From Candidatus Nomurabacteria bacterium (GTDB lineage Bacteria; Patescibacteriota; Minisyncoccia; Phycocordibacterales; UBA9973), in the NCBI GenBank assembly GCA_028286485.1, contig JAQBRM010000027.1, positions 10,632 through 74,631 of the forward strand: a DNA stretch of 64,000 nucleotides. Reading direction: 5' to 3'. The notes under the pieces are model-generated. The model saw only the letters and a program-made list of their open reading frames with translations, did not search any database and was not told the origin of the DNA. Both the position numbers and the translations under genes were made by a program. Each line of letters starts with the position of its first letter. Position 1 is the stretch's first letter. Of the stretch, positions 1 through 64,000 are shown one piece after another.

Positions 1-258
1 GGTTACTTGTGCAGGTACAGCCTTTGTTGGTGCTGGTGAAGACATTTGTGCATTCCACTGACCGCCGACTGCAATACAATCTTGCTGGGTCGTAATATCG
101 GGGACAACTTGCGTCTGAGGGAAATATGCGGCGTAGTCCGGCGCTTTGTATACCAATGAAGTGGCGTAGTTGAAAAATAAATTCATGACGATGACAATGC
201 CGATAATCAATGACCATTTCATGACGGAAGAGTGCTTGCGTGATGTGGGGTGTTCCAT
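1..258 (-). CDS. partial CDS (5' part only; runs off the window edge), small membrane-anchored protein of unknown function
   Basis: Minus-strand reading frame MEHPTSRKHSSVMKWSLIIGIVIVMNLFF... begins near 258 (alternative start MKW at about 222). One TM helix. No recognisable domain. Confidence 0.35.
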   Translation of the reverse strand, partial: MEHPTSRKHSSVMKWSLIIGIVIVMNLFFNYATSLVYKAPDYAAYFPQTQVVPDITTQQDCIAVGGQWNAQMSSPAPTKAVPAQVT

Positions 259-632
259 GCCTGAAGTATAGCAGACAATCAAATTGACAGGGTGCAAGAC
301 TAGGAGTAATCTGAAGAAAACCCTAAAAAATTTAAGCTATGTGGAATCTCATTATTTTTTTCCGTAGGAATTGCGGTTCAGCCGAATTACCGATTGGTTA
401 CCGTATTTGCAAAAATGCTACCGAACAAACTGTTTCTTCTCGCAGGAAGAAGCGGGTAAGTTTTAGGAGAATTGTAAATATCCCTGTTCCGACAAAAAAT
501 GTATCCGTTAAAGTGGAGGATACTGGTTTGATCTATGTTTTCAATAATGACAAACCGTGGGAGGAACCAAGGAATATTGGCAGCCTGATTAAAAATTTCT
601 TGTTGAGAACATCCCAAAAAGTGTATTGGTAA

Positions 633-676
633 AAAATGCCTTACTCATTCCTAATATGAGTAAGGCATTTTATTTT
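633..676. terminator. bidirectional rho-independent terminator hairpin
   Basis: Perfect inverted repeat aaaatgccttactcat / atgagtaaggcatttt with A-run and T-run flanks, directly after the ddl stop codon. Confidence 0.6.
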
Positions 677-1626
677 TCCTCCACTACCGACTTCACGAAC
701 TCTTGCAGCGTGGCGCCGACGGCATCGAGGGCCACGAGAAACGGTGCATTGTTCGTGAGATGCGGGTGCGTATCCAGCTCGATGAACCACGGCTTGCCGC
801 GCTTATCGACGATGAATTCACTTTGAGAATAATCTTTGGCACCGAAATGCTTGTGCAACCGTTTCGCCAATTCAGAAAGCGTGTCCCGTTCGTCCGCACT
901 GAAGCCGCCATGCAGGCGCGCATAGTCTTCTTCGCCATTGCGCATTTCATTACTAAGAATACCACGCGACGGTGACTGTACTTCTACGACCGGCAACGCG
1001 TAGGTCTCTTGATTACGAAAATGATCGATCACGCCAACGGCCGCTTCCCTGCCATAGATATATTGCTCGGCTAAAAACGGTTCGTGGTTGTGAATGCTTT
1101 CTTCCACGAACTGCGCCAGGTCCAGCGGAGTAAATGCGAAGTAGGTGCGCAATGATGCGCCACCGGATAATGGTTTCAAGACCCACGGTGGTGCCATGGT
1201 TTTATAAATGCGCTGTGATACTTCTGAGACCGACTCATTGCCTTCGGGAATAATCAAAATGGACTGAGGAGTATCAATACCCAAGGCTTTGGCATGATTC
1301 TTGGCGCGTTGTTTATCAAATGCCAATTCCGCGGTTTGAAACGGCGCGCCAGTATACGGAATGGCATTAATATCCAGCAAGGCTTGGATTTGTCCGTCCT
1401 CCCCAAAGCTGCCATGCAAGGCATTCCAGACCTTATCAACCGACTGCTTGGCATCCTCCATATCGGCGGGAATGCCTTTGATGTGCAGCACGCCTTCCTT
1501 GTCGAGCAGCATGTCCACGGCTTCCAAGCCCGCGTCATGCAGCGCGCGCTGCACGTTCGCTCCCGTCTTCAATGACAGGTCATATTCTTCACTGACGCCG
1601 CCGCGCAGTATCCCGATTCGTTGCAT
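670..1626 (-). CDS. ddl: D-alanine--D-alanine ligase
   Basis: N-terminus MQRIGILRGGVSEEYDLSLKTG is the classic Ddl start. ATP-grasp architecture. Length 318 aa is typical. Confidence 0.9.
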   Translation of the reverse strand: MQRIGILRGGVSEEYDLSLKTGANVQRALHDAGLEAVDMLLDKEGVLHIKGIPADMEDAKQSVDKVWNALHGSFGEDGQIQALLDINAIPYTGAPFQTAELAFDKQRAKNHAKALGIDTPQSILIIPEGNESVSEVSQRIYKTMAPPWVLKPLSGGASLRTYFAFTPLDLAQFVEESIHNHEPFLAEQYIYGREAAVGVIDHFRNQETYALPVVEVQSPSRGILSNEMRNGEEDYARLHGGFSADERDTLSELAKRLHKHFGAKDYSQSEFIVDKRGKPWFIELDTHPHLTNNAPFLVALDAVGATLQEFVKSVVEEK

Positions 1627-1646
1627 GGCTATAGTATAGCAAATTG

Positions 1647-2060
1647 CTATAAATATAGGTTAATTTCAGGATAGACAATAATTTTTCTTTCTTTAACATC
1701 TGCAATTGATACCCATTCCGCATATTCATTTTCCTTATCAAGAATTTTTATTTTTTCTTTTGTGTTTAGATTATCGTCTTTGATATCAGCTTTGTATAAA
1801 AAAGTAATTTCTTGGTTCGGTTCGCCATTGTATTCAAAAATATTTTCAATCACTGTTAGCAACTTCTCATTTGCTAGTTTTACTCCTAGCTCTTCCTGTA
1901 ATTCGCGCTCAAGCGCAACCAGTGATGTTTCGCCAAATTCAATTCCCCCACCTATCAGGCGTCCAAAATGCTTGCCCGTTTTTTTATCAACTGCGCTATG
2001 CACGAGCAAATTTCCATTTCGAACAATAATGGCAAGGGCGTTTGGGCGAATTTGTTTCAT
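1647..2060 (-). CDS. NUDIX hydrolase
   Basis: NUDIX box GGGIEFGETSLVALERELQEELGV (GX5EX7REUXEEXGU). 137 aa. Confidence 0.8.
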   Translation of the reverse strand: MKQIRPNALAIIVRNGNLLVHSAVDKKTGKHFGRLIGGGIEFGETSLVALERELQEELGVKLANEKLLTVIENIFEYNGEPNQEITFLYKADIKDDNLNTKEKIKILDKENEYAEWVSIADVKERKIIVYPEINLYL

Positions 2061-2100
2061 TAATTACTATAATATAGCAAATGAAAAACTATACAAAGCA

Positions 2101-2297
2101 ATTAAATGGGGACAGGCCCATTTTTATATTTTATTTATCTTAAAAAAAGACCTTAATTATAAAGATATACTAGATAATGTTGCATTAATAATGGGCGGTA
2201 AAATCATAAGATTGAAAATTATCGAGATAAAAAGCTTATATAGTTGAGTACAAATGTATTAAAGATTTTCTAAAAAGGGGCCTGTCCCTATTTATTT
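2101..2297. mobile_element. REPIN/MITE-like doublet: two inverted 28-bp REP-like termini flanking about 140 bp of AT-rich non-coding DNA
   Basis: Left arm attaaatggggacaggcccatttttata and right arm ctaaaaaggggcctgtccctatttattt are near-identical to the termini of the RAYT unit at 46415..47142. Each arm contains a GGGGaCAGGCCCC mini-hairpin. The right arm abuts the uvrC stop codon. Confidence 0.6.
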
Positions 2298-3545
2298 TTA
2301 GAGCATCGCTTTCTTTCGGCGGTCTTTGTGGAAGGTCAGGGCGAAGCGGTGGGCTTCGGAGTTGGCGAGCAGGATGGCGAATTTATGGGTTTCGATGATG
2401 GCTTGCGGACCGCTGATGAATTTGGGGCGGTGACGCTCGTCTTTGGTCACCGCAATAACGGGAATATCGAGCTGCAAATCCTTCAAGACCGTAGCCGCCG
2501 CATTGGTTTGAATGATATTGCCATCCACCACAATGACGGAAGGATACGGCCATTCGGTATGAGCCAGCCGGCGCACCAACACTTCGCGCAGCGCGCCGGC
2601 GTCATTGGCCGTATCAAATCCTCGAATGATGAATTTGCGATACTCGTTTTTATTGGAAGTGGAATTTTCTATGACCGTCATGACTCCAACCATTTGCTTG
2701 CCGGATAGGTGGGCAATATCATACGCTTCAATGCGAAATACCTGTTCCCCGCTGCTGCGCTCCAAGTCCCGCTTGATGAGCGAGATATCCTGGATGTGCT
2801 CCAACGCGAAAATTTTCTGCTTCAATTCATTGGCTTCTTCAAAGTGTTCCTGCTTGGCGGCCGCGGCCATTTCTTTTTTCAATCCTTGAATAAGCGAGCG
2901 CATTTTGCCCTGCAAGATGCATTTGATACGACCGACATTCTGGCGATACTTTTTCCCGGCTTCCGCATTTGAAACATCCGGCGCCAAGGCAATCTGCCGA
3001 TAGAAGGCCTCCTTGTCTTTCTGCGCCGAAGCACGATCCCGAAACGGAAAGATATGACGAATGATCTTCAACGCTTCGCGAATGCTCGGTCCGTTCGGAA
3101 ATGGCCCGAAGGCCGCATCGTATTTGCACTGATGCAAACCGAGTCGCGGCAATGTCACGGTCTTCGTCCTCCCATCAATATCCTTTTGTCGCACCAAAAT
3201 GATACGTGGGAAATCTTCTTTGGTGATAACCACGATATTAAAGCTCTTATCGTCTTTTTCCTTGGTGTTGTAGTAGGGCTTGTACTTCTTGATCAGGTTC
3301 GCTTCCAAGATCAACGCTTCCAACACAGTCAGTGTCGCTTCATAGGTAACCGTCGTTGCTTTGAATACCATATCGACGATATGCGCACCGCGCGTCTTTA
3401 TGACATCGGGCGCAAAATATGAGCGCACCCTGTCTCGCAGTGACGTGGCTTTGCCGATATAGAGGATCTTGCCGTCACTATCCTTCCAAAAATACACCCC
3501 CGGTTCCGCCGGTAATTCCAATTTATCCAACTCTTGACGAATCAT
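2298..3545 (-). CDS. uvrC: excinuclease ABC subunit C, short form lacking the C-terminal (HhH)2 domain
   Basis: GIY-YIG N-terminus PGVYFWKDSDGKILYIGKATSLRDRVRSYF, UVR motif (EEANELKQKIFALEHI) and a C-terminal RNaseH-like endonuclease region. 415 aa. Confidence 0.85.
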   Translation of the reverse strand: MIRQELDKLELPAEPGVYFWKDSDGKILYIGKATSLRDRVRSYFAPDVIKTRGAHIVDMVFKATTVTYEATLTVLEALILEANLIKKYKPYYNTKEKDDKSFNIVVITKEDFPRIILVRQKDIDGRTKTVTLPRLGLHQCKYDAAFGPFPNGPSIREALKIIRHIFPFRDRASAQKDKEAFYRQIALAPDVSNAEAGKKYRQNVGRIKCILQGKMRSLIQGLKKEMAAAAKQEHFEEANELKQKIFALEHIQDISLIKRDLERSSGEQVFRIEAYDIAHLSGKQMVGVMTVIENSTSNKNEYRKFIIRGFDTANDAGALREVLVRRLAHTEWPYPSVIVVDGNIIQTNAAATVLKDLQLDIPVIAVTKDERHRPKFISGPQAIIETHKFAILLANSEAHRFALTFHKDRRKKAML

Positions 3546-3925
3546 GATTTTGATTTAAGCAGTTCCAGAATTTTATCCAACTTGTCATTCTCAATCGAGT
3601 TTAAGCGACTGATGATATCTTCAATTTCTTTTTTCGATTCCACATTCGTTTCGTAGTCCGCGTCAGCGCGCAATTCGGAATGGCGGCTTTGCAGGTTTTG
3701 TCCGATCATGATGATGGATAGCAAGACCAGTTGTAGGAACGTTTGAGCAATCCACGAAATAATGGTCGCTGTGCCTCCTTGAAGGGCTTGCGGCAAACTG
3801 ATCAATGCCAGAATGGTAAAGGCGATGGCACACCACATGGTGCCGACTATTTTGGTAATAAACAGCGCGGCTTTGTCCAATGGATTAAGGTTTTCCTTGT
3901 GTTCTTTATTGACGTTTCGGGGCAT
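3542..3925 (-). CDS. small membrane protein (DUF1003-like), two TM helices plus a C-terminal coiled coil
   Basis: Hydrophobic segments IVGTMWCAIAFTILALISL and FLQLVLLSIIMIGQNL. Overlaps the uvrC start by 4 nt. Confidence 0.45.
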   Translation of the reverse strand: MPRNVNKEHKENLNPLDKAALFITKIVGTMWCAIAFTILALISLPQALQGGTATIISWIAQTFLQLVLLSIIMIGQNLQSRHSELRADADYETNVESKKEIEDIISRLNSIENDKLDKILELLKSKS

Positions 3926-3937
3926 GCCCGAATTGTA

Positions 3938-4843
3938 CTACATAAAGGCACGCTGCACCTCATCAATGATCTCTTCCCAAACCGGCTCATTGTTTTTGTT
4001 GTAGTTGAAGATAGCCTCATTGGCGGCGGTAATATATTCATCCGCCGTCTCCTCCGCAAATGACAGTGCGTCGGCGAAGTCCTTGGCGGGGTGATTATCC
4101 ATAAACCATGTGATCAGTGTCTGCTTCTTTTCTTTCATATCGGTCGGGCAGTCCGTGATGTCATCCAAAAGTTGGAATACCATACCGAGATTAGTGGCAT
4201 AGTTTTCCGCAAAATCCCTTGACTCCTCATCAATACCGGCCAGCAGCATGCCGATATGCAATGGTCGATAGAAAGAATAGTGCGCGCTTTTTAATTCCAT
4301 GGTCTTCTCGATCATGTCCCGAGATAGTACTTGTTCGCTGCTGTATAGCACATCCAGCATCTGCCCATGAATGACTTCCGCCAAGACCGTGGCGAACTCT
4401 TTGCGCACATCATCAATAGTATAGGGTTCGACCGCTTCCATTTCATCCAAGCATTCATACGCCCATGTTAGTAGTACGTCTCCGGCCAGAATGGCAATCG
4501 ATGAGCCGAATTTTTTATTCATCGTCATGACGCCTCGTCGCGTATGTTCGTCATCAATCACATCATCGTGCACCAGACAAAAGAAGTGCAGCAGTTCTAT
4601 AGCGGCCAGCAAGGGGAAAATATCCTGCTCACCACCTTCCGTCACATAGCCGCAGTACGTCATGTACGGCCGGAAGCGTTTGCCTTCTTGCGCCACGGCC
4701 TGCAAATGAAAAATAATTTCCCGTACGGCTTTGTTCTCGCTATAATTGCTAAATATCCTGCCTTTCTCTTCAATAAGCGCCATGAAGCGATCATCGAAGA
4801 AATTTTTAAACTCATTTAAATTCATCATTTCCCCATCATACAA
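3938..4843 (-). CDS. polyprenyl diphosphate synthase (trans-isoprenyl diphosphate synthase family)
   Basis: First DDxxD motif LVHDDVIDDEHTRRG and second motif FQLLDDITD. 301 aa. Confidence 0.85.
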   Translation of the reverse strand: MYDGEMMNLNEFKNFFDDRFMALIEEKGRIFSNYSENKAVREIIFHLQAVAQEGKRFRPYMTYCGYVTEGGEQDIFPLLAAIELLHFFCLVHDDVIDDEHTRRGVMTMNKKFGSSIAILAGDVLLTWAYECLDEMEAVEPYTIDDVRKEFATVLAEVIHGQMLDVLYSSEQVLSRDMIEKTMELKSAHYSFYRPLHIGMLLAGIDEESRDFAENYATNLGMVFQLLDDITDCPTDMKEKKQTLITWFMDNHPAKDFADALSFAEETADEYITAANEAIFNYNKNNEPVWEEIIDEVQRAFM

Positions 4844-4884
4844 AATGAGCGGTCAAGGGAATCCGAAGAAATAATAAAGAAGAA

Positions 4885-7548
4885 TTAAAGAATTTTTTTC
4901 AGGTAACCACCGGTGTAGGAATGCTTGTTGTTGGCGACTTCTTCCGGTGTGCCTTTAGCCACGATCTTACCGCCATGCACGCCGCCTTCCGGACCGAAGT
5001 CGATCAGCCAGTCAGCACATTTGATGAGGTCGAGATTGTGTTCAATCACTACCACGGTGTTGCCCTTGGCAACGAGACGATTCAATACACCGATCAAATT
5101 TTTCACATCATCGTAGTGCAAGCCCACCGTCGGTTCATCCAAGAGATAAATAGTTTTCTCCAAATACGGACGATAGAGTTCCGAGGCGATCTTCACGCGT
5201 TGCGCTTCGCCGCCGGACAATGTCGTGGCGCTCTGACCCAGCTTCACATATCCCAAACCAACGTCGGACAGTGTTTTCAATCGGTCATACAGGGCCGGAA
5301 TTTCTCCAAAGAATTCCAAGGCTTCTTCCACTGTCAGCTGCAACACATCATAAATATTCTTCTTCTTGTATTTCACCACCAATGTTTCCTTATCAAAACG
5401 TTTGCCATTGCAAACATCACAAGTCACATACACGGTCGGCAAGAAGTGCATCTCTACTGCGATCTCGCCATTACCTTCACACGCTTCACAACGGCCGCCT
5501 TTGACATTGAATGAGAAGCGGTTGATCTTCCAGCCGCGCAAACGGGCTTCATCCGTCGCTGCAAAGAGATCACGAATATGGGTAAAAGCACCGGTGTAGG
5601 TGGCAATGTTGGAGCGCGGAGTGCGACCGATAGCGGACTGATCAATCATAATGGCGCGTGCCAAATACTCGCTGCCGCTGAATGAAGCACAATTGAATGT
5701 CTTGGCGCTGCGCATCTTGCGTTCAAAACGCGCCTGCAAATTACTGTATAAAATATCATACAAAAAAGTACTTTTGCCAGAACCGGACACACCGGTAATA
5801 GCCACCATCTTGCCGAGCGGTACTTCAATGTTTTGATTATGGAGATTGTGCAAGTTGGCGCCGACTATTTTAATAGTGCCCTTGTCGGTATCACGTCGCT
5901 TGTCAGGAATTTCTATAGCTTCTTCTTTACGCAGATATGCCAACGTACGAGAACCGGAAGGATTTGTTTTAGCTGCTAACAATTTATCGAGATAGCCTGA
6001 TACCACGACTTGTCCACCATGAATGCCAGCTTTCGGACCGATATCGATAATGTAGTCTGACGCATAGATAGTATCTTCATCGTGCTCCACCACGATGATG
6101 GTATTGCCGATGTCACGCAGATCTTCCAAGGTACGGATCAGTCGTTCATTGTCACGTTGGTGTAAGCCAATTGTTGGTTCGTCCAACACATATAATGCAC
6201 CGACCAATCGAGAGCCGAGCTGTGAGGCGAGACGAATACGCTGTGCTTCCCCGCCGGACAACGTATTGGCGGTACGATTCAATGCCAAGTATTCCAACCC
6301 AACATTCAAAAGGAAATTCAAACGATCTTCAATTTCCTTGGTGACCGCATTGGCAACTTCGCGATCCTTGGCGGAAAGCTTGATGGTGACGAAGAAGTTA
6401 AATGCTTCTTCCACGGACATGGACGTCAGATCAACAATATTTATCCCTCTCACGGTGCCGTCTTCATTTGTCTTGGTCGTTCCAAGAAATACATTCAAGG
6501 CTTCGGGCCGCAGGCGCTTGCCGTGACATGATTCACATGGTTCCGTGCCGCCGAAAAACTTCGTGCCGATACCATTACAAGCCGGACAGGCGCCGTATGG
6601 ACTATTAAAAGAGAAGAGGCGCGGTTCTATTTCCGGAAATGAGAAGCCATCATTCGGACAAGCGAATTTGCTGGACAGGAGAAATTCCTGCAAGAGGTCG
6701 GTATCCATGGAGAAGTCCGGCGATGTGCCGAATGTCACTTGCACCAAACCGTCCGCTTCGAGTAATGCCCGCTCAACCGCTTCGGATAGTCGCAGCTCGG
6801 CGTCACGAGGCGTATCCTTGAATTCATGTACGGCGAGTTCATCCACCAGCACTTCGATATTGTGGGTGGTGGTCTTGTTCATTTCAATGCGTTCACGCAG
6901 GTTGTGCATTTTGCCATCGACGCGCACGGTTGAAAAACCGCGACCGAGCAAATCGTACAGCAGCTGGTAGTATTCGCCTTTTCGTCCGCGCACGACCGGC
7001 GCATAAATTTGAATGCGGGTATCGTTCCATGCCACTCCCATGACTTCCTTTTTTTGTTTGGCAGTACTGGCTTTGGAAATATCCTTGATTTTACTTAAAA
7101 CGAAACTGTTGATTTCTTCCATCGAAAGTTTTTGAATGAGCGTGCCACAGACCGGACAGTAGGCTTTGCCGACGCGCGCATAGAGCACGCGCAGGTAGTC
7201 GTAAATTTCCGTGATAGTTGCCACAGTTGAACGAGGGTTGTTGGAGCGGGACTTTTGATCGATTGAGATCGCCGGTGACAGTCCGGTAATCTCATCGACA
7301 TCGGGCTTGGGCATTTGATTCAAGAATTGCCGCGCATAGGAAGACAATGACTCAACGTATCGGCGTTGGCCCTCGGCAAAAATAGTATCGAAGGCCAACG
7401 AACTCTTCCCTGACCCTGACATGCCGGTAATGGCAATCATGGCGTTTCGCGGCATTTCGACACTGATATTCTTAAGGTTATGCGTCCGCGCGCCTTTGAC
7501 AATAATGCTTTCAGCGGCGGTCTCAGCTGTTCTTTTCCTTTTTTCCAC
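4885..7548 (-). CDS. uvrA: excinuclease ABC subunit A
   Basis: Walker A GMSGSGKSSLAFDTIFAEGQRRYVESLSSYARQF, duplicated ABC ATPase modules, zinc-finger cysteines. 887 aa. Confidence 0.95.
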   Translation of the reverse strand: MEKRKRTAETAAESIIVKGARTHNLKNISVEMPRNAMIAITGMSGSGKSSLAFDTIFAEGQRRYVESLSSYARQFLNQMPKPDVDEITGLSPAISIDQKSRSNNPRSTVATITEIYDYLRVLYARVGKAYCPVCGTLIQKLSMEEINSFVLSKIKDISKASTAKQKKEVMGVAWNDTRIQIYAPVVRGRKGEYYQLLYDLLGRGFSTVRVDGKMHNLRERIEMNKTTTHNIEVLVDELAVHEFKDTPRDAELRLSEAVERALLEADGLVQVTFGTSPDFSMDTDLLQEFLLSSKFACPNDGFSFPEIEPRLFSFNSPYGACPACNGIGTKFFGGTEPCESCHGKRLRPEALNVFLGTTKTNEDGTVRGINIVDLTSMSVEEAFNFFVTIKLSAKDREVANAVTKEIEDRLNFLLNVGLEYLALNRTANTLSGGEAQRIRLASQLGSRLVGALYVLDEPTIGLHQRDNERLIRTLEDLRDIGNTIIVVEHDEDTIYASDYIIDIGPKAGIHGGQVVVSGYLDKLLAAKTNPSGSRTLAYLRKEEAIEIPDKRRDTDKGTIKIVGANLHNLHNQNIEVPLGKMVAITGVSGSGKSTFLYDILYSNLQARFERKMRSAKTFNCASFSGSEYLARAIMIDQSAIGRTPRSNIATYTGAFTHIRDLFAATDEARLRGWKINRFSFNVKGGRCEACEGNGEIAVEMHFLPTVYVTCDVCNGKRFDKETLVVKYKKKNIYDVLQLTVEEALEFFGEIPALYDRLKTLSDVGLGYVKLGQSATTLSGGEAQRVKIASELYRPYLEKTIYLLDEPTVGLHYDDVKNLIGVLNRLVAKGNTVVVIEHNLDLIKCADWLIDFGPEGGVHGGKIVAKGTPEEVANNKHSYTGGYLKKIL

Positions 7549-7584
7549 GGCAGCAATTATACCATAAAAATGAGCTTTTTGCGA

Positions 7585-9642
7585 CTAGGGATTGATGTAT
7601 GTTTTCTCGCGGAGGACTTTGATTTCATCGCGCAGGATGGCGGCGGTTTCGAAGTCGAGCAGTTTGACGGATTCTTTCATTTCGGACTCTTTGATGGCGA
7701 TCAGTTTTTCAATCGGATTCTTTTTTCCTCGCTTGCCTTTGCCATCTTTTTCCAATTGCGCAAACAATGCAATATCAAGGGCCAGCTCGGCATTGACGGC
7801 TTTGCTGTGTGCACTCTCCATGCCCTGCGTGATGTCCAGAATTTTCTTTTGAATGGTCATCGGCGTAATGCCATGCTCTTTGTTATAGGCCAGCTGAATA
7901 TTGCGACGACGTGTGGTCTCGCCAATGGCGCGCTCCATGGAGCCGGTCATGTTGTCGGCATAGAGAATGACACGGCCGTTGGAATTACGAGCGGCACGAC
8001 CGATAGTCTGAATGAGTGACACTTCACTGCGCAGGAATCCTTCCTTGTCCGCATCCAAGATACCGATCAACGTGACCTCCGGCATATCCAATCCTTCACG
8101 AAGCAGGTTCACACCGATCAGAATATCGAACTCCCCTCTGCGAAAACTGGTAATGATCTTGATACGATCGATCGTTTTGATATCGCTGTGAATGTACGCC
8201 ACTTTGATTTTCTTTTCTTTGACGTAGTCGGTCAGATCTTCTGCCATGCGCTTCGTCAATGTCGTAACCAAGACACGTCCGCCTTTGGCAATTTCCTTTT
8301 CGGACTCGCTGATCAGATCGTGTATTTGCCCCAAGTACTCGCCATTTTCCAAAATAGGCTTCACTTCCACCATCGGGTCCACCAGACCGGTCGGTCGGAT
8401 AATTTGCTCCACCACTTTGGTGGAATGCTCATGCTCGTATTTTCCGGGTGTAGCAGAGACAAAAATAGTCTGGCCGATGCGGTCTTTGAATTCCTCAAAC
8501 TTCAGCGGTCTGTTATCCTTGGCACTCGGCAATCGAAAGCCGAATTCCACCAATGTCTGCTTGCGTGAGGCGTCCCCCGCATACATACCTTGCAGCTGCG
8601 GCAATGTCACATGCGACTCATCAACGAATAGCATGAAGTCCGGGCTGCCATCGGCTTTGTGCGGGAAATACGACAACAATGTTTCAGGTGGTTCGCCTGC
8701 CATTTTGCCTGACATGTGCCGAGAGTAATTCTCAATACCGGAACAGTAGCCAACCTCACGGATCATGGCGAGGTCATACGTCGTGCGACGCTTGATACGC
8801 TCCGCTTCCAAAAGCTTTCCTTCCAATTCAAAATGCTTCAGCTGCTCATTGAGCTCATGCTGAATATCGGCAATAGCGCGATTCTTCTCGTCTTCATTGG
8901 TGATGAAGTGTTTGGCCGGGAAAATAAAAACAGTTTCTTCTTCCGACAAAATACGCGCTGAGACCGGATCGATCTTCAAGATGCTTTTCACGGTCGTACC
9001 GGAAAATTCCACCATGTATTGAATAGTGTCTGAGACAGGCATGATCTCCACCTTGTTGCCCAACGCGCGAAATTGCCCTGATGACAGGTCAGCGTTGGTA
9101 CGAGAAAAGTGAATACTGACTAAACGCTCCATAGCTTCAGTGCGGGACAAGGTCATGCCTTTTTCTATTTTGAAATTTTTCTTCTCATATTCTACCGGAC
9201 TACCGAGACCGTAAATACATGACACTGATGCCACAATGATCACGTCCTTGCGCGTCAGCAATGACTGCGTGGTAGCGTGACGCAAACGATCAATCTCCTT
9301 GTTGATCTGCGCGTCTTTTTCAATGTACGTATCAGTGACGGGCATGTAGGCTTCTGGTTGGTAGTAGTCGTAGTATGAGACGAAGTAGTGCACGGCATTA
9401 TTGGGAAAAAATTCGGCAAACTCGCTGGCCAGCTGTGCCGCCAGTGTTTTGTTGTGGGCAATGACCAGCGTCGGTTTCTGGATATCGGCGATGATATTGG
9501 CCATGGTAAATGTCTTGCCGGTGCCCGTAGCACCCAGCAAGGTCTGCATCTGCTCGCCCTTTTTCAGCCCTGCCAATAAGCCTTTTATGGCTTTAGGCTG
9601 GTCTCCGGCCGGTTGATAGTGGTTGGAAAGCTCGAATTTCAT
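7585..9642 (-). CDS. uvrB: excinuclease ABC subunit B
   Basis: UvrB helicase motifs GATGTGKTFTMANIIA and DESHVTLPQ, with a C-terminal UVR motif. 685 aa. Confidence 0.95.
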   Translation of the reverse strand: MKFELSNHYQPAGDQPKAIKGLLAGLKKGEQMQTLLGATGTGKTFTMANIIADIQKPTLVIAHNKTLAAQLASEFAEFFPNNAVHYFVSYYDYYQPEAYMPVTDTYIEKDAQINKEIDRLRHATTQSLLTRKDVIIVASVSCIYGLGSPVEYEKKNFKIEKGMTLSRTEAMERLVSIHFSRTNADLSSGQFRALGNKVEIMPVSDTIQYMVEFSGTTVKSILKIDPVSARILSEEETVFIFPAKHFITNEDEKNRAIADIQHELNEQLKHFELEGKLLEAERIKRRTTYDLAMIREVGYCSGIENYSRHMSGKMAGEPPETLLSYFPHKADGSPDFMLFVDESHVTLPQLQGMYAGDASRKQTLVEFGFRLPSAKDNRPLKFEEFKDRIGQTIFVSATPGKYEHEHSTKVVEQIIRPTGLVDPMVEVKPILENGEYLGQIHDLISESEKEIAKGGRVLVTTLTKRMAEDLTDYVKEKKIKVAYIHSDIKTIDRIKIITSFRRGEFDILIGVNLLREGLDMPEVTLIGILDADKEGFLRSEVSLIQTIGRAARNSNGRVILYADNMTGSMERAIGETTRRRNIQLAYNKEHGITPMTIQKKILDITQGMESAHSKAVNAELALDIALFAQLEKDGKGKRGKKNPIEKLIAIKESEMKESVKLLDFETAAILRDEIKVLREKTYINP

Positions 9643-9678
9643 CCTTCTATTATATAGAAGTCATCAAGGCGTCACAAA

Positions 9679-9870
9679 TTAGTTGGTTGGAGTGGCATCA
9701 GCGGGTGGCTGAGGAGCGGAATGGTGGTGGTGAATAACAGGACCGGTATCACTGTTAATATCGGAGTAATCAAATGCGCTGTAGGCAGCGGAACAAATTT
9801 TCAGCGTGGCGAATGCTCCCACCATCGTAAAAACTAAAAAGAAAATATATGTTTTGCGAACTTGCATCAT
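9679..9870 (-). CDS. small secreted/membrane protein with an HHHH run (hypothetical)
   Basis: 63-aa ORF with a signal/TM segment, sitting between tgt and uvrB in the same orientation. No homolog recognised. Confidence 0.3.
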   Translation of the reverse strand: MMQVRKTYIFFLVFTMVGAFATLKICSAAYSAFDYSDINSDTGPVIHHHHSAPQPPADATPTN

Positions 9871-9884
9871 ATGCCTATAGTGTA

Positions 9885-11105
9885 CTACAGACTGACAGTC
9901 GGTGGGTAGTACTGTGCCAAGAAATCTTTCTTGTATTGATGAAATGTATCATTCAAAATGCTCTCGCGAATGTTTTCGACCAATCGCAAGATAAAATGCA
10001 GATTGTGAATGGAGGCCAACGTGGCAGCGGTCATTTCATCGGCTCGAAAAAGGTGTGCCAAATATGCGCGAGTGTGGTGCTGACAGGTATAGCACATGCA
10101 GCCTTCCTCAATCGGCAGGAACTGGTCGACAAACTGCGCATTGCGAATATTGAGACGTCCGCGCGACGTGTGCAAGGTGCCGTGACGACCCATGCGCGTC
10201 GGTGCAATGCAATCAAATAAATCACAGCCGGCTTCCACGGCATTGAAAAGATCAAGCGGTTCGCCGATACCGAGCAGGTGTCGCGGCTTGTCTTCCGGCA
10301 GCAAGGCATTGACCCATCCTACTGCAGTACCGATATCTTCCTTGGTAAAGGATCCGCCGATGCCGTATCCATCGAATCCTTCGCCATATTCGGAACTGGC
10401 GGCCAGCGCTCCTAATGTTCGTGCCGCTTCCTCACGCAGATCCTGAAACCGTCCCCCTTGAATCACGGCGAAAAGGCTTTGCCTTTTCGCCGTATCAAGT
10501 TCATTGTGTCGCGCGAGGCTGCGCTTGGCCCAGTCATACGTTCGTGCCAGTGATTTCTTTTGATATTCGTACGGCGCAGTCGGACTGGTGCATTCATCAA
10601 AGGCGAAGATCATATCGGCGCCGAGCTTCCATTGGATATCCATGGAAGACTCGGGAGTAAATAAATGCTTGCTGCCATCCAAGTGCGACTTGAATGTCAC
10701 GCCTTCATCGGTCACATGCGCCAATTGTCCGCTGTGCACTGATACATCCTCCACTTCATCACCGGTGGCAATCTTGCTGACCGCGGTACCAAAAGCCGCG
10801 CCCAATGAAAATGCTTGAAAGCCGCCCGAGTCCGTCATGGTCGGTCCGTGCCAATCCATAAAAGGACCGAATCCTCCAGCCTGCGCCACGATGTCCTCTC
10901 CGGGCTGCAAATACAAATGGTAGGTATTGGCCAATACCACCTGCGCGCCCAAGCTCCGTATCTGCTCCGCCGTCAATGCCTTCACCGTCGCCTTCGTACC
11001 CACCGCCACGAATGCCGGCGTCTTGATCTCACCATGTGCCGTTTCAATCACCCCGGCCCTACCCAACGTTCCCTCCAACTTCTTTTGTATCGTAAATTTC
11101 AACAT
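9885..11105 (-). CDS. tgt: queuine tRNA-ribosyltransferase
   Basis: TIM-barrel Tgt N-terminus (GVIETAHGEIKTPAFVAVGTKATVK) and zinc site CMCYTCQHHTRAYLAHL. Confidence 0.9.
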   Translation of the reverse strand: MLKFTIQKKLEGTLGRAGVIETAHGEIKTPAFVAVGTKATVKALTAEQIRSLGAQVVLANTYHLYLQPGEDIVAQAGGFGPFMDWHGPTMTDSGGFQAFSLGAAFGTAVSKIATGDEVEDVSVHSGQLAHVTDEGVTFKSHLDGSKHLFTPESSMDIQWKLGADMIFAFDECTSPTAPYEYQKKSLARTYDWAKRSLARHNELDTAKRQSLFAVIQGGRFQDLREEAARTLGALAASSEYGEGFDGYGIGGSFTKEDIGTAVGWVNALLPEDKPRHLLGIGEPLDLFNAVEAGCDLFDCIAPTRMGRHGTLHTSRGRLNIRNAQFVDQFLPIEEGCMCYTCQHHTRAYLAHLFRADEMTAATLASIHNLHFILRLVENIRESILNDTFHQYKKDFLAQYYPPTVSL

Positions 11106-11213
11106 GTATTTCGTACCTTGTTTATAACATACCTAAAAGAATTCTGGTACCATTTAATATAAGAACAAATGAAAAAAGCCAGCATTGCACTGGCTTTAAA
11201 TAAATACATTTAA

Positions 11214-11435
11214 TTAAACAATCCATCCGCTTCCTAAAGAAGTTTCTTTGCTGCATTTTAGGCAGATATGTTTGCGAACAAACAATAATCGTTCGCCCTC
11301 TTTTGGAAGCGGAAATTTTTCCAATTTATCAACCAGTTCGTAATCATGATTACAGAACAGCTGTGTCAGAAATTTATGAAGGGGATTCCGGTACTTGCGC
11401 GGTGAAGGCGCTAGCGACTCTAGTGTTGTACACAT
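11214..11435 (-). CDS. small Cys-rich hypothetical protein (possible zinc ribbon)
   Basis: 73 aa with C..C...C..C spacing. Driven by a sigma70-like promoter module that is duplicated at about 61641. Confidence 0.35.
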   Translation of the reverse strand: MCTTLESLAPSPRKYRNPLHKFLTQLFCNHDYELVDKLEKFPLPKEGERLLFVRKHICLKCSKETSLGSGWIV

Positions 11436-11454
11436 GGCTCAGTTTTTTTAATTT

Positions 11455-11490
11455 CCACCACTCTACCCCTCCCTCTTGCCAAAGTCAATC
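11455..11490 (-). promoter_or_regulatory. sigma70-type promoter (minus sense TTGACT-N17-TAGAGT) with a conserved spacer, copy 1
   Basis: Minus-sense TTGACTTTGGCAAGAGGGAGGGGTAGAGT lies about 20 nt upstream of the 11435 start codon. A near-identical module sits upstream of the 61622 start. Confidence 0.4.
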
Positions 11491-11495
11491 CAGAA

Positions 11496-12260
11496 TTATC
11501 TCACTATCACCCACTTCAGAGCCTGTAAGTTCACGGGGGCTTTGGCGAGGAGGCGTTGGAAGGGATCGCGGGGGTCGGTGACGATTTTTTCGATGGTAGC
11601 CAAAGTGGCGGGAGTGATGGATTGTGAGGAAATGGTCACGCCGACATCAATAGGGACGTCACGAGGCAGCTGCACTTCGTATTCCCCACCACCACGACCG
11701 ATCAAAGTCACGGCTACATTGCTGCCGGTAGCGGTACCGGAAGTCTGACGGCTCGGCGCACTGTAGAGTGAGACGGTGGCGGTATGCGTATCAACGGCGG
11801 AAATATTTCCCAAGGCCACACTGCCAAATGCATAGACGATCATGTTGGTGCGGATGCCATCAGCACTGCCGGCGTCGATCATCATCGTGTCATAAAAGCT
11901 GCGGTTCGGTAAGGTAATGACATCAGCCAAAATACCGGTCGGTGCCGGTGTGCGGCCAAGCTCGGCTTTCAACGTGTCATTTTCATTTTGCAGTTGCGAT
12001 AGCGTGGAGAGCTGTGCATCATATGAGTTGATGGTGTTTTGCAAGCCATTGACCTTGCTGATCAATGCGCGTTTTGATAGCAGTTCATTTTGTACAGTGC
12101 TGCCATAAATAAACGGCGCATGCACGATCATTTTTTTTGCCAATAGTGTCGCCAGTACAATAAAAAGAATAGTGCCTACCACCACACCAATGCGCAGCAA
12201 AGGATGCCACGTATTGAGCGGTCGCTTCTTTTTCAATTTTTGTGATTTATAGCGACGCAT
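11496..12260 (-). CDS. mreC: rod shape-determining protein MreC
   Basis: N-terminal TM helix, then a coiled coil (LQNENDTLKAEL), then a beta-rich domain. Directly downstream of mreB with a 14-nt overlap. Confidence 0.8.
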   Translation of the reverse strand: MRRYKSQKLKKKRPLNTWHPLLRIGVVVGTILFIVLATLLAKKMIVHAPFIYGSTVQNELLSKRALISKVNGLQNTINSYDAQLSTLSQLQNENDTLKAELGRTPAPTGILADVITLPNRSFYDTMMIDAGSADGIRTNMIVYAFGSVALGNISAVDTHTATVSLYSAPSRQTSGTATGSNVAVTLIGRGGGEYEVQLPRDVPIDVGVTISSQSITPATLATIEKIVTDPRDPFQRLLAKAPVNLQALKWVIVR

Positions 12261-13299
12261 GATCTTCTATGGAAAGTAGGGTTTGTTTATAATTATCAAA
12301 TTGTTCCAAGACAATGCCGGTACCGCGTGCCACGGCGGACAACGGATCTTCGGCAATGTGCACCGGCAGTTTCAATTCCTGTTGCAGCAGTATGGCCAAG
12401 CCGCGCAGGTTCGCGCCGCCGCCGGTCAAGACAATGCCTGTTTGTAAAATATCGGAGACCATTTCCGGCGGCGCGGTTTCCAAGACTTCGCGAATGCCGG
12501 CCACCAGCAATCCCACCGTACGCGCAAACGCCTCGCGCACGTCACCATCGGTGATCATCAACGCCTTCGGCAAGCCGCTGACCAAGTCTCGTCCGCGCAC
12601 TTCTATTTCCATGTATTCCGTTTCCATGGCGGAGCCCAGCTCTACCTTTACCGTTTCGGCTGTGCGTTCCCCGACCAATAGTTTGAATTCATCGCGCAGG
12701 TAGTCAATGACACGAGCATCGAAGTGGTCCCCGGCCACGCGCAGATTCAATGAGCGCACGATGCCGCCCAAAGCAATCAGCGCGATGTCAGTCGTACCGC
12801 CACCGATATCAACAATAAATGATGCGTCGGCGGACAATACCGGTAGACGTACACCAATGGCCGCTGCCATGGCTTCCTCGATCAAATGCACTTCACGTGC
12901 GCCGGCATCAATGCCGGCATCGTAGACTGCGCGCACTTCGACATTGGTAATGCCGGACGGCACGCCGATGAGCACTCTCGGTCGAAAAAATTTCTTTGAA
13001 ATTTTTTCGACCTTGCGAATGAAGTACGCCAGCATTTCCTCGGCCATTTCAAAATCCGACACCACGCCTTCCGACAACGGCCGAATGATCTTGATATGCT
13101 CCGGCGTCTTGCCCCACATTTCCTTGGCTTCCTTGCCGATGGCCACGATCTGGCCGGTCTTTTGATTGACCGCCACAATCGACGGTTCATCGATCACGAT
13201 GCCCTGCCCTTTCAAGTACACCAAGGTGTTGGCGGTACCCAAGTCGATGCCGATATCATTTGAAAAACGCTGGTAAAGATTCTTGAACATGTTAGGCAA
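12247..13299 (-). CDS. mreB: rod shape-determining protein MreB (actin homolog)
   Basis: IGIDLGTANTLVY phosphate-1 motif and full actin-fold length (350 aa). Confidence 0.95.
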   Translation of the reverse strand: MPNMFKNLYQRFSNDIGIDLGTANTLVYLKGQGIVIDEPSIVAVNQKTGQIVAIGKEAKEMWGKTPEHIKIIRPLSEGVVSDFEMAEEMLAYFIRKVEKISKKFFRPRVLIGVPSGITNVEVRAVYDAGIDAGAREVHLIEEAMAAAIGVRLPVLSADASFIVDIGGGTTDIALIALGGIVRSLNLRVAGDHFDARVIDYLRDEFKLLVGERTAETVKVELGSAMETEYMEIEVRGRDLVSGLPKALMITDGDVREAFARTVGLLVAGIREVLETAPPEMVSDILQTGIVLTGGGANLRGLAILLQQELKLPVHIAEDPLSAVARGTGIVLEQFDNYKQTLLSIEDHASL

Positions 13300-14560
13300 T
13301 CAATTGCTGGATCAGACTTTCAACAGACAGCACCGTTGATTCATCCGAATCCCGTTTCTTATATTCCACGCCGCCTTGCGCCAGACTGCGTTCGGATACC
13401 ACGACGCGATGCGGCATGCCGAGCAAGTCGCTGTCGGCAAATTTTTCCCCGGCACTCATTCCTATGCGATCATCAAATAGTACTTCGATATTATTTTCCA
13501 ACAGCTGATTGTAAATTTCCTGCGCATTGGTAATGACCTGATCGCCCAGTTGCAGCAAGTGCACCTTGAACGGCGCAATACTCTCCGGCCAGACAATGCC
13601 TTTTTCATCCGACAGCACTTCCACCACCGTACCCATCAAGCGCGTCACGCCAATACCGTATGAACCCATGAATACCGGCACGTCCCCTCCTTCGCTGTTT
13701 TTATACGTCAGATCAAAGGGGTCGGAAAACTTGGAGCCAAGGGAGAAAATATTTCCCACCTCAATCGCCTTCTTTTCCACAAGGGTTGCTCGATCGATAT
13801 TGAGCTCGGCCAGCACCTCATCCGTCAGCACTTCTTTATTTATAGCAATGCCTTTTGCAGTATCAATATAAATAAGATCTTCACCTGCCTCGGAAACAGT
13901 TTGGAATTCATGGGAGTATTTTGAAAATGTTCCTCCTGATGCAAATGTCATATAAGTGTACGCGCCTAATCCCACTCGGTTATAAACATTCCTGTACGCC
14001 TCTTTGGACTTTTCATAGAAAACATCATGCGACTCTTTATCTGCAGAAAATGAGTACAATGCTTTCCAATAGAATTCCCGCCCCCGCATGATGCCGGACT
14101 TGCTGCGTATTTCGTTTCGAAAAATTGTTTTGAAGTCGTAAGGATACAACGGCAGGTCTTTGTATGAACTGACGAAATTTTTCACGATGTTTGAATACGC
14201 TTCTTCATTGGTAAAAGAAAGCCCCACTTCAGTACCGTTCTTAAGCGTGGTCTTGAACCAGTTGTCGACAACCTCATCATCCCAGCGATTTGTTTTCTCC
14301 CAGACGTCTTTGCTTTGCAGTGCGGATGTTTTCATCTGGATACCACCAATAGCGTCCATTTCTTCCTTTATGATATGAACGATTTTTTCCATGACACGAT
14401 AGCCCAACGGTAACATTGAGTAGACTCCTGCCATTTCCTTATGGATAAAACCACCCCGAATAAGCAGCTGGGCGTTTTTGGCTTGCTCGTCCGCTGGGTT
14501 ATCCTTGCTGGTTTTGGTGAAAAGCTGTGATTGACGCATATAGTCCTTATATACTGGCAT
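13292..14560 (-). CDS. proS: prolyl-tRNA synthetase, minimal form without the editing insertion
   Basis: Class II aaRS motifs. N-terminus ...AQLLIRGGFIHKEMAGVYSMLPLGYRV matches ProS. The C-terminus looks like an anticodon-binding domain. 422 aa. Confidence 0.8.
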   Translation of the reverse strand: MPVYKDYMRQSQLFTKTSKDNPADEQAKNAQLLIRGGFIHKEMAGVYSMLPLGYRVMEKIVHIIKEEMDAIGGIQMKTSALQSKDVWEKTNRWDDEVVDNWFKTTLKNGTEVGLSFTNEEAYSNIVKNFVSSYKDLPLYPYDFKTIFRNEIRSKSGIMRGREFYWKALYSFSADKESHDVFYEKSKEAYRNVYNRVGLGAYTYMTFASGGTFSKYSHEFQTVSEAGEDLIYIDTAKGIAINKEVLTDEVLAELNIDRATLVEKKAIEVGNIFSLGSKFSDPFDLTYKNSEGGDVPVFMGSYGIGVTRLMGTVVEVLSDEKGIVWPESIAPFKVHLLQLGDQVITNAQEIYNQLLENNIEVLFDDRIGMSAGEKFADSDLLGMPHRVVVSERSLAQGGVEYKKRDSDESTVLSVESLIQQLIA

Positions 14561-14727
14561 AAAAAAGGAAATAAAAAAAGCCTAAAGATTTTGGTCAACA
14601 TCGAATGTTGACCGCTCGACAAAACACCTTTTGAGTGCTATATTTAGCGCTCGTCACATTGGACGAAATTATTCAGTTATTAAGGGTTGTGCGTCGAAAA
14701 CGCAATACAGCCCTGCTACAGATTGTT

Positions 14728-15399
14728 ATGAAAACTATAGATCCTAAAGACCTCATGGAGGCAGGTGTCCACTATGGATACTCTCGTACTCGTCGTCACC
14801 CTACCAACAGTCCCCTCATTTACGGAACCAAGGACGGTATCGACATTATCAACCTTGAAAAGACCGTTCCACAAATTGAAGCTGCGGCGACCTTTTTGAG
14901 CGGCTTGGGCGCGTCCGGCAAGACAGTGTTCTTCGTCGGCGTGAAGCCGGAGTCTCGCAATGCCACTCGTGACATTGCTGATGCATTGCACCAGCCGTAC
15001 GTTACCGAACGATGGATCGGTGGTATCTTGACCAACTTTCCTGAAATCAAGCGCCGTATCCAGAAACTGGAAGACATGACTGCCAAGCGTGCTTCCGGTG
15101 AATGGGACAAGTTCACCAAGAAAGAGCAGCTGCTGATGACGCGCGAGCTTGATCGTTTGAACAAATATTTCTCCGGTCTGGTTGGTGTTACCAAACTGCC
15201 TGACGCTATCCTTGTTATTGACTCCAAGAAAGAGCACATTGCCATCGCTGAGGCTCGCAAGAGTAACGTGCCGGTGATTGCTATCGGCAACACTGACTGT
15301 TCCATTCGCGGCATCGACTACCCTATCACTGCCAATGACAGTTCCGCTTCTTCAATTGCCGCAATCCTTGCTATACTGAAGGACGCTTTTCAGCAGTAA
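14728..15399 (+). CDS. rpsB: 30S ribosomal protein S2
   Basis: MKTIDPKDLMEAGVHYGYSRTRRHPT is the rpsB N-terminus. The track ORF starts at 14635, but the conserved start is the internal ATG near 14728. Confidence 0.9.
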   Translation: MKTIDPKDLMEAGVHYGYSRTRRHPTNSPLIYGTKDGIDIINLEKTVPQIEAAATFLSGLGASGKTVFFVGVKPESRNATRDIADALHQPYVTERWIGGILTNFPEIKRRIQKLEDMTAKRASGEWDKFTKKEQLLMTRELDRLNKYFSGLVGVTKLPDAILVIDSKKEHIAIAEARKSNVPVIAIGNTDCSIRGIDYPITANDSSASSIAAILAILKDAFQQ

Positions 15400-15570
15400 T
15401 AGCACTGAGCTGCAAAGAATTGCTCTTTCGAAAACCACACATAAATTTCTGCTGAAATTTTGCTATGCTCGGGCCAGTCGCCCTTGCGCAATGCTTTTCT
15501 AAAGACAATTCTTTTTCGCTCTAAGTACAAAGTACAAATCACCTCTTATAAAAATAACCACCATAAAAAT

Positions 15571-16350
15571 ATGATCACCACCGAACAAGTAAAAGAACTT
15601 CGCGATAAGACAGGTATTTCCGTTATGCAATGTCGTAAGGCATTGGAAGAAGCAAACGGCGATATGGAAAAAGCCATTGTTATCTTGCAAAAGAAAGGCG
15701 GTGAAGCTGCTCAGAAGAAAGCTGATCGTTCCGCCGCTGATGGCCTTGTGGTCATGCGTACTGATGGCAAGCGCGCGCTGACACTCGTATTGAACTGCGA
15801 GACTGACTTCGTGGCAAAGAACGAGGACTTCTTGAACTTGGCCAATACCCTTGCTGATATGGCGTGGAATGATGGCATTGCGAAAATGCAGGAAGCCGCT
15901 CCGGATCTGATCAATGCGCTCGTATTGAAAAGTGGTGAGAATATTCAGCTCGGTGCGGTGGAAGAACTCAGTGGTGAAGTAGTAAATGGCTACACACACT
16001 TCGATAATAAGAGCGCCGCAGTGGTAACGCTGGCTGGCGGTACACCGGCAGTGGCAAAGGACATTGCCATGCATGTGGCGGCAATGAAGCCATCATTCCT
16101 CACCAGCAACGATATCTCCGAGGAAAATCGCGCCACCGTTAAGGCAGTGATGGAAGCAGAAGTTGCCGCGCAGAGTGAAGGCAAGTCCCAAGAGATCAAA
16201 GACAAAATGTTGGAAGGCAAGATCAACGGATTCTTTGCAGAACAGACATTGCTCAACCAATCATTCTTCAAAGTACCGGAAAAGACCATTGAACAGTACG
16301 CCAAGGACAATGGTGCCACGGTACAGAAATTCGTGTTGTATACTGTCTAA
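15571..16350 (+). CDS. tsf: elongation factor Ts
   Basis: MITTEQVKELRDKTGISVMQCRKALEEANGDMEKAI is the EF-Ts UBA-like N-terminus. The real start is the internal ATG of the 15460 ORF. Confidence 0.9.
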   Translation: MITTEQVKELRDKTGISVMQCRKALEEANGDMEKAIVILQKKGGEAAQKKADRSAADGLVVMRTDGKRALTLVLNCETDFVAKNEDFLNLANTLADMAWNDGIAKMQEAAPDLINALVLKSGENIQLGAVEELSGEVVNGYTHFDNKSAAVVTLAGGTPAVAKDIAMHVAAMKPSFLTSNDISEENRATVKAVMEAEVAAQSEGKSQEIKDKMLEGKINGFFAEQTLLNQSFFKVPEKTIEQYAKDNGATVQKFVLYTV

Positions 16351-16728
16351 ATGATTATCGCCCTTGTTATCGTTATTGCCCTGCTGCTCATCGCGCTGTG
16401 GATCAGCGCCATGGCATTGTGGTGGCGTCATGAGCAAGGACGTATTGCTCCCCTGCAACCCCGCGCCGTCATTCGACATTTGAACAAAGCCGCTCGTTTG
16501 GGCCGCCGCAGCCTGTACAGCACCATGCGATACAGCAAGCGCGCCGGACGATGGGGCAACAGAAAAGTCAGCAATGCATTCGTGGCGGTCTTTCCCAAAG
16601 CCAAAGCCGCTTTCACAAAGAAAGATATGCTGACCGGCTTGCAGCATGGTCCCTCATCATACTTCTTGGCCAGCTTGTCCAAGCGCGCGAAGAAGAAAAC
16701 CAAACCCTCCGAAGATTTGTCAGTATAA
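16351..16728 (+). CDS. hypothetical small membrane protein
   Basis: The ATG overlaps the tsf stop (taaATG). One TM helix, then a basic tail. An antisense ORF at 16428..16820 competes with it, so the call is weak. Confidence 0.3.
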   Translation: MIIALVIVIALLLIALWISAMALWWRHEQGRIAPLQPRAVIRHLNKAARLGRRSLYSTMRYSKRAGRWGNRKVSNAFVAVFPKAKAAFTKKDMLTGLQHGPSSYFLASLSKRAKKKTKPSEDLSV

Positions 16729-16753
16729 GGAAAATCTGATATTCTAGGGGCAC

Positions 16754-16830
16754 GCCGGATTAGCTCAGTTGTAGCAGCCTTTTGTATAAAGCGAAGAGAG
16801 CCATCAATCCAATCTGACAACTCCGGCTCC
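16754..16830 (+). pseudogene. decayed tRNA paralog (tandem duplicate of the downstream tRNA; D-arm, anticodon arm and T-arm do not fold)
   Basis: Aligns along its whole length to the tRNA at 16852..16927 (GCCGGATTAGCTCAGTTG... versus GCCGGAATAGCTCAGTTGG...). Stem complementarity is broken and there is no CCA. Confidence 0.4.
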
Positions 16831-16851
16831 TTAAAATTTCATATCTATAAT

Positions 16852-16927
16852 GCCGGAATAGCTCAGTTGGTAGAGCAACGCTTTTGTAAAGCGAAGGTCG
16901 TCAGTTCAAGTCTGTCTTCCGGCTCCA
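16852..16927 (+). tRNA. tRNA-Thr (anticodon UGU), CCA encoded
   Basis: 7-bp acceptor stem GCCGGAA/TTCCGGC, D-arm GCTC-AGTTGGTA-GAGC, anticodon loop TT-TGT-AA, T-loop TTCAAGT, then TCCA. Confidence 0.75.
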
Positions 16928-16971
16928 AATAAAAAGATGCACCCATAGGGTGCATCTTTTTATTTGGAGCC
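16921..16971. terminator. 51-nt perfect palindrome (24-bp arms) acting as a bidirectional terminator
   Basis: ggctccaaataaaaagatgcaccc-ata-gggtgcatctttttatttggagcc. The left arm begins with the tRNA 3' end GGCTCCA. The right arm contains the stop codon of the convergent gene 16960..17661. Confidence 0.6.
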
Positions 16972-17661
16972 CTGAGTATTTATCAAAGGACTTTTGATAG
17001 TTGGTGGGGGCGTAGCCTTCAGCGGATTAGTTACACTGCTTGGCAATAGCTTTTCGAGATCATCCAAGCTCATAAAGCCACTCTGTGTCTTCCCGTTAAT
17101 CACTAACGATGGCAGACTGGCGGGTATCTTATAGATAGTCTGTAGAGCACGGATGGTGGAGCTATCAAGACCGGTATCAAATGAATAAATACGCACTTGC
17201 GGATACGCTTGACGTAGTGCATCCAAAACATATCCTTGACGGGTGCAGTCAGCGCAACTGTTAGAATTTTTGTAAAAGTACAATATGGTAGTAATAGGCT
17301 GCTTGCAGCGTATGCTGATTTGTTTGGTCAGCAAGAAATCTTTCACTTCCAAGACCGAATACTGTTGTTTCAATAACTGTATTTGATTCGGGTCATTGAG
17401 ATTTTGCTCAGCATATGAAATCTTATCGGCCAAGTCGGAAATTTCGCTCGCCAATGTAGTATTGCCGATATCCTGACATGACAATGATTGCAGCAGGTAA
17501 AACTGCGTTTCCGATGACATGATATCCACATTCACCTTATTTTGGGCATTCCTGATGTCGGTTATTTTTTTATTATTCAAATAAGTACTGATATACCAGG
17601 CTACGGCAAACAAGGCGATAGTGATCAAGAGTACGATAAAATATTTCTTAAATCCTTTCAT
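16960..17661 (-). CDS. membrane-anchored protein with a thioredoxin-like CxxC (CADC) C-terminal region; hypothetical
   Basis: N-terminal TM helix. The segment FYKNSNSCADCTRQGYVLDALRQAYPQVRIYSFD resembles a thioredoxin-fold active site. Translationally coupled to the upstream GT2. Confidence 0.45.
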   Translation of the reverse strand: MKGFKKYFIVLLITIALFAVAWYISTYLNNKKITDIRNAQNKVNVDIMSSETQFYLLQSLSCQDIGNTTLASEISDLADKISYAEQNLNDPNQIQLLKQQYSVLEVKDFLLTKQISIRCKQPITTILYFYKNSNSCADCTRQGYVLDALRQAYPQVRIYSFDTGLDSSTIRALQTIYKIPASLPSLVINGKTQSGFMSLDDLEKLLPSSVTNPLKATPPPTIKSPLINTQGSK

Positions 17662-17664
17662 ATA

Positions 17665-18912
17665 TTATCTCCATACGGGCTGACGACGAGTGACAATGCT
17701 ATTCCACACTGCTTTCAATAGCCAGACCGGTGCAATGACCGTATAAATGATGATGTACAGCAAGATATGCCAGTCCAATCCCCGCCCCTGTCGACTGAGC
17801 CGTGAGCCTGCCACGATTGAAAAGATCAATAATACATAGAGCAAAATGGTAACAAAAAAGATTGTTTGCGTATTGATGTAAAACCAATTGAAGTTGATAT
17901 GGGTGTGGATGTTAAAACCAACCGTACTGTACTGGCTAACCTTCTTCAAAATAAAGACAATCAAGTCATAGAAAAATGTCAGTGACAAAAAGACTACTGC
18001 AATGATGGAAATAACACCGGAGGGCAGCGTGAAGAATGAGAAGTTAAGATAGTCCCTGTTGAATATCAATCGCTTATAATCCGCGGTATTTTGGATGAAA
18101 CCGTAGATCCAACGCAGGCGCTGCACATACAATTTCTTGATAGTGTCAGGAGAAGAAGTGTAGACTAGTGCATTGGCACAGTGTTCGATCTTCATATGGT
18201 TTTCTTGCATGCGATATGCCAATTCTTGGTCTTCGGTATTATGCGCTTTCTGAAATTTTCCGATACGCTCAAAGACGGTTCGACGGAAAAGAGAGAACGG
18301 TCCGGGAGTAACATGAATGGCCCCAAGAAACGACAGCATTTTTTTATTATAGGTACTCATATTGTACTCTACGCGCTGGGCGTACTGCAGCATGTTCTTG
18401 GGATTATGCACGATCAATGAAGGAGTTACTGCCATGACTTCGGGGTTTTTTTGAAACAATGCCACCATGCGCTTCAAGGCATCGGGCGCCACGAAAGAGT
18501 CCGCATCCAAGCCACCGATAATATCCGCATCCGTTTGATCAATGCCGAAGTTCACCGCCGTGTGTTTGCCCCCATTTTCCTTGTGGAAAATATGCACGCG
18601 CGGATTGTCTTTGTATTCTAACAGCTCTTGCCATGTCGTATCAGTACTGCCATCATCCACCGCGATAACCTCCAGCCTGTCGGTCGGATAATCAAGTGCA
18701 AGGAGAGAATTAATGGTACCGTGAACGGTTTTTTCTTCATTCCAACATGGCACAATAATGGCCACTTTAGGGGGATTAGTAATATCGGGCACTGGCTCAA
18801 TATGCGAATATTTCATTTTTTTAAGGTGTTCAAAATAGGTCACCAGCAGGAACACCTGTACGTATACGGCCAGAAATACGACCGTATACGTGATAATTTC
18901 CGGAATTGTCAT
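17665..18912 (-). CDS. processive family-2 glycosyltransferase (PgaC/NodC/cellulose-synthase-like)
   Basis: VIAVDDGSTD, DADSF (DxD) and QRLRWIYG (QxxRW) motifs. N-terminal and C-terminal TM helices. Confidence 0.85.
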   Translation of the reverse strand: MTIPEIITYTVVFLAVYVQVFLLVTYFEHLKKMKYSHIEPVPDITNPPKVAIIVPCWNEEKTVHGTINSLLALDYPTDRLEVIAVDDGSTDTTWQELLEYKDNPRVHIFHKENGGKHTAVNFGIDQTDADIIGGLDADSFVAPDALKRMVALFQKNPEVMAVTPSLIVHNPKNMLQYAQRVEYNMSTYNKKMLSFLGAIHVTPGPFSLFRRTVFERIGKFQKAHNTEDQELAYRMQENHMKIEHCANALVYTSSPDTIKKLYVQRLRWIYGFIQNTADYKRLIFNRDYLNFSFFTLPSGVISIIAVVFLSLTFFYDLIVFILKKVSQYSTVGFNIHTHINFNWFYINTQTIFFVTILLYVLLIFSIVAGSRLSRQGRGLDWHILLYIIIYTVIAPVWLLKAVWNSIVTRRQPVWR

Positions 18913-18956
18913 AGACCCTATCCTAGCACAAAGAGCCTATTTTTTCTAGCTGAAAA

Positions 18957-19748
18957 GTGCGGTATACTTGCTCCATGGAACCACAAGAAAACCCACAAAA
19001 AGACCCTATTGAAAACAGTCCTATTAGTACCGTACCCCCAAAACCAGCCATCAGTATTGCGGCTGCCATCCTCACCGGCGCCGCCATGACCGCATTGGCA
19101 CTTATTATTGTATTGCACCCATCCAACACCGCACCAAGTCCGACCACCGGTGCCATCAGCCAACCGACTACTCCGACCACCGTTCCCGCTGCCATCGTGA
19201 CCGTGCGCCCCGGCGATGCCAATCATATTCGCGGCGATATCAATACTGCGCAAGTAGTGATATTTGAATACTCCGATAGTGACTGCCCGTTCTGCGAACA
19301 GTTTCATCCGACCCTTCAGCAAGTGGTAAGTGACTATCAAGGAAAAGTTGCGTGGGTCTATCGTTACTTCCCGCTCAGTATCCACCCCAACACTCATACC
19401 GAAGCGATTGCATTGCAATGTGCGGGCCAGCTCGGTGGGGCAAAAGGTTTCAATACCTATCTTGATACCATTATCAATATCACCCTCAATCCTGACACCA
19501 AGAGCAATGAGATGCTGACTACTATTGCGTCCCAACAGGGCTTAGACGCTACCAAGTTCAATGCTTGTCGGGCCGATCCGGCTACAGCCGCTATGGTTGA
19601 CGCAAGCAGCCAAGAAGCACAGAGCATTGGTGCACAAGGTACGCCATTCAGCATTGCCGTCAATATCAAAACCGGCAAGCAAATCATCATCCCCGGCGCA
19701 TACCCTCTCGCAGAGGTGAAAAAGGATATCGATTCCCTCCTCCAGTAA
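18957..19748 (+). CDS. DsbA-family thiol:disulfide oxidoreductase, membrane-anchored
   Basis: CPFC active site embedded in a thioredoxin fold (VVIFEYSDSDCPFCEQFHP...). N-terminal TM helix plus a Pro/Thr linker. The real start may be M7. Confidence 0.75.
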   Translation: MRYTCSMEPQENPQKDPIENSPISTVPPKPAISIAAAILTGAAMTALALIIVLHPSNTAPSPTTGAISQPTTPTTVPAAIVTVRPGDANHIRGDINTAQVVIFEYSDSDCPFCEQFHPTLQQVVSDYQGKVAWVYRYFPLSIHPNTHTEAIALQCAGQLGGAKGFNTYLDTIINITLNPDTKSNEMLTTIASQQGLDATKFNACRADPATAAMVDASSQEAQSIGAQGTPFSIAVNIKTGKQIIIPGAYPLAEVKKDIDSLLQ

Positions 19749-19756
19749 TTCATAAT

Positions 19757-19790
19757 AAAAAAAACGCTAGATCGGATCTAGCGGTTTTTT
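19757..19790. terminator. bidirectional terminator between the convergent dsbA-like and rpoD genes
   Basis: aaaaaaaacgctagatc-g-gatctagcggtttttt. Confidence 0.6.
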
Positions 19791-19795
19791 ATTAT

Positions 19796-21163
19796 TTAAT
19801 CGAAATAGTTTCGGAGGCGTTGGATGCGGTCGTTTTGCCGGAGCTTTTCGTGAACCTTGGCTTCGATTTGTCGAATACGTTCACGAGTCACGCCGAACTC
19901 CTTGCCGACTTCTTCAAGGGTGTGCTGTACCCCATCGACAAGTCCGTAGCGCATTTCCAAAATTCTTTTTTCCTTTGGAGAGAGTTCTTCCAAGACGGCC
20001 CGAATGGCATCTTGCAACATGCGACGAGAGGATTCTTGGTCGGGACGAAGGATCTTGTCATCGGCAATGAACTCACCGAAGGTAGACTTGTCTTCATCAT
20101 CACCGATCGGTGATTCAAGTGATCGCGTCTCTTGGTTGATCTGTTCGATGACGTGTACTTTCTCCACTTCAATGCCCATTTCCATGGCGATTTCTTCCGG
20201 CATCGGATCACGGCCGAGGTCTTGCCCCAAACGGCGCATGACTTGCTTGTATTTTGAAATAGTCTCAACCATGTGCACGGGAATACGGATGGTACGAGAC
20301 TGGTCGGCCAAGGCACGCGTAATGGACTGGCGAATCCACCAGGTGGCATAGGTGGAGAATTTAAAGCCCTTGGTGTAGTCGAACTTTTCCACCGCCTTGA
20401 AGAGACCGATGTTCCCTTCTTGAATCAAGTCCAAGAGCGTCAGGTCAGCGGTACGGTTGGCATACTTTTTCGCAATGGATACCACCAGACGCAGGTTGGA
20501 ACGAGCCAACAGGTTCTTGGCTTCCAAATCCCCCGCCGCAATACGCTTGGCGAATTCCTTTTCCTGTGCGGCATTGATCAACGGATACTGTCCGATATCC
20601 TTAAGGTACATCTGCACGGAGCTGAAGCTGTGGCTGTCTTTGACGTATTTTGAAAGGTCTTCATTACTATCGATATCCAGTAAGTTGCCGCCCTCCAGAA
20701 TATCAATACCGGCGATGCTGAATTTCTCATACAGCTCATCAAGAAACATGATATTGTTTTCAATATCGGGAAATGTCTTTAAAATCTCGTCATAGGTAAT
20801 GAAGCCGCGTTTCTTACCCTTGCCGATAAGTTCTTCAGACTTCACTTCCATTTCTTTCAATTTCTTTTCACTGTTGTTCTCGCGACGTGGCGGCATGCCG
20901 GCGTGACGAATAGTAATGGGTTTTGGCTTGACCTTTACTTTGGGTACCACTTTCTTGGGCGCTACTTTTTTAGCAGGAGTTTTTTTTGGAGCTTTTTTTA
21001 CTGCACGCTTTGGTGCCACTTTTTTTGCTGCCTTTTTCTTGGGCGCCGGAGCGCTCTTTTTTACTACTTTTTTTGATTGTGCTTTTTTAGCTGGTTTTTT
21101 GTTGGGCATATGTTCATTCGTATCATTATAGAAAATCACTTGAATGTCAAGCAATTGAGTCAC
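19796..21163 (-). CDS. rpoD: RNA polymerase sigma factor RpoD (primary sigma70) with a histone-H1-like K/A/P-rich N-terminal tail
   Basis: Region 2 is [27 protein letters not shown]...[35 protein letters not shown]. Region 4 is present. The N-terminus [29 protein letters not shown]... is low-complexity. An alternative start at M19 (about 21109) is possible. Confidence 0.95.
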
Positions 21164-21164
21164 G

Positions 21165-22865
21165 TCATTGCATATGACGTGACTGATTTATTTGTTGCAG
21201 GAGAGCCAGGTATTCGAGTTCTTTTACTTCATCGTTGTTTTGTTTCGCTTCGTTCATTTTCATGGCATAGCTGAAGCGCAGGTTTTCCAAGAATTGATTG
21301 ATGATGGCCGTGGAAATTTCGTGCAGTACCGCCAATCGTTGCTCGACCTCCAATGATTTATTCTCACGCTCCACGATGGCCAAGATACGTTCGCGATCGG
21401 CATCACTCAACGGCGCAAGCGGCAGTCGCTCACCATTGAATTCAAAATTTGTTACTTTTGAAATAACCGTCTCCGTTCCATCTTCCGGATACAATTCTAT
21501 GAAGGCTTGAAACCGTTCCGCGATGGAAATGCCTTCTGAGGATTTGGGAAGTGTAATCGGTGATGCCACATAAGGAATACTCACTGTTTCTTTCAGGTAG
21601 GCGATGAAATCTTCATTCACCTCTTTGGTACCCAAGCTGGATTCAGTGGCAATCGTATTGAGGTACATGTTCCGTTCAATGGATGATTGTACGCGCGCCA
21701 GAAAAGGAAATAATTTTTGACGGATACTTTGTTTCAGTTGATGGGCGGATAATGCGCTTTTTTGCAGGACATGAAGCGTGTGGAGAATGAAATGTTCACC
21801 ATGCTTCAATAATTCCTTCCAGCTGTCGGTGCCATTAGCAATGATAAAATCAGCCGGGTCCACCCCTTCCGGCAATGCCACCACCTTGGGATTCATACCC
21901 ATGGATAAGGTGACCAGTGCTGCACGTTCCATGGCTTTCTGCCCGGCACTATCGCCATCAAAGGCTAGGAAGAGGTTGGGCGTCAAGCGAGCGATGACTG
22001 ACAGCTGAGCGCTCGAATCACCGATCGTCGTTTCCGACACGGCCGTACCTGACGTTGCCACCGTATTTTTAAATCCCGCTTGATGGCTGAGCACGAGGTC
22101 CATCTGTCCTTCCACTAAAATGGCGAAGTTGTGTTTCTTGATGGCAATCTTGGCTTTATCAAAACCAAATAACACACGCGACTTTTGGAAGACTTCCGTT
22201 TCAGGACTATTAAGATACTTCGGACCTTCTTCCGTATCCGGAAACATGCGACCGGAAAACGCTACAATGCGTCCACTGCTGTCCGTTAATGGAAATATAA
22301 TGCGTCCGCGGAAGCGATCATAGTACCCTTTTTCAGTTTTTTTGATTAGTCCCGCACGTTCATAGTAGCCGTGGTTTTTCTCATCCAGTCCGCCCGCAAT
22401 AGTGCGCCACTCCATTGGGGCATACCCAATACGAAATTGCTCAATGGTTTCTTCCATCACTCCCCTTTTTTTCAAATACTCCACTGCTTCAGGATTTTTT
22501 TTCAACAGCGCCTGGTATTTCCGTGCGGCTTGTTCCAATGCATCGTAGACACTATCGGTCGGCTCGGCTGTATCATATTGAGCGGTCAGCGGTATGCCCG
22601 CTCTGTCGGCCAGCACTTTCAATGCGCCCTTGAAGTCCAATCCTTCAAACTCTTGTACGAAGTTCAGAATATCTCCCTTAGCACCGCAACCGAAGCAATA
22701 GTAAAGGCCGCGTTCCGGCGATACCGAAAACGACGCGGTCTTTTCATTATGAAACGGGCATCGGGCCTTAAACTGGGTTCCAGACGGCTCAAGCGTAATA
22801 TACGTTGAGAGGACTTCGGTAATAGGCAATCGATGTTTTATTTGTTCGATCAGCCTGTTGTCCAT
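21165..22865 (-). CDS. dnaG: DNA primase
   Basis: CHC2 zinc finger [30 protein letters not shown] and a TOPRIM domain. The track ORF extends to 22907, but the conserved start [10 protein letters not shown] is at about 22865, leaving a 4-nt gap after rpoC. Confidence 0.9.
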
Positions 22866-22869
22866 CGTT

Positions 22870-25800
22870 TTATTCGTCGTGCTTAATGTTGTTGATATCG
22901 AGCGCACTGCGTTCTCGGAAACCGGTGCCGGCAGGAATCAATCGTCCGACAGTCACATTTTCCTTCAAGCCACGGAGCGTGTCAGTACCGCCTTTTACGG
23001 CATTGGCAATGAGCACACGGTTGGTGTTCTGGAAGGAAGCGGCAGAGATCCAACTCTTGGCATTAAGCGCAGTTTGTGTAATACCGAAGATGACCAGTGC
23101 GCCTTTGGCTTCTTTCAAGCCACGTTCACGCATCTTGGCATTTTCTTCCATCAATTCCGTTGCTTCAATCACTTCTCCAGGAGAGAAGGTAGTATCACCG
23201 GTATCCTTGATTTTGCGACGAGAGAACATCTGACGAACAATGATTTCCAAGTGCTTGCGGGCGATTGAGGCGCCTTGCAATTCATACACTTTGATAATTT
23301 CACGAATGATGTAATCTTCGGCTGCTTCACGGCTGCCGTATTCGTAGACTTCCTCTACATTGGCTGATCCATCGGTCAACAATTCGCCGCCGACAATTTC
23401 TTGTCCGACTTTCACGATTGGCACGCGACGAGGACCGACAGGGTATGCAATGGACTCTTTCTTTGATTCTTCTTTCTCGGAAAGCACTATGATAGTTTTG
23501 TCGGCACCGTCTTCGGTAATTTCCAACACCGTACCGGCATATTTTGCCACTGCGGCAGGATTCTTCACCGTACGACATTCGAAGACTTCTTCCACACGAG
23601 GCAGACCTTGTGTAATGTCGACACCTGCTAGACCGCCGGCGTGGAACGTACGAAGGGTGAGCTGCGTACCCGGTTCACCGATCGCTTGCGCGGCGATGAT
23701 ACCCACGGACTCACCGCGTGCTACCAAATGGTTACGTCCCAAGTCGAGACCGTAACACTGTCGGCAAATACCGTAGATCGTCTTACACACCATTGGTGTA
23801 CGGACGAATACTTCCTTTACTCCTTTCTGGTCAATCAACATGATATCGTCTTTGGCGAGCAAGTGTCCGCGCTTGAGGATAGTAGTGCCATCCACCACGA
23901 TATCTTTTGCGAGCACACGTCCGCGAATGCTCTTGGCCAATGGAATTTCCAATCCGGAAATAACTTCTGCCACCATGCGCTTGGAGCCTTTGGTGCCACA
24001 GTCTTCTTCCGTAATGACCACATCCTGCGCCACATCAACGAGACGACGTGTCAGGTATCCGGCACGAGCGGTGTTCAACGCCGTGTCGGCCAAACCTTTA
24101 CGTGAACCGTGAGTGGTAATGAAGTATTCAATCGGTGATAGTCCTTCCTTGTATGAAGGAATAATCGGGAAATCAATCGTTCGTCCGGTAGTGTTTTGAA
24201 TCAAACCAGTCATACCCGCCATCTGCGATACCTGCGCCATAGAGCCACGGGCACCGGAGGTAACGAGGTTGTAAGTAGAACTTCCTTTCGTCATCATATC
24301 AGGCAGCAGTTTTTCAATTTCGGCCTTGGCTTTATTCCACAATGTAATTGTTTTTTCATACAATTCTTCCTTTGAAAGCAAACCATCTTCATATTGCTTT
24401 TTCATTTCCGTATCGAGTAAACGATACTTCTGCACGATCTCAGGTTTTTCTTTTGGTACGATCACGTTATCAATACCCCAAGTAGTACCGGACTGTGTCG
24501 CGTATTTGTAGCCGAATGATTTGATGCGGTCAAGAATCGGAGCGACTTCCGTCACGCCATACTTGGCAATCAAGTCATCCATGATGACGGCCATTTTCTT
24601 GGAAGTCATTTCATCTTCGATATACGGAAAGTCTGCAGGCAGAATGGCGTTGAAGAGCAATCGTCCGACGGTCGTAGGAAATGGCTTGCCGGCGAACTGC
24701 GCGTACTTTGTCTTATCGGTACCGAGCACGTGAATTTTTGCGCGGAGCGATACTTGTTCGAAGTCGTAGGTGGTGATGGCTTCGTTCGGATTGGCAAAAT
24801 ACATGCCCTCCCCTTTTTCACCATCAACATCCGCTGTCATCCAGTAACAACCTAGAATAATGTCGAGCTTGTTCACCGCCACAATAGGATCACCGTTCTG
24901 CGGTTTCAAGATATTCTTATCAGCAGCGATCAATGTCTTAGCTTCGCGCTGTGCTTCTTCAGACAATGGCAGATAGACACCCATTTGGTCACCATCGAAG
25001 TCGGCGTTGAAGGCCGGACAAACGAGTGGGTGCACCTTGATGGCATTGCCTTCTACCAGTACCGGCATGAAGGCCTGAATACCAAGTCGGTGCAAGGTCG
25101 GTGCACGGTTCAACATCACATACTTGCCCTTGATGGCTTCTTCAAGAATGGCCCAGACTTCCGGAATCCCTTCTTCAATAAGTTTGTTGGCACCACGAAT
25201 GTTGTATGCGAGCTCTTGTTCGATGATTTTTGAAATCACGAATGGACGGAAGAGTTCCAACGCCATATGTTTTGGCAGACCACATTGGTTGAGTTTCAAT
25301 GTCGGGCCGACGACGATGACAGAACGAGCGGAGTAGTCCACACGCTTACCGAGCAAGTTCTGACGGAAGAGTCCTTGCTTTGATTTCAAGTTATCAGACA
25401 ATGACTTCAGTGCACGACGCTGTGCTTGGCTCATGGCAGGACTGTCTTGTCCGGCAATGGAGTTATCAATCAATGCGTCCACTGCTTCTTGCAAGATACG
25501 CTTTTCATTACGAAGGATCACATCAGGTGCACCGATTTCTTTCAATTTTTTCAAACGATTGTTTCGGTTGATGACACGACGGTAGAGGTCGTTGATATCG
25601 GATGTAGCGTGACGGCCACCTTCCAATGCCACCATTGGGCGAATAGCTGGTGGGATCACAGGAATAACGGAAAGGAACATCCATTCTGGGCGAATGTTGG
25701 CATAGATCATGCCGCGTACGAGTGCCAAACGCTTGTTCAATTTCTCGCGTTCTGCCGCACCGGCTTTCTCAAGCATTTTTTCCGTGTGTGCTTTCACTTT

Positions 25801-26484
25801 AGCCAAATCCATATCTTTGAAGAGTTGGTAGATTGGCTCAGCACCAACACCGGCTTCAAACGCAGAACCGTATTTCAATGAGTAGTGGTGGTATGAAATT
25901 TCATTCAATACTTTTCCAACGCGAATTTCACCGATTTCTTTTTTGGTGTTGGTCAGCAAGGTGCGAAGCTTGTCGCGTGTTTCTTCATCCGCCGCGCCTT
26001 TCAATTTGTTTTTGAATTCCGCATCAAGATCGGTGATAATACGCTCACGTTCGTCTTCATGCACGATCGTAATAATGTAGCCGGCGAAGTAGACGACTTT
26101 TTCAAGATCGGTCAGAGAGACGTTGAGCAAGATACTCATACGAGATGGTACGCCGCGCAGGAACCAGATGTGTGCTACCGGAGAGGCCAGCTCGATGTGG
26201 CCCATACGATCACGGCGAACGATGGACTGGGTGACTTCCACGCCACATTTCTCACAGATAATACCGGCGTATCGAATACGCTTGTACTTGCCACAGTAAC
26301 ATTCATAGTCTTTCTCGGGACCGAAGATGCGTTCGTCGAAGAGACCGCCGCGTTCACTGCGTCCGGTACGGTAGTTGATGGTTTCCGGCTTGGTTACTTC
26401 ACCAAAACTCCATTCGCGAATGCGATCAGGGCTTGCGAGCTTCAGACTGATTGAGTTAAAATTTGTTGTGTCGAGTGTTTTCAT
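22870..26484 (-). CDS. rpoC: DNA-directed RNA polymerase subunit beta'
   Basis: Zinc-binding CYCGKYKRIRYAGIICEKCGVEV and the catalytic NADFDGD motif. 1204 aa. Confidence 0.97.
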   Translation of the reverse strand: MKTLDTTNFNSISLKLASPDRIREWSFGEVTKPETINYRTGRSERGGLFDERIFGPEKDYECYCGKYKRIRYAGIICEKCGVEVTQSIVRRDRMGHIELASPVAHIWFLRGVPSRMSILLNVSLTDLEKVVYFAGYIITIVHEDERERIITDLDAEFKNKLKGAADEETRDKLRTLLTNTKKEIGEIRVGKVLNEISYHHYSLKYGSAFEAGVGAEPIYQLFKDMDLAKVKAHTEKMLEKAGAAEREKLNKRLALVRGMIYANIRPEWMFLSVIPVIPPAIRPMVALEGGRHATSDINDLYRRVINRNNRLKKLKEIGAPDVILRNEKRILQEAVDALIDNSIAGQDSPAMSQAQRRALKSLSDNLKSKQGLFRQNLLGKRVDYSARSVIVVGPTLKLNQCGLPKHMALELFRPFVISKIIEQELAYNIRGANKLIEEGIPEVWAILEEAIKGKYVMLNRAPTLHRLGIQAFMPVLVEGNAIKVHPLVCPAFNADFDGDQMGVYLPLSEEAQREAKTLIAADKNILKPQNGDPIVAVNKLDIILGCYWMTADVDGEKGEGMYFANPNEAITTYDFEQVSLRAKIHVLGTDKTKYAQFAGKPFPTTVGRLLFNAILPADFPYIEDEMTSKKMAVIMDDLIAKYGVTEVAPILDRIKSFGYKYATQSGTTWGIDNVIVPKEKPEIVQKYRLLDTEMKKQYEDGLLSKEELYEKTITLWNKAKAEIEKLLPDMMTKGSSTYNLVTSGARGSMAQVSQMAGMTGLIQNTTGRTIDFPIIPSYKEGLSPIEYFITTHGSRKGLADTALNTARAGYLTRRLVDVAQDVVITEEDCGTKGSKRMVAEVISGLEIPLAKSIRGRVLAKDIVVDGTTILKRGHLLAKDDIMLIDQKGVKEVFVRTPMVCKTIYGICRQCYGLDLGRNHLVARGESVGIIAAQAIGEPGTQLTLRTFHAGGLAGVDITQGLPRVEEVFECRTVKNPAAVAKYAGTVLEITEDGADKTIIVLSEKEESKKESIAYPVGPRRVPIVKVGQEIVGGELLTDGSANVEEVYEYGSREAAEDYIIREIIKVYELQGASIARKHLEIIVRQMFSRRKIKDTGDTTFSPGEVIEATELMEENAKMRERGLKEAKGALVIFGITQTALNAKSWISAASFQNTNRVLIANAVKGGTDTLRGLKENVTVGRLIPAGTGFRERSALDINNIKHDE

Positions 26485-26512
26485 AATGGTTTTTATTTAA
26501 TGAGGCGTGGAG

Positions 26513-29500
26513 TTAATTTTCTACTTCTGTTGCTGATGCGTCGACCGGATTTGATTGCAACAGTTCTACGTCCAGTGATAATCCTCGCAAGTAGTTCAAC
26601 ATGACCGAGAATGAGGCCGGCACATTAGGCTCGCCTATTTTTTCATTCTTGATGATGGCGTCAAATGTTGCGGCACGTCCGCGAATATCATCGGATTTGA
26701 TCGTGAGCATTTCACGAAGGGTGTGCGCTGCACCGTATCCTTCCAATGCCCAGACCTCCATTTCTCCGAAACGCTGACCACCGCCTTGCGCCTTACCGCC
26801 CAATGGCTGCTGCGTAATGAGACTGTATGGCCCGATGGAACGCATGTGAATCTTGTCTTCCACCATGTGGTGCAGTTTCAAAATATACATATATCCCACG
26901 GCAATATCTTGTTCAAACTTATCACCGGTTCGTCCATCGAAGAGTGGTACACGACCGTTGGCAGGGAAACCCGCTTTGACCAATTCTTCTTTGATTTCTG
27001 CATCAGTAGCACCGGAGAATGGTGGCACGATGGCTTGGTAGCCCAACTCGTTTGCAGCCATACCCAAGTGTAGTTCCAGGATTTGTCCGAGGTTCATACG
27101 TGATGGCACACCGAGCGGTGTTAGTACAACGTCTACCGGGGTACCGTCTGCCATGTATGGCATATCTTCTTCAGGTAATACAACGGAGATAACTCCCTTG
27201 TTACCGTGACGTCCTGCCAGCTTGTCACCGACTGAAATATTTCGAAGCTGTGCCACTTCAATGACGATTTTCTTGATCACACCGGATTCAAGCGTGTGTC
27301 CTTGGTCGCGTGAGAATACTTTCACACGAATGATACGTCCGCGCTTGCCGTGATCCATTTTCAATGACGTGTCTTTCACATCACGCGCTTTCTCGGCGAA
27401 GATACTGCGGAGCAAACGTTCTTCCGGAGTGAGTTCTGTCTCGCCTTTTGGCGTGATTTTACCCACGAGGATGTCCCCTTCTTTCACTTCCGCACCGACA
27501 CGAATGATACCGTCTTCATCAAGATCTTTCAGACGAGCTTCACCGACGTTTGGAATATCACGTGTGGTTACTTCCGGTCCGAGCTTGGTATCACGCACCA
27601 CACAGATGAATTCCGCGATATAAATAGAGGTGAATTTTGAATTCTTAATCAATCGTTCTGACAGAATGATCGCGTCTTCGAAGTTTGCACCGTTCCAACT
27701 CATGAATGCCACCATCATGTTCTGGCCGAGCGCGATTTGACCGCGATCAGTAGTAGAGGTATCGGCAAGCAATTCCCCCTTCTTGACTTTCTGTCCCATG
27801 GACACAACCGGACGCTGGTGAAAGGCGTTGAAGTTGTTGTTACGCTGGAATGACACAAGGCTGTAGGAATGATCTTTGCCTTTCTCGTCCTTGACGGTAA
27901 TTTTTGATGCATCAACGAAGGTGATTTCTCCCGCTTCTTGTGCTTGCACGAGACGGCCGGAATATGGTGCGGCATCTTCTTCGACACCCGTCGCCACGAA
28001 TGGTGCTTCAGGGCAAATAAGCGGCACGGCTTGTCGTTGCATGTTACTGCCCATCAATGCACGGTTGGCATTGTTGTGTTCAATGAACGGAATCATGGAA
28101 GTACCGACTGAGAACGCCTGGTTCGGCGCTACGTCGATGTAGTCCACTTCATCCTTGCGCACGATGCCTGGGTTGGTACGGATACGCGCTTCCACTTCAT
28201 CAGGCAAGTTGCCTTTGTCATCATAGCGAGTACCGGCATGCGCAATAATGCACTTCTCTTCTTCTGCCGCATTGAGGTAGGCCACTTCGCCGGTGATTTT
28301 GCCATTCTTCACTTTCACATATGGGGTCTCAATAATACCGAATGCGTTCACGCGAGCGTAAATAGACAGACGCAAAATCAAACCGATGTTCGGACCTTCC
28401 GGTGTTTGGATCGGACAAACGCGACCGTAGTGAGATGGGTGCACGTCACGCACTTCAAGGGTAGCGCGTTCACGTGTCAGACCGCCGGGACCAAGGGCAG
28501 AAAGGGTACGTAGTTCTTCAAGCTCGGACAAGACGTTCTCTTGCTGCATGAACTGAGAGAGCTGGTTGGTGGTAAAAAATTCTTTGATGCGAGCTTGCAA
28601 TGGGCGCTGGTTAACCACCTGAATAGGCAATGCATTCGTTGCATCGATAGTAGACATACGGTCCTGCACGTTACGCTTGATCTGAGTCAGACCAACGTAG
28701 ACTTTTTGCTGGAGCATTTCACCAACGAAACGCACGCGACGTGAACTGAGGTTATCAATGTCATCAGGGCGAGAGCCGGGAGTGTTATTCAATGCAATGA
28801 TGTTGTTGACGATCAATGCCAAGTCAGCCGCGGAGAGGGTCTTGCGTTCCATTTCTTTATCAGACATGTCGAGCTCGAAACGCTTGTTGAAACGAAAACG
28901 TCCAACAGCTGAGAGGTCGTAACGCTCTTCTGAGAAGAGGTTGTTGACGAAGTCACGAGCGTTATCAGCAGTCGCGAGGTCGCCGTCACGGAGCTTACGG
29001 TAGATTTCCACGAAAGCTTCGCCAGGGGTTTTTGCTACGTCCTTTTCCAATGAGTGAGTGATGAGCGCGTTTGCTACCGGATTAGGAAAATGTTTTTTGA
29101 TTTCTTCATCAGTGGCCAAACCGAGGGCGCGCAAAAGAGACACAACAGGGAATTTGCGCTTTTTGTCGATACGCACGTAGACCGTGCCATCAGGATCGGA
29201 TTCGATTTCAATCCACACACCGCGGTTAGGAATGATTTTAGCACCGAAGAAACGCTTGCCTTTGACTTCCAGCTCGGTGAAAAAGACACCGGATGAACGA
29301 GAGAGTTGTGGAATGATGGAACGTTCAACACCGTTGATGATGAATGTGCCGTGTGGAGTCATGACCGGCAGGTCAGCCATGAAAATTTCCTGTTCTTTTT
29401 CGGAACCGGTTTGCTTGTTGGTGAGTTTTACGCGAGCCTTGATTTGCGCTTCGAGAGAGAGCTTGTTTTCCTTACAATGATGTTCATCATTTTTCGGTTC

Positions 29501-29719
29501 AACAACGTGGAATGAGACGAAGTCCAGCTGGAACTTCTTGCCGGAGTAGTCATTGATGGGAGTGAATTCCTTGAAGACTTCCTTCAGGCCTTTCTCAATG
29601 AGCCAGTTGAATGAATCAAGCTGGTGCTGAATAAGGTTTGGGAATGGTACGAGGGGTTTTTTATACTTCGAAAAGTACTTTTTTGGACGAACGTCGGTGC
29701 TTTTTATAATTTTACTCAT
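26513..29719 (-). CDS. rpoB: DNA-directed RNA polymerase subunit beta
   Basis: Conserved Rpb2-like domains and the C-terminal GGQRFGEMEVWALEGYGAAHTLREMLTIKSDD. 1068 aa. Confidence 0.97.
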   Translation of the reverse strand: MSKIIKSTDVRPKKYFSKYKKPLVPFPNLIQHQLDSFNWLIEKGLKEVFKEFTPINDYSGKKFQLDFVSFHVVEPKNDEHHCKENKLSLEAQIKARVKLTNKQTGSEKEQEIFMADLPVMTPHGTFIINGVERSIIPQLSRSSGVFFTELEVKGKRFFGAKIIPNRGVWIEIESDPDGTVYVRIDKKRKFPVVSLLRALGLATDEEIKKHFPNPVANALITHSLEKDVAKTPGEAFVEIYRKLRDGDLATADNARDFVNNLFSEERYDLSAVGRFRFNKRFELDMSDKEMERKTLSAADLALIVNNIIALNNTPGSRPDDIDNLSSRRVRFVGEMLQQKVYVGLTQIKRNVQDRMSTIDATNALPIQVVNQRPLQARIKEFFTTNQLSQFMQQENVLSELEELRTLSALGPGGLTRERATLEVRDVHPSHYGRVCPIQTPEGPNIGLILRLSIYARVNAFGIIETPYVKVKNGKITGEVAYLNAAEEEKCIIAHAGTRYDDKGNLPDEVEARIRTNPGIVRKDEVDYIDVAPNQAFSVGTSMIPFIEHNNANRALMGSNMQRQAVPLICPEAPFVATGVEEDAAPYSGRLVQAQEAGEITFVDASKITVKDEKGKDHSYSLVSFQRNNNFNAFHQRPVVSMGQKVKKGELLADTSTTDRGQIALGQNMMVAFMSWNGANFEDAIILSERLIKNSKFTSIYIAEFICVVRDTKLGPEVTTRDIPNVGEARLKDLDEDGIIRVGAEVKEGDILVGKITPKGETELTPEERLLRSIFAEKARDVKDTSLKMDHGKRGRIIRVKVFSRDQGHTLESGVIKKIVIEVAQLRNISVGDKLAGRHGNKGVISVVLPEEDMPYMADGTPVDVVLTPLGVPSRMNLGQILELHLGMAANELGYQAIVPPFSGATDAEIKEELVKAGFPANGRVPLFDGRTGDKFEQDIAVGYMYILKLHHMVEDKIHMRSIGPYSLITQQPLGGKAQGGGQRFGEMEVWALEGYGAAHTLREMLTIKSDDIRGRAATFDAIIKNEKIGEPNVPASFSVMLNYLRGLSLDVELLQSNPVDASATEVEN

Positions 29720-29930
29720 AGCTATCTAAACGCAAAAATGCCTCACGGGGCCTCCCGAGGGCGTTATCTATAAAAATCTCTCTAATCTACAGCGTTTTCT
29801 ACCGCAACCATTCCACAATCTGTAAGAGCACCAGTATAAGCAAAAGATGACTCTTTGTCAAACGATTTCACTCTTATCTCTCTTTGATCTTTAAATATTC
29901 TTGATCACTAAAATTATATGATGGAGCTGC

Positions 29931-30368
29931 ATGATTAAAGCTCAAAAAAGTGATTTTTTCAGAATCAAGAGATTGGTAAAGATTTACTACAATCTTAGAC
30001 AGGGAGAATTAATAGGACGACATACGGAATTACTGTTTTTATTTAAAATTAAGAACCCAAATCACCCCCATCATCACTTCGAGGTATACATCTCTCGGAT
30101 GTCCTTAAAACATTTTGTTGAGAGGAGAAAAGAGGAATTTAGTAAGAATAATTCTGAAGATACCGCCCTATCTCTTATTTATAAAATCCTTGATAAAACC
30201 CATGATGTTATGATCAATTTTGATTCTTATAAATTTGAATTATCAAATAAGCATTTTTATGATAAGGAATATTTCCTCAGTCCAACCCATGCGCGTATTC
30301 TGAGGATATTGCTGGAAATTAAAGAAAACAGGCTAGAAATAATATCAATGCATTTTAGAAGAAAATAA
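29931..30368 (+). CDS. hypothetical protein (AT-rich orphan)
   Basis: 145-aa ORF with no recognisable domain, followed by a hairpin at about 30367..30396. It sits where rplJ-rplL normally precede rpoB. Confidence 0.35.
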   Translation: MIKAQKSDFFRIKRLVKIYYNLRQGELIGRHTELLFLFKIKNPNHPHHHFEVYISRMSLKHFVERRKEEFSKNNSEDTALSLIYKILDKTHDVMINFDSYKFELSNKHFYDKEYFLSPTHARILRILLEIKENRLEIISMHFRRK

Positions 30369-30512
30369 AAATACCCCCTTTCGGTGGTATTTTTATTTAT
30401 AGCAAGGAGCGTTGGCGGTTCGCTCATGAGTACCCTCTTTCGAAGGTCCGCAGCAAGCCATTTCTGTCGTCAAGCTATATAAATATACTATCAAAACGAA
30501 AGAAAAACGCAA

Positions 30513-31199
30513 CTAGATTTTTTTACTTTTTTGCTGTGTTTTACGCCATTCCTCGATTTTCTTGTGGTCACCGGAGATAAGGACAGGAGGAACTTTGTGT
30601 TTTTTGCCTTTTATAGTTTTCGTTGTTTTTGGAAATTCCAGAATTTCAGGACGGGTGAAGACGCGAGGGCTGGCAGTGCGGTTTTCTTCCACAGAGGCAT
30701 GATCACCCAGCACGCCGGGGATTTGGCGGCAGATAGCGTCGGTCATGATCAATGCGGGCAGTTCCCCACCAGTCAGGACGAAATCTCCTACGGAGATTTC
30801 GTCCGCTTTCAAAATCTTGCGCACCCGGTCATCCACTCCTTCATACCGTCCGCAAATAAAGACAATATCGCTGTACTGCTTGGCCATTTTTGCCGCCATG
30901 GCATTGGTAAACAGTTTGCCTGACGGTGACAGCATCACCACTTTTACTTCCGACTTAGAAGCTGAGCTTCTAAGTTTCAGTTTGGAGTAGGTGCGCAGGA
31001 TCGGCTCGGGTGTCATGACCATGCCTGGACCGCCGCCGTAGGGTCGTTCATCCACTTTTTTGTGCTTGTCCAAGCTGTAGTCGCGAATATTCTTCACATC
31101 AAAAGAAATAGCTCCTTTTAAACTGGCTCTTTTCAGTATTGCTTCTCCCAGATAACTTTCGATCATGTCGGGGAATATTGTCAGGAAATGGAATTTCAT
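30513..31199 (-). CDS. trmD: tRNA (guanine37-N1)-methyltransferase
   Basis: MKFHFLTIFPDMIESYL...ERPYGGGPGMVM SPOUT trefoil-knot motifs. Confidence 0.9.
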   Translation of the reverse strand: MKFHFLTIFPDMIESYLGEAILKRASLKGAISFDVKNIRDYSLDKHKKVDERPYGGGPGMVMTPEPILRTYSKLKLRSSASKSEVKVVMLSPSGKLFTNAMAAKMAKQYSDIVFICGRYEGVDDRVRKILKADEISVGDFVLTGGELPALIMTDAICRQIPGVLGDHASVEENRTASPRVFTRPEILEFPKTTKTIKGKKHKVPPVLISGDHKKIEEWRKTQQKSKKI

Positions 31200-31504
31200 T
31201 ACAGGTCTTTCAAGTCGGCCATGGCGTCATCAAGGTTGGCGACATCGGGCTGTTTTTCGTAGCCAGCCGGTTCATTGATTTTAAGGTTGACGCGGGCATT
31301 GTTTTTCATGCCGACAACGCGGAGGAGGGTGCGGATGGCTTTGGCGGTATTACCGGAGCGGCCGATAATTTTGCCCATATCGGCTTGGTTTATGGAAAGG
31401 GTAAGAAGCACGCCCATTTCATCGACCGTGCGGTCGATGCGAACGTCATTTGGGTTATCAACAAGGGCTTTTATGAGCATTTCGAGAAATTCTTTGTCAG
31501 ACAT
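31199..31504 (-). CDS. KH-domain RNA-binding protein (YlqC/UPF0109 family)
   Basis: KH GxxG motif IIGRSGNTAKAIRTLL. Classic position between rpsP and trmD. Confidence 0.8.
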   Translation of the reverse strand: MSDKEFLEMLIKALVDNPNDVRIDRTVDEMGVLLTLSINQADMGKIIGRSGNTAKAIRTLLRVVGMKNNARVNLKINEPAGYEKQPDVANLDDAMADLKDL

Positions 31505-31585
31505 AGGTAGAGGCTTGTATTACTGCTAATCCGTCTCAGACGGCATATATATAGTATATGCGAAATAAAGAATTAGTAAATAAAC

Positions 31586-31609
31586 AAAAAACCTCTCGAG
31601 AGGTTTTTT
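31586..31609. terminator. hairpin terminator/attenuator between rpsP and the KH-protein gene
   Basis: aaaaaacctctc-gag-agaggtttttt, a perfect palindrome. Confidence 0.55.
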
Positions 31610-31623
31610 AAATTCAATAAGGT

Positions 31624-31929
31624 CTACTTCTTTTTCAGCTCTTTTCGTGCAACAGTCGGAGATTTACGGGAGAGGACGTTCTTGGCCCGTCCTTCAACCA
31701 ATCCTTCCTTTACCAGCATATTGTGCGCGGTATCGGAAACCTGTGCTCCATTGGAAATCCAGTGAGTAATGCGCTCGCGCTTCAGTACGACGGTATTGCT
31801 CTTCACGGTATAGGAACCGAGAATTTCCAAGAACTTGCCGCTTTGTGGGCCGTTTTTAGAGTCCGTCACTACGAGACGGAAGGCTGGTTCATTTTTGCGC
31901 CCGATGCGCTGTAATCGAATCTTTAACAT
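31624..31929 (-). CDS. rpsP: 30S ribosomal protein S16
   Basis: MLKIRLQRIGRKNEPAFRLVVTDSKNGPQSGKFLEILGSY. The real start is the internal M of the 31986 ORF. Confidence 0.9.
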   Translation of the reverse strand: MLKIRLQRIGRKNEPAFRLVVTDSKNGPQSGKFLEILGSYTVKSNTVVLKRERITHWISNGAQVSDTAHNMLVKEGLVEGRAKNVLSRKSPTVARKELKKK

Positions 31930-32015
31930 GTAGCGCTCATCGTAGCAGACAAAAGAAAAAGTGTCAAAACCTTGCGGTTTTGACACTTTAAATAAAACTA
32001 GCCTTTAGAGGACTT

Positions 32016-32357
32016 TTACTCCGATTCCACAACTAAATTTTCAGGCATGTAAATGCTGTTAATTTTTTCCGCATCCTCAGTATCAATTTGCATAAAGCCG
32101 TGCTCAATGAGCAGGTTACGGCATTTTTCAGCTCCATGTTTTTGAAGATACGCTTGATCAATTTCCCCCACTACCGGCTCATTCTCCATATTAAGGTATT
32201 TTTGTTTCTTGTTTTTACACACAAACAACATTCTTAATACAAAAAATGGTTTTTCAGCATCGGGTTTGTATTCAAGGAAATTACTCTTCGTAAACATCTC
32301 TTTTACAATGCAAAGGATGTACTGGACCTCTAAAGCAGGAATGTCTTTATTATTCAT
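32016..32357 (-). CDS. hypothetical protein
   Basis: 113-aa ORF with no recognised domain, AT-rich, divergent from rnr. Confidence 0.35.
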   Translation of the reverse strand: MNNKDIPALEVQYILCIVKEMFTKSNFLEYKPDAEKPFFVLRMLFVCKNKKQKYLNMENEPVVGEIDQAYLQKHGAEKCRNLLIEHGFMQIDTEDAEKINSIYMPENLVVESE

Positions 32358-32448
32358 CTTTTTTAATTTTCAAAACTATACCAAAAACACGAATAATGTC
32401 AATGTATTCCTTCACGGTTCGGGCCAGTCATGCTACAGTGTCTACTAC

Positions 32449-34386
32449 ATGGATACCCCTATTCCCGAGCTGAACATCGGCTCGACATTCGAAGGACAAA
32501 TCAATATTTCCACCAAAGGCATTGGTTATGTGAAAGTGCGGGACCTCAATATTTCCATTGAAATCCCGCGCGAGGCTTTAAACAAAGCCTTTCATGGCGA
32601 TACCGTGACCGCCGAAGTCACTGCCCTGCCACCGGCTGAAAACCCCCAAGGCAAGGTGACCGACATCATCCGACGGGCCAAAGTCGGGTACAGCGGCACG
32701 CTCGGCTTCGAACATGGTGCGCATTGCATCATGACCAATGACGGTCGCATGTACACCTCCATCGTCATTCCCGATGACAAACTGAATGGTGCCGTACAAG
32801 GTGACAAAGTCTTCTGTCGCATCCACGAATGGAACGATCCGATGGCGGAACCAAAGGGAGAAATCGTCCGTGTGCTCGGCAAGCCGTTGGAGAACAATGC
32901 CGAAATGCTTTCTTTGGCATTGGAAAAAGGCTTCGATGACAGCTACCCGCCAGCCGTGATCAAGGAAGCGGAGGACATCAGCGCGCACGGCATTACTGAT
33001 GAAGAAAAAGCCAATCGTCGCGACTTCCGACCGATCGTCACCTTCACCATCGACCCTGAAGATGCCAAGGATTTCGATGATGCCATCTCTGTGAACTTTT
33101 TGGAAAACGGCAACACCGAAGTCGGCATTCACATCGCCGATGTATCGCACTATGTACAGCCCGGCATGGCCATTGATACTGAAGCGTCGACTCGTGCGAC
33201 CTCCGTCTATCTGGTGGACCGCACCATTCCCATGCTGCCGGAAGTACTATCCAACGATCTGTGTAGTTTGAACCCCAACGTCGATCGCCTGACATTCTCT
33301 GCCGTATTCACCTTCACTCCAAGCATGGAAATTATCGACGAATGGTACGGCAAAACCGTTATCTATTCCCATCAGCGTTTCAGCTATGAAAGCGCGCAGG
33401 CCGTACTCGATACCAAACCCGGACCATATCTGAAAGAGCTGGAAGCGGCACTGGCTATTTCAAAAGTCTTGGAGAAAAAACGCTTTGAGGAAGGAGCTAT
33501 TTCCTTGGAAACGGAAGAAGTGAAATTCAAGCTTGATGACAAGGGCGTACCGATCAGTGTCTACAAGAAGCTGCGCGGACCGACGCATCACATGATTGAG
33601 GAGTTGATGCTTCTCGCCAATAGAAAAGTAGCTGAACATATTGCCACTAGCGACAAACACGCCGAGGAAGTCTTCGTCTTCCGCGTCCATGATCATCCTG
33701 ATCCGGAACGGGTGGAAAATCTGCAACTCTTTTTGAAACGCATTGGGCATGTGGTGACCGTGAATGAACACGGCGTCATTCCTTCCAAGGAACTGAATGA
33801 CTTGGTACTGTCGCTCGAAGGCAAGCCGGAAAGCGAAACCGTTCAGACGGCCATTGTACGCTCCATGGCCAAAGCCATTTATTCCACGAAAAATATCGGG
33901 CACTACGGTTTGGCATTTAAATATTACACGCACTTCACTTCCCCTATCCGTCGCTACCCTGACCTCGTCGTGCATCGCCTGCTGTTTGAATACTTGCAGC
34001 ACAAGACCATTCCCAAGGAAATGTGGCATTACTACGATGAGATTTCCGCCCATTCATCACAGCGCGAGAAAGAAGCGGCTGATGCAGAGCGCGCAAGTAT
34101 CAAATACAAACAGGTGGAGTACATGAGCACCCGTATCGGCCAGACATTTGATGGCATCGTGACCGGTATTTCCCGAAACGGCATGTTCGTTGAGGACAAA
34201 GAGACTCGTTGTGAAGGCATGGTACGCATGCGCGATATCGGCCATGACTACTATGAGTACAATGAGAAAACATTGACTATTGTCGGCAAAAGTACTAAAA
34301 AGGAGTTTCGTATTGGTGATCGCGTGCGCATGAAAGTAACTGCCACCGACATCAACAAGCGATTGATTGACTACGTATTGGTATGA
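32449..34386 (+). CDS. rnr: ribonuclease R (RNB family 3'-5' exoribonuclease)
   Basis: N-terminal cold-shock/OB domain, RNB catalytic motifs (DPEDAKDFDDAISV), C-terminal S1 domain. The start is at MDTPIPELN, and the upstream part of the track ORF overlaps a minus-strand gene. Confidence 0.9.
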   Translation: MDTPIPELNIGSTFEGQINISTKGIGYVKVRDLNISIEIPREALNKAFHGDTVTAEVTALPPAENPQGKVTDIIRRAKVGYSGTLGFEHGAHCIMTNDGRMYTSIVIPDDKLNGAVQGDKVFCRIHEWNDPMAEPKGEIVRVLGKPLENNAEMLSLALEKGFDDSYPPAVIKEAEDISAHGITDEEKANRRDFRPIVTFTIDPEDAKDFDDAISVNFLENGNTEVGIHIADVSHYVQPGMAIDTEASTRATSVYLVDRTIPMLPEVLSNDLCSLNPNVDRLTFSAVFTFTPSMEIIDEWYGKTVIYSHQRFSYESAQAVLDTKPGPYLKELEAALAISKVLEKKRFEEGAISLETEEVKFKLDDKGVPISVYKKLRGPTHHMIEELMLLANRKVAEHIATSDKHAEEVFVFRVHDHPDPERVENLQLFLKRIGHVVTVNEHGVIPSKELNDLVLSLEGKPESETVQTAIVRSMAKAIYSTKNIGHYGLAFKYYTHFTSPIRRYPDLVVHRLLFEYLQHKTIPKEMWHYYDEISAHSSQREKEAADAERASIKYKQVEYMSTRIGQTFDGIVTGISRNGMFVEDKETRCEGMVRMRDIGHDYYEYNEKTLTIVGKSTKKEFRIGDRVRMKVTATDINKRLIDYVLV

Positions 34387-35360
34387 TGAAAAAAATACTC
34401 TTAATAGTACTGTGTGTGATTGCGGCACTGATGGTGTGGCATTTTTCCCTGCTGTCTATTAACGACGCGGGCATTACAGCGGAGTCGCCTGCTACCCCGC
34501 CAGTCAAAACATTGACCGTCGGTTGGACCGGCAACATGGTGCCTTCAAGTGACATTGGCTATAACCTTACTGCCCTGAACAATGTCAGTCCGACACTTGA
34601 ACAACCTGATCTGATGATCGGAAATTTGGACGGCACATTGGGTCACAGCACTCGCCCCTTTCAAGGTGATCCATCATTTGCGGATACATTGAAAGCCGCC
34701 GGATTTGATTTCATTACACTCGTCAACAATCATTCGCTGGATTACGGTCCAACAGGATTGAAAAATACCGAAGCGGAACTTGATCGGATCGGTTTGCCCT
34801 ACATTGCTCCTGATAAACCCACAGCCAGTATCACTATCAATGGGATAAGGATCGGTATCATGGGTCTATCAAGCAATGCACCGGATCACACTATTAGCGA
34901 CTATCACTATATTGCGACGACTGTTGCACAATTAAAAAAAGAAAATGATATTGTTATTGTAGTATTCCAAGGTGCTGAAAACAGTACCACAGCGGTGCCC
35001 AATACGATCGAATATCAAAATGGTGATAACCGCGGCAATGTACAAGGAGTGGCCTATACTGCCATCAATGCCGGCGCTGACTTGGTCTTGGGTGACGGTC
35101 CGAAAGTATTACGCAAAGTGGAGTGGTATAACAGCAAGCCTATTGCATACTCGCTTGGCAACTTCGTCAGCGGCCCAGGCCACCTCGTTACGACCGGCAA
35201 CTTAGGTCTCGGCGGCATCTTCACCGCAACATTTGAAAACAATATTCCGCAATCCACCGGCTTCACTTCCATTACACTCGCCAAAGATGGCACACCTTCA
35301 CTAGACACTACCGACAAAGCAAAACAATTATTGGATTCCCTTTCAGGAACGAAAAAATAA
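34383..35360 (+). CDS. CapA/PgsA-family (metallophosphatase-like) poly-gamma-glutamate / capsule synthesis protein
   Basis: N-terminal TM helix and CapA-like motifs LTVGWTGNMV...DLMIGNLDGTLG...AGFDFITLVNNHSLDYG. The ATG overlaps the rnr stop. Confidence 0.75.
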   Translation: MMKKILLIVLCVIAALMVWHFSLLSINDAGITAESPATPPVKTLTVGWTGNMVPSSDIGYNLTALNNVSPTLEQPDLMIGNLDGTLGHSTRPFQGDPSFADTLKAAGFDFITLVNNHSLDYGPTGLKNTEAELDRIGLPYIAPDKPTASITINGIRIGIMGLSSNAPDHTISDYHYIATTVAQLKKENDIVIVVFQGAENSTTAVPNTIEYQNGDNRGNVQGVAYTAINAGADLVLGDGPKVLRKVEWYNSKPIAYSLGNFVSGPGHLVTTGNLGLGGIFTATFENNIPQSTGFTSITLAKDGTPSLDTTDKAKQLLDSLSGTKK

Positions 35361-35549
35361 TTTTGCAAAAAAAATAAGCCAATCGATATTCATCAATTGG
35401 CTCTATATGTGTGTGGTTTGTCCCGTAGGACTAGTTGATTTCGCGGGTTGGTTGGAACAATTTCCAGCCAACCCCAAGCGGTTTAAAGAATGATTAAACT
35501 AATCAATCTGTTCATATCATAACACCTATCACTCTTTTTGTCAACTATC

Positions 35550-35585
35550 AAAAAACCCGGATTGATTCATCAATCCGGGTTTTTA
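35550..35585. terminator. rho-independent terminator
   Basis: aaaaacccggattga-ttca-tcaatccgggttttt, a perfect 12-bp stem. Confidence 0.6.
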
Positions 35586-35807
35586 CTGCGCGTTGTCATC
35601 CTCCATAGGAGGGGCCTTGAGGTGTACCTTTTAGGTATTTATACAGAATTACCAAGCAAAAGGAAATTAGTACAGCCAGACAGCTAATCAATATTATTTT
35701 CATAAAACTAGGGTTTGTATATATGATGCCATACTGACAGTATTAGTCAATGAATGCGCGTGATTGCGGAAAATAGCTTTTTCTGCTATAGTAGACACGT
35801 TTCACCT

Positions 35808-36029
35808 ATGGCAGCAACGCTACACAGTCTTCAATTAGTCTCCGCAATCGTCCTGATCGTCCTTGTCTTGCTTCAACGCACAAGCGGCGATACGGCAAGT
35901 AATTTCGGTGACACCATGTCATTCTTTCAAACCCGACGAGGCGTCGAGCGCTTTTTGTTTGTTCTGACGATTATTGTGGCAATCGCATTTGCTGTGCTCT
36001 CTATCTGGGTTATTGCGGTAACGAAGTAG
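35808..36029 (+). CDS. secG: preprotein translocase subunit SecG
   Basis: MAATLHSLQLVSAIVLIVLVLLQRTSGD...FLFVLTIIVAIAFAVLSI is the two-TM SecG pattern. The start is the internal ATG of the 35754 ORF. Confidence 0.75.
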   Translation: MAATLHSLQLVSAIVLIVLVLLQRTSGDTASNFGDTMSFFQTRRGVERFLFVLTIIVAIAFAVLSIWVIAVTK

Positions 36030-36056
36030 TCCATATATACGGGTGAGGCTCATATT

Positions 36057-37517
36057 ATGGAGTCTTTCTTCTCTTTTCTCACCACAAAAAAATTTCCTTC
36101 TCTCAAAACAGTTCGTTCATTGTTGGGCGGACCAGTCACCCCTTTTGTAGCGATTGTCTACGGAATCTTTTTTGCCTTGTGTGCAACCGTCTTCGCATTG
36201 CTTATTACGCTCAATAATAAAATTTTAGTAACGGTGCCCGCTCGCGGCGGCAGCCTGACCGAGGGTGTCATCGGCGCTCCCCATTTTATCAATCCGATAT
36301 TGGCAACTACACCGACCGATCAAGGATTAGTGGCGCTCATCTATGGCAGCCTCATGAAAACGGATGAGAATGGCAATGTGAGCAATTCATTGGTCAAAGA
36401 CTATGCTGTTTCGCCGGATGGAAGAACGTATACAATCACCCTTCTTCCTAGCCTGATGTTTGATGATGGCAAACCACTGACCAGTGATGATGTGGCATTT
36501 ACCGTCACGAAATTACAGGACAATACTATCAGCACTGCCAGCGGCTATTGGCAAACCATTGCGGTGGAAACCCCCGACGCCAACACTGTTGTTTTTACCC
36601 TGCCTGCTGCCGATACTTCTTTCCTGTCCCATCTTACCTTCGGCATCTTGCCAAAACATATTTGGGGTACGGTGACTGACGAATCATTCCCTACTGCCGT
36701 ACAAAACCTTCAACCCGTCGGCGCTGGTGTAATGAAAGTATCGACAGTGCAATATCAAAATGACATTCCCGCTGCGGTAGTATTGGTACGCAACAAATAT
36801 TTTCCTCTCGGCAAAACATTACTGGATGGCCTGACCATTAAAAGTTTTGCCAATCAAATCGCATTACTCGATGCAGTGAATAACGGCGATGTGAATTTTT
36901 CATACGACCTGACACCGAGTACGGTCGCTGCTCAACCGTTGGCATCGGGCCTTACTGCCAGCATGGTGATGACTCCTCAAATGATTGCCATATATCGTTC
37001 CTCTGCGGATACGGCCCTATCAAGCCTGACGACCGTTGCAACAATCAACCGTTTTATTGACAAAAATGCTATAATTGCTACAGTACAAAACGGTTACGGC
37101 ATTCCGGCAGGAATACCATCGGATAGTCTTGCTCCCTCAACAGGAGCTCCCAAGGGATTTTCATTAGCGGTGGAAAATAATCCCGATATGCTACGCGCAG
37201 CGCAAACACTGGCGACACAACTGGCAGAGCACGGTGTCACGATTGCAGTGCATGCATTCGATCCCGGAACATTTCAAAAAAACATTACCGCGGGAAATTT
37301 TCCCCTGTTCCTTGCCCGCAGTAATGACGAAATCATTCCTCAGCAATATACGCCCGTCATTACACTCTATGATGAATGCATCCCGTACGTTTTTGATACC
37401 CGTACTCACCTTATTCCCCCCAGCACCTTCCAGTCTCCCGCCATTGAATACGAAGATGTACAGCATTGGTACACCAATACCGACAAGCTCTGGAAATGGT
37501 TTATAAAACAACAATAA
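36057..37517 (+). CDS. membrane-anchored family-5 solute-binding protein (oligopeptide/nickel SBP-like)
   Basis: N-terminal TM helix, then an SBP_bac_5-like region (LVALIYGSLMKTDENGNV...DGRTYTITL...DGKPLTSDDVAFT). No adjacent permease genes. Confidence 0.55.
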   Translation: MESFFSFLTTKKFPSLKTVRSLLGGPVTPFVAIVYGIFFALCATVFALLITLNNKILVTVPARGGSLTEGVIGAPHFINPILATTPTDQGLVALIYGSLMKTDENGNVSNSLVKDYAVSPDGRTYTITLLPSLMFDDGKPLTSDDVAFTVTKLQDNTISTASGYWQTIAVETPDANTVVFTLPAADTSFLSHLTFGILPKHIWGTVTDESFPTAVQNLQPVGAGVMKVSTVQYQNDIPAAVVLVRNKYFPLGKTLLDGLTIKSFANQIALLDAVNNGDVNFSYDLTPSTVAAQPLASGLTASMVMTPQMIAIYRSSADTALSSLTTVATINRFIDKNAIIATVQNGYGIPAGIPSDSLAPSTGAPKGFSLAVENNPDMLRAAQTLATQLAEHGVTIAVHAFDPGTFQKNITAGNFPLFLARSNDEIIPQQYTPVITLYDECIPYVFDTRTHLIPPSTFQSPAIEYEDVQHWYTNTDKLWKWFIKQQ

Positions 37518-37539
37518 AAATAATATTTAACTAACACAT

Positions 37540-39450
37540 ATGGAACAAACAAATTCACAAGAAAAAAGACAATTTAACAGACCGCGTCCGACTACCCCAT
37601 CAGGACAAGCCGGCGCTGCTACGACAGCGAAACCGAAGCGTTCCTTCGGTGGCAATCGCCGTCCGCATGATCGTCAGCGCCGTCCGGCGTGGCCCAAGGC
37701 TGATGCCAATGGCACCAGTACGACAGAAGTAGCGGAGCGAAAGACCGCCCATATTCCCAATCCGGAAGCGGGTATTATTCGCGTCATTCCGTTGGGTGGC
37801 GTGGAAGAAATCGGCAAGAACATGACCGCTATCGAAATCGGTGATGACATCATTGTCATCGATGCCGGCATGTCGTTTGCCAATGAGACGACGCCGGGTA
37901 TCGACTATGTCATCCCCAACACGCGTTATCTCGAGGAACGCAAGGACAAGATCCGCGCCATGATCATCACGCACGGTCACTTGGACCACATCGGCGGAGT
38001 ACCGTTGGTGCTTTCACGTATCGGCAACCCGCCGGTCTATTCCCGCAACCTGACAGTGCTGATGCTGAAAAAACGTCACAGTGAATTTCCTCACCTGCCA
38101 CCGATGAACACGATCATTGTTGAAAATAACGAGACCATTACCATGGGCGCTCTGCGTGTAAAATTCTGGGGTGTCACGCACACTATCCCCGACTCAATGG
38201 GTATTATCATTGAAACTCCTCACGGCAATATCGTGAACCCTGGCGACTACAAGCTGGATCAGGTTGACGGCGTGGTCAGCCAAGAAGAAGAAGATGCGTA
38301 CAAGATTTTCGATACCATGAAAACATTGTTACTCTTCACCGACTCCACCAACATTGAGAACGAGGGGTTTTCTCTGTCCGAATCAAAAGTACATATCGGT
38401 CTGGAAAACATCCTGCGACGTGAAAGCGGTCATCGTATCATCGTTGCCGCCTTCTCCTCCACCATTACCCGTCTGATCAAGATCATTGAGATCGCCGAAA
38501 TGCTCGGCAAGCACATCTTCATCAACGGCCGCTCCATGAGAAATAATATTGATATTGCCATGGAGGCAGGATTGCTGAAACCGCAGAAAGATACCATCCA
38601 ACCGATGGATAATATCGACAAGTACCCCCCGCACAAAGTCATCGTTCTCACGACAGGAGGACAGGGCGAGGAATTTTCAGGGTTGATGCGTGCTGCCAAC
38701 AAGACCGACAAGAAATTCGCGCTTAAAAAGGGCGATACGGTTATTCTTTCTTCCTCAATCGTGCCGGGCAATGAACGCCAAGTGGAGAAAATGAAAGACG
38801 GGCTTTCCCGCCAAGGCACCCGTGTCATCACCTACCGCACGCCGGGTGAAGAGTACGTGCACGCCACCGGTCACGGCAACAAGGAAGACATCAAGTGGCT
38901 GCACCGAAAAATTCGTGAGAAGTTCTTCATTCCTATTCACGGCAACCACTATCGCCTGCAACAGCACAAGGATCTTGCCATGGAGCTTGGCGTACCTGAA
39001 TCAAATATCATCGTTCCTGACAACGGTTCCATCATCGAAATTTCCGCCGATGGTGAAAAGATCACCATGCGCAGGGAAAAAGCTCCGGCTACACCAATGA
39101 TGGTGGACGGGTTCTCAGTCGGTGACGAGCAGAGCGTGGTCATTCGTGATCGCCAGATGCTGGCCGAGGATGGTATGTTCGTGGTGGTGGCATTGCTCGA
39201 TAGCAAGACCGGATTATTGAAAAAATCTCCGGATATCATTTCGCGCGGCTTCGTCTACTTGAAAGAAAATCAGGACTTGCTGCGTCATGCGCGCGTACTG
39301 ATCAAGCGTACGATCGAACAGGAAACCAAGGGTCAAAATCCCGTGAACTTTGATCAGGTTAAAAATACCGTGGCGGATATCGTATCGAAATACCTCTACC
39401 AGCACACCGCCAAGCGGCCATTGGTCATTCCTGTCATTCTCTCAATGTAG
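37540..39450 (+). CDS. rnj: ribonuclease J (metallo-beta-lactamase / beta-CASP) with a basic, disordered N-terminal extension of about 80 aa
   Basis: IIRVIPLGGVEEIGKNMTAIE...ITHGHLDHIGGVP zinc-ligand motif, beta-CASP and C-terminal domains. The N-terminus is rich in R/P/T. Confidence 0.9.
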   Translation: MEQTNSQEKRQFNRPRPTTPSGQAGAATTAKPKRSFGGNRRPHDRQRRPAWPKADANGTSTTEVAERKTAHIPNPEAGIIRVIPLGGVEEIGKNMTAIEIGDDIIVIDAGMSFANETTPGIDYVIPNTRYLEERKDKIRAMIITHGHLDHIGGVPLVLSRIGNPPVYSRNLTVLMLKKRHSEFPHLPPMNTIIVENNETITMGALRVKFWGVTHTIPDSMGIIIETPHGNIVNPGDYKLDQVDGVVSQEEEDAYKIFDTMKTLLLFTDSTNIENEGFSLSESKVHIGLENILRRESGHRIIVAAFSSTITRLIKIIEIAEMLGKHIFINGRSMRNNIDIAMEAGLLKPQKDTIQPMDNIDKYPPHKVIVLTTGGQGEEFSGLMRAANKTDKKFALKKGDTVILSSSIVPGNERQVEKMKDGLSRQGTRVITYRTPGEEYVHATGHGNKEDIKWLHRKIREKFFIPIHGNHYRLQQHKDLAMELGVPESNIIVPDNGSIIEISADGEKITMRREKAPATPMMVDGFSVGDEQSVVIRDRQMLAEDGMFVVVALLDSKTGLLKKSPDIISRGFVYLKENQDLLRHARVLIKRTIEQETKGQNPVNFDQVKNTVADIVSKYLYQHTAKRPLVIPVILSM

Positions 39451-39463
39451 TATCATGTAATGC

Positions 39464-40606
39464 ATGAGCGCATTACGCCCGATCTTCTTCACCTCATTTC
39501 TCTTCTTCGCACACCTGTCGATCGTGATGTATATCAACACGACCGTCTTGAGCGCGTTTATTGATGCCAAATACACCAGTATCGTGTTTGTACTGGGGGC
39601 AGCCGGATCAATCCTGCTGCTCTTCGTCTTGCCTCATATTGTACAGGGAATAGGATTGGTAAAAACAGCGGCCTCCATCTTCATACTCTTGGCTATTACA
39701 TTAGCCATCTTGGGTACTACGGTTATAGCTGCAACATTTATCGGGGTATTCATCTTATACCTCGCGCTCACCGGTACTGTCTGGTATTGCAATGACTTGT
39801 TCGTGGCGCACTATTCTCAGGCCGCTACGGTGGGTCATACGCGTGGCAGCTACCTCACCATCAATAATGGCGCCATTGCACTGATGCCGGTCATCGCCGG
39901 ATGGGTGGTGGAACGCAGCGGCTTCCATAGCGTGTACATCGTAGCCGCTTCCTTATTGTCGATAGCAGCCGCCTGCATTCTCTACAGTCAACGATCCTTC
40001 GTGGATCGCCCCTATGTTTCCGCGACTATTCCCGCGGCATGGAACGCTATGCGCCATAGCCCGTCATTGCGACGGGTGGCGGCTATCAATTTTCTTTTGC
40101 AATTTTTTTACGTCTGGATGACGCTCTTTACTCCCTTGTATTTATCAATGGTGCTGCATTTCAGTTGGGGGCAAATCGGCCTGATGTTTTCCATCATGCT
40201 CGTAGCATTCGTGCTGTTGCAATACCCTGTCGGCCGATGGGCTGACACCATCGGCGAAAAGAAATTACTCTTTGTCGGATTCACTATTGCGATGATCAGC
40301 ACGCTCGCATTTGCATTACTGCACACGCATTCATTCATCATCTACACCGCGGTCTTGTTTACCACTCGTGTGGGTATTTGCATGGTGGAAGTCCTCGCCG
40401 AAACGTATTTTTTCAAACAAATTACTGATCGCGATGAAGGGATTGTAAGTGTCTATCGTATGATGAACCCGCTGGCCTATATCATCGGCCCCCTTACCGG
40501 CTGGTATATTATCACTACCACTTCTTATACCACGCTCTTTATAATTTTGGCCACACTGTTGTGTTTTGGCGCCATATATAGTCTTCGATTGGTGGATATT
40601 CGTTGA
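39464..40606 (+). CDS. MFS transporter
   Basis: About 12 predicted TM helices in a two-times-six arrangement. 380 aa. Confidence 0.7.
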   Translation: MSALRPIFFTSFLFFAHLSIVMYINTTVLSAFIDAKYTSIVFVLGAAGSILLLFVLPHIVQGIGLVKTAASIFILLAITLAILGTTVIAATFIGVFILYLALTGTVWYCNDLFVAHYSQAATVGHTRGSYLTINNGAIALMPVIAGWVVERSGFHSVYIVAASLLSIAAACILYSQRSFVDRPYVSATIPAAWNAMRHSPSLRRVAAINFLLQFFYVWMTLFTPLYLSMVLHFSWGQIGLMFSIMLVAFVLLQYPVGRWADTIGEKKLLFVGFTIAMISTLAFALLHTHSFIIYTAVLFTTRVGICMVEVLAETYFFKQITDRDEGIVSVYRMMNPLAYIIGPLTGWYIITTTSYTTLFIILATLLCFGAIYSLRLVDIR

Positions 40607-40721
40607 CAACATAATTATGGATATGATACGATCAACTCGTGCTTGGGTCGAAAGACTTGGTCGGCCACAGGAGAAATCCTTAAAGCTGAAGACAAGTACA
40701 TATTCACCACGGAAAAGACCC

Positions 40722-41279
40722 TTATACAGTTTCGTCTGTATCGGGGGCTTTTTCATTAAAGGTCTCTATTGCGAGTTCTAATAATGATCGTTGATTGTTC
40801 AAATATGCAATGGGTGCATTTGTTCTTTTTAAAAGCACGGAGCAACGTTTTGCGGGAGCAGGAGAAAGTACCACTTCAATCTGGTTTCTTTCTTTTAGAA
40901 ACCTTACTAAAGGTGCATAGTCCCCATCACTAGCTACAAGTACTGCCCTATTAAGGTCTCCTTCATAAAAATCTTTCACTACATACATCAATAAATCGGA
41001 ATCGCAATTCCCTTTTGTTTTCCCTTTTTGATACAACACTTCTTTATATACAAGAAAAAAATTACTTTCTTCAAAATAGGCATATAAATTTTTGTATTTT
41101 TTAATCCGTCCTATGAAAATATATGCCCGTTCGACTTTATATTTTTCCTTAAGCCAAATTCGAAATCTTTTATAGTCAAGTTTCCATCCTAAACTTCTGA
41201 GAGCTTGATCGAGGTTCGCGGCATCTATGTACGCAATATTAACCTTTTTATCTTCTTTGTTCGCTGAAACGATTTCCAT
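40722..41279 (-). CDS. NYN-domain (LabA-like, PIN-fold) protein
   Basis: IAYIDAANL...LVASDGDYAPLV acidic motifs typical of the NYN/LabA family. Sits in an AT-rich islet. Confidence 0.65.
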   Translation of the reverse strand: MEIVSANKEDKKVNIAYIDAANLDQALRSLGWKLDYKRFRIWLKEKYKVERAYIFIGRIKKYKNLYAYFEESNFFLVYKEVLYQKGKTKGNCDSDLLMYVVKDFYEGDLNRAVLVASDGDYAPLVRFLKERNQIEVVLSPAPAKRCSVLLKRTNAPIAYLNNQRSLLELAIETFNEKAPDTDETV

Positions 41280-41337
41280 GTCCGCCTATTGTATAGGAGG
41301 ACCACTAAAGAATATCTGAAGTTATTATAAATTTTTC

Positions 41338-42225
41338 CTAATTATTGGCAGCGACAAAGGATTTTACTTCATTGATCGGCAATGCAAAGCCGATGCTTTG
41401 GGAGCCAGCGGCAGTCGCCACGTTTACTCCGACGACATTGCCGTCCAATGTCAGCAACGGACCGCCGGAATTCCCCGGATTAATCGCCGCATCGGTTTGA
41501 ATAAGTTTACTCAAATCTTCCGTGGATCCATTCAGGGCATCACCGGCAGTAATATTGCGAGAAAGCCCCGATACGATTCCGGCGGAAATCGAATTATTCA
41601 ATTGTCCCAAGGCGTAGCCGATCGCCACGACACTTTGCCCCAACTGCAGACTATCGGAATTACCCAACGTGACAGGAGGAAATGAAGTGCCGCTTGTTAC
41701 CTTCAGTAATGCAATATCAAGGGTAGAATCTTTCGCCACTATAGTAGCGGCGTAGCGTTTACCGCCGGCGGTAACAGCTGTAAAGGTTGCTCCATCAAAA
41801 TCCACCACATGCCGATTGGTTAAAATTAATCCGCTGCGAGAAACAAAGAATCCGGTTCCCCCGCCGATAGTTTGCATGCTGCCGCTTTGCGCGATACTGC
41901 CATCAGCTTGCACAATATAATTCAGTACCGGCTGAGCGACTTCTATGGAGACAACGCTTTTATTTACTTTTGCTACGGCTGAGGCAACCGTGGCTGGTGG
42001 AGCAATAACAGGAGTTGGGGCGATGGCGGCTGTCGGTAGTGGAGATAGTACCGGCGCCAGTGGTATGGTGGGAGTTTTCACTATCGGCACCGTGGCCAGT
42101 AATACGCGGGCAATACGGGCGCGGTAGTGCCATGCGGCGGCTGCAGCCACGCCTATCACCAGCAAGGCGGAAAGGACCCCTATCACTACCATGCGGATAA
42201 TGTAACGGGCTAAACGATATTTCAT
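41338..42225 (-). CDS. trypsin-like serine protease (S1C/HtrA family), protease domain only with no PDZ, membrane-anchored
   Basis: Catalytic triad contexts TNRHVV, DIALLKV and GNSGGPLL. N-terminal TM helix. Confidence 0.85.
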   Translation of the reverse strand: MKYRLARYIIRMVVIGVLSALLVIGVAAAAAWHYRARIARVLLATVPIVKTPTIPLAPVLSPLPTAAIAPTPVIAPPATVASAVAKVNKSVVSIEVAQPVLNYIVQADGSIAQSGSMQTIGGGTGFFVSRSGLILTNRHVVDFDGATFTAVTAGGKRYAATIVAKDSTLDIALLKVTSGTSFPPVTLGNSDSLQLGQSVVAIGYALGQLNNSISAGIVSGLSRNITAGDALNGSTEDLSKLIQTDAAINPGNSGGPLLTLDGNVVGVNVATAAGSQSIGFALPINEVKSFVAANN

Positions 42226-42246
42226 AGCACTATTGTACTTATTCTC

Positions 42247-43062
42247 CTAGGAAATTCCTAGCTGACTACCCTTTTTGATAATAAGCCCCTCTTTCAATAA
42301 AGTCCGGGCTGCCTCCAGAATCCGCTCTTTTTCAAAACCGGTTATTTTTTGCAATTGCCCAATCGTGGCGGATTGAGTAGTCAGTACTTTCACAATACTG
42401 CCCCGCACTTGGCGTAACGAGCCGGCAAATGTACTCTGTTTTTTATACTGCGCACTATTGCGATGAATACGTACACCGATACTTTTCAAATATGATCCGT
42501 AATCCATTAAGGCCCAGTACCATGCTCGGGGATTTTTTTGATCCAAGGTGGTTGCAATGAGTGCCAACAGCTCATTATCATGTACGGTCTCTTTTGCATC
42601 CGGAAAAAAGTGGTGCAGATACACCGTGCGGATATTTGTTTCAATTACCGCTACGGGGCTGTTATATGCAAATGCCATAACAGCACCGGCAGTATACGCA
42701 CCGATGCCGGGCAAGGTTATAAGTTCATTGAAGGTTTTTGGAAAGACTCCGTTGTATTCTTGCATGACCGTTTGGGCCATCTGTTGCAGAAATCGTGCTC
42801 GGCGATTGTAACCCAAGCCGCTCCAGTGCAAGAGCACCTGCTGCAAGGGCGCGCTCGCAAGCGAGCGCGCCGTTGGAAATGCTTTTAAAAATTCCTTGTA
42901 TTTCCCGACTACTCTGCCGGCCTGTGTTTGCTGGAGCATCACTTCCGACACGATGATCTTATACGGGTCGATAGTCAAACGCCACGGCAAGTCATGACGG
43001 CCATGAGTACGGTAATACTGTCGTACGGTTTCAATAAAACGCTTTTGTTGCGCATTGGTCAT
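42247..43062 (-). CDS. mutY: A/G-specific adenine DNA glycosylase (MutY-like HhH-GPD core without the C-terminal NUDIX-like domain)
   Basis: DLPWRLTIDPYKIIVSEVMLQQTQ...LLHWSGLGYNRRARFL HhH-GPD motifs. 271 aa. Confidence 0.75.
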   Translation of the reverse strand: MTNAQQKRFIETVRQYYRTHGRHDLPWRLTIDPYKIIVSEVMLQQTQAGRVVGKYKEFLKAFPTARSLASAPLQQVLLHWSGLGYNRRARFLQQMAQTVMQEYNGVFPKTFNELITLPGIGAYTAGAVMAFAYNSPVAVIETNIRTVYLHHFFPDAKETVHDNELLALIATTLDQKNPRAWYWALMDYGSYLKSIGVRIHRNSAQYKKQSTFAGSLRQVRGSIVKVLTTQSATIGQLQKITGFEKERILEAARTLLKEGLIIKKGSQLGIS

Positions 43063-43065
43063 TTT

Positions 43066-43215
43066 CTAGAGCGGATTGTCTCCTCGAATAGCGCGAATGA
43101 TGATAAGGATTATCGCCACAATAAGGAGAATATGAATGTAGTAGCCCAGCGCGTACACGCCAATAAGGCCAAGAAACCAAAGGATAACAAGTAGGATTGC
43201 AATATCGATCAACAT
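43066..43215 (-). CDS. lmo0937-family small membrane protein (49-aa micro-ORF, absent from the ORF track)
   Basis: Manual translation gives MLIDIAILLVILWFLGLIGVYALGYYIHILLIVAIILIIIRAIRGDNPL. It lies 3 nt upstream of the mutY-like start. Confidence 0.5.
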   Translation of the reverse strand: MLIDIAILLVILWFLGLIGVYALGYYIHILLIVAIILIIIRAIRGDNPL

Positions 43216-43229
43216 AGGGTAACTCGTGA

Positions 43230-43703
43230 TTATTTAGCTGATTTTTTGGCTGCCTTTTTCGTTGCGGGCTTTTTTTTCTGGGCAGCCGGCTTTGCAACTT
43301 TCTTCACTTCTTTTTTGACGGTCTTTGCTACTTTTTTGCTCGCGGTTTTCACTGCGGCCATCTTGTGATGGGATTTCACGATCCCTTTCCATTGTTGTTT
43401 CAATAGATTGGCGAAGAGTTTGATTTCCGCCTCACTGATCTTACCGGCTTTGGCGTATTTTACCGCGACTGCATCAACGATTTTTTCATAGGCAGCTTCT
43501 GTCATATCTTTCGCATCTTCCATTTTTTCAATGACTTCTCCCTTCATTTTCACCATCCAGCCCTTCATGGCGTGACGATTTTTCTTCCCTTCCGGTCCGA
43601 AGAAGAAATATGAGGCTGCCGCTACGGCGATGACTCCTGCTCCCACAGCCGCTATTGTTCCCGCTGACATTCCGTCATCTTTCTTTGTTTGTTTTTTCAT
43701 CAT
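43230..43703 (-). CDS. YtxH-domain membrane protein with a Lys/Ala-rich C-terminal tail
   Basis: The N-terminal TM segment GTIAAVGAGVIAVAAASYFFFGPEGKKNR fits the YtxH pattern. The C-terminus is KKVAKTVKKEVKKVAKPAAQKKKPATKKAAKKSAK. Confidence 0.55.
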   Translation of the reverse strand: MMKKQTKKDDGMSAGTIAAVGAGVIAVAAASYFFFGPEGKKNRHAMKGWMVKMKGEVIEKMEDAKDMTEAAYEKIVDAVAVKYAKAGKISEAEIKLFANLLKQQWKGIVKSHHKMAAVKTASKKVAKTVKKEVKKVAKPAAQKKKPATKKAAKKSAK

Positions 43704-43748
43704 GATTGTATTTCTTACGTTACTGCTATTAATTCAGTATACCACAGG

Positions 43749-44006
43749 CTAATGATCCAGCTTTTTCCGTTTTTTGGCTATACCGAACATCCATGAAAAT
43801 ACCTTGCTGTTCACCAGCTTGAGAATAAACCCCTTGGTGGTGTCGCTGATATTGTCAACATCTTGCTCGATTTTCTTGGTAATGTGCAAGACGCTATGAA
43901 AAAATCCGATGATGTACATCAAGGCAACCGCCAAGAGAATAAACACGATACCAAAACCGATGGTGGCAACAACGAAAAACGTGTCTGCGTGGGATACCAT
44001 ATTCAT
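43749..44006 (-). CDS. small membrane protein (DUF948-like: TM helix plus coiled coil)
   Basis: 85 aa. TM helix ATIGFGIVFILLAVALMYII followed by a charged helix. Adjacent to the YtxH-like gene, as in the ytxG-ytxH arrangement. Confidence 0.4.
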   Translation of the reverse strand: MNMVSHADTFFVVATIGFGIVFILLAVALMYIIGFFHSVLHITKKIEQDVDNISDTTKGFILKLVNSKVFSWMFGIAKKRKKLDH

Positions 44007-44021
44007 ATTTTCAGTATAGCA

Positions 44022-44453
44022 TTATTGGGACGCTTGTGGAGCAGTGGAAACAGAAGGTGGGGGCAATTCCCGAATGAATCGTGCGGCAATTTGCGACTGC
44101 GCATTAGGATCACCGATGGCCACGATATAATCCCCTGCTTGTATGTCAGTAGATGCCAAGGTATCCCGCATCCGTCGAATGATGGTTTGTGGACCAATCA
44201 AGATGGTTTTTTCCGTACCATCACGATCAGCAATGGTAACGGCGGGTAATGTTACCGTCAACACCTTGCCGACCGTTCCATGTGCATCCGAGAAATTTTC
44301 CGCCTGCATGACTCCTCCGTGAAATGCAAATGAGGCCTTGCGAAAGCCGATGTGTTCACCAATTGAAAAACCAGCCAAGAGTAACACGAGTCCGACAATA
44401 CTGATCAGTACTATTTTAAACGTATGCGATTGAAAAAAATCAGAGGTTTTCAT
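44022..44453 (-). CDS. hypothetical membrane-anchored protein
   Basis: 143 aa with an N-terminal TM helix. Downstream of the ECF sigma / anti-sigma pair. Confidence 0.4.
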   Translation of the reverse strand: MKTSDFFQSHTFKIVLISIVGLVLLLAGFSIGEHIGFRKASFAFHGGVMQAENFSDAHGTVGKVLTVTLPAVTIADRDGTEKTILIGPQTIIRRMRDTLASTDIQAGDYIVAIGDPNAQSQIAARFIRELPPPSVSTAPQASQ

Positions 44454-44461
44454 ATAAGGTA

Positions 44462-44872
44462 TTATACCGCTCTACTAAATACTACGATACGGGTAGCGGA
44501 AAATCGTACCATACTGCGAAGCGACCACAGAAAGGCGGCAATCAACACCAATGCGGCCGCTAACGTGAGCGCCGGCAATGATTCGGCTAAAGATGCCGTA
44601 ATTTCCTTCCATGAAGATATGATAACGCTCCTATCGCTGAATACGAGGGACATATACGCGTCAAAATTGGAAGCGGCAAATGCCTTCATTAAGCTGATCG
44701 CGACCGGTATCAATGCGGCTACCGACACGAATGCCGACATCGCAAAAAGCCGTACGCGCCATAATCGCTCAGCCTGCTTTCTCTTATTCAACGCCGCAAA
44801 AAGACGCTCGAGTATCCGCGGATCAGGAGTGATGGGAATGATGGCAAGAACAGGTTTTTTATCCATATACAT
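44462..44872 (-). CDS. putative anti-sigma factor (membrane protein co-transcribed with ECF sigma)
   Basis: Immediately follows the ECF sigma gene, with the start overlapping or abutting its stop (MYMDKK start near 44866–44872). Two TM helices. The call rests on position only. Confidence 0.35.
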   Translation of the reverse strand: MYMDKKPVLAIIPITPDPRILERLFAALNKRKQAERLWRVRLFAMSAFVSVAALIPVAISLMKAFAASNFDAYMSLVFSDRSVIISSWKEITASLAESLPALTLAAALVLIAAFLWSLRSMVRFSATRIVVFSRAV

Positions 44873-44873
44873 A

Positions 44874-45458
44874 CTACGAAAGGCGGGGGTTTTTTGGTGC
44901 ATTACTGCCGGTCGTGGCAATAGCCTTTTGTAATAAGGCAATACCTCGCCGATAGAGGCTTTTCACTGTATTGAGGGGCTTGCCTGTGACGCCGGAAATT
45001 TCTTCAAATGTCAGATCATCTTCGGCACGCAATATCAAAATTTCACGGTACACAACCGGTAACTGTTCAATGGCCGTATTGAGATTTTCCTTCCGCTCTC
45101 GGGCAATAGCTATTTCTATAATATCAATACTCTCATCCTCAAAAACCGCATCGGCTTCTCCTTCTTCACTGAAATAAGAGAAGGGAATATTTTTCTTTTT
45201 ACGAAGGTGGTCAATGGCGGTATTGCGCGCAATTCGAAAGAGCCACGGGCGAAGACCGGAGCCTCCTTTGAAACGACCCAACTGACGCCAAACCTTAATG
45301 AAGGTTTCTTGAACAATATCTTCAGCTGCGCTGGTATTGTGTACAAACCGATAGACATAGCTATAAATGCCGGCAAAATGCCGCTCGATCAATATGACGA
45401 GTGCGGCTTCATTCCCTTTTCGGTAGGCATCGATAAGCTGCTCGTCTGATTGTTCCAT
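44874..45458 (-). CDS. ECF-type RNA polymerase sigma factor (sigma70 regions 2 and 4)
   Basis: Region 2 AEDIVQETFIKVWRQL...RPWLFRIARNTAIDHLRK. Region 4 LPVVYREILILRAEDDLTFEEISGVTGKPLNTVKSLYRRG. Confidence 0.85.
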   Translation of the reverse strand: MEQSDEQLIDAYRKGNEAALVILIERHFAGIYSYVYRFVHNTSAAEDIVQETFIKVWRQLGRFKGGSGLRPWLFRIARNTAIDHLRKKKNIPFSYFSEEGEADAVFEDESIDIIEIAIARERKENLNTAIEQLPVVYREILILRAEDDLTFEEISGVTGKPLNTVKSLYRRGIALLQKAIATTGSNAPKNPRLS

Positions 45459-45487
45459 TCACTCAGTATAATCCATTATGTCGGAAA

Positions 45488-46381
45488 TTACTGAGGGAGA
45501 AATTTGAAACCCTGCATGATACTGTTGAGATCATTATGAACCTGTACCGAATTATAAGCACTGACCCCCATGCTTGGGTCAAAATTTGCCAATACGACAT
45601 AGTGAATAGTGTATTCAATGGCATAACACTGACCGTTACGCACCGTACGATAACTGGTGGTTTCATATCGATTGCCCGCACCCGCATCAGTGGAGACAAA
45701 GGTGGTATACGGTACGCCATTAATGGTAGTAGCGGATTTAGTTACGCCGTTACCGCTGATATCGTTCAAACAATTTGTAACGGCCTTGGGATCACTGGAA
45801 GTACCGACGGTGAACTTGGCATCACCGAAATTTGTTTTCGGCTGATAACTTTGCGGTACATTCACGGTGGCTAAAACAAGTCCCAATGTGCCATCACTAT
45901 TGGCTTTCCAATCTTGTGTGTAGCCAATGCCGCCGCCCGCCAAGCTGAAAGCTTGAGGGTACGTAAAGGTAAATGTCTTGCCCTGATCGGTGAAGGATTT
46001 CAAACCGTTAGTAGCAGTACCGGCGGTGCCGGTCAGACAATTATTATAGGTGGTGGCAGTACCCTCTTTCAAAAATGCTTGGTCGCCTTTATTAATAAAT
46101 AATATGGTCCCTTGCTGGTACTGTGCGCCATCCGCGGCAATAATTTGAGGCAATGTAAGGTGACGCCCGTCAGAAAGAGTCAGATTTACACTACCATCAG
46201 AAAAGCTTGCGGTGATAGTACTGCCGCTATCACAGGTAAACAATGCGGTGGCAGTCACGGGCTGAGTAACCGGTGGAATCGCTGCCGGAATCGGAGTCGA
46301 CCCTTTATGCACAAAGCTGTACCCTACGATGAGCACCAATACCAATAATACGATATAAAATACCATTCTTTTAAATGTCAT
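45488..46381 (-). CDS. secreted/membrane-anchored protein with an N-terminal MliC-like (lysozyme-inhibitor fold) domain and an unknown C-terminal domain
   Basis: N-terminal TM helix. ALFTCDSGSTITASFSDGSVNLTLSDGRHLTLPQIIAADGAQYQ resembles the MliC family. The remainder is G/T-rich with no match. Confidence 0.45.
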   Translation of the reverse strand: MTFKRMVFYIVLLVLVLIVGYSFVHKGSTPIPAAIPPVTQPVTATALFTCDSGSTITASFSDGSVNLTLSDGRHLTLPQIIAADGAQYQQGTILFINKGDQAFLKEGTATTYNNCLTGTAGTATNGLKSFTDQGKTFTFTYPQAFSLAGGGIGYTQDWKANSDGTLGLVLATVNVPQSYQPKTNFGDAKFTVGTSSDPKAVTNCLNDISGNGVTKSATTINGVPYTTFVSTDAGAGNRYETTSYRTVRNGQCYAIEYTIHYVVLANFDPSMGVSAYNSVQVHNDLNSIMQGFKFLPQ

Positions 46382-46414
46382 ACATTCAGTATACGCCCCT
46401 CTTTACAGATAGCA

Positions 46415-47142
46415 AAATAAATGGGGACAGGCCCCTTTTTAGTTTTTCTTTAACGGTCATATGTAATGATAGAGAAATGCCAAGACAACCAAGAAATGAT
46501 ACTGGTAATCGAATCTATCATGTAATTAATCGAGCAAATGCGCGGCTTAAAATATTTGAAAGTGACTCAGATTATGAGCTTTTTGAGAATTTATTAATGA
46601 AAGCCCTGAGTCGTTTTTCCATAAAACTATATGCATATACCAATATGCCCAATCATTTCCATTTAGTGCTTTATTCTGAAAAACCTGCTGAGGTTTCAAA
46701 ATTCATGCACTGGTTAAGCGGTGCTTTTACCCAACATTGGCATACTCGACATGCCACCATGGGAAGCGGTCATCTATTTCAAGGCCGGTACAAATCATTT
46801 CCTATTCAAAATGGAAACCACTTACTGCAAGTATTGTTATATGTTGAACGAAATGCAGTTCGTGCAAAATTAGTTAAAAGAGCGGAAGAATGGAGATGGT
46901 GTAGTGCGTGGATAAGAAAATACGGAAATGAAAAGCAAAAGAAAATGCTTTCAGAATGGCCTATTGATGTGCCCAAAGATTATTTGAATGTTTTAAATAA
47001 AACCGATGATGAAAATATTTTAAAAGACATTAGATTCTCTATTACAAAAAGTGTTTCTATTGGGTCAGAGGGAAAAAGACCGCGAGGGCGACCTAGAAAG
47101 AAATAAAGATATTCTAAAAAGGGGCCTGTCCCCATTTATTTA
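46415..47142. mobile_element. REP–RAYT–REP unit: IS200-like Y1 (HuH) transposase gene flanked by perfect 28-bp inverted REP-like termini
   Basis: Left end aaataaatggggacaggcccctttttag. Right end ctaaaaaggggcctgtccccatttattt is its exact reverse complement. Each end contains a GGGGaCAGGCCCC hairpin. The interior is AT-rich. Confidence 0.7.
46477..47106 (+). CDS. REP-associated tyrosine transposase (RAYT; IS200/IS605 TnpA-like Y1 HuH transposase)
   Basis: HuH motif MPNHFHLVLY and a catalytic Tyr context LLYVERNAVRAKL (Y1_Tnp family pattern). The start MPRQPRND lies internal to the 46375 track ORF, which reads through the left REP. Confidence 0.8.
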   Translation: MPRQPRNDTGNRIYHVINRANARLKIFESDSDYELFENLLMKALSRFSIKLYAYTNMPNHFHLVLYSEKPAEVSKFMHWLSGAFTQHWHTRHATMGSGHLFQGRYKSFPIQNGNHLLQVLLYVERNAVRAKLVKRAEEWRWCSAWIRKYGNEKQKKMLSEWPIDVPKDYLNVLNKTDDENILKDIRFSITKSVSIGSEGKRPRGRPRKK

Positions 47143-47374
47143 CCAATGATTCTTTTTGGGGGCGAGTTAGGCGTTTCAATTCCCCTTCACGGCGACGAAC
47201 TTCGGCGTAAGTAGGAAATGATTCGCTGTAGACGAGGGTTACGGGGCGGCGGATTTTGGTGTAGTGCGCGCCGGCTTTCGAATTATTATGCTGATAAAGC
47301 CGGCGCTCCATATTGTTGGTGGAACCAACATAGTACGTGCCATCATTGCACTGCAAGATGTACGCGTGGAACAT
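47114..47374 (-). CDS. GIY-YIG nuclease-family protein (YhbQ/UPF0213-like)
   Basis: YILQCNDGTYYVGSTNNMERRLYQHN is the GIY-YIG motif. The last 7 codons and the stop (KWGQAPF*) are supplied by the right REP of the RAYT unit. Confidence 0.75.
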   Translation of the reverse strand: MFHAYILQCNDGTYYVGSTNNMERRLYQHNNSKAGAHYTKIRRPVTLVYSESFPTYAEVRRREGELKRLTRPQKESLVNKWGQAPF

Positions 47375-47893
47375 TTAAATTTTTCGTGCCCGCCATATGC
47401 GAGCAGCAATTGTTACAAGGATAGTAACCAGAATAACCGCTATGAAGGCAATAAAAGGATTGGGCACGATAGAGGTGATACCGAGCACGAGTAACCAGCT
47501 GGTAATATAGAAAATCATGTTGCCGACAAACAGGTAGAAAAAACTTTCCGCAAATGAGATGTCGAGCCAGGCGGTGATGAAGGCATTGAGGTACGGAAAG
47601 CTGAAATAGCCCAATAGCACCAGATAAATCTTCCGTTGGTGCTTGCCCATGTAGGCGGTAAGCCGCAGCGACCATTTCACCGCAAATGCTTTTACCTTGC
47701 CATTATTGAACCTTTTTTTGGCATAACGTCCGATTGCATAGCCGATAATAATATCAACCGTAGTGGCGATGATGAATAACAGGGTGATGATCCATATCGA
47801 ATAATCCCATTGATGGGTTTTTACCAGCAGTCCGTTCAATGTAACGGTTTCTTGAACGAACAGTATTAGTATCACCCACGGCCATTGCTTCAT
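47375..47893 (-). CDS. hypothetical integral membrane protein (4–5 TM helices)
   Basis: 172-aa hydrophobic ORF, translationally coupled to flanking genes in the glycan operon. Confidence 0.4.
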   Translation of the reverse strand: MKQWPWVILILFVQETVTLNGLLVKTHQWDYSIWIITLLFIIATTVDIIIGYAIGRYAKKRFNNGKVKAFAVKWSLRLTAYMGKHQRKIYLVLLGYFSFPYLNAFITAWLDISFAESFFYLFVGNMIFYITSWLLVLGITSIVPNPFIAFIAVILVTILVTIAARIWRARKI

Positions 47894-47896
47894 AGT

Positions 47897-48649
47897 TTAA
47901 AATACATCAAATTGCAGATACAGCGGCGCGTGATCAGAGACCACATCCGGCATAACCTTGAAATCCTCCACTAATACTTCCGGTGATACGAACACATAGT
48001 CGGAATGCTGATCATCGCCGGTATAGAGCGGCGTGCGCGTGGAGGTGACGCCGTACTTGCTGATGAGGTTGGTGAAATTCTTTTCCAGCAGTTTGATGCT
48101 TTCGGTCTGCGCATTGAGATTGAAATCCCCCACCATTATTTTCGGTGTCAGCCCGACGGATTCGATGAAGTCGTTGAGGATTTTCGATTGCTGCAAACGG
48201 TTCGGCGTGTCATCTCTGCCGCGGGCATCCCAGTGGCCGTGCACATTCATGATCATGACATCCTTGCGTCCGTGCTGGATGTGCATCCATTGCATCTTGC
48301 GGGTATGATCGCTGGTTTTGTCATGGGGATCAAAGTCCGGATTTTCATACATGACCAGCTCACCACTGGCAATCAGTCCGATGCCTTTTTTCAAAAAGAT
48401 GGCAATGCCAAAAACATTCTCGGCAATGGGACAGAAGTACTGATCGAAGTCAGCCAGAATATCAGTGATTTCCTGCAGGATATTGCCATTGCCTTCATCG
48501 TGATTGATGTAGTCGCCGGTCGCCCCGTCGTAATTATTGAAAATTTCCTGGAAACAAAAAATATCCGTTTCCACCATGTGCTCCTTCAAAAAAGCGTCAA
48601 ACGCCGCTTTTTCCCGTCCAGCCCATGTGTTAAGCGTGATTAATTTCAT
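47897..48649 (-). CDS. endonuclease/exonuclease/phosphatase (EEP) family protein
   Basis: MKLITLNTW...DIFCFQEI N-terminal EEP signature, conserved D/H residues toward the C-terminus. 250 aa. Confidence 0.75.
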   Translation of the reverse strand: MKLITLNTWAGREKAAFDAFLKEHMVETDIFCFQEIFNNYDGATGDYINHDEGNGNILQEITDILADFDQYFCPIAENVFGIAIFLKKGIGLIASGELVMYENPDFDPHDKTSDHTRKMQWMHIQHGRKDVMIMNVHGHWDARGRDDTPNRLQQSKILNDFIESVGLTPKIMVGDFNLNAQTESIKLLEKNFTNLISKYGVTSTRTPLYTGDDQHSDYVFVSPEVLVEDFKVMPDVVSDHAPLYLQFDVF

Positions 48650-48669
48650 ATTGTACCCCTACTATACCA

Positions 48670-50214
48670 TCAATTAGCTTGTGCATACACATCTTTGACA
48701 TTGCGAACCAGCGTATTCCCTTTCACGGTGATATCAATGGCCTTATGTAAAAAGACTCCCGCATTCGGCATACCGGTCACCGTGTTGCCGATAATCGATA
48801 CGTGATCAGTATTATCATCCATATAAATACCATTGACCGGCACATAGCCGGCATCATTCGTACCGGCGGTAGCGCCCTTCCCTCCACTAATGATATTCCC
48901 CGTAATTTGTCGGTTGGAATGCACCAACGGCGGCGTGAAGCCATTCCACGTATAAATACCCGCCCCATCATCAGTCACCGAACAAAAATTCGCCACGGTG
49001 TTATTTTTCACTACCGCGCCATTGCCGGAAAAATAAATACCGGTATAGCCGCTGTGACGGATACTATTTTGTGAAATAATTTCATTATCATTTCCAACAG
49101 CCTCGGCCACATAGATACCGATCAATGAGGCGGGGCCATTACCGCCCATTCCCGCTTTCATGCCGATAGTGGTAATACTGTTATTGCTAATGGAAGCATT
49201 GCCCGATCCACCCGCAAATGAGAAAAAGATACCATTATTATTGGCAGTATCAATGGTGGAATGCTGCAAGGTGAAATAATTCGCTTGATCAAGATCAATA
49301 CCGTCGGTGCCGGAAAAACCGATGGCAATATTTTGTAAGGAAACATTGGTGCTGTTTGATACCGCAACACCGCTCGTGGTCGATCCTTGAAATGACAACC
49401 CGTTCAATACGATGTAGTTTTTTGCAATAGTGGCCAGCACTGGTACGGTGCTTACTTTCGCTGCATAAGAAGAAGGGTCGGCTGAGCCAAAATACATTTC
49501 CAGATTTTTTGTCACCGGATTGAAATACCACTCGCCGAGCTGATCAAGTGTTTGCGGACTGTTTTGAATGAAAAAACCGAATCCGTCCGTCGGCTGGCTG
49601 GTGGAGACAGCGTGGGCAACGGTAGTGCCTGATTGTGCGGTGATGGCATATTTATCCAACTGCCAGCGATAGTCGCGTATCACGACGTCAGCACCGGTCC
49701 AAGAACCGGCCAGCGCGGGACTGGTAATGGAATTCACACTATGTGAAGCAATGGTAAGATAGCCGCCATTGACCGCATCAGCATTGGGATACCGCCCGAT
49801 TTGTTGCTCAATATTGTTCAGCGTCACCATATTCACGGTTGATCCGCAATACGCACAAGGAGCTTGCCAAATTCCCCCACCGACCGAGGTCCACCCTGAC
49901 AACGCGGTGAAGCCGCTGATAACAGGTTTTGCTCCACTGCCGTACGCGCCGAAGAAAATCGGCTTGCGAGCAGTGCCGGAAACATTTGGCATTAAGGCGC
50001 CGTACCATGTGCCGCCTTTTTTAAAAAGGATACGATCTCCCGGCTGAAATGCGGTGGCATTCACCTTGTCCACTGTTTGCCATGGGGCATGAACACTGAT
50101 ACCCGTATTACCATCATTTCCTTTAGGATCAATATAATAAGTAGCCGCTGATACTGCCGCTATGCGGGCGCACAGCAAAAAGGCCGTTATGAGCAGTACC
50201 TTCCACTTATTCAT
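48670..50214 (-). CDS. secreted right-handed parallel beta-helix repeat protein (pectate-lyase/NosD-like fold)
   Basis: Signal peptide. The start YYIDPKGNDGNTG...PWQT is typical of beta-helix proteins. Repeated short G/N/T-rich beta-strand turns. Confidence 0.65.
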   Translation of the reverse strand: MNKWKVLLITAFLLCARIAAVSAATYYIDPKGNDGNTGISVHAPWQTVDKVNATAFQPGDRILFKKGGTWYGALMPNVSGTARKPIFFGAYGSGAKPVISGFTALSGWTSVGGGIWQAPCAYCGSTVNMVTLNNIEQQIGRYPNADAVNGGYLTIASHSVNSITSPALAGSWTGADVVIRDYRWQLDKYAITAQSGTTVAHAVSTSQPTDGFGFFIQNSPQTLDQLGEWYFNPVTKNLEMYFGSADPSSYAAKVSTVPVLATIAKNYIVLNGLSFQGSTTSGVAVSNSTNVSLQNIAIGFSGTDGIDLDQANYFTLQHSTIDTANNNGIFFSFAGGSGNASISNNSITTIGMKAGMGGNGPASLIGIYVAEAVGNDNEIISQNSIRHSGYTGIYFSGNGAVVKNNTVANFCSVTDDGAGIYTWNGFTPPLVHSNRQITGNIISGGKGATAGTNDAGYVPVNGIYMDDNTDHVSIIGNTVTGMPNAGVFLHKAIDITVKGNTLVRNVKDVYAQAN

Positions 50215-50218
50215 ATAT

Positions 50219-51706
50219 TTAATAGCGCAATTTATATTCGTATAAATTCAAGTCGAGAGAGAAATTCTTCACCAACAATCGCTGATAATGAGTGTCGAAA
50301 TACAGACGCAGCGGTTCTTCATACCCTTGGTTGTAACTGAGCAGCAGCCACAGATTCTGATGGTTTTGGGTGATGGTTGCCACTTGAGCCGGCAGTGTCG
50401 CCGCATCAAAGGGTGGTATCGGACCATAGTGGGAGCGATCCCAGATCGGTAAAGTGGTCAGCGTAGAGGAACCATGGTAGTAATATTCCACCGGATAAAT
50501 AGTGAACGGCGCAGACACCACAATAGTATCATCGGCAGTCGCGTGGGCAGTCAAATAGTCCGTGGCTTGCTGGTAATTTTCCTTCACCGGTGTAAATGCA
50601 CTGAACGCTTCAATGAACAGCATGCCCACCATGACCACTACCAGCACGATTTCAAAGAATCGCTTGAAATTCGGCGGCAGATTATTGAGAAAGGCGATGA
50701 TGCAGAGATAGAGCGGCGGCAAGCTCAGGATGAGGTACCGGCTGAGGTAGAGCGGGCGGAAAATACTGCTGACAATAAACGCCAGCGCCATCGGCACGAT
50801 CAGCGCCGTGATGAAATACATGGTCTCGCTGGACGGTCTTTTTTTGCTTTTCTGCAACCCAAAGAAGCCGAACAGCACCAGCAGCGGCCACATCGAGACT
50901 AGAATGGTATTAACGTAATCTATCTGAAAGCCGAATAAGAATTGGGAAAAAGTATTGAAGATGTCAACAGTGGTGGGTGCTTCGAGCTGGGGCGAGCTGT
51001 TGCTGATGGTGCCCAAGTGAAGCACATAGTACAGCCACGGACTGATGGCAAGCAATAAAATCATAATGACGGCGAGAAATTTTTTGAAATCCCCCTTCTG
51101 GAACAAATCCTTGTTAAAAAGATAGAACAACGCTTGACTGACAAGGGAGAACCAGAAAAAATAGTGCGTGAAGATACCGACTAATGACACGAGACCGTAC
51201 AGGAACCAATATCCGCCACGACGCTCCGCATCGGCCGTCTTGTACAATTTGAGGAAAAAGTACTGATGCAAAATGACGACGAAAGTGAAGAGACTGTACA
51301 TGCGGATCTCATTGCCGTACCAATTCATGAACGGGGAAATGGAAAGCAACAATGCCGCATACAGTCCGGCATTTTTATTGTAAGCCAGTTTGCCAAGAAA
51401 ATAGATGGCCGGAATGGATAATACAAAAAATACCATGGACAATGCCCGGCCGGTCGCCACGCCATTGCCGAGAAAGACCTGCCAAAAATGCAGCATCAGG
51501 TGATAGAGCGGCACGTGCACGTCTTGGGCGATGATGTTGAATATCTTCAGGGGCGAGCGGCTGGTTTGCCACAAGCTTTGCGCTTCATCGAGCCGCAAGC
51601 TCTGTCGTGAAAAAATAAACACGGACAAGGAGATAATAAAGAGGATCATCGCGCTCAGCGCCAACGTCACTTTGTATTTGTAGAAAAATGCCGGTGGTTT
51701 TTTCAT
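50219..51706 (-). CDS. GT-C fold glycosyltransferase of the PMT/ArnT (GT39/GT83-like) family
   Basis: Multi-TM N-terminal region with a DE-containing first loop (LRLDEAQSLW) and a periplasmic C-terminal domain. 495 aa. Confidence 0.7.
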   Translation of the reverse strand: MKKPPAFFYKYKVTLALSAMILFIISLSVFIFSRQSLRLDEAQSLWQTSRSPLKIFNIIAQDVHVPLYHLMLHFWQVFLGNGVATGRALSMVFFVLSIPAIYFLGKLAYNKNAGLYAALLLSISPFMNWYGNEIRMYSLFTFVVILHQYFFLKLYKTADAERRGGYWFLYGLVSLVGIFTHYFFWFSLVSQALFYLFNKDLFQKGDFKKFLAVIMILLLAISPWLYYVLHLGTISNSSPQLEAPTTVDIFNTFSQFLFGFQIDYVNTILVSMWPLLVLFGFFGLQKSKKRPSSETMYFITALIVPMALAFIVSSIFRPLYLSRYLILSLPPLYLCIIAFLNNLPPNFKRFFEIVLVVVMVGMLFIEAFSAFTPVKENYQQATDYLTAHATADDTIVVSAPFTIYPVEYYYHGSSTLTTLPIWDRSHYGPIPPFDAATLPAQVATITQNHQNLWLLLSYNQGYEEPLRLYFDTHYQRLLVKNFSLDLNLYEYKLRY

Positions 51707-53238
51707 ACGGCAACTTCAATTGTTTCCTTCGGCTGAGGGGTTTGTTCCGGTAATGCGAGATAAATGAACTGGGTGAATATGACAGTATTCAACAAGGCCC
51801 ACGCCATATTAGCCATGACGGAGGCACTGACACCCTCGCGATGAACGGCCACGATCAGACCGGCGGCGATCAGCACGATGTAAACGATGTGTATTTTGAC
51901 CAAGTACAGGAAGTTGCCGGTCAATTTCTTTTTTGATGTTATTTCAAACTTTGGCTTATGTCCGGTAATCACTGACCATAATGCTTCCAAATGAATACTG
52001 AAGGAGCTCATGGAAAATGCCAAGGAACGGAAGGTGTAGGAGAAGTTGGTGGATCCCTGCAGCGTGTACAGCGTCACGAAAATGTACGGTAGGAAGATCA
52101 ATGCCAAGAGCATGGTAGCCACCACGACCGGTACCAAGCCGGTGAAGAAAAATACCACCGGAATCAGCGCGTTCATGATAATGATCAATCCCGACACGTA
52201 GAATGAGGCGGAAGCCAAGTATTGGATGCGCTGTGTCAGTGTCAATCCCTTGCGAAACAGCACGTTGTACTTGAAGATCAGATCGAGACCGCCGCGGGCC
52301 CAGCGAAACTGCTGCTTGTAGTACGATAGGAAGTCTTCCGGGGCCAATCCCTCGGCCAAGACTTCCCCGACATAGGCGGATTTGAAGCCGTGCTCATGGA
52401 GAAACATGCCGGTAGCAAAATCTTCCGCAATGCTTTCCTCGCACATGCCGCCGACTTCCAACAGCATCTCCTTGCGAATGGCCATATTGGTGCCGCACAT
52501 GGTGACGGCATTCAATCGATTCTTGCCCCGGCAGATCGGCCCGAAAAACAGCTCCTGTTGCTCCCATGCCCCGCGGGTGACTTCATTGAGGTAGTAATTT
52601 TTATAGTACTGGGGCGATTGCACGAATGCCATTTTCGGATCGCTGAAATGCGGCATCATTTTCAAAAGAAAATCCGGATGCGGCACATGGTCGGCATCAA
52701 ATATGACAATGAAAGGGTTGTCAGTTTGCCGCAGCGCGTTGTTGATATTGCCGGCTTTGGCTCCCCCGCCGACTTTGCGGGTAATGACTTCCACACCGTG
52801 GGTTTGAGCTACCATTTCGGCCTCTTGCCAATTGTCTCGGTGCGCCACGTAGCCATCATTCAATATATACACTTTGAATTCGGGATACTCCATGGCTTTG
52901 ATAGCCACGATTGTTTCTTCAATGATTTCTTTGGGCTCGCCCGCTACGGTCACGTATATATCAACCGGCGGATGAAAGTTCGGGTCGGGCGGCGTAATGC
53001 CTTTGGTATTCCAGATGGTGTAGAGGAAGGTCAACAGCTGCCACAAGTGGAACACCTCTCCGGCAATCAGCAGGCCGAACAGCACTTTGTTGCCGATCGG
53101 GAAAAAGAACGCCAATAGAATGAAGTATGTCAACAGCAGCACGACGTTCAATATCACCAATCCTTTCGGGGTGGTGGTGTTCAAGAATCTTTTTTGATCT
53201 TTCGGTGTTTTTTTTGAATTGAATAATCGTATGCGCAT
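51703..53238 (-). CDS. processive GT2 glycosyltransferase, cellulose-synthase (BcsA/CESA)-like catalytic subunit without a PilZ domain
   Basis: YILNDGY, DADHVP (DxD), a TED-like EDFATG and QQFRWARG (QxxRW). TM helices on both sides of the catalytic domain. Confidence 0.85.
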   Translation of the reverse strand: MRIRLFNSKKTPKDQKRFLNTTTPKGLVILNVVLLLTYFILLAFFFPIGNKVLFGLLIAGEVFHLWQLLTFLYTIWNTKGITPPDPNFHPPVDIYVTVAGEPKEIIEETIVAIKAMEYPEFKVYILNDGYVAHRDNWQEAEMVAQTHGVEVITRKVGGGAKAGNINNALRQTDNPFIVIFDADHVPHPDFLLKMMPHFSDPKMAFVQSPQYYKNYYLNEVTRGAWEQQELFFGPICRGKNRLNAVTMCGTNMAIRKEMLLEVGGMCEESIAEDFATGMFLHEHGFKSAYVGEVLAEGLAPEDFLSYYKQQFRWARGGLDLIFKYNVLFRKGLTLTQRIQYLASASFYVSGLIIIMNALIPVVFFFTGLVPVVVATMLLALIFLPYIFVTLYTLQGSTNFSYTFRSLAFSMSSFSIHLEALWSVITGHKPKFEITSKKKLTGNFLYLVKIHIVYIVLIAAGLIVAVHREGVSASVMANMAWALLNTVIFTQFIYLALPEQTPQPKETIEVAV

Positions 53239-53250
53239 AATGGTATGTAT

Positions 53251-54513
53251 CTAATTTGTAAGAGGGGTCGATGAAGCGGGGGCGACCAGATTCGGCAGGA
53301 GATTCTGATACAAACCGATGCCGAACCATGTCCAGTTGTCATCGTAATATCCCAAGGGTGTGCGCCATGCATTGGTATCGGGATTATAGAGAATGGCCAG
53401 TTTTTGATTATAGACTTCTGCGGCATTTTTGGGATCGCTCACTATGAAATAACCGATCACCCCGCCATATAGTGCGGGAACTTCCGTTTCGTCCCCTGCC
53501 AATGTGCCGTCATGGGCGTAGTTCACTGACAGGGATTTTGCCGCAGTCCATTGTTTTGAGAAAAAATTCAAGGAATCAAGCAGTTGTTTGTCACGGGGAT
53601 CGCCGTACCATTGCCAGTCCAATGCCAAGCGCCACGGCACGCGCAAGGCATCGTAACCATAGTTGGTCGTGAGACCGGCAGCGGTAGCGGCTGTTACCGC
53701 ACCGGTCTGCCTATTCACTTGGACCCAGTCGGGAGGAATGTTGGCACTGGTATTCTTATCAAGCGGGGAGGCAATACTTTGGGTGAGAATATCATATGAG
53801 CTATCGATCACTCCTTGCCAATCATGCTTGCTGTCCACTGCGGCGAACATACGATACTCGTACGGCGCAAAGTAGGAAGGGTCTACCAACACCTTATCGG
53901 GTGAGAGGTGCTCCACATCATTGGCCACCAGCACCGGCTTGCCATTGATGACGACGACTTCGTTTTTCCAGATGTCGGCAATCAGGGCTTGCGCTTGATC
54001 CATATAAGACTGATCACCCCAACGGCCGTAGGCGAACAACAAACTCATCGCCATGTCAGTTTCAGCGTCGGTAGCGGAGTTTTGTCCGCCCTTGCTCGTC
54101 AGGATGGTATAGTTGCCGGGAGATTGTTCGCCGAAGACCCACGCGTGGAGATTGTCATTTTTGTGTTTCAAGATATCCTGCGTCCATTTCAAGCTGGCAT
54201 CAAACGTGGCTTTGTCATCCATCCAGACGGCACGCAGCATGGTGTAGCTCTGCCCTTCCGACGTGGTGAGGTTGTTCTGCTGCTTATCCAGTGTGCGATT
54301 GCTGCCGGCTTCCAAATAATCTACTTTGTAAGTATTCCATGTATTTTCCAATACTTCTTTCGGAGAAAAAATAACCGGTACTTGCCGCTTCCGACTGTTG
54401 ATGAATTTCACCACGATAAAAAGCAGCGCGGCGAAGCAAATCAGGCTGATGCCGATATAAAATGAATTGGTTGGTTTTTTTATAGGTGGGATATTCATAC
54501 GCCGAAAAATCAT
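53251..54513 (-). CDS. glycoside hydrolase family 8 (BcsZ/endoglucanase-like), membrane-anchored
   Basis: SEGQSYTML and ATDAETDMAMSLLFAYGRW match the GH8 catalytic-region signatures. N-terminal TM helix. Confidence 0.8.
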   Translation of the reverse strand: MIFRRMNIPPIKKPTNSFYIGISLICFAALLFIVVKFINSRKRQVPVIFSPKEVLENTWNTYKVDYLEAGSNRTLDKQQNNLTTSEGQSYTMLRAVWMDDKATFDASLKWTQDILKHKNDNLHAWVFGEQSPGNYTILTSKGGQNSATDAETDMAMSLLFAYGRWGDQSYMDQAQALIADIWKNEVVVINGKPVLVANDVEHLSPDKVLVDPSYFAPYEYRMFAAVDSKHDWQGVIDSSYDILTQSIASPLDKNTSANIPPDWVQVNRQTGAVTAATAAGLTTNYGYDALRVPWRLALDWQWYGDPRDKQLLDSLNFFSKQWTAAKSLSVNYAHDGTLAGDETEVPALYGGVIGYFIVSDPKNAAEVYNQKLAILYNPDTNAWRTPLGYYDDNWTWFGIGLYQNLLPNLVAPASSTPLTN

Positions 54514-55055
54514 GAGAAGGTAAAGAGCGCTGCCAAACGCCGCGCGATGAATCTCGGCCGACCGATGACCAGGATCAGTCCGGATAATGCCGTGATGCCG
54601 CTGATGGCATATAAAATCTTTGTTGTCAGCGGTCGGAAGCCTTTTTCAATGTAAGGATCAGTGGGAATGAAACTCTGCATGATATCGTAGACGACACTTT
54701 TATAAGGAGTTGGTGCGGCGACAACTGCCGGTGCTGGCGGCGCAGGGGTCGGGGTTTTTTTAACAGGGTTAGCAGGCTTAACGGTAGTGATCACCGGCGT
54801 AACGACCGGGGATTGCGTAGCCGGTTCCGGTGATACGGGAGTAATGACAGGCAACGGTTGGTCTTGCGTCTGTTGATCCGGCAGGGATTGATCGGGTTGC
54901 TGCTGAATAATGTCGTAGACACTCCGAGTGTGACGTGCGCCGTGCGTATCGGAATTATCTTGAGCCTGCACTGCCGAACAATGCAATAATATAAACAATA
55001 ACAAAAATGCCCCTGAGAATGTAAAATATATATTTTTATTGCTATATTTTTTCAT
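54510..55055 (-). CDS. secreted Pro/Thr/Val-rich protein with a C-terminal TM anchor (hypothetical)
   Basis: Signal peptide, PVITPVSPEPATQSPVVTPVITTVKPANP... low-complexity region, C-terminal hydrophobic helix. First gene of the operon. Confidence 0.4.
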   Translation of the reverse strand: MKKYSNKNIYFTFSGAFLLLFILLHCSAVQAQDNSDTHGARHTRSVYDIIQQQPDQSLPDQQTQDQPLPVITPVSPEPATQSPVVTPVITTVKPANPVKKTPTPAPPAPAVVAAPTPYKSVVYDIMQSFIPTDPYIEKGFRPLTTKILYAISGITALSGLILVIGRPRFIARRLAALFTFS

Positions 55056-55115
55056 ACTATTTATATACTCTACCCCATTCTTTTCGAGAATGGAAGTATC
55101 TGATATATTGAATAT

Positions 55116-56258
55116 ATGGACACAGAAAAACCCGTTTCTCTATCAGTTTTTTTTCCAGCCTACAATGAAGAGGCCAATATTGAAAACAGCGTAGCGGAAG
55201 CGGAAATGATTTTAAAAAAGCTGGGCATTGTCTATGAGATCATCATCGTCAATGACGGCAGCCGCGACAAGACCGCCGTCATTGCCGATCGTCTGGCCGC
55301 CGAAAATGATTGCATCAAGGTCGTGCACCACCATCCCAACCGCGGCTACGGCGCCGCCTTGTGGAGCGGCATCCAAGCGGCGCGTTATCAGTACGTCTTC
55401 TTCACCGATGCGGACTTGCAGTTCGATCTGTCGGAGCTGGCCATCCTCATGCACTTCGTACCGGAGTACAAGGTGGTGCTGGGATATCGCGCACCGCGAC
55501 GCGATCCTTTCTTGCGATTACTCAATGCCAAGGCATGGAATTTCCTGAATCGCTTCTTGTTCGGCTTGAAAGTGAAGGACATCGACTGCGCGTTCAAGCT
55601 GATGGATCGCGAGCTGGTCGCCTCGCTGCCGATCAAGACACGTGGTGCCATGATGACAGCCGAGATGCTCATTCGCTTGCAGCGGCGGAAAGTCGTCTTC
55701 AAGGAAATTCCGGTCTCGCATTTTCCTCGTGTTGAGGGTGAAGCGACCGGTGCCAAACCGGAGGTGATCCTCCGCGCCTTCAAAGAACTGTGGGTGCTAT
55801 TCAAGGGCCGTTTGGGCGCGATCGGCCGCCGCCAGCTGGTGCGTTTTGCCGCCGTGGGAGTGGCCAATACCTTGATTGATCTGGGCTTGTACTATGTGCT
55901 GACGCGCACGGTGCCATTCTTCAGTGTGCATATGTTTGTGGCCAAGGCCCTTTCCTTCCTGACCGGTACGGTCTTCAGCTTCTTCGTCAACCGCATCTGG
56001 ACCTTCAAGAAACAGACTCCCCTTAAAACCGCCGAGCTCATCCGTTTCTACCTCAGTGTCGGCGTGGCATTGCTTATCAATCTGCTCTCCCTGTCCTTCT
56101 TCACCAAGGTCCTTCATCTGTATGATCTCATCGGTGTCATCGGCGCCACTGTTGTGACATTCGTCTGGAACTTCATCGCCTCCAAACTCTGGGTCTACGC
56201 CGAATCCGTTCCTATCAAACGTCCCCGTTTCTTCAAACGCCGCCGTAATCTTAATTAG
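55116..56258 (+). CDS. polyprenyl-phosphate glycosyltransferase (DPM1/GtrB/ArnC-like GT2) fused to a C-terminal GtrA-family membrane domain
   Basis: VFFPAYNEE...IIIVNDGSRD...TDADLQFD DxD. C-terminal four TM helices with GtrA-like FAAVGVANTLIDLGLYYVL...FFVNRIWTFK. Confidence 0.85.
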   Translation: MDTEKPVSLSVFFPAYNEEANIENSVAEAEMILKKLGIVYEIIIVNDGSRDKTAVIADRLAAENDCIKVVHHHPNRGYGAALWSGIQAARYQYVFFTDADLQFDLSELAILMHFVPEYKVVLGYRAPRRDPFLRLLNAKAWNFLNRFLFGLKVKDIDCAFKLMDRELVASLPIKTRGAMMTAEMLIRLQRRKVVFKEIPVSHFPRVEGEATGAKPEVILRAFKELWVLFKGRLGAIGRRQLVRFAAVGVANTLIDLGLYYVLTRTVPFFSVHMFVAKALSFLTGTVFSFFVNRIWTFKKQTPLKTAELIRFYLSVGVALLINLLSLSFFTKVLHLYDLIGVIGATVVTFVWNFIASKLWVYAESVPIKRPRFFKRRRNLN

Positions 56259-56263
56259 GACAA

Positions 56264-56467
56264 TTATTTCTTCTTTGTTGTTTTCTTTTTCGCTGCCTTC
56301 TTTGGCACCTTATCTCCTTCTTTTCTGGCCTCTGAAATTCCAATCGCTATGGCCTGCTTCCCGCTCGTCACTTTCTTGCCCGACCTGCCGCTCTTCAACT
56401 TGCCTTCGCCATACTCATGCATGACCTTGCTTACTTTCTTCTGTGCTTTTGTTCCATACTTTGCCAT
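56264..56467 (-). CDS. small basic protein (DUF6496-like), Lys-rich tail
   Basis: MAKYGTKAQKKVSKVMHEYGEGKLKSGRSGKKVTSGKQAIAIGISEARKEG, then KKAAKKKTTKKK. Confidence 0.5.
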   Translation of the reverse strand: MAKYGTKAQKKVSKVMHEYGEGKLKSGRSGKKVTSGKQAIAIGISEARKEGDKVPKKAAKKKTTKKK

Positions 56468-56614
56468 AAAAAATACTATTAGCTAGTATTTTTATTAATA
56501 CTAATGTGACAAGCAAAAACTTTCATTTAAATCCACTACCGTTGATTTTTTGCCCAAAAAACGCTATTCTACATCCGCACTACATTGTGTCTTTTGCCCA
56601 CTGGGTAAAACGAT

Positions 56615-56688
56615 TGTGGAATCGTCTAATGGTAGGACAACGGTTTCTGGTACCGTTTATCTTGGTTCGAGTCCAGGTTCCACAGCCA
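56615..56688 (+). tRNA. tRNA-Gln (anticodon CUG), CCA encoded
   Basis: Acceptor stem TGTGGAA/TTCCACA, D-arm GTCT-AATGGTA-GGAC, anticodon stem ACGGT/ACCGT with loop TT-CTG-GT, T-arm CTTGG-TTCGAGT-CCAGG, discriminator G and CCA. A hairpin at about 56692..56710 follows. Confidence 0.85.
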
Positions 56689-56826
56689 AATTTCGCTTTT
56701 TGCAAGCGAAGCGTTCCATACCAAAAAGGCAAGAAATTTGCTTAGCGGATGTTTCGCTAGAAACACAAGAAGATTTCCGAGATAGGTCATCCTGCACGAG
56801 TTGCGTCGCTGTAACGAGAAATCTTT

Positions 56827-57612
56827 TTACTGCTGTACTGTAACAACAGGATACATGGTTCCTGTATCAGGCGAATCGTAGTACTGATAACTAAGCAATT
56901 TAGCTTCTGTAATTTTTTCAGTAAAAACTATACCCTCCAAAGGTTGGTTGTTGCTGCTTGGCTTGAAAATGGCGATTTCATTGTTGTAATTGGAAGCGAC
57001 GTATGAAGGTTGGTCGTCACAGGTAGTGATGTCTCGACTGGCTGAGCAAAGATCTTCTTGATATTTTTGATGTCCCACAGTGCCGTTCTGTGTATATTTA
57101 ATTGTGTAGATCACATGGTCACCAATATTGTGCGGGGTTGGGAAAGCAGAAACCTGCTTATTATTTGAATAGAATACAGCACTCACTATCTTTCCAATAG
57201 CAGGGTTATCGGTACTATTGAATACAGCTAGTATCCCACTAGTATAGGAAGGTTCATCTGTAAAATAAATTGTTTTACAGTGCAAGGTAATGCAATCGTT
57301 CACGGCATTTTGATTGTAGTCTTGAATGCCAACATTGGAAATTTTTCGCTCGGTGTATTGAAACGTTTGTCTTGTCGAGAGATTTTTAAGGATTGCTTTC
57401 ACATACTGATCAACCTCTTCGCCTCGGGCATTGACCATATTTTTTTGATCCACTATTGGACTTGGGGCTTGGTTATTTTCTTGTTGAGGATTGCTTTGTA
57501 CAGGAGTGGTTGGAGTAGTTCTTAAAGGATGATTATTCTGTGTGACGATGTAGCCAAGAATGCCAACTATTATAACGAGTAGACAAATGATGACCGTTCG
57601 GTTTTTGTTCAT
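56827..57612 (-). CDS. hypothetical membrane-anchored/secreted protein (AT-rich orphan)
   Basis: 261 aa. N-terminal TM helix, Pro/Gln-rich linker, Cys pairs. No recognised domain. Confidence 0.4.
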   Translation of the reverse strand: MNKNRTVIICLLVIIVGILGYIVTQNNHPLRTTPTTPVQSNPQQENNQAPSPIVDQKNMVNARGEEVDQYVKAILKNLSTRQTFQYTERKISNVGIQDYNQNAVNDCITLHCKTIYFTDEPSYTSGILAVFNSTDNPAIGKIVSAVFYSNNKQVSAFPTPHNIGDHVIYTIKYTQNGTVGHQKYQEDLCSASRDITTCDDQPSYVASNYNNEIAIFKPSSNNQPLEGIVFTEKITEAKLLSYQYYDSPDTGTMYPVVTVQQ

Positions 57613-57665
57613 AGATCATTTATACCTTGAAAGAACGGCTTTGTAAATGCGCTGAAGTTGCGTCA

Positions 57666-57721
57666 GTGCAATATCTGAAGGTTTTGCATAGAACGCGATT
57701 TCTAGGAAAACTGCTATAATT
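57666..57721 (+). promoter_or_regulatory. conserved 5' leader/promoter module, copy A (extended -10 TGcTATAAT plus upstream conserved box)
   Basis: GCAaTATCTGAaGGtTTTgCATAGAaCG...TTCTAG..CTGcTATAATT. A copy differing at only a few positions lies at about 58011..58067, upstream of the next gene. Confidence 0.45.
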
Positions 57722-57729
57722 AAACTTAT

Positions 57730-57984
57730 ATGGAAAAAGAACAGTCAGGACAAAAAAGATGGAGTCGTCAAAAATTTTATCGTGTTGTCTTTACGGTCGC
57801 GGTTATTATTGTTATTGTCTCCGCATTTCTCCCTTGCTCTCTCTCAAAATATGGCTGTGCTTACGGCGGGGGTGGGGACGTCCTGCTCGATGGTGCGCTA
57901 GGGGCAATAGCTGCTTCTCTTTGTCTTATCATTGTCGCCGTTATTTACGAGATTAACACGCGCCGCGTTTCAAAGAATAAATAA
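57730..57984 (+). CDS. small membrane protein (two TM helices, Gly-rich loop), hypothetical
   Basis: 84 aa. VVFTVAVIIVIVSAF and ALGAIAASLCLIIVAVIY helices. Confidence 0.4.
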   Translation: MEKEQSGQKRWSRQKFYRVVFTVAVIIVIVSAFLPCSLSKYGCAYGGGGDVLLDGALGAIAASLCLIIVAVIYEINTRRVSKNK

Positions 57985-58010
57985 TTTTTTGACCTACTCG
58001 AGTCGCCTCG

Positions 58011-58067
58011 TTGCACTATCTGAGGATTTTACATAGAGCGACTAATATTCTAGAACTGATATAATTC
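58011..58067 (+). promoter_or_regulatory. conserved 5' leader/promoter module, copy B
   Basis: GCAcTATCTGAgGAtTTTaCATAGAgCG...ATTCTAG..CTGaTATAATT, immediately upstream of the nucleotidyltransferase gene. Confidence 0.45.
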
Positions 58068-58074
58068 AAAGCAC

Positions 58075-58872
58075 ATGGAAACCCCTCACCCCATCAAAAA
58101 CATAGGGTCATATCTCCCTGTCGATGACCAAGGCTTCATTGTAAACTCAACTTCAATTGAGAAGATCCAGCCTGAATGGCTGCCTGCGGTTGAGGAAGTA
58201 AGGGAAGCATACGTGCAGCATTTTGGAGACAATTTGCACAGTGTCTATATCAGAGGATCAGTTGCTAAGGGTTGGGCGATAGAACATATTTCAGACATAG
58301 ACTCTTTCGCGGTTATCTCTCTTGCTTATGAAAAGATAGACATGTTATGGTCAGATCTCTTTAAACAAGAACTTATCTCTGAGTACCCATTTGTCACAGG
58401 GGTTGAAATTGGCGCTATCCCGCTAGATGAACTCAAAGATCACAAAGGTGATCAGATAATGATCAAGACTCAAGCTATCTGTATTTACGGCAAGAATCTT
58501 GCGGATGAAATTCCCGCAATGAAGCCCGGCATGGAAACCGCTCAACATATACACTTCATCAAGGGTGAGATTATCCGAACCCGGGAATGGCTTAACGGTG
58601 AGCACTCTGCGGAAGAAATCATGAGAAAATGCACTTGGATAATGAAGCGTATCCTACGCTCTGGTTTTGAACTGGTGATGGAGCGATCGCAGAAATACAC
58701 CCGTGACCTCTATCCTTGCTATGAGGGATTCTCGGAATACTATCCTGAGCAGAAAGACAATATGTATAAAGTATTACAACTGGCGATAAATCCCACTGAA
58801 GACACGGCTGAAATAGAAAAAGTTTTAAGTGATATTGGGGCTTGGATTATTAAGGAAATTGAGAATAACTAA
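58075..58872 (+). CDS. nucleotidyltransferase-domain protein, AadA/ANT(3'')-like architecture (N-terminal pol-beta NTase plus C-terminal helical domain)
   Basis: The NTase motif IRGSVAKGWAIEHISDIDSFAV parallels the AadA motif GS..G......SDID. 265 aa. AT-rich. Confidence 0.65.
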   Translation: METPHPIKNIGSYLPVDDQGFIVNSTSIEKIQPEWLPAVEEVREAYVQHFGDNLHSVYIRGSVAKGWAIEHISDIDSFAVISLAYEKIDMLWSDLFKQELISEYPFVTGVEIGAIPLDELKDHKGDQIMIKTQAICIYGKNLADEIPAMKPGMETAQHIHFIKGEIIRTREWLNGEHSAEEIMRKCTWIMKRILRSGFELVMERSQKYTRDLYPCYEGFSEYYPEQKDNMYKVLQLAINPTEDTAEIEKVLSDIGAWIIKEIENN

Positions 58873-58895
58873 GCGCTCGAGCTACGTCGTTCAAA

Positions 58896-58935
58896 TAAAA
58901 AAGATCACACACGTTTTATAGTATGTGATCTTTGC
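58896..58935. terminator. bidirectional terminator between convergent genes
   Basis: aagatcaca-cacgttttatagta-tgtgatctt, a 9-bp stem. Confidence 0.5.
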
Positions 58936-58941
58936 TAAAGA

Positions 58942-59742
58942 TTAGTCGAATATCGCATGAATTTCCCATTGCTTGCCGATATGATCGATGATGTTCGAGG
59001 GGAAGATGAGGTTGTTGGTTTTCTCATCCCTATCAGCACACCACGATCTTTCTTGGATCGTTTCAATCTGCGGTGATGCAAGAATCTCTTTCAATGAATC
59101 CCCGCCGCGATAGTGATGGTTAACGTATAATCCCTGGACGATTGGCGGCTCATCTTTTATTTGCTCAAAAAAGACAAGCACGCACACGGCCTTTCCCGGG
59201 TTAGAGAAAACCAAGCTTCGCTCAGATGTTCTCATTCCGATAGCTACATGTGCATGATCGGCGGCCCAACATTTTAAATGGTCGATGTCTTTCCCAAACG
59301 CAATAAGCACTCGCCGGGACTCATCGCGGACTTCCATCCATAGTTTGCCAAGTTGGTTACGTCCGTCTTTATTTTTTCCCCAACCCCAGAATGAGTCTTG
59401 CCACGAATTTTCAATCAACGGCCGGTTTCCGGAATCAATAAGCTTTTTCCTGACGTATGGATGCTGGGTGGCTTTCTCCCGCAAAATTTCTTTCATTATT
59501 GCAACTTTTACCTCGTGCCAATCAGCACGCTGGCTAAGCTCGTATTGACGGGCGATTTTTTTCGCATCATGCGCGGAGCGGGCATTCTTGATCTTCTCCT
59601 GAATTTCCGGATAATCGGGAAATTTTTCGTAGTGATATGCATGCTCAGAAGTCATAAAATCATATCCCTTCCAATTCAACATAAATGCAGAAAAGTTGGA
59701 AAATGGGTAATATTCGTGTTCGTAAAAGAATATAGGTTCCAT
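58942..59742 (-). CDS. NADAR-domain (YbiA/DUF1768-like) protein fused to an uncharacterised C-terminal domain of about 120 aa
   Basis: The N-terminus FFYEHEYYPFSNFSAF...SEHAYHYEKF...DSFWGWGKNKDGRNQLGKLWMEVR matches NADAR family motifs. The C-terminal half has no recognisable motif. Confidence 0.65.
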   Translation of the reverse strand: MEPIFFYEHEYYPFSNFSAFMLNWKGYDFMTSEHAYHYEKFPDYPEIQEKIKNARSAHDAKKIARQYELSQRADWHEVKVAIMKEILREKATQHPYVRKKLIDSGNRPLIENSWQDSFWGWGKNKDGRNQLGKLWMEVRDESRRVLIAFGKDIDHLKCWAADHAHVAIGMRTSERSLVFSNPGKAVCVLVFFEQIKDEPPIVQGLYVNHHYRGGDSLKEILASPQIETIQERSWCADRDEKTNNLIFPSNIIDHIGKQWEIHAIFD

Positions 59743-59912
59743 AGTGTTAAGTTTTCCTCATACTACGTTTTAAGAGGGATTTGTCAACAAATAGTTAAGT
59801 CACGCGCATTCCGAACACGGATGTTGTTTCTAATAATCTGATAAAGAAAAAATAAAGAATTATGAAGGTTTTTCACTTTGGATAAACCGGGAAACGCTTT
59901 ATACTATAGGTC

Positions 59913-60788
59913 ATGGAACAAGAAACTTTGACTGTTAAGTTTGATGGGCAAGAACATCAGGTGGATGTTCAAACTTTTGCGTATTCTGTTTTAAATTTTG
60001 CCACTGTTATCAAGGAAGCGAATAAAAAAGTAACGGGAAGCCCTATTGAAATAAATATTAAGGCGCCGGAAAAGGGCAGCGTGCTCGTTGATTTGGTTAC
60101 TAAAGTGACGCAAAGCCCCACCCTCTTACATGGATTACATACGGGAGCAGATCTTGTTACTGTCGTTGCGGGACTATATGGTTTCCATAAATTTATTAGC
60201 GGGAGGAAAATAAAAGAAACAAAAAAAGAAGATGGCGGCATCACGATTCATTTGGAGGACGGTTCGACAATGACGGTAGCGGAAAATGTTTACAACATTT
60301 ACGTGACTACGCCCGCGATATCAAATGGCATTTCTCAACATTTTTCTGCGCTTAGTGATGATCCGGCTGTTTCAAAGTTTGAAGTCATAAGAAAAGAAAA
60401 AAGGATTATTGAAGTTGATAAGGAAGATTATGATCGTCTTTCTATCAAGCAGCAAATTGAGACTGAGAACGCGAGAAGGATTGTTGAATCCGCCGAACTT
60501 CATGTTTATAAGATTGTTTTTGACAAGACAGATAGAAAATGGGAATTCTATTATAAGGGCAATAGAATATCAGCCAATATAACAGATGAAGACTTCTTCA
60601 AGATGATCGACGGAGGAGAATCATTTGCCAAAGGAGACCTATTGCGTGTTGATTTGCAAATTAATCAGAGCATGGATGAGTCAGTCGGCATTTACGTAAA
60701 CCAATCATATCAAGTATTAAAAGTCCACGAACACATAAAACGTTTAGAACAGGCACAACTACCTTTTAACAAAACTCTGGACGACTGA
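59913..60788 (+). CDS. hypothetical protein (291 aa, no recognisable domain)
   Basis: Long ORF with a plausible promoter (TATACTATA) and an RBS. Charged, beta-rich. AT-rich. Confidence 0.4.
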   Translation: MEQETLTVKFDGQEHQVDVQTFAYSVLNFATVIKEANKKVTGSPIEINIKAPEKGSVLVDLVTKVTQSPTLLHGLHTGADLVTVVAGLYGFHKFISGRKIKETKKEDGGITIHLEDGSTMTVAENVYNIYVTTPAISNGISQHFSALSDDPAVSKFEVIRKEKRIIEVDKEDYDRLSIKQQIETENARRIVESAELHVYKIVFDKTDRKWEFYYKGNRISANITDEDFFKMIDGGESFAKGDLLRVDLQINQSMDESVGIYVNQSYQVLKVHEHIKRLEQAQLPFNKTLDD

Positions 60789-60795
60789 CAACCCG

Positions 60796-61200
60796 TTATT
60801 GCACTTTCCGTAACGGCAGCAATGCCCGGATACGCGGATCGAGAATATAGAGCGTTCCCCACAGCAGAATGCCCACATAGACGGGAAAGAGGACGTTGCC
60901 AAAGAGCGGCAGACCGGCACGCAGGTTGGTCAGCACCGCTCCTCCGAGATCTCCCGTAAGCAGCAGGGCGCCGAGCACTGCGGTGCGCGGCAGGCAATAC
61001 AGCACCAGGCAAACCAATTCGATAATGCCAATCGGCACTGACAAGCCAAGCGGAAAGCCGAGCTGTATGAATGCCGCGGCAACAGGCGGAATAACCAGCA
61101 CATGGATAATGCCGTCAAATGCCAGAAACAGCACTAACAGCATCATGATGATTCTCCACACCCATAAACACCCTTTCGAAATTCCCAAATCTTGATTCAT
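60796..61200 (-). CDS. DoxX-like (DoxX_2) family membrane protein
   Basis: Four TM helices. GALLLTGDLGGAVLTNLRAGLPLFGNVLFPVYVGILLWGTLYIL resembles DoxX-like family 2. Confidence 0.5.
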   Translation of the reverse strand: MNQDLGISKGCLWVWRIIMMLLVLFLAFDGIIHVLVIPPVAAAFIQLGFPLGLSVPIGIIELVCLVLYCLPRTAVLGALLLTGDLGGAVLTNLRAGLPLFGNVLFPVYVGILLWGTLYILDPRIRALLPLRKVQ

Positions 61201-61300
61201 AAAAAATATTTAAGTTTGTATGATTATATTGTACCTTATACCCAGCCATGGTTCCAGGTACCTTTTCCTTATTTTATCCAAAAAAGACTAGTGGGCATTC

Positions 61301-61338
61301 AAAACAAAATAAAAAGCCCCGCTGAAAAGCAGCGTGGC
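61301..61338. terminator. terminator for the minus-strand gene 61362..61622
   Basis: gccccgctg-aaaa-gcagcgtggc hairpin, followed in the minus sense by a U-run. Confidence 0.45.
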
Positions 61339-61361
61339 TTCATCCGCAGTACGTCTTAGAA

Positions 61362-61622
61362 TTACTGCAAAAAATAGTTAGTGATTAAAAGAGCCCCTAT
61401 CCAGGTCACACTGAGATACAACACCTTCCGGCCCAATCCCACTGATGTCGAAAAGCAGCAGAGTATCGCTCCTACCGTGAGGAAAAAATAGTCGAGGTTA
61501 CTATAGAGCGAGGTAAGGCCTGCGTGGTTGAATTTAAATTCAAAGCCGGCGGAAATACCTGACATGCCCAAAAATACCATTGCAAGGATCAACAATCCGT
61601 TTTTTTCAATCAATTTTTTCAT
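61362..61622 (-). CDS. small membrane protein (three TM helices), hypothetical
   Basis: 86 aa. Driven by duplicated promoter module copy 2. Confidence 0.4.
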   Translation of the reverse strand: MKKLIEKNGLLILAMVFLGMSGISAGFEFKFNHAGLTSLYSNLDYFFLTVGAILCCFSTSVGLGRKVLYLSVTWIGALLITNYFLQ

Positions 61623-61640
61623 TGTCTGTGATTTTTCAGC

Positions 61641-61669
61641 ACTTTACTCTCCCCTCTTGCTAAAGTCAA
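61641..61669 (-). promoter_or_regulatory. sigma70-type promoter (minus sense TTGACT-N17-TAAAGT) with a conserved spacer, copy 2
   Basis: Minus-sense TTGACTTTAGCAAGAGGGGAGAGTAAAGT. The spacer is near-identical to the copy at 11455..11490. Confidence 0.4.
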
Positions 61670-61928
61670 TCAAGGAGGGTAGTATTCGAACAGTTCTTTA
61701 TCCAAGGGTGGCATTACTAGACGAGACTGGCCAATCCAATAGTGGTGAGCATCCTTGGGCACCATATACTGAACGAGACTCCTGAAAAAACAGGTGATCG
61801 AGATCCTGCACTACTACGGTTTGCAGGATTTTTTATTTACCCAGACTATAGTTCTGATTTCAGACTCAATACATAACTCTAATATTATTTTTGAAACCTT
61901 TCCCCTCAATCTTTGCTATAATTACCGC

Positions 61929-62153
61929 ATGGTTAAATTCAACGAGGTTACGTGGTATTCGAAATTAGCGGCAATCATCTTTTTCATCGGTGTTATACCA
62001 GTGCTGGCATTTTATATCGGCACACAGTACCAACAATCAAAAGATGCCCTGGCGAATGACGCGATTATACCCGTGTATCCCAAACTGACTCCCCATGCTC
62101 GCGCGATAGATGGTACAAAAGTTGAGACAACAATGTATATACCGAAGAACTAG
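61929..62153 (+). CDS. small membrane-anchored protein, hypothetical
   Basis: Internal start MVKFNEVTWYSKLAAIIFFIGVIPVLAFYIG of the 61794 track ORF. One TM helix. Confidence 0.3.
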   Translation: MVKFNEVTWYSKLAAIIFFIGVIPVLAFYIGTQYQQSKDALANDAIIPVYPKLTPHARAIDGTKVETTMYIPKN

Positions 62154-62159
62154 TGTACC

Positions 62160-62774
62160 TTATGCCTTTGCAGCCGATTCTATTTTCGCAATGGCTGCGT
62201 TGAATCCTATACTCGTTAGTGATGATCCCGATACCCTACCCACATGCACGCTGGCAATGTCCTTGCCGACAACGTATTGCTTATATCCTGAAACGAACAT
62301 GGTTTGATAGCGCGCGGAAGTACGATCACCGGGCTTTGGTACCACCGATACGGCAGTGACTACATCACTGCTCAGTGTGACCGTCACCGCAATCTGATCT
62401 TGGCCACCGGGAGAATTGTATGAACCGGTCGCTGAATAAGTGCCGTCATTGTAGACATTGGTTGCTACCGCTGTAGGTGTTGGAGTGGAGATTACGGTCT
62501 TTTTAGGAGTGACAGTAATAGGCTGAGAAGTGGTCGTGGTTGAGGTAGTAGTCGTTGTATCAGGTGCGGGAAAAATACTGCCAAAGGCTGCGGGGCTGGG
62601 CGCGGGAATGATGGGAGTTGGCGTGGGAATTGGCACAGTAGTCGTAGTATCAGAACCCACTGGCTGAGCCGGCGGGTTGAATGTTGAGGCAAACACGCCA
62701 ACTGCGGCGGCAATCACCACTCCCAGTGCTGCCAATCCCGCTCCTATGGCGTTTTGGGATTTTTTCGGTTCCAT
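62160..62774 (-). CDS. membrane-anchored FMN-binding domain protein
   Basis: N-terminal TM helix, Thr/Pro-rich linker, C-terminal FMN_bind-like YNDGTYSATGSYNSPGGQDQIAVTVTL...VSGSSLTSIGFNAAIAKI. Confidence 0.7.
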   Translation of the reverse strand: MEPKKSQNAIGAGLAALGVVIAAAVGVFASTFNPPAQPVGSDTTTTVPIPTPTPIIPAPSPAAFGSIFPAPDTTTTTSTTTTSQPITVTPKKTVISTPTPTAVATNVYNDGTYSATGSYNSPGGQDQIAVTVTLSSDVVTAVSVVPKPGDRTSARYQTMFVSGYKQYVVGKDIASVHVGRVSGSSLTSIGFNAAIAKIESAAKA

Positions 62775-62852
62775 GTGTTTATTATGCCATGTATTTATGA
62801 AGATGGCGTGAATTCACCCCCTCTTCATGTAAATTAGGTATACTTGAGGCAT

Positions 62853-63320
62853 ATGAAAAACTTTTCATCAATCCTCCTCCGTATTGCCATTGCAGCCGTA
62901 TTCATCTGGTTCGGCATTCAGCAACTCATTGATCCGACTTCATGGGTCGGCTTTCTGCCAACGTGGGTCAATACTCTTCCTATCAGTCAGACCGTATTCA
63001 TTTATTTGAATGGCGTGTTTGAACTGATATTCGGCACCGCCTTGCTGCTCGGATTTTATTCCAGAATCGCCGCCTTATTGCTCGGGCTTCATTTATTGGG
63101 TATCACTCAGACGGTCGGCTACAGTGCCATCGGCGTGCGGGACTTCGGACTGGCATTGTCAGCTCTTTCGATTGCGGCATCGGGCCCCAGTCCATTTTCA
63201 TTGGATATGGCATTCCGGAAAGACGAACCGGTAGTGACAACTACTTATACGCCTACAAGTTATACGCCTACAAGACCAATACAATCCCCCGAGCCCGTTG
63301 TCGAACACAAGGTTATCTAA
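62853..63320 (+). CDS. DoxX family membrane protein
   Basis: MKNFSSILLRIAIAAVFIWFGIQQLIDPTSW is the DoxX N-terminal pattern. Four TM helices, then a Thr/Pro-rich tail. Confidence 0.7.
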   Translation: MKNFSSILLRIAIAAVFIWFGIQQLIDPTSWVGFLPTWVNTLPISQTVFIYLNGVFELIFGTALLLGFYSRIAALLLGLHLLGITQTVGYSAIGVRDFGLALSALSIAASGPSPFSLDMAFRKDEPVVTTTYTPTSYTPTRPIQSPEPVVEHKVI

Positions 63321-63321
63321 T

Positions 63322-63798
63322 ATGAAAAACCGCTTCATCATAATTTTTCTTGCCACTTTCATACTCACTATTTTTGCAGTCCCTCATCCGCCACAACTCT
63401 TCGCCAAAATTATCCATACAAAGAGTGCTGTTCATAGCAAAACCGCCACTACCAAGAAAAAAATTGCTTCGACAAAGAAAGTTTCTAAAGCCAATGCGAA
63501 GAAAAAAATATCATCACCAAAAGTTGCCGCTGTTGCTGTCCCAGTAGCCGCTCCAACCTCCACCGCTTCCTATACACTGACAACGGTCGGCCTACACCAT
63601 TCGGCCGCAAGCTGCTGGACCACCATCAGCGGGAACATCTATGATCTCACACCATGGATTAAGCAACATTCCGGCAGCCGACAACCCGTGCTTTCATTAT
63701 GTGGTACGGATAGTACCGCTGCGTTCAACACCGAATATGCCGGCAGGGCAAAGCCCACGGAACAGCTTAAAGCGTTTTTGATCGGGAAACTGCAGTAA
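63322..63798 (+). CDS. membrane-anchored cytochrome b5-like heme-binding domain protein
   Basis: The C-terminal YTLTTVGLHHSAASCWTTISGNIYDLTPWIKQHSGS...LCGTDSTAAF matches the cyt-b5 HPGG-region pattern (variant HSGS). N-terminal TM helix and a Lys-rich linker. Confidence 0.65.
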   Translation: MKNRFIIIFLATFILTIFAVPHPPQLFAKIIHTKSAVHSKTATTKKKIASTKKVSKANAKKKISSPKVAAVAVPVAAPTSTASYTLTTVGLHHSAASCWTTISGNIYDLTPWIKQHSGSRQPVLSLCGTDSTAAFNTEYAGRAKPTEQLKAFLIGKLQ

Positions 63799-63917
63799 CA
63801 ATCCGATAATCTTCCGCAGCCGAGATAGTCGACTTTCATCAATATTCAAAATTAAGAAAAACCACCTGCTCCGATTATATGGGGGTGGTTTTTAGATGAA
63901 CCAATATTGGTTCTGAT

Positions 63918-64000
63918 CAGTTTTCTAAAAAGGCTTTGATTTTTTCAGCAAGCGCTTTTTCAAACTTTGCTTGTTCGCGCTCAGAACCTTCTTTATCAGT
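63918..64000 (-). CDS. partial CDS (3' end only), hypothetical
   Basis: Minus-strand frame ...TDKEGSEREQAKFEKALAEKIKAFLEN* ends at about 63918. The gene continues beyond the window. Confidence 0.3.

Follow-up and report, generated by a model that had tools for sequence, protein, structure and literature searches.

The window analysed here is a 64,000-nt stretch of DNA from the uncultured Candidatus Nomurabacteria. Nine ORFs in it (g1 to g9, Table 1) had been described, in a sequence-only reading, as an eight-gene operon for a cellulose-like exopolysaccharide and glycosylation together with a divergent polyprenyl-phosphate sugar synthase. Every ORF was recovered where that reading had placed it, and each of its domain assignments was matched in a Pfam profile search.

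Table 1. Genes of the locus, with positions in the window.
Gene	Feature	Position	Strand	Length (aa)	Pfam match
g1	Small bitopic protein	54510-55055	-	181	
g2	GH8 glucanase	53251-54513	-	420	PF01270
g3	BcsA-like processive GT2	51703-53238	-	511	GT2 and Cellulose_synt
g4	Putative GT-C transferase	50219-51706	-	495	PMT_2
g5	Beta-helix protein	48670-50214	-	514	Beta_helix
g6	EEP-family hydrolase	47897-48649	-	250	Exo_endo_phos
g7	Membrane protein, 4 TM	47375-47893	-	172	
g8	GIY-YIG protein	47114-47374	-	86	GIY-YIG
g9	GT2 fused to GtrA	55116-56258	+	380	GT2 and GtrA_DPMS_TM

A conserved unit of five genes

The minus-strand genes are tightly spaced, as had been noted. Describing them as mostly overlapping by 1-4 nt slightly overstated the case: overlaps, of 4 nt each, occur only at the g1/g2 and g3/g4 junctions, and the remaining junctions are gaps of 0-20 nt. 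The grouping of all eight genes into one unit did not survive comparison with related loci. Among 82 of these, no homologs of g5 were found and none of g6, g7 or g8 beside the core, and all four are missing in the closest relatives, whose synthase shows 78% identity and in which the operon ends after the GT-C gene. The conserved functional unit is composed of g1, g2, g3, g4 and the divergent g9.

The trailing genes g5-g8 are probably lineage-specific passengers that are co-transcribed. The g5 protein matches Pfam Beta_helix (3.7e-14) and also NosD, has a signal-like TM segment (residues 6-24) and resembles lacto-N-biosidase (6kqs) and alginate lyases in its N-terminal region; it is probably a secreted right-handed beta-helix carbohydrate-active hydrolase or lyase. 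The g6 hydrolase is cytoplasmic, and PADLOC gave no matches for g6-g8. A terminator-like hairpin (47094-47077) follows g8, and an IS200-like Y1_Tnp transposase gene (46375-47106) abuts it.

CPR genomes are densely packed with genes, many of them in runs on one strand, and g5-g8 appear to be unrelated passengers, features that would be expected if unrelated neighbours had come together by chance in a compact genome. However, the GH8, GT2 and GT-C genes are adjacent in virtually every one of 80 related loci across phyla, in three different gene orders, and are fused in many proteins, so the synteny of the core is not fortuitous. In the 54 related loci with enough flank, the GT-C gene adjoins the GT2 gene without exception, and the GH8 gene does so in 49. 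Chance juxtaposition is an exceedingly improbable account of the locus; conservation and fusions rule it out for g1-g4 and g9, and it holds for g5-g8 only.

Related loci are found in Paceibacteria, Saccharibacteria, Microgenomates, WWE3, Dojkabacteria, Gracilibacteria, Doudnabacteria and Actinomycetota. The system is present in cultured Actinobacteria (Geodermatophilaceae) and is therefore not CPR-specific. Fusions of the synthase to the GT-C protein make up at least 12 CPR protein clusters and, at lower identity, about 20 protein clusters, the three named ones all being from Actinomycetota. Synthase::GH8, synthase::GtrA and small-GT2::synthase fusions occur as well, and in independent assemblies the fused ORFs read through without a break. 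The topology of the synthase::GT-C fusions is consistent, since both joined termini, the C-terminus of the synthase and the N-terminus of the GT-C protein, are presumably cytoplasmic (as in BcsA and ArnT).

The BcsA-like synthase and its hydrolases

The g3 protein opens with two TM helices, continues with a GT-A domain and ends in a TM bundle. Its best PDB matches are BcsA structures (4hg6, 5ej1 and 7lby; E 1e-49), with an alignment that spans BcsA residues 85-564 and ends ahead of PilZ; other synthases match at 4e-9 or weaker in the PDB sequence search. The AF2 model (pLDDT 81) superimposes on E. coli BcsA (9b8v) with a TMq of 0.80, compared with 0.68-0.72 for plant CesA, 0.39-0.63 for hyaluronan synthase and approximately 0.4 for chitin synthase, and the E. 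coli BcsA-BcsG complexes 9fmz and 9b8v are among its structure matches. Together with these matches, the alignment bears out the earlier call of a BcsA-like GT2 with a complete D, DxD, ED, QxxRW set, here NDG127-129, DAD181-183, AED271-273 and QQFRW309-313. All 77 homologs keep D128, KAGN161-164, D181xD183, G249-T250-N251, E272-D273, Q309/R312/W313 of the QQxRW motif and F431/T434/K436 of the FxVTxK gating loop, while C248 is kept in 75 and Q310 in 76 of the 77. This loop, of a type typical of cellulose synthases, corresponds to FAVTAK in the alignment with BcsA. The g3 protein is a PilZ-less BcsA-like enzyme that probably acts as both polymerase and translocation channel. BcsB, BcsC and PilZ had been reported as absent; indeed, no PilZ domain was found in the GT2 by the Pfam profile search, and profile scans of the locus genes and the long window ORFs detected neither BcsB nor BcsC.

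The similarity to cellulose synthases has limits. In the NCBIfam profiles g3 scores 262 bits against CelA (TIGR03030; cut-off 699), 79 against PgaC and 49 against NodC, which places it below every curated equivalog cut-off. Moreover, MCGTN stands for the FFCGS of BcsA in g3, and in most members of its family AED stands for TED. Because of these replacements and of the scores, we infer rather than assign the sugar that g3 polymerises.

The hydrolases bear on the same question. The GH8 call for g2 stands on its intact motifs and a Pfam match (PF01270, 1.6e-46). The best PDB matches are C. thermocellum CelA (1cem, 3e-26) and BcsZ (3qxf, 5e-20), and the BcsZ profile NF008305 gives 127 bits (cut-off 299). 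SEGQSY occupies residues 85-90, and E86, D149 and D288 align with the CelA motifs SEG, ATDAD and YDA, that is, with residues that we take to be the catalytic Glu95, Asp152 and Asp278; they are kept in 70, 72 and 68 of 78 homologs, respectively. With a single N-terminal TM helix (residues 20-38) and a catalytic domain predicted to be extracellular, g2 is probably a membrane-tethered BcsZ-like enzyme for chain trimming or release, as judged from its sequence. A GH6 cellulase-family gene lies beside the triad in 26 of the 80 related loci (none was found in the window itself), GH8 plus GH6 being the commonest hydrolase pairing. The glucanases thus fit a beta-1,4-glucan, given that the GH8 domain is closest to cellulases and BcsZ, that its triad is kept and that GH6 recurs.

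The MCGTN replacement and the scores below the cellulose synthase cut-offs would also suit a different polymer (a beta-mannan, a glucomannan, a chitin-like polymer or a mixed-linkage glucan) or a lipid-linked oligosaccharide route in which GT-C and GH8 complete assembly outside. Synthesis through lipid-linked oligosaccharides was reportedly an old proposal for Agrobacterium CelABCDE. GH113 and GH26 are mannanase families (CAZy); the former is present in six related loci and in L088, which NDP-sugar genes adjoin, and the latter is fused to more distant relatives. Because they accompany or are fused to some relatives, mannose in the backbone or in branches is possible. Against this, g3 is clearly closest to BcsA by sequence and fold and retains the gating loop, and the GH8-GH6 pairing predominates. 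Enzymes of the BcsA type extend the chain at its non-reducing end and do so without a lipid primer, which argues against the lipid-primed route. We therefore regard a different polymer or route as distinctly unlikely, even with GH8 and GH6 families that include chitosanases and xylanases as well (PMC9040799).

The GT-C protein, its proposed donor module and g1

In the g4 protein, approximately 9-11 TM helices are followed at the C-terminus by an extracytoplasmic alpha/beta domain with an abundance of invariant Tyr/Trp, as would be expected for glycan binding. The protein matches Pfam PMT_2 over the gathering cut-off (2.6e-11) and gave no PDB match by sequence search, and its AF2 model (pLDDT 83.6) matches ArnT (5ezm; TMq 0.59) as well as STT3, PglB, ALG9 and Pmt4. 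In the first-loop motif LRLDEAQS, D40 is kept in 67 and E41 in 70 of 71 homologs. JGI labels the family mannosyltransferase; the Rv1635c-type mannosyltransferase model gives 43 bits (cut-off 900). From sequence and model, g4 is probably an extracellular transferase using a polyprenyl-phosphate sugar.

The candidate source of this sugar is g9, which combines PF00535 (2.6e-26) with PF04138 GtrA_DPMS_TM (3.8e-25). Its best PDB matches are GtrB sll0501 (5ekp, 4e-16) and ArnC, and its NCBIfam matches to ArnC, PgfS, AglJ and PpgS are all under their own cut-offs. The nearest relatives keep a divergent counterpart, and in related loci a small GtrB/ArnC-type GT2 gene often abuts the triad, although only 36 of the 80 loci have one within 10 kb. 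We propose that g9 is a polyprenyl-phosphate sugar synthase and flippase module feeding the donor to g4; synteny and domain fusions back the earlier idea that the DPM1/GtrB-like GT2-GtrA protein and the GT-C protein form a lipid-linked donor and transferase pair.

An alternative role for g4 is that of an obligatory partner that replaced BcsB, stabilising the synthase and guiding the chain, with the transferase activity secondary or lost and the polymer plain cellulose. The GT-C gene holds the bcsB position, immediately following the synthase gene, and fusions between the two exist, just as Komagataeibacter AcsAB is a fusion of BcsA with BcsB; no BcsB was found at the locus, and the lipid-sugar GT2 is non-adjacent in more than half of the related loci. 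However, the DE motif and loop residues of the GT-C protein are almost invariant, arguing for a retained enzyme function, and the GtrB-like and GtrA domains themselves occur fused to the synthase. Such a scaffolding role is thus very unlikely.

One candidate acceptor for g4 is the product of g1, the first gene of the operon here and in the nearest relatives, where a 40% identical ortholog holds the same position. Beyond these relatives no sequence homolog was detected, and g1 has no Pfam or NCBIfam match. A Pro/Thr-rich linker joins its two TM segments (residues 11-29, a signal or TM segment, and 147-165). By a crude count (the NJ tree is crude as well), a small same-strand ORF with a C-terminal TM segment abuts the GH8 gene in 26 of 62 loci, and 20 of these 26 also have an N-terminal hydrophobic segment, against approximately 6% of all ORFs; none was found in actinobacterial loci. 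The g1 protein may assist the synthase as a partner, or it may be a target of O-glycosylation.

In the latter case, GT-C would glycosylate g1 or other secreted proteins with the polyprenyl-phosphate sugar from g9, like actinobacterial Pmt/Ppm1, and the glycoprotein would act together with a glucan that carries no decoration, for instance by anchoring or organising it. The PMT_2 match, the JGI label and the position of g1 agree with such a role, and the extracellular Pro/Ser/Thr-rich segments between two TM anchors in g1 and its positional analogs are typical targets. We nevertheless consider this unlikely: only some 26 of 62 loci have a detectable g1-like gene, with none in the actinobacterial ones, whereas GT-C is found in 54 of 54; the synthase::GT-C fusions make more sense with the synthase product as acceptor; and the invariant Tyr/Trp of the C-terminal domain would suit a glycan.

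A putative decorated glucan and its relation to known systems

The reading that we favour, and hold to be moderately probable, is that the five genes encode an envelope-polysaccharide system in which a beta-1,4-glucan is decorated by GT-C as it emerges and is trimmed by GH8. In this model, g3 would polymerise beta-1,4-linked glucan from a UDP-sugar at the cytoplasmic face, without PilZ or BcsB, and pass the chain out through a six-helix channel of its own. The GtrB/DPM1-like GT2 domain of g9 would make the polyprenyl-phosphate sugar, and its GtrA-type domain would present it at the outer leaflet. Beside the channel exit, g4 (fused to the synthase in some lineages) would transfer this sugar onto the emerging chain, yielding a glycosyl-decorated cellulose-like polymer; g2 would trim or release chains in a BcsZ-like manner, and g1 would be an accessory partner. 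We infer the identity of the lipid-linked sugar, the glucan as GT-C acceptor, and the cell-surface location and biological role of the polymer. The earlier suggestion that it might serve in attachment to a host is speculative.

The BcsA-BcsB-BcsZ(-BcsC) system likewise has a processive GT2 with D, DxD, ED, QxxRW, an FxVTxK loop and its own channel, and a GH8 glucanase encoded alongside. The present locus differs in having no PilZ (no c-di-GMP control), BcsB, BcsC or BcsG, in a synthase whose GT domain is preceded by just two TM helices and which has MCGTN instead of FFCGS and scores below curated cut-offs, and in a TM-anchored GH8 where BcsZ is soluble and periplasmic. According to the abstract of bioRxiv 10.64898/2026.08.24.745826, the E. 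coli phosphoethanolamine-cellulose machinery BcsA-BcsG modifies cellulose while it is being exported. Much as with BcsG, the synthase here appears to have a second membrane enzyme, one that uses a lipid donor, coupled to it. In contrast to BcsG, an alkaline-phosphatase-type pEtN transferase, the coupled enzyme here is a GT-C glycosyltransferase by family. In the apical system for a cellulose-like glycan of Streptomyces, CslA-GlxA-CslZ(-LpmP), a monoderm, PilZ-less and BcsB-less cellulose-synthase-like GT2 has an oppositely oriented GH6 glucanase next to it (PMC9040799), an arrangement similar to the triad loci with GH6; here, however, GlxA copper oxidase and LPMO are missing, and GH8 and GT-C are obligatory partners.

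The general scheme of three-component extracytoplasmic glycosylation, in which GT-A/GtrA/GT-C systems glycosylate wall polymers, has been described (PMC13390465). All three components (GtrB/CsbB/ArnC GT2, GtrA flippase and GtrC/YfhO/ArnT GT-C) are represented, the first two in g9 and the third in g4 with its first-loop DE. Such systems are known to act on O-antigen, teichoic acids, lipid A, arabinogalactan or proteins, whereas here the trio is tied to a synthase-dependent polymerase. Actinobacterial protein O-mannosylation (Ppm1, Pmt, GT39) shares the polyprenyl-phosphate sugar synthase and PMT_2-type GT-C, with Pro/Thr-rich acceptor candidates nearby; however, g4 is only weakly similar to characterised mannosyltransferases and is tightly coupled to a polysaccharide synthase. 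A full-text literature search found no published description of the synthase, GH8, GT-C and donor combination, in keeping with the earlier remark that it is not a described system. As far as we found, a synthase-dependent polymerase genetically, and sometimes covalently, tied to an extracytoplasmic glycosylation trio is thus undescribed, and this conserved gene set is widespread in CPR and occurs in some culturable Actinobacteria.

The conserved core and its lineage-specific tail

All nine open reading frames that a sequence-only reading had proposed for this region were found where it had placed them, and Pfam and NCBIfam scans backed every one of its domain calls (see the table). The minus-strand run g1–g8 has two 4-nt overlaps and otherwise gaps of 0–20 nt at its junctions; g9, encoding a GtrB-like GT2 fused to GtrA, is divergent. 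A terminator-like hairpin lies 3′ of g8, and scans for promoters and terminators gave counts not distinguishable from those in shuffled sequence. The JGI call for g1 is 201 aa long and begins right next to the g9 start codon (L001:1211-1816); counted from the first ATG in the window, g1 has 181 aa. The g1–g9 intergenic region is therefore 0–60 bp long (55056-55115). The window is chromosomal and carries rpoB, rpoC, dnaG, sigma-70, uvrABC, mreB and ddl. The g3 protein has an identical counterpart in an NCBI MAG that bears the name Candidatus Nomurabacteria.

Coordinates of the locus genes (g1–g9) and of other features mentioned in the text
Feature	Position	Strand	Length	Match or remark
g1	54510-55055	-	181 aa	no Pfam/NCBIfam match
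g2	53251-54513	-	420 aa	GH8 (Pfam, NCBIfam)
g3	51703-53238	-	511 aa	GT2 + Cellulose_synt match; best NCBIfam match CelA
g4	50219-51706	-	495 aa	PMT_2
g5	48670-50214	-	514 aa	Beta_helix
g6	47897-48649	-	250 aa	Exo_endo_phos
g7	47375-47893	-	172 aa	no Pfam/NCBIfam match
g8	47114-47374	-	86 aa	GIY-YIG
g9	55116-56258	+	380 aa	GT2 + GtrA_DPMS_TM; 60 bp from g1
Second processive-type GT2	17665-18912	-	415 aa	best NCBIfam match PgaC/IcaA (2e-53, below cut-off); Chitin_synth_2 match
ECF-type sigma factor	44874-45458	-
MliC-domain protein	45488-46381	-	297 aa	lysozyme-inhibitor domain
Y1 transposase-domain gene	46375-47106	+		IS200-like
DUF6496 gene	56264-56467	-
tRNA-Gln(CTG)	56615-56688	+

A scan of species-representative genomes confirmed at least 405 relatives among the 600 candidate stretches listed, and the best 80 loci were kept. 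When the nine window proteins were compared with all ORFs of the related loci, the GH8, the GT2 synthase and the GT-C (the triad, g2–g4 in the window) were together almost everywhere. Synteny of this kind across CPR genomes had been named as a check on the original grouping, and for the triad it holds nearly throughout the related loci. In the 54 loci where the GT2 is flanked on both sides by 3.2 kb or more, the GT-C gene is adjacent to the synthase in every case (54/54) and GH8 in 49. The order is GH8-GT2-GTC in 45 loci, GH8-GTC-GT2 in three and GTC-GT2-GH8 in one. The five loci without an adjacent GH8, four GTC-GT2 and one GTC-GT2-GTC, are distant actinobacterial ones according to the locus maps.

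The two closest relatives listed, whose synthases are 78% identical to g3, have the divergent GT2-GtrA gene, a g1 ortholog (40% identical), GH8, GT2 and GT-C, and the gene that follows GT-C is unrelated and convergent. The conserved unit is therefore g9 plus g1–g4. The sequence-only reading had treated g1–g8 as one eight-gene operon, and as a single system this is ruled out: homologs of g5, g6 and g7 were never seen across 82 related loci, and g5–g8 are missing in the closest relatives listed. For g8, two weak matches were found, both about 7 kb from the triad of a single locus (L010). By this comparison of loci, g5–g8 is a lineage-specific tail.

The tail adjoins an IS200-like Y1 transposase-domain gene, which lies tail to tail with g8 at the end of the gene run, and the lowest GC of the region (0.36) is at 46400-46999. 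A defence-island reading of g6–g8 together with the transposase was discarded after PADLOC gave no match. Farther along, the gene for an ECF-type sigma factor adjoins that for the MliC-domain protein. On the other side, the DUF6496 gene and the tRNA-Gln gene lie directly downstream of g9. The GC content of the core genes (48000-56000) is 0.46–0.57 vs 0.38–0.44 in the right flank beyond 56000.

Synthase and glucanase

The GT2 catalytic set D, DxD, ED and QxxRW that had been read in g3 is complete. Residues D128, D181xD183, E272-D273 and Q309/R312/W313 of the QQxRW motif are invariant in 77/77 homologs, with Q310 kept in 76. The ED is preceded by A in 62 homologs and by T in 15, so that the BcsA TED motif is mostly AED here. 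Also invariant among the 77 are KAGN161-164 of the (H)xKAGN motif and F431, T434 and K436 of the FxVTxK gating loop, which aligns with the FAVTAK segment of BcsA. The FFCGS acceptor-site motif of BcsA is not present in g3; the aligned segment reads M-C-G-T-N (247-251), in which G-T-N is invariant, 75/77 homologs retain the Cys and the first position is variable.

The alignment of g3 with BcsA covers the last two N-terminal helices, the GT domain and the C-terminal helices, and ends at about BcsA 564-576, before PilZ. The protein itself ends at residue 511 and has no Pfam PilZ match, which agrees with the lack of PilZ noted earlier. The same holds for BcsB: none was found in the nine locus genes or the long window ORFs scanned, nor as a recurrent neighbour in the best 80 of the at least 405 related loci. 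With the curated equivalog models g3 scores 262 bits vs a cut-off of 699 (TIGR03030) and 199 vs 992 (NF008558), and it is therefore named BcsA-like rather than BcsA. Its AF2 model (pLDDT 81), membrane channel included, matches E. coli BcsA (9b8v_E) with a TM-score of 0.80 and 4p00_A with 0.79. Across synthase families, the scores are 0.79–0.80 for E. coli and Rhodobacter BcsA, about 0.7 for plant CesA, 0.39–0.63 for hyaluronan synthases and about 0.4 for chitin synthases.

The GH8 call for g2 also held. The protein has a single N-terminal TM helix and a GH8 domain (PF01270, 1.6e-46) closest to C. thermocellum CelA and BcsZ, and scores below the BcsZ equivalog cut-off (NF008305, 127 bits vs 299). 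Residues E86, D149 and D288, conserved in 68–72 of 78 homologs, match in the alignment the CelA motifs SEG, ATDAD and YDA, which contain its catalytic Glu95, Asp152 and Asp278. A GH6 cellulase-family gene is present in 26 of the best 80 loci, usually convergent just past GT-C. The associated GH8 and GH6 genes suggest, indirectly, that the g3 product may be a beta-1,4-glucan made from UDP-glucose. GH113 occurs in six of the best 80 loci (L003, L005, L014, L015, L043 and L059), and neither GH6 nor GH113 was found in the window. A further GH113 gene lies near the triad at L088:9022-10911, and GH113 proteins carry an N- or C-terminal Ig-like module that is common to the neighbouring GH6 proteins.

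Sugar donor, GT-C and the proposed pathway

The GT2 domain of g9 (PF00535) has GtrB sll0501 and ArnC as its best PDB matches and scores below every NCBIfam equivalog cut-off; it is followed by a GtrA-type membrane domain (PF04138, 3.8e-25, residues 243-360). GtrB and ArnC are polyprenyl-phosphate glycosyltransferases. De novo clustering of neighbours placed a small GtrB/ArnC-type GT2 in 36 of the best 80 loci, often abutting the triad, and one such neighbour aligns end to end with ArnC (1.3e-55). In g4, PMT_2 scores 44 bits vs a cut-off of 26. A sequence search of the PDB found no relative of g4, and its AF2 model (pLDDT 83.6) has a GT-C fold with ArnT as the best match (TM-score 0.59), followed by STT3, PglB, ALG9 and Pmt4; the predicted fold is no closer to Pmt4 than to ArnT or STT3. 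The LRLDEAQS motif in the first extracytoplasmic loop is nearly invariant (D40 in 67/71 and E41 in 70/71 homologs), and the C-terminal extracytoplasmic domain has many invariant Tyr and Trp residues. The lipid-linked sugar donor and transferase pair suggested at the outset has all its components, a GT2 with GtrA in g9 and a GT-C with the acidic first-loop motif in g4.

A library search with the GT-C returned proteins of about 1000 aa whose N-terminal half is the synthase. In the follow-up search and Pfam scans, the synthase::GT-C fusions from CPR made up at least 12 distinct clusters, and their ORFs are unbroken in NCBI, JGI and Logan assemblies. At about 30% identity there are some 20 more GT2 + PMT_2 fusion clusters, and the three named ones are from Actinomycetota, e.g., Gaiellaceae. 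The synthase::GH8 fusion has an extra TM helix ahead of the GH8 domain, which mirrors the g2 anchor; synthase::GtrA and small-GT2::synthase fusions also exist, and a synthase::GH26 fusion is found among more distant relatives. In one locus (L085) the order is small GT2, GH8, synthase::GT-C fusion and GtrA gene. In another (L088) it is GH6, GH8, synthase::GT-C fusion and GH113, with NDP-sugar pyrophosphorylase and epimerase genes upstream. All proposed components are covalently joined to the synthase somewhere, and these joins are strong evidence for a single pathway. As a side observation, the synthase relatives P0400, P0468, P0478, P0486, P0488 and P0446 show fusions to GtrA, a small GT2, a protein kinase domain, GH26 and GH8 and, in one protein of 1616 aa, to dockerin and Big_7 domains; Pfam was used to check the architectures with GtrA, the small GT2, GH26 and GH8.

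In the pathway that we propose, g3 would polymerise and export a beta-1,4-glucan, g9 would provide the outer leaflet with a polyprenyl-phosphate sugar, g4 would pass that sugar to the emerging chain and g2 would trim or release the chain. We consider this model the most likely one and, as a whole, reasonably probable; the polymerised sugar, the lipid-linked sugar, the acceptor and the cellular role are parts that we infer. It joins two established schemes, synthase-dependent cellulose secretion with GH8 and GT-A/GtrA/GT-C extracytoplasmic glycosylation, the latter summarised in PMC13390465. Synteny and fusions point to the synthase product as the acceptor of the GT-C. The main rival model is that g1 may be an O-glycosylation acceptor; alternatively, g1 may be a rapidly evolving protein that partners the synthase. 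In the g1 protein, a Pro/Thr-rich linker joins a signal or TM segment to a C-terminal TM helix, and a jackhmmer search found homologs in the closest relatives only. In 26 of 62 loci, a small ORF that carries a C-terminal TM lies directly beside GH8, a positional analogy based on architecture, and 20 of these 26 g1-like ORFs have an N-terminal hydrophobic segment too, vs about 6% among all similarly sized ORFs. With neighbours and fusions from the mannanase families GH113 and GH26, the branches could include mannose, and in some relatives the backbone could as well.

The nearest precedent for modification of cellulose during export is E. coli BcsA-BcsG, and BcsA-BcsG complexes are among the fold-search matches of g3. 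Among monoderms, the closest analog is the Streptomyces CslA-GlxA-CslZ system, whose CslZ belongs to GH6 (PMC9040799). The GlxA copper radical oxidase, which that system co-transcribes with its synthase, was found neither among the locus genes nor among the recurrent neighbours of the best 80 loci. Public annotation names the parts singly, as 'cellulose synthase (UDP-forming)', 'mannosyltransferase' and 'GT39'. The view that the combination had not been described stands: a full-text literature search, including CPR lineages and Geodermatophilaceae genera, found no description of this module, and one apparent match (PMC8812541) proved irrelevant. What is new is that a BcsA-like synthase is obligatorily coupled to a GT-C and its lipid-sugar supply, each part being of a known kind.

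Distribution and significance

The CPR sources of the best 80 loci are Paceibacteria, Saccharibacteria, Levyibacteria, Blackburnbacteria, WWE3, Dojkabacteria, Gracilibacteria and Doudnabacteria. Cultured sources are Klenkia, Geodermatophilus, Quadrisphaera and 'Streptomyces sp. NP160' (about 50% identity), and Coriobacteriia, Acidimicrobiia and Thermoleophilia are represented at 37–39%. Ten loci (L023, L025, L032, L050, L053, L055, L064, L066, L069 and L074) bear the labels Chloroflexi, Acidobacteriaceae, Verrucomicrobiia or 'uncultured Gammaproteobacteria', yet their triads are of the CPR type and group with sequences from Microgenomates or Paceibacteria; these MAGs are probably mislabelled bins or contain contaminating contigs.

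In an NJ synthase tree, which is crude and without support values, midpoint rooting makes Coriobacteriia, Acidimicrobiia and Thermoleophilia the outgroup, and the Geodermatophilaceae/Quadrisphaera clade nests inside CPR, next to a Saccharimonadales group. The cultured actinobacterial loci nested in the CPR clade are L039, L040, L041, L042, L044 and L047, and these loci have a GT4 gene directly upstream of GH8. This nesting hints at gene exchange between Saccharibacteria and Actinobacteria. Saccharibacteria are epibionts of Actinobacteria, so such exchange is plausible.

The CPR/Patescibacteria are very diverse and mostly uncultured epibionts, and to our knowledge their surface chemistry is almost unknown. 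If the model holds, a surface polymer of CPR cells would be named, made by a gene set that recurs across many CPR lineages. Besides acetylation and the addition of phosphoethanolamine, there would also be a third route by which cellulose-type polymers are modified as they are secreted, and the model would mean that a GT-C can be hard-wired to a synthase-dependent polymerase. A bolder form, possible but in our judgement somewhat doubtful, is that a GT-C docked on or fused to a minimal cellulose synthase glycosylates nascent beta-glucan with a polyprenyl-phosphate sugar at the channel exit. The product would be the first glycosyl-decorated synthase-dependent 'cellulose', a widespread CPR/Patescibacteria envelope polymer without c-di-GMP control, whose gene set would have passed between Saccharibacteria and their actinobacterial hosts. 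The module is present in culturable Geodermatophilaceae and Quadrisphaera, so that genetic and chemical tests of the hypothesis are feasible, as they rarely are for a CPR feature. The window also encodes a second processive-type GT2, which raises the possibility that the organism makes another synthase-dependent polymer.

Follow-up and report, generated by a model that had tools for sequence, protein, structure and literature searches.

NADAR proteins are hydrolases whose chemistry is the removal of N-glycosidically linked ADP-ribose. Hydrolysis of G-ADPr is common to the four NADAR families, and enzymes of the YbiA type, which in vitro work on DNA as well as RNA, accept C-ADPr too (PMC12945103). 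The NADAR hydrolase domain occurs in; 1) DarTG1, which pairs the toxin DarT1 with the NADAR antitoxin DarG1; 2) orphan NADARs of phages (AdfN), encoded without a cognate toxin, orphan NADARs being able to neutralise DarT1 (PMC11825919); and, 3) DS-32, a validated system in which the partner of NADAR is not DarT but a PRTase (bioRxiv 10.1101/2025.01.08.631726). Other fusions in the NADAR clade have known domains added N-terminally (DUF1653, DUF2238, DUF4326). The aminoglycoside nucleotidyltransferases AadA or ANT(3'')(9), AAD(9) and ANT(4') are proteins of ~260 aa that join a Pol-beta domain with G-S and DxD motifs to a C-terminal helical domain. The PDC families, among them PDC-S42, are candidates found embedded in BREX, DISARM and type I R-M loci (bioRxiv 10.1101/2024.01.29.577857). 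Finally, tRNA-associated genomic islands have a tRNA neighbour, deviant composition and presence or absence between related genomes.

We have analysed a 64,000-nucleotide stretch of DNA (the window) from a Candidatus Nomurabacteria genome, in which an AadA-like gene, a NADAR gene and a PDC-S42 gene follow a tRNA-Gln gene. We propose that the region is probably a hypervariable patch of the chromosome, in which accessory cassettes independent of one another surround a nucleotidyltransferase (NTase) conserved in the lineage, and not one coordinated system. The patch would run from just after tRNA-Gln to ~63.9 kb, past the right-hand end at 60788 given in a first-pass annotation, with small self-contained cassettes gained, lost and swapped around the NTase and with genes that act independently. 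This proposal is built on the observed anatomy, family memberships, presence and absence in relatives and absence of linkage, whereas the biochemical activities of the patch genes are those that we infer. The features concerned are as follows.

56615-56688, + strand: tRNA-Gln (anticodon CTG; ARAGORN; Rfam RF00005, 56.3 bits), left landmark of the variable patch
56718-56773: block A, a short conserved intergenic block, 95% identical to positions 733-788 of the relative L103, with neighbours that differ between genomes
56774-58050: strain-specific segment of 1277 bp carrying the 261-aa and 84-aa genes
56827-57612, - strand: 261-aa anchored or secreted orphan
57730-57984, + strand: 84-aa two-TM protein
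58052-58872, + strand: two-domain, lineage-conserved NTase (gene 58075-58872, 265 aa), preceded by a promoter-like site of its own at 58052-58065
58866-63920: replaced segment of 5055 bp, in place of which L103 has 1039 bp with one 314-aa orphan
58900-58933: hairpin terminator where the NTase and NADAR genes converge (13-bp stem, 8-nt loop, T-run after it on the - strand, A-run before it on the + strand)
58945-59316, - strand: 124-aa orphan extension at the C-terminus of the NADAR protein (residues 143-266)
59317-59742, - strand: YbiA-type NADAR domain, residues 1-142 of a 266-aa protein (PF08719, E 3.7e-30, 105.8 bits)
59760-59787, - strand: promoter-like site of the NADAR gene, TTGACA-16-TAGTAT, a consensus match only (10/12 positions), within a 170-bp divergent intergenic region
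59913-60788, + strand: 291-aa LAPAL_fam / PDC-S42 / phrog_3243 protein, a single-gene candidate phage-defence or prophage accessory gene

The five ORFs of the first-pass annotation are all present, in the places and orientations it gave, and an independent Logan contig of 3801 bp (L001) is 100% identical to window positions 57150-60950, so that the junctions between the NTase, NADAR and 291-aa genes are not a binning artefact. The sequence had been described as AT-richer directly after tRNA-Gln, and a windowed G+C analysis bears this out: the G+C of 56689-60788 is 0.409, the lowest among ~600 sliding 4.1-kb stretches (mean 0.469, the window-wide value; sd 0.020) and 3 SD below the mean, a drop greater than expected by chance. 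The drop is uneven, with GC3 of 0.37 in the 261-aa gene, 0.39 in the 84-aa gene, 0.45 in the NTase, 0.49 in the NADAR gene and 0.36, the lowest of the set, in the 291-aa gene, against 0.70 and 0.62 in the flanking GT2-GtrA and DoxX_2 genes.

A near relative (L103), compared through one 5.4-kb metagenome contig, is collinear with the window in three blocks of 93-96% nucleotide identity, namely block A, block B (58051-58865, 93%) and block C (63921-64000, 96%), the last of which stops at the window end after 80 bp. Blocks A and B, 1277 bp apart in the window, are 17 bp apart in L103, which lacks the 261-aa and 84-aa genes; between blocks B and C it lacks the whole replaced segment, which in the window holds the NADAR, LAPAL, DoxX_2, 86-aa, 119-aa, 204-aa, DoxX and 166-aa genes. 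The NTase alone out of the five genes is retained. A more distant relative (L003) keeps tRNA-Gln(CTG), 2.4 kb upstream of its NTase homologue, and the genes between and after the two differ from those of the window. In contig L105 block A extends over 56683-56823 at 91.5% identity and is followed by a different 284-aa membrane-protein gene, a third arrangement at this position; the block has no Rfam match and an ordinary folding energy (z = -0.89). These comparisons uphold the description of the region as a whole as accessory and variable. As regards the NTase, the one gene that related genomes keep, the accompanying statement that the genes lack a housekeeping role is an assumption.

The tRNA neighbour, the deviant composition and the presence/absence pattern are shared with tRNA-associated islands, and the placement beside a tRNA gene had been noted as typical of horizontally acquired islands. 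However, no integrase was found among ten genes scanned with Pfam from 56.8 to 63.3 kb and no att-like repeat or direct repeat of the tRNA 3' end was detected, findings that do not sustain a classical tRNA-targeted island. Moreover, L103 has no tRNA upstream of block A, and instead of one inserted block there are several small independent indels or replacements, which flank a conserved gene. It could also be argued that the NADAR and 291-aa genes are what is left of a decayed prophage or integrative element, whose surviving cargo would be a counter-defence NADAR gene of phage type and a LAPAL gene of 'structural' or accessory nature, with no concerted role or with none. We hold this to be distinctly unlikely: the same ten genes include no terminase, capsid or tail gene either, att-like repeats are lacking, the replaced segment also carries ordinary DoxX-type membrane genes of native composition, the ORFs are intact with the NADAR residues aligned to E48, D130 and W133 of YbiA retained, and close CPR (candidate phyla radiation) homologues of the LAPAL protein lie in R-M/recombinase islets and not in prophages. 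A remnant would be consistent with the strong PHROG matches of both proteins (phrog_1017, E 1.5e-38, for the NADAR domain; phrog_3243, E 3.9e-46, for the 291-aa protein), with the occurrence of LAPAL relatives in cultured temperate phages as well as 24 IMG/VR contigs, with the low GC3 of the 291-aa gene and with the absence of the segment from L103.

Within the proposed patch the NTase is the fixed element, the L103 gene being 93% identical to it in nucleotides and the L003 protein 71% in amino acids, with a promoter-like motif kept in both. Its 277 full-length homologues come mostly from CPR genomes and share the invariant residues G20, R60-G61-S62, D74, D76, Q133, G139, R195, E199, R210-D211 and Y223. 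As homologues often have a tRNA gene beside them or lie in a mobile context (tRNA-Asn with a serine recombinase in L004; tRNA-Ser in L007), the role of conserved anchor may hold within this lineage only. An AlphaFold2 model (pLDDT 96.4) has its best full-length PDB matches in AadA, AAD(9) and ANT(4') (Foldseek, E 1e-6, TM 0.53, 12-15% identity; 12% to AadA itself), and the AadA/ANT(3'') architecture first ascribed to the protein thus holds at the level of the predicted fold. The NTase matches neither DUF4111 nor any NCBIfam/AMR ANT model; on the modelled structure it is a two-domain protein of AadA/ANT-type fold, yet not a recognisable member of a resistance family. It would comprise an N-terminal Pol-beta-type NTase domain and a C-terminal helical substrate-binding domain and, to judge by fold and conserved G-S/DxD/E motifs, most likely uses an NTP as donor to attach AMP (or another NMP) to a small-molecule hydroxyl.

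That this small molecule is an antibiotic, the NTase being a true aminoglycoside or lincosamide resistance enzyme and the sole meaningful feature amid neutral accessory DNA, seems to us unlikely. The full-length structural matches do include ANT(3'')(9) and LinB besides the enzymes named above, the NTase profile matches the kanamycin NTase N-domain (E 0.005), the catalytic GS/DxD/E111 set is conserved, and the window reportedly comes from a Nomurabacteria MAG, for which environmental antibiotic exposure is an assumption. Against this, TM values to such enzymes are only 0.45-0.54 at the low identities given, the sequence profile misses AadA even at E<=10, the C-domain residues R195, E199, R210-D211 and Y223 are distinct to the NTase family, and that family is broadly conserved in, and largely confined to, CPR at 40-70% identity, so that an endogenous substrate fits equally well as a drug. 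The first-pass annotation had itself set a resistance enzyme with unrelated neighbours against its own reading; this comes close to what we find, in that the genes are unrelated, while the NTase is not recognisable as a resistance enzyme.

That own reading had the NTase, the NADAR fusion and the 291-aa protein as a possible single module, and the evidence runs against it. The three genes are convergent or divergent, have promoter-like sites of their own and, with the terminator between NTase and NADAR, are separate transcription units as judged from the sequence. Across 45 homologous loci (8 NTase, 34 LAPAL and 3 NADAR; about 520 kb), in each of which the other two genes were sought within 5-10 kb, co-occurrence was 0/45 and the genomic contexts were varied. 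In addition, no ADP-ribosyltransferase was found among the Pfam-scanned neighbours of the NADAR gene. In its narrower form the module would have the NTase modify a nucleotide, nucleic acid or protein and the NADAR fusion reverse or complement this, as a nucleotide-modification or toxin-antitoxin/defence system. In its favour are the adjacency of the two genes, the role of MNT-type NTases in HEPN-MNT toxin-antitoxin systems and the presence of MNT structures among the weaker fold and sequence matches, but the full-length fold matches small-molecule ANT enzymes and not 120-aa MNT antitoxins or CD-NTases; similarly, weak PADLOC matches of the NTase to PDC-S09 and CBASS cyclase models span only the generic GS/DxD motif (residues 37-87). 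Since, furthermore, the genes converge on a terminator, NADAR is missing from 8 of 8 related NTase loci, L103 with its 93% identity included, and removal of ADP-ribose does not, from general knowledge of the families, reverse nucleotidylylation, we give this scheme almost no chance of being correct.

The NADAR protein belongs to the YbiA type: it passes the TIGR02464 cut-off (104.6 bits, cut-off 73.7), the PDB entry closest to it in sequence is E. coli YbiA (2b3w, E 1.4e-19), to which it is nearer than to the solved PnNADAR (8bau, 1.4e-5), and E48, D130 and W133 of YbiA align with E33, D116 and W119. The >1700 homologues at 60-70% identity are mostly stand-alone proteins of ~150 aa. To our knowledge the host's group is generally without riboflavin synthesis, and this CPR lineage is not expected to make riboflavin. 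The gene is bacterial and chromosomal, unlike the phage-borne AdfN, which it resembles in having no cognate toxin beside it: no DarT/ART or PRTase gene, as in DarTG1 or DS-32, was found among the Pfam-scanned neighbours. Published family biochemistry suggests that the protein is a solitary N-glycoside hydrolase which most likely frees guanine or cytosine bases, in DNA or RNA, of ADP-ribose, and would be an 'orphan antitoxin' that, standing alone, counters incoming toxins of the ADP-ribosylating kind. That YbiA-type NADARs are viewed as housekeeping in other bacteria (PMC11825919) counts against the patch of accessory cassettes that we favour.

The unassigned C-terminal domain of about 120 aa noted at first is a 124-aa region, a feature that sets the protein apart from other YbiA-type NADARs. 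It has no Pfam match at E<=10, and an exhaustive phmmer search of 1.84 billion representative proteins found only itself at domain length, besides a 25-residue stretch of a repeat protein (P0319, E 5e-5). One weakly similar fusion (P0002, 255 aa) has residues in common with it: H155, C158-W159, D162-H163, H165, G169, R171 and a terminal F-D. The tail would be a lineage-specific addition with a possible His/Cys metal site, and it may couple the protein functionally to other genes.

The 291-aa protein, first called an orphan, proves to belong to a described family of ~290-aa proteins, with full-length matches well above threshold to LAPAL_fam (NCBIfam NF053583, 206.7 bits, cut-off 60), PADLOC PDC-S42 (E 7e-37) and phrog_3243. 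It has 78 homologues. The close CPR homologues adjoin type I/IIG/MmeI-like R-M genes and recombinases, one (in L013) being embedded beside type I/IIG R-M genes as are the founding members of PDC-S42, whereas the window copy has no adjoining R-M, BREX or DISARM genes and neighbours NADAR and DoxX_2. In phages, homologues occupy accessory-gene positions, beside integrases or between lysis genes and int, and some lie, together with an anti-repressor, as an insertion between the terminase and portal genes. The NCBI label is 'putative phage structural protein' and the PADLOC label that of a defence candidate; the genomic contexts favour an accessory gene. We suggest that the protein is a single-gene accessory cassette, of a family that travels with R-M systems, recombinases and temperate phages, and that its role is most likely phage exclusion. 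A C-terminal beta-barrel in the AlphaFold2 model (pLDDT 81.8), weakly like an OB fold (Foldseek E >= 0.03, TM ~0.48 relative to target), may serve to bind nucleic acid.

Could this PDC-S42 protein be paired with the divergently encoded NADAR fusion, in defence or in the manner of a toxin-antitoxin system, with the NADAR enzyme restraining or resetting its neighbour's activity like a partner-swapped DS-32? The genes are adjacent and divergent around a common 170-bp control region, both lie within the segment missing from L103, both proteins have PHROG relatives, and DS-32 is a precedent for a non-DarT partner. Nevertheless, NADAR was near 0 of 34 LAPAL loci and LAPAL near 0 of 3 NADAR loci (within 5-10 kb), the definition of PDC-S42 is that of a single-gene candidate, the NADAR protein with its 92 bits falls short of the DS32_2 cut-off (240), the 291-aa protein has no transferase-like fold, and GC3 of 0.49 against 0.36 suggests separate origins. 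We therefore regard a pair as very improbable, and the independent cassettes of the proposed patch as the reading to retain for these genes.

The segment between block A and the NTase has no relatives among JGI metagenome contigs, and searches of Pfam, NCBIfam, PADLOC and PHROGs gave neither of its proteins a match that reached a family cut-off or E<0.001. The secreted orphan and small membrane protein described at first are recovered, as a 261-aa protein with an N-terminal hydrophobic anchor and no family match, and an 84-aa protein with two hydrophobic segments; both may be strain-specific envelope proteins. A promoter-like AAAACTGCTATAAT lies at 57707-57720, 10 nt ahead of the ATG of the 84-aa gene.

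The region at 56689-60788, lying 3' of tRNA-Gln, is a small hypervariable accessory patch, a genomic feature of an ordinary kind that is recorded here from a genome of the candidate phyla radiation (CPR). The source is a Candidatus Nomurabacteria metagenome-assembled genome (MAG), and the NADAR and 291-aa proteins of the patch are identical to entries JWM92_521 and JWM92_522 (84.7-kb contig). A Logan contig from an independent assembly matches the window at 100% identity over 57150-60950, which shows that the gene junctions in the window are real; the ends of that contig were also considered as population breakpoints but are uninformative in this respect, as both fall inside genes. The patch and its immediate borders are laid out as follows.

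56615-56688, tRNA-Gln(CTG), identified by ARAGORN and Rfam
56827-57612, minus strand, 261-aa gene downstream of tRNA-Gln
57730-57984, plus strand, 84-aa gene
58075-58872, plus strand, nucleotidyltransferase (NTase) of 265 aa
58942-59742, minus strand, NADAR fusion protein of 266 aa
59913-60788, plus strand, 291-aa gene
60796-61200, minus strand, DoxX_2 gene

The first-pass annotation had drawn attention to an AT-rich stretch after the tRNA, and this is borne out: G+C is 0.409 across 56689-60788 against 0.469 for the window, the lowest value among all 4.1-kb stretches and 3 SD below their mean. The signal is nevertheless uneven between genes, with a GC3 of 0.37 for the 261-aa gene, 0.39 for the 84-aa gene, 0.45 for the NTase, 0.49 for the NADAR gene and 0.36 for the 291-aa gene (flanking genes: GT2-GtrA, 0.70; DoxX_2, 0.62), and the patch genes do not have the appearance of a single block that shares one origin. 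The 261-aa protein had no relatives in the metagenomes searched, and it and the 84-aa gene product are most likely strain-specific envelope proteins.

Comparison with relatives shows how the patch varies. The nearest of these, L103, is a 5.4-kb metagenome contig that shares three collinear blocks with the window.

Blocks shared by the window and L103
Block A, window 56718-56773, L103 733-788, 95% identity, intergenic
Block B, window 58051-58865, L103 806-1617, 93% identity, NTase with its promoter
Block C, window 63921-64000, L103 2657-2736, 96% identity, ended by the window edge

The interval between blocks A and B is 17 bp in L103 and 1277 bp in the window, where it carries the 261-aa and 84-aa genes. 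That between blocks B and C is 1039 bp in L103, with a single 314-aa orphan, and 5055 bp in the window, where it encodes the NADAR protein, the 291-aa protein, two DoxX-type proteins and four others. A more distant relative, L003, has 73-75% amino-acid identity to the window in the flanking genes and 71% in the NTase; tRNA-Gln(CTG) still precedes the NTase there, 2.4 kb away and in the same orientation, and all that lies between and after them is different. Taken together, the two comparisons identify the NTase as the conserved element and the remaining genes as strain-specific cassettes, so that a CPR genome, very small though it is, maintains a hot spot of single-gene cassette turnover between strains that are 93-96% identical. 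The right-hand limit originally proposed for the patch, 60788, does not hold, since variability reaches ~63.9 kb, although the stretch up to that point is indeed variable. When GTDB representatives were searched with GT2-GtrA, one relative was recovered (L020, 70% identity), the other 79 loci belonging to unrelated phyla; synteny with L020 stops just after the GT2-GtrA gene, and its contig ends 1.7 kb further on.

Block A is also found in a third contig, L105, where it is joined to yet another membrane-protein gene. As a segment of 56-141 bp after tRNA-Gln it is 91-98% conserved in the three contigs (window 56683-56823, L103 733-788, L105 958-1098), and as its neighbours on either side change from contig to contig, it looks like a recombination junction. 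We also considered block A as an RNA, but it has no Rfam match and its folding energy is ordinary.

The position of the patch had suggested a horizontally acquired, tRNA-adjacent island. Two properties of a tRNA-targeted integrative island are present, namely an aberrant composition and presence/absence polymorphism between relatives. However, no integrase, recombinase or transposase domain was found in the ten genes scanned with Pfam over 56.8-63.3 kb (a set that ends ahead of the 166-aa ORF at 63298-63798), and no direct repeat of the tRNA 3' end occurs within 56500-62500. A search for the classical island signature, direct repeats of the tRNA 3' end together with bounding inverted repeats, gave only short matches at chance level.

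It had also been proposed that the NTase, NADAR and 291-aa genes form a functional module, but the evidence speaks against this. The NTase gene converges on the NADAR gene, a terminator hairpin (13-bp stem) separating the two, and the NADAR and 291-aa genes are divergent, with a promoter-like site upstream of the NADAR gene. Moreover, when all proteins were searched by tblastn against the 45 loci of their homologues (8 NTase, 34 LAPAL-family, that is 291-aa-type, and 3 NADAR loci, ~520 kb), there was not one case of co-occurrence among the three. The record is thus corrected, as adjacency and low G+C in this patch do not make a system. Gene content, family assignments, variability and the absence of linkage are direct results; the enzymatic and defence activities proposed below are all inferred.

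The NTase belongs to a family of 277 full-length proteins, found mostly in Paceibacteria-type CPR genomes. In an alignment of 77 homologues, no variation is seen at R60-G61-S62, D74 and D76 and hardly any at E111, and thus the G-S motif and DxD carboxylates of a Pol-beta NTase are present; further invariant residues are G20, Q133, G139, R195, E199, R210-D211 and Y223. The Pfam model NTP_transf_2 matches 62 of the 77 family members, the window NTase itself scoring only 15.8 bits against a cut-off of 21. Searches with phmmer against the PDB gave no match, and nor did NCBIfam at E<=0.1. The family profile aligns to the GS...DxD region of KNTase, with the profile search of the PDB reaching the N-domain only, and AadA was not among its matches at E<=10. 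The AlphaFold2 (AF2) model, built from 77 sequences, has a pLDDT of 96.4, and with Foldseek it matches full-length PDB folds, the best being AadA, AAD(9), ANT(3'')(9), ANT(4') and, more weakly, LinB (E ~1e-6, TM 0.45-0.54, identity 12-15%). Among these, 5g4a_A gave E 1.1e-6 and a moderate TM of 0.53 over 274 aligned columns of 265/261 residues.

These full-length matches show that the AadA architecture assigned in the first-pass annotation was right at the level of the fold. In common with AadA/ANT(3'')(9), the NTase has an N-terminal Pol-beta domain and a C-terminal helical substrate-binding domain, and the two-domain fold can be superimposed on AadA. It differs in sequence membership, as neither the NTase nor any of the 77 family members has a Pfam match to DUF4111/PF13427 or ANT models, and the NTase has no NCBIfam/AMR ANT match; membership of the resistance families is therefore not supported. 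The NTase is most likely an ANT-like small-molecule nucleotidyltransferase, and this CPR-wide ANT-fold family, well modelled and with no assigned family, is a candidate for biochemistry.

Homologues of the NTase often lie 0.4-2.7 kb from a tRNA gene (Gln, Asn or Ser), as in L003 (5548-5619) and two further contigs, L004 (11497-11569) and L007 (7551-7637). That of L004 is part of an obvious mobile/defence islet, which also encodes an EcoRI-like methylase, GmrSD, a helicase and a serine recombinase. In L003 the NTase is directly followed by a methyltransferase (8838-9629) that matches part of the PADLOC profile mad2 (MADS) with E 1e-21. In several CPR contigs, DoxX-family membrane genes also recur near NTase and NADAR homologues (window 60796-61200 and 62844-63320; L007 7018-7449; L101, another such contig, 8554-8991), probably owing to the abundance of this family.

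The NADAR protein consists of a NADAR domain (residues 1-142) and a 124-aa tail. The domain scores 105.8 bits with PF08719 (gathering threshold 35.1) and 104.6 bits with TIGR02464 (cut-off 73.7), and is nearest to E. coli YbiA, 2b3w (E 1.4e-19), with a further NADAR-family structure, 8bau, at E 1.4e-5. Its E33, D116 and W119 align to chain positions 48, 130 and 133 of 2b3w, which we take to be the catalytic residues of YbiA. The profile scores, the closeness to YbiA and the conserved residues together assign the domain to the YbiA-type, which is among the four families of NADAR proteins. More than 1700 homologues are found at 60-70% identity, mostly stand-alone proteins of ~150 aa, and the two CPR contexts sampled are ordinary chromosomal neighbourhoods without a toxin gene. 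Members representing each of the four NADAR families strip ADP-ribose from guanine, and those of the YbiA-type do so from cytosine too, in DNA and RNA alike (PMC12945103).

Two known systems with NADAR proteins were compared. The Pfam scan of neighbours over 53.2-63.3 kb covered GH8, GT2-GtrA, DUF6496, NTase, LAPAL-family, DoxX_2, DoxX and unassigned small proteins other than a 181-aa and the 166-aa ORF. Among these scanned neighbours there is no ADP-ribosyltransferase, DarT1 included, and PADLOC gave no DarT match, so the adjacent DarT1 gene in an operon that defines DarTG1 was not found beside the NADAR protein. With regard to DS-32, the protein reaches 92.2 bits on NF053876 DS32_2, below the cut-off of 240, and no PRTase occurs among the same scanned neighbours.

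The tail (residues 143-266) has no Pfam match at E<=10, and an exhaustive HMMER search over 1.84 billion representatives found no other domain-length homologue. The sole other protein with a weakly similar tail is P0002, a 255-aa NADAR fusion protein, which has in common with it a His/Cys-rich cluster (H155, C158, H163 and H165); that the tail reading frame is kept in two diverged sequences argues that it is truly coding. The tail can thus be regarded as a true orphan domain fused to a YbiA-type NADAR. The protein is most likely a solitary YbiA-type de-ADP-ribosylase/N-glycosidase with a lineage-specific tail. A bolder proposal, to which we give little credence, is that NADAR and tail together form a new single-chain immunity/effector protein, with a parallel in which the ANT-fold NTases would be an unrecognised antibiotic-modifying class of ultra-small CPR episymbionts. 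On the first of these views, the tail, through its conserved H-x2-CW-x2-DH-x-H cluster, would sense or target, for example, an invading ADP-ribosylating toxin or modified nucleic acid, or might couple the hydrolase to the adjoining PDC-S42 protein (the 291-aa gene product), and CPR bacteria would have a defence module based on ADP-ribosylation of a kind not seen before. Immediately upstream of the start of the NADAR gene, 43 bp at 59749-59791 are 86% identical to L003 12847-12889, which lies upstream of an unrelated 176-aa gene; this may be a regulatory motif that the NADAR gene has in common with it.

The 291-aa protein had been described as an orphan, but proves to be a family member. It scores 206.7 bits with the NCBIfam profile NF053583 LAPAL_fam against a cut-off of 60 (residues 7-276 on profile positions 2-292 of 292), and matches the PADLOC profile PDC-S42 (PDLC05015) with E 7e-37 (1-285 on 1-300 of 302) and phrog_3243 with E 3.9e-46. 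PDCs are phage defence candidates that were found embedded in BREX, DISARM or type I restriction-modification (R-M) loci (bioRxiv 10.1101/2024.01.29.577857); no R-M, BREX or DISARM genes lie beside the 291-aa gene in this window. Close CPR homologues, at 68-86% identity, occur in contexts with R-M genes or recombinases. One (L013) directly follows type I-like restriction and methylase/specificity genes, another (L015) is near serine recombinases, and those of L016-L019 lie amid a serine recombinase, an MmeI-like enzyme, a tyrosine integrase and Dam-like methylases. Further afield, distant phage homologues are found at accessory-gene positions: that of Lactobacillus phage A2 is located between endolysin and integrase, that of Listeria phage vB_LmoS_188 adjoins an integrase and a "superinfection immunity" gene, that of a Vibrio element is ~780 bp from an integrase with two small genes between, and that of L126 adjoins an integrase; in L107 the homologue and an anti-repressor are inserted between terminase and portal.

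These contexts are more in keeping with a mobile accessory gene than with a structural protein, as NCBI labels it, and the PDC-S42/LAPAL family is now placed in Patescibacteria with contexts that favour an accessory or defence role. The AF2 model has a pLDDT of 81.8 and no significant PDB match, its conserved C-terminal barrel weakly recalling OB folds (SSB, HIN-200). Our search of the literature found no paper on PDC-S42 or the LAPAL motif and no published anti-phage test, and the protein is most likely a single-gene PDC-S42 defence candidate. As an aside on nomenclature, NF053583 is named "LAPAL motif-containing putative phage structural protein", which is at odds with the positions of the genes in phages (L010, L011, L107, L126) and with their location beside R-M genes in CPR chromosomes.

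Some other elements of the window are worth recording. A AAAACTGNTATAAT box stands 10 nt 5' of the ATG of both the NTase and the 84-aa gene, and that of the NTase is kept in two other genomes.

Positions of the AAAACTGNTATAAT box
Window 57707-57720 and 58052-58065
L103 ~806-820 and ~3295-3310
L003 ~7975-7990

This promoter-like sequence precedes the ATG of several genes by ~10 nt and persists between genomes whose proteins are 70% identical; such closeness to the ATG suggests leaderless or very short-leader mRNAs in the lineage. A repeated intergenic element ending in CCTCTTGCYAAAGTCAA occurs at window 11446-11488 and 61640-61669, two exact copies where 0.01 would be expected by chance, and again in L103 at 4887-4929.

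A single transposase-like gene was seen in the window, 10 kb from the patch at 46375-47106 on the plus strand; its 243-aa product contains a Y1 transposase domain of the IS200-like kind (PF01797, E 5e-16), its GC3 is very low at 0.28, and it may represent an IS200/IS605 or RAYT-type element. Equally deviant in GC3 (0.28) is a minus-strand gene at 40722-41279, whose 185-aa product carries an NYN domain (PF01936, E 3.5e-12); nucleases of the NYN type are known from validated defence candidates, HEC-09 among them.
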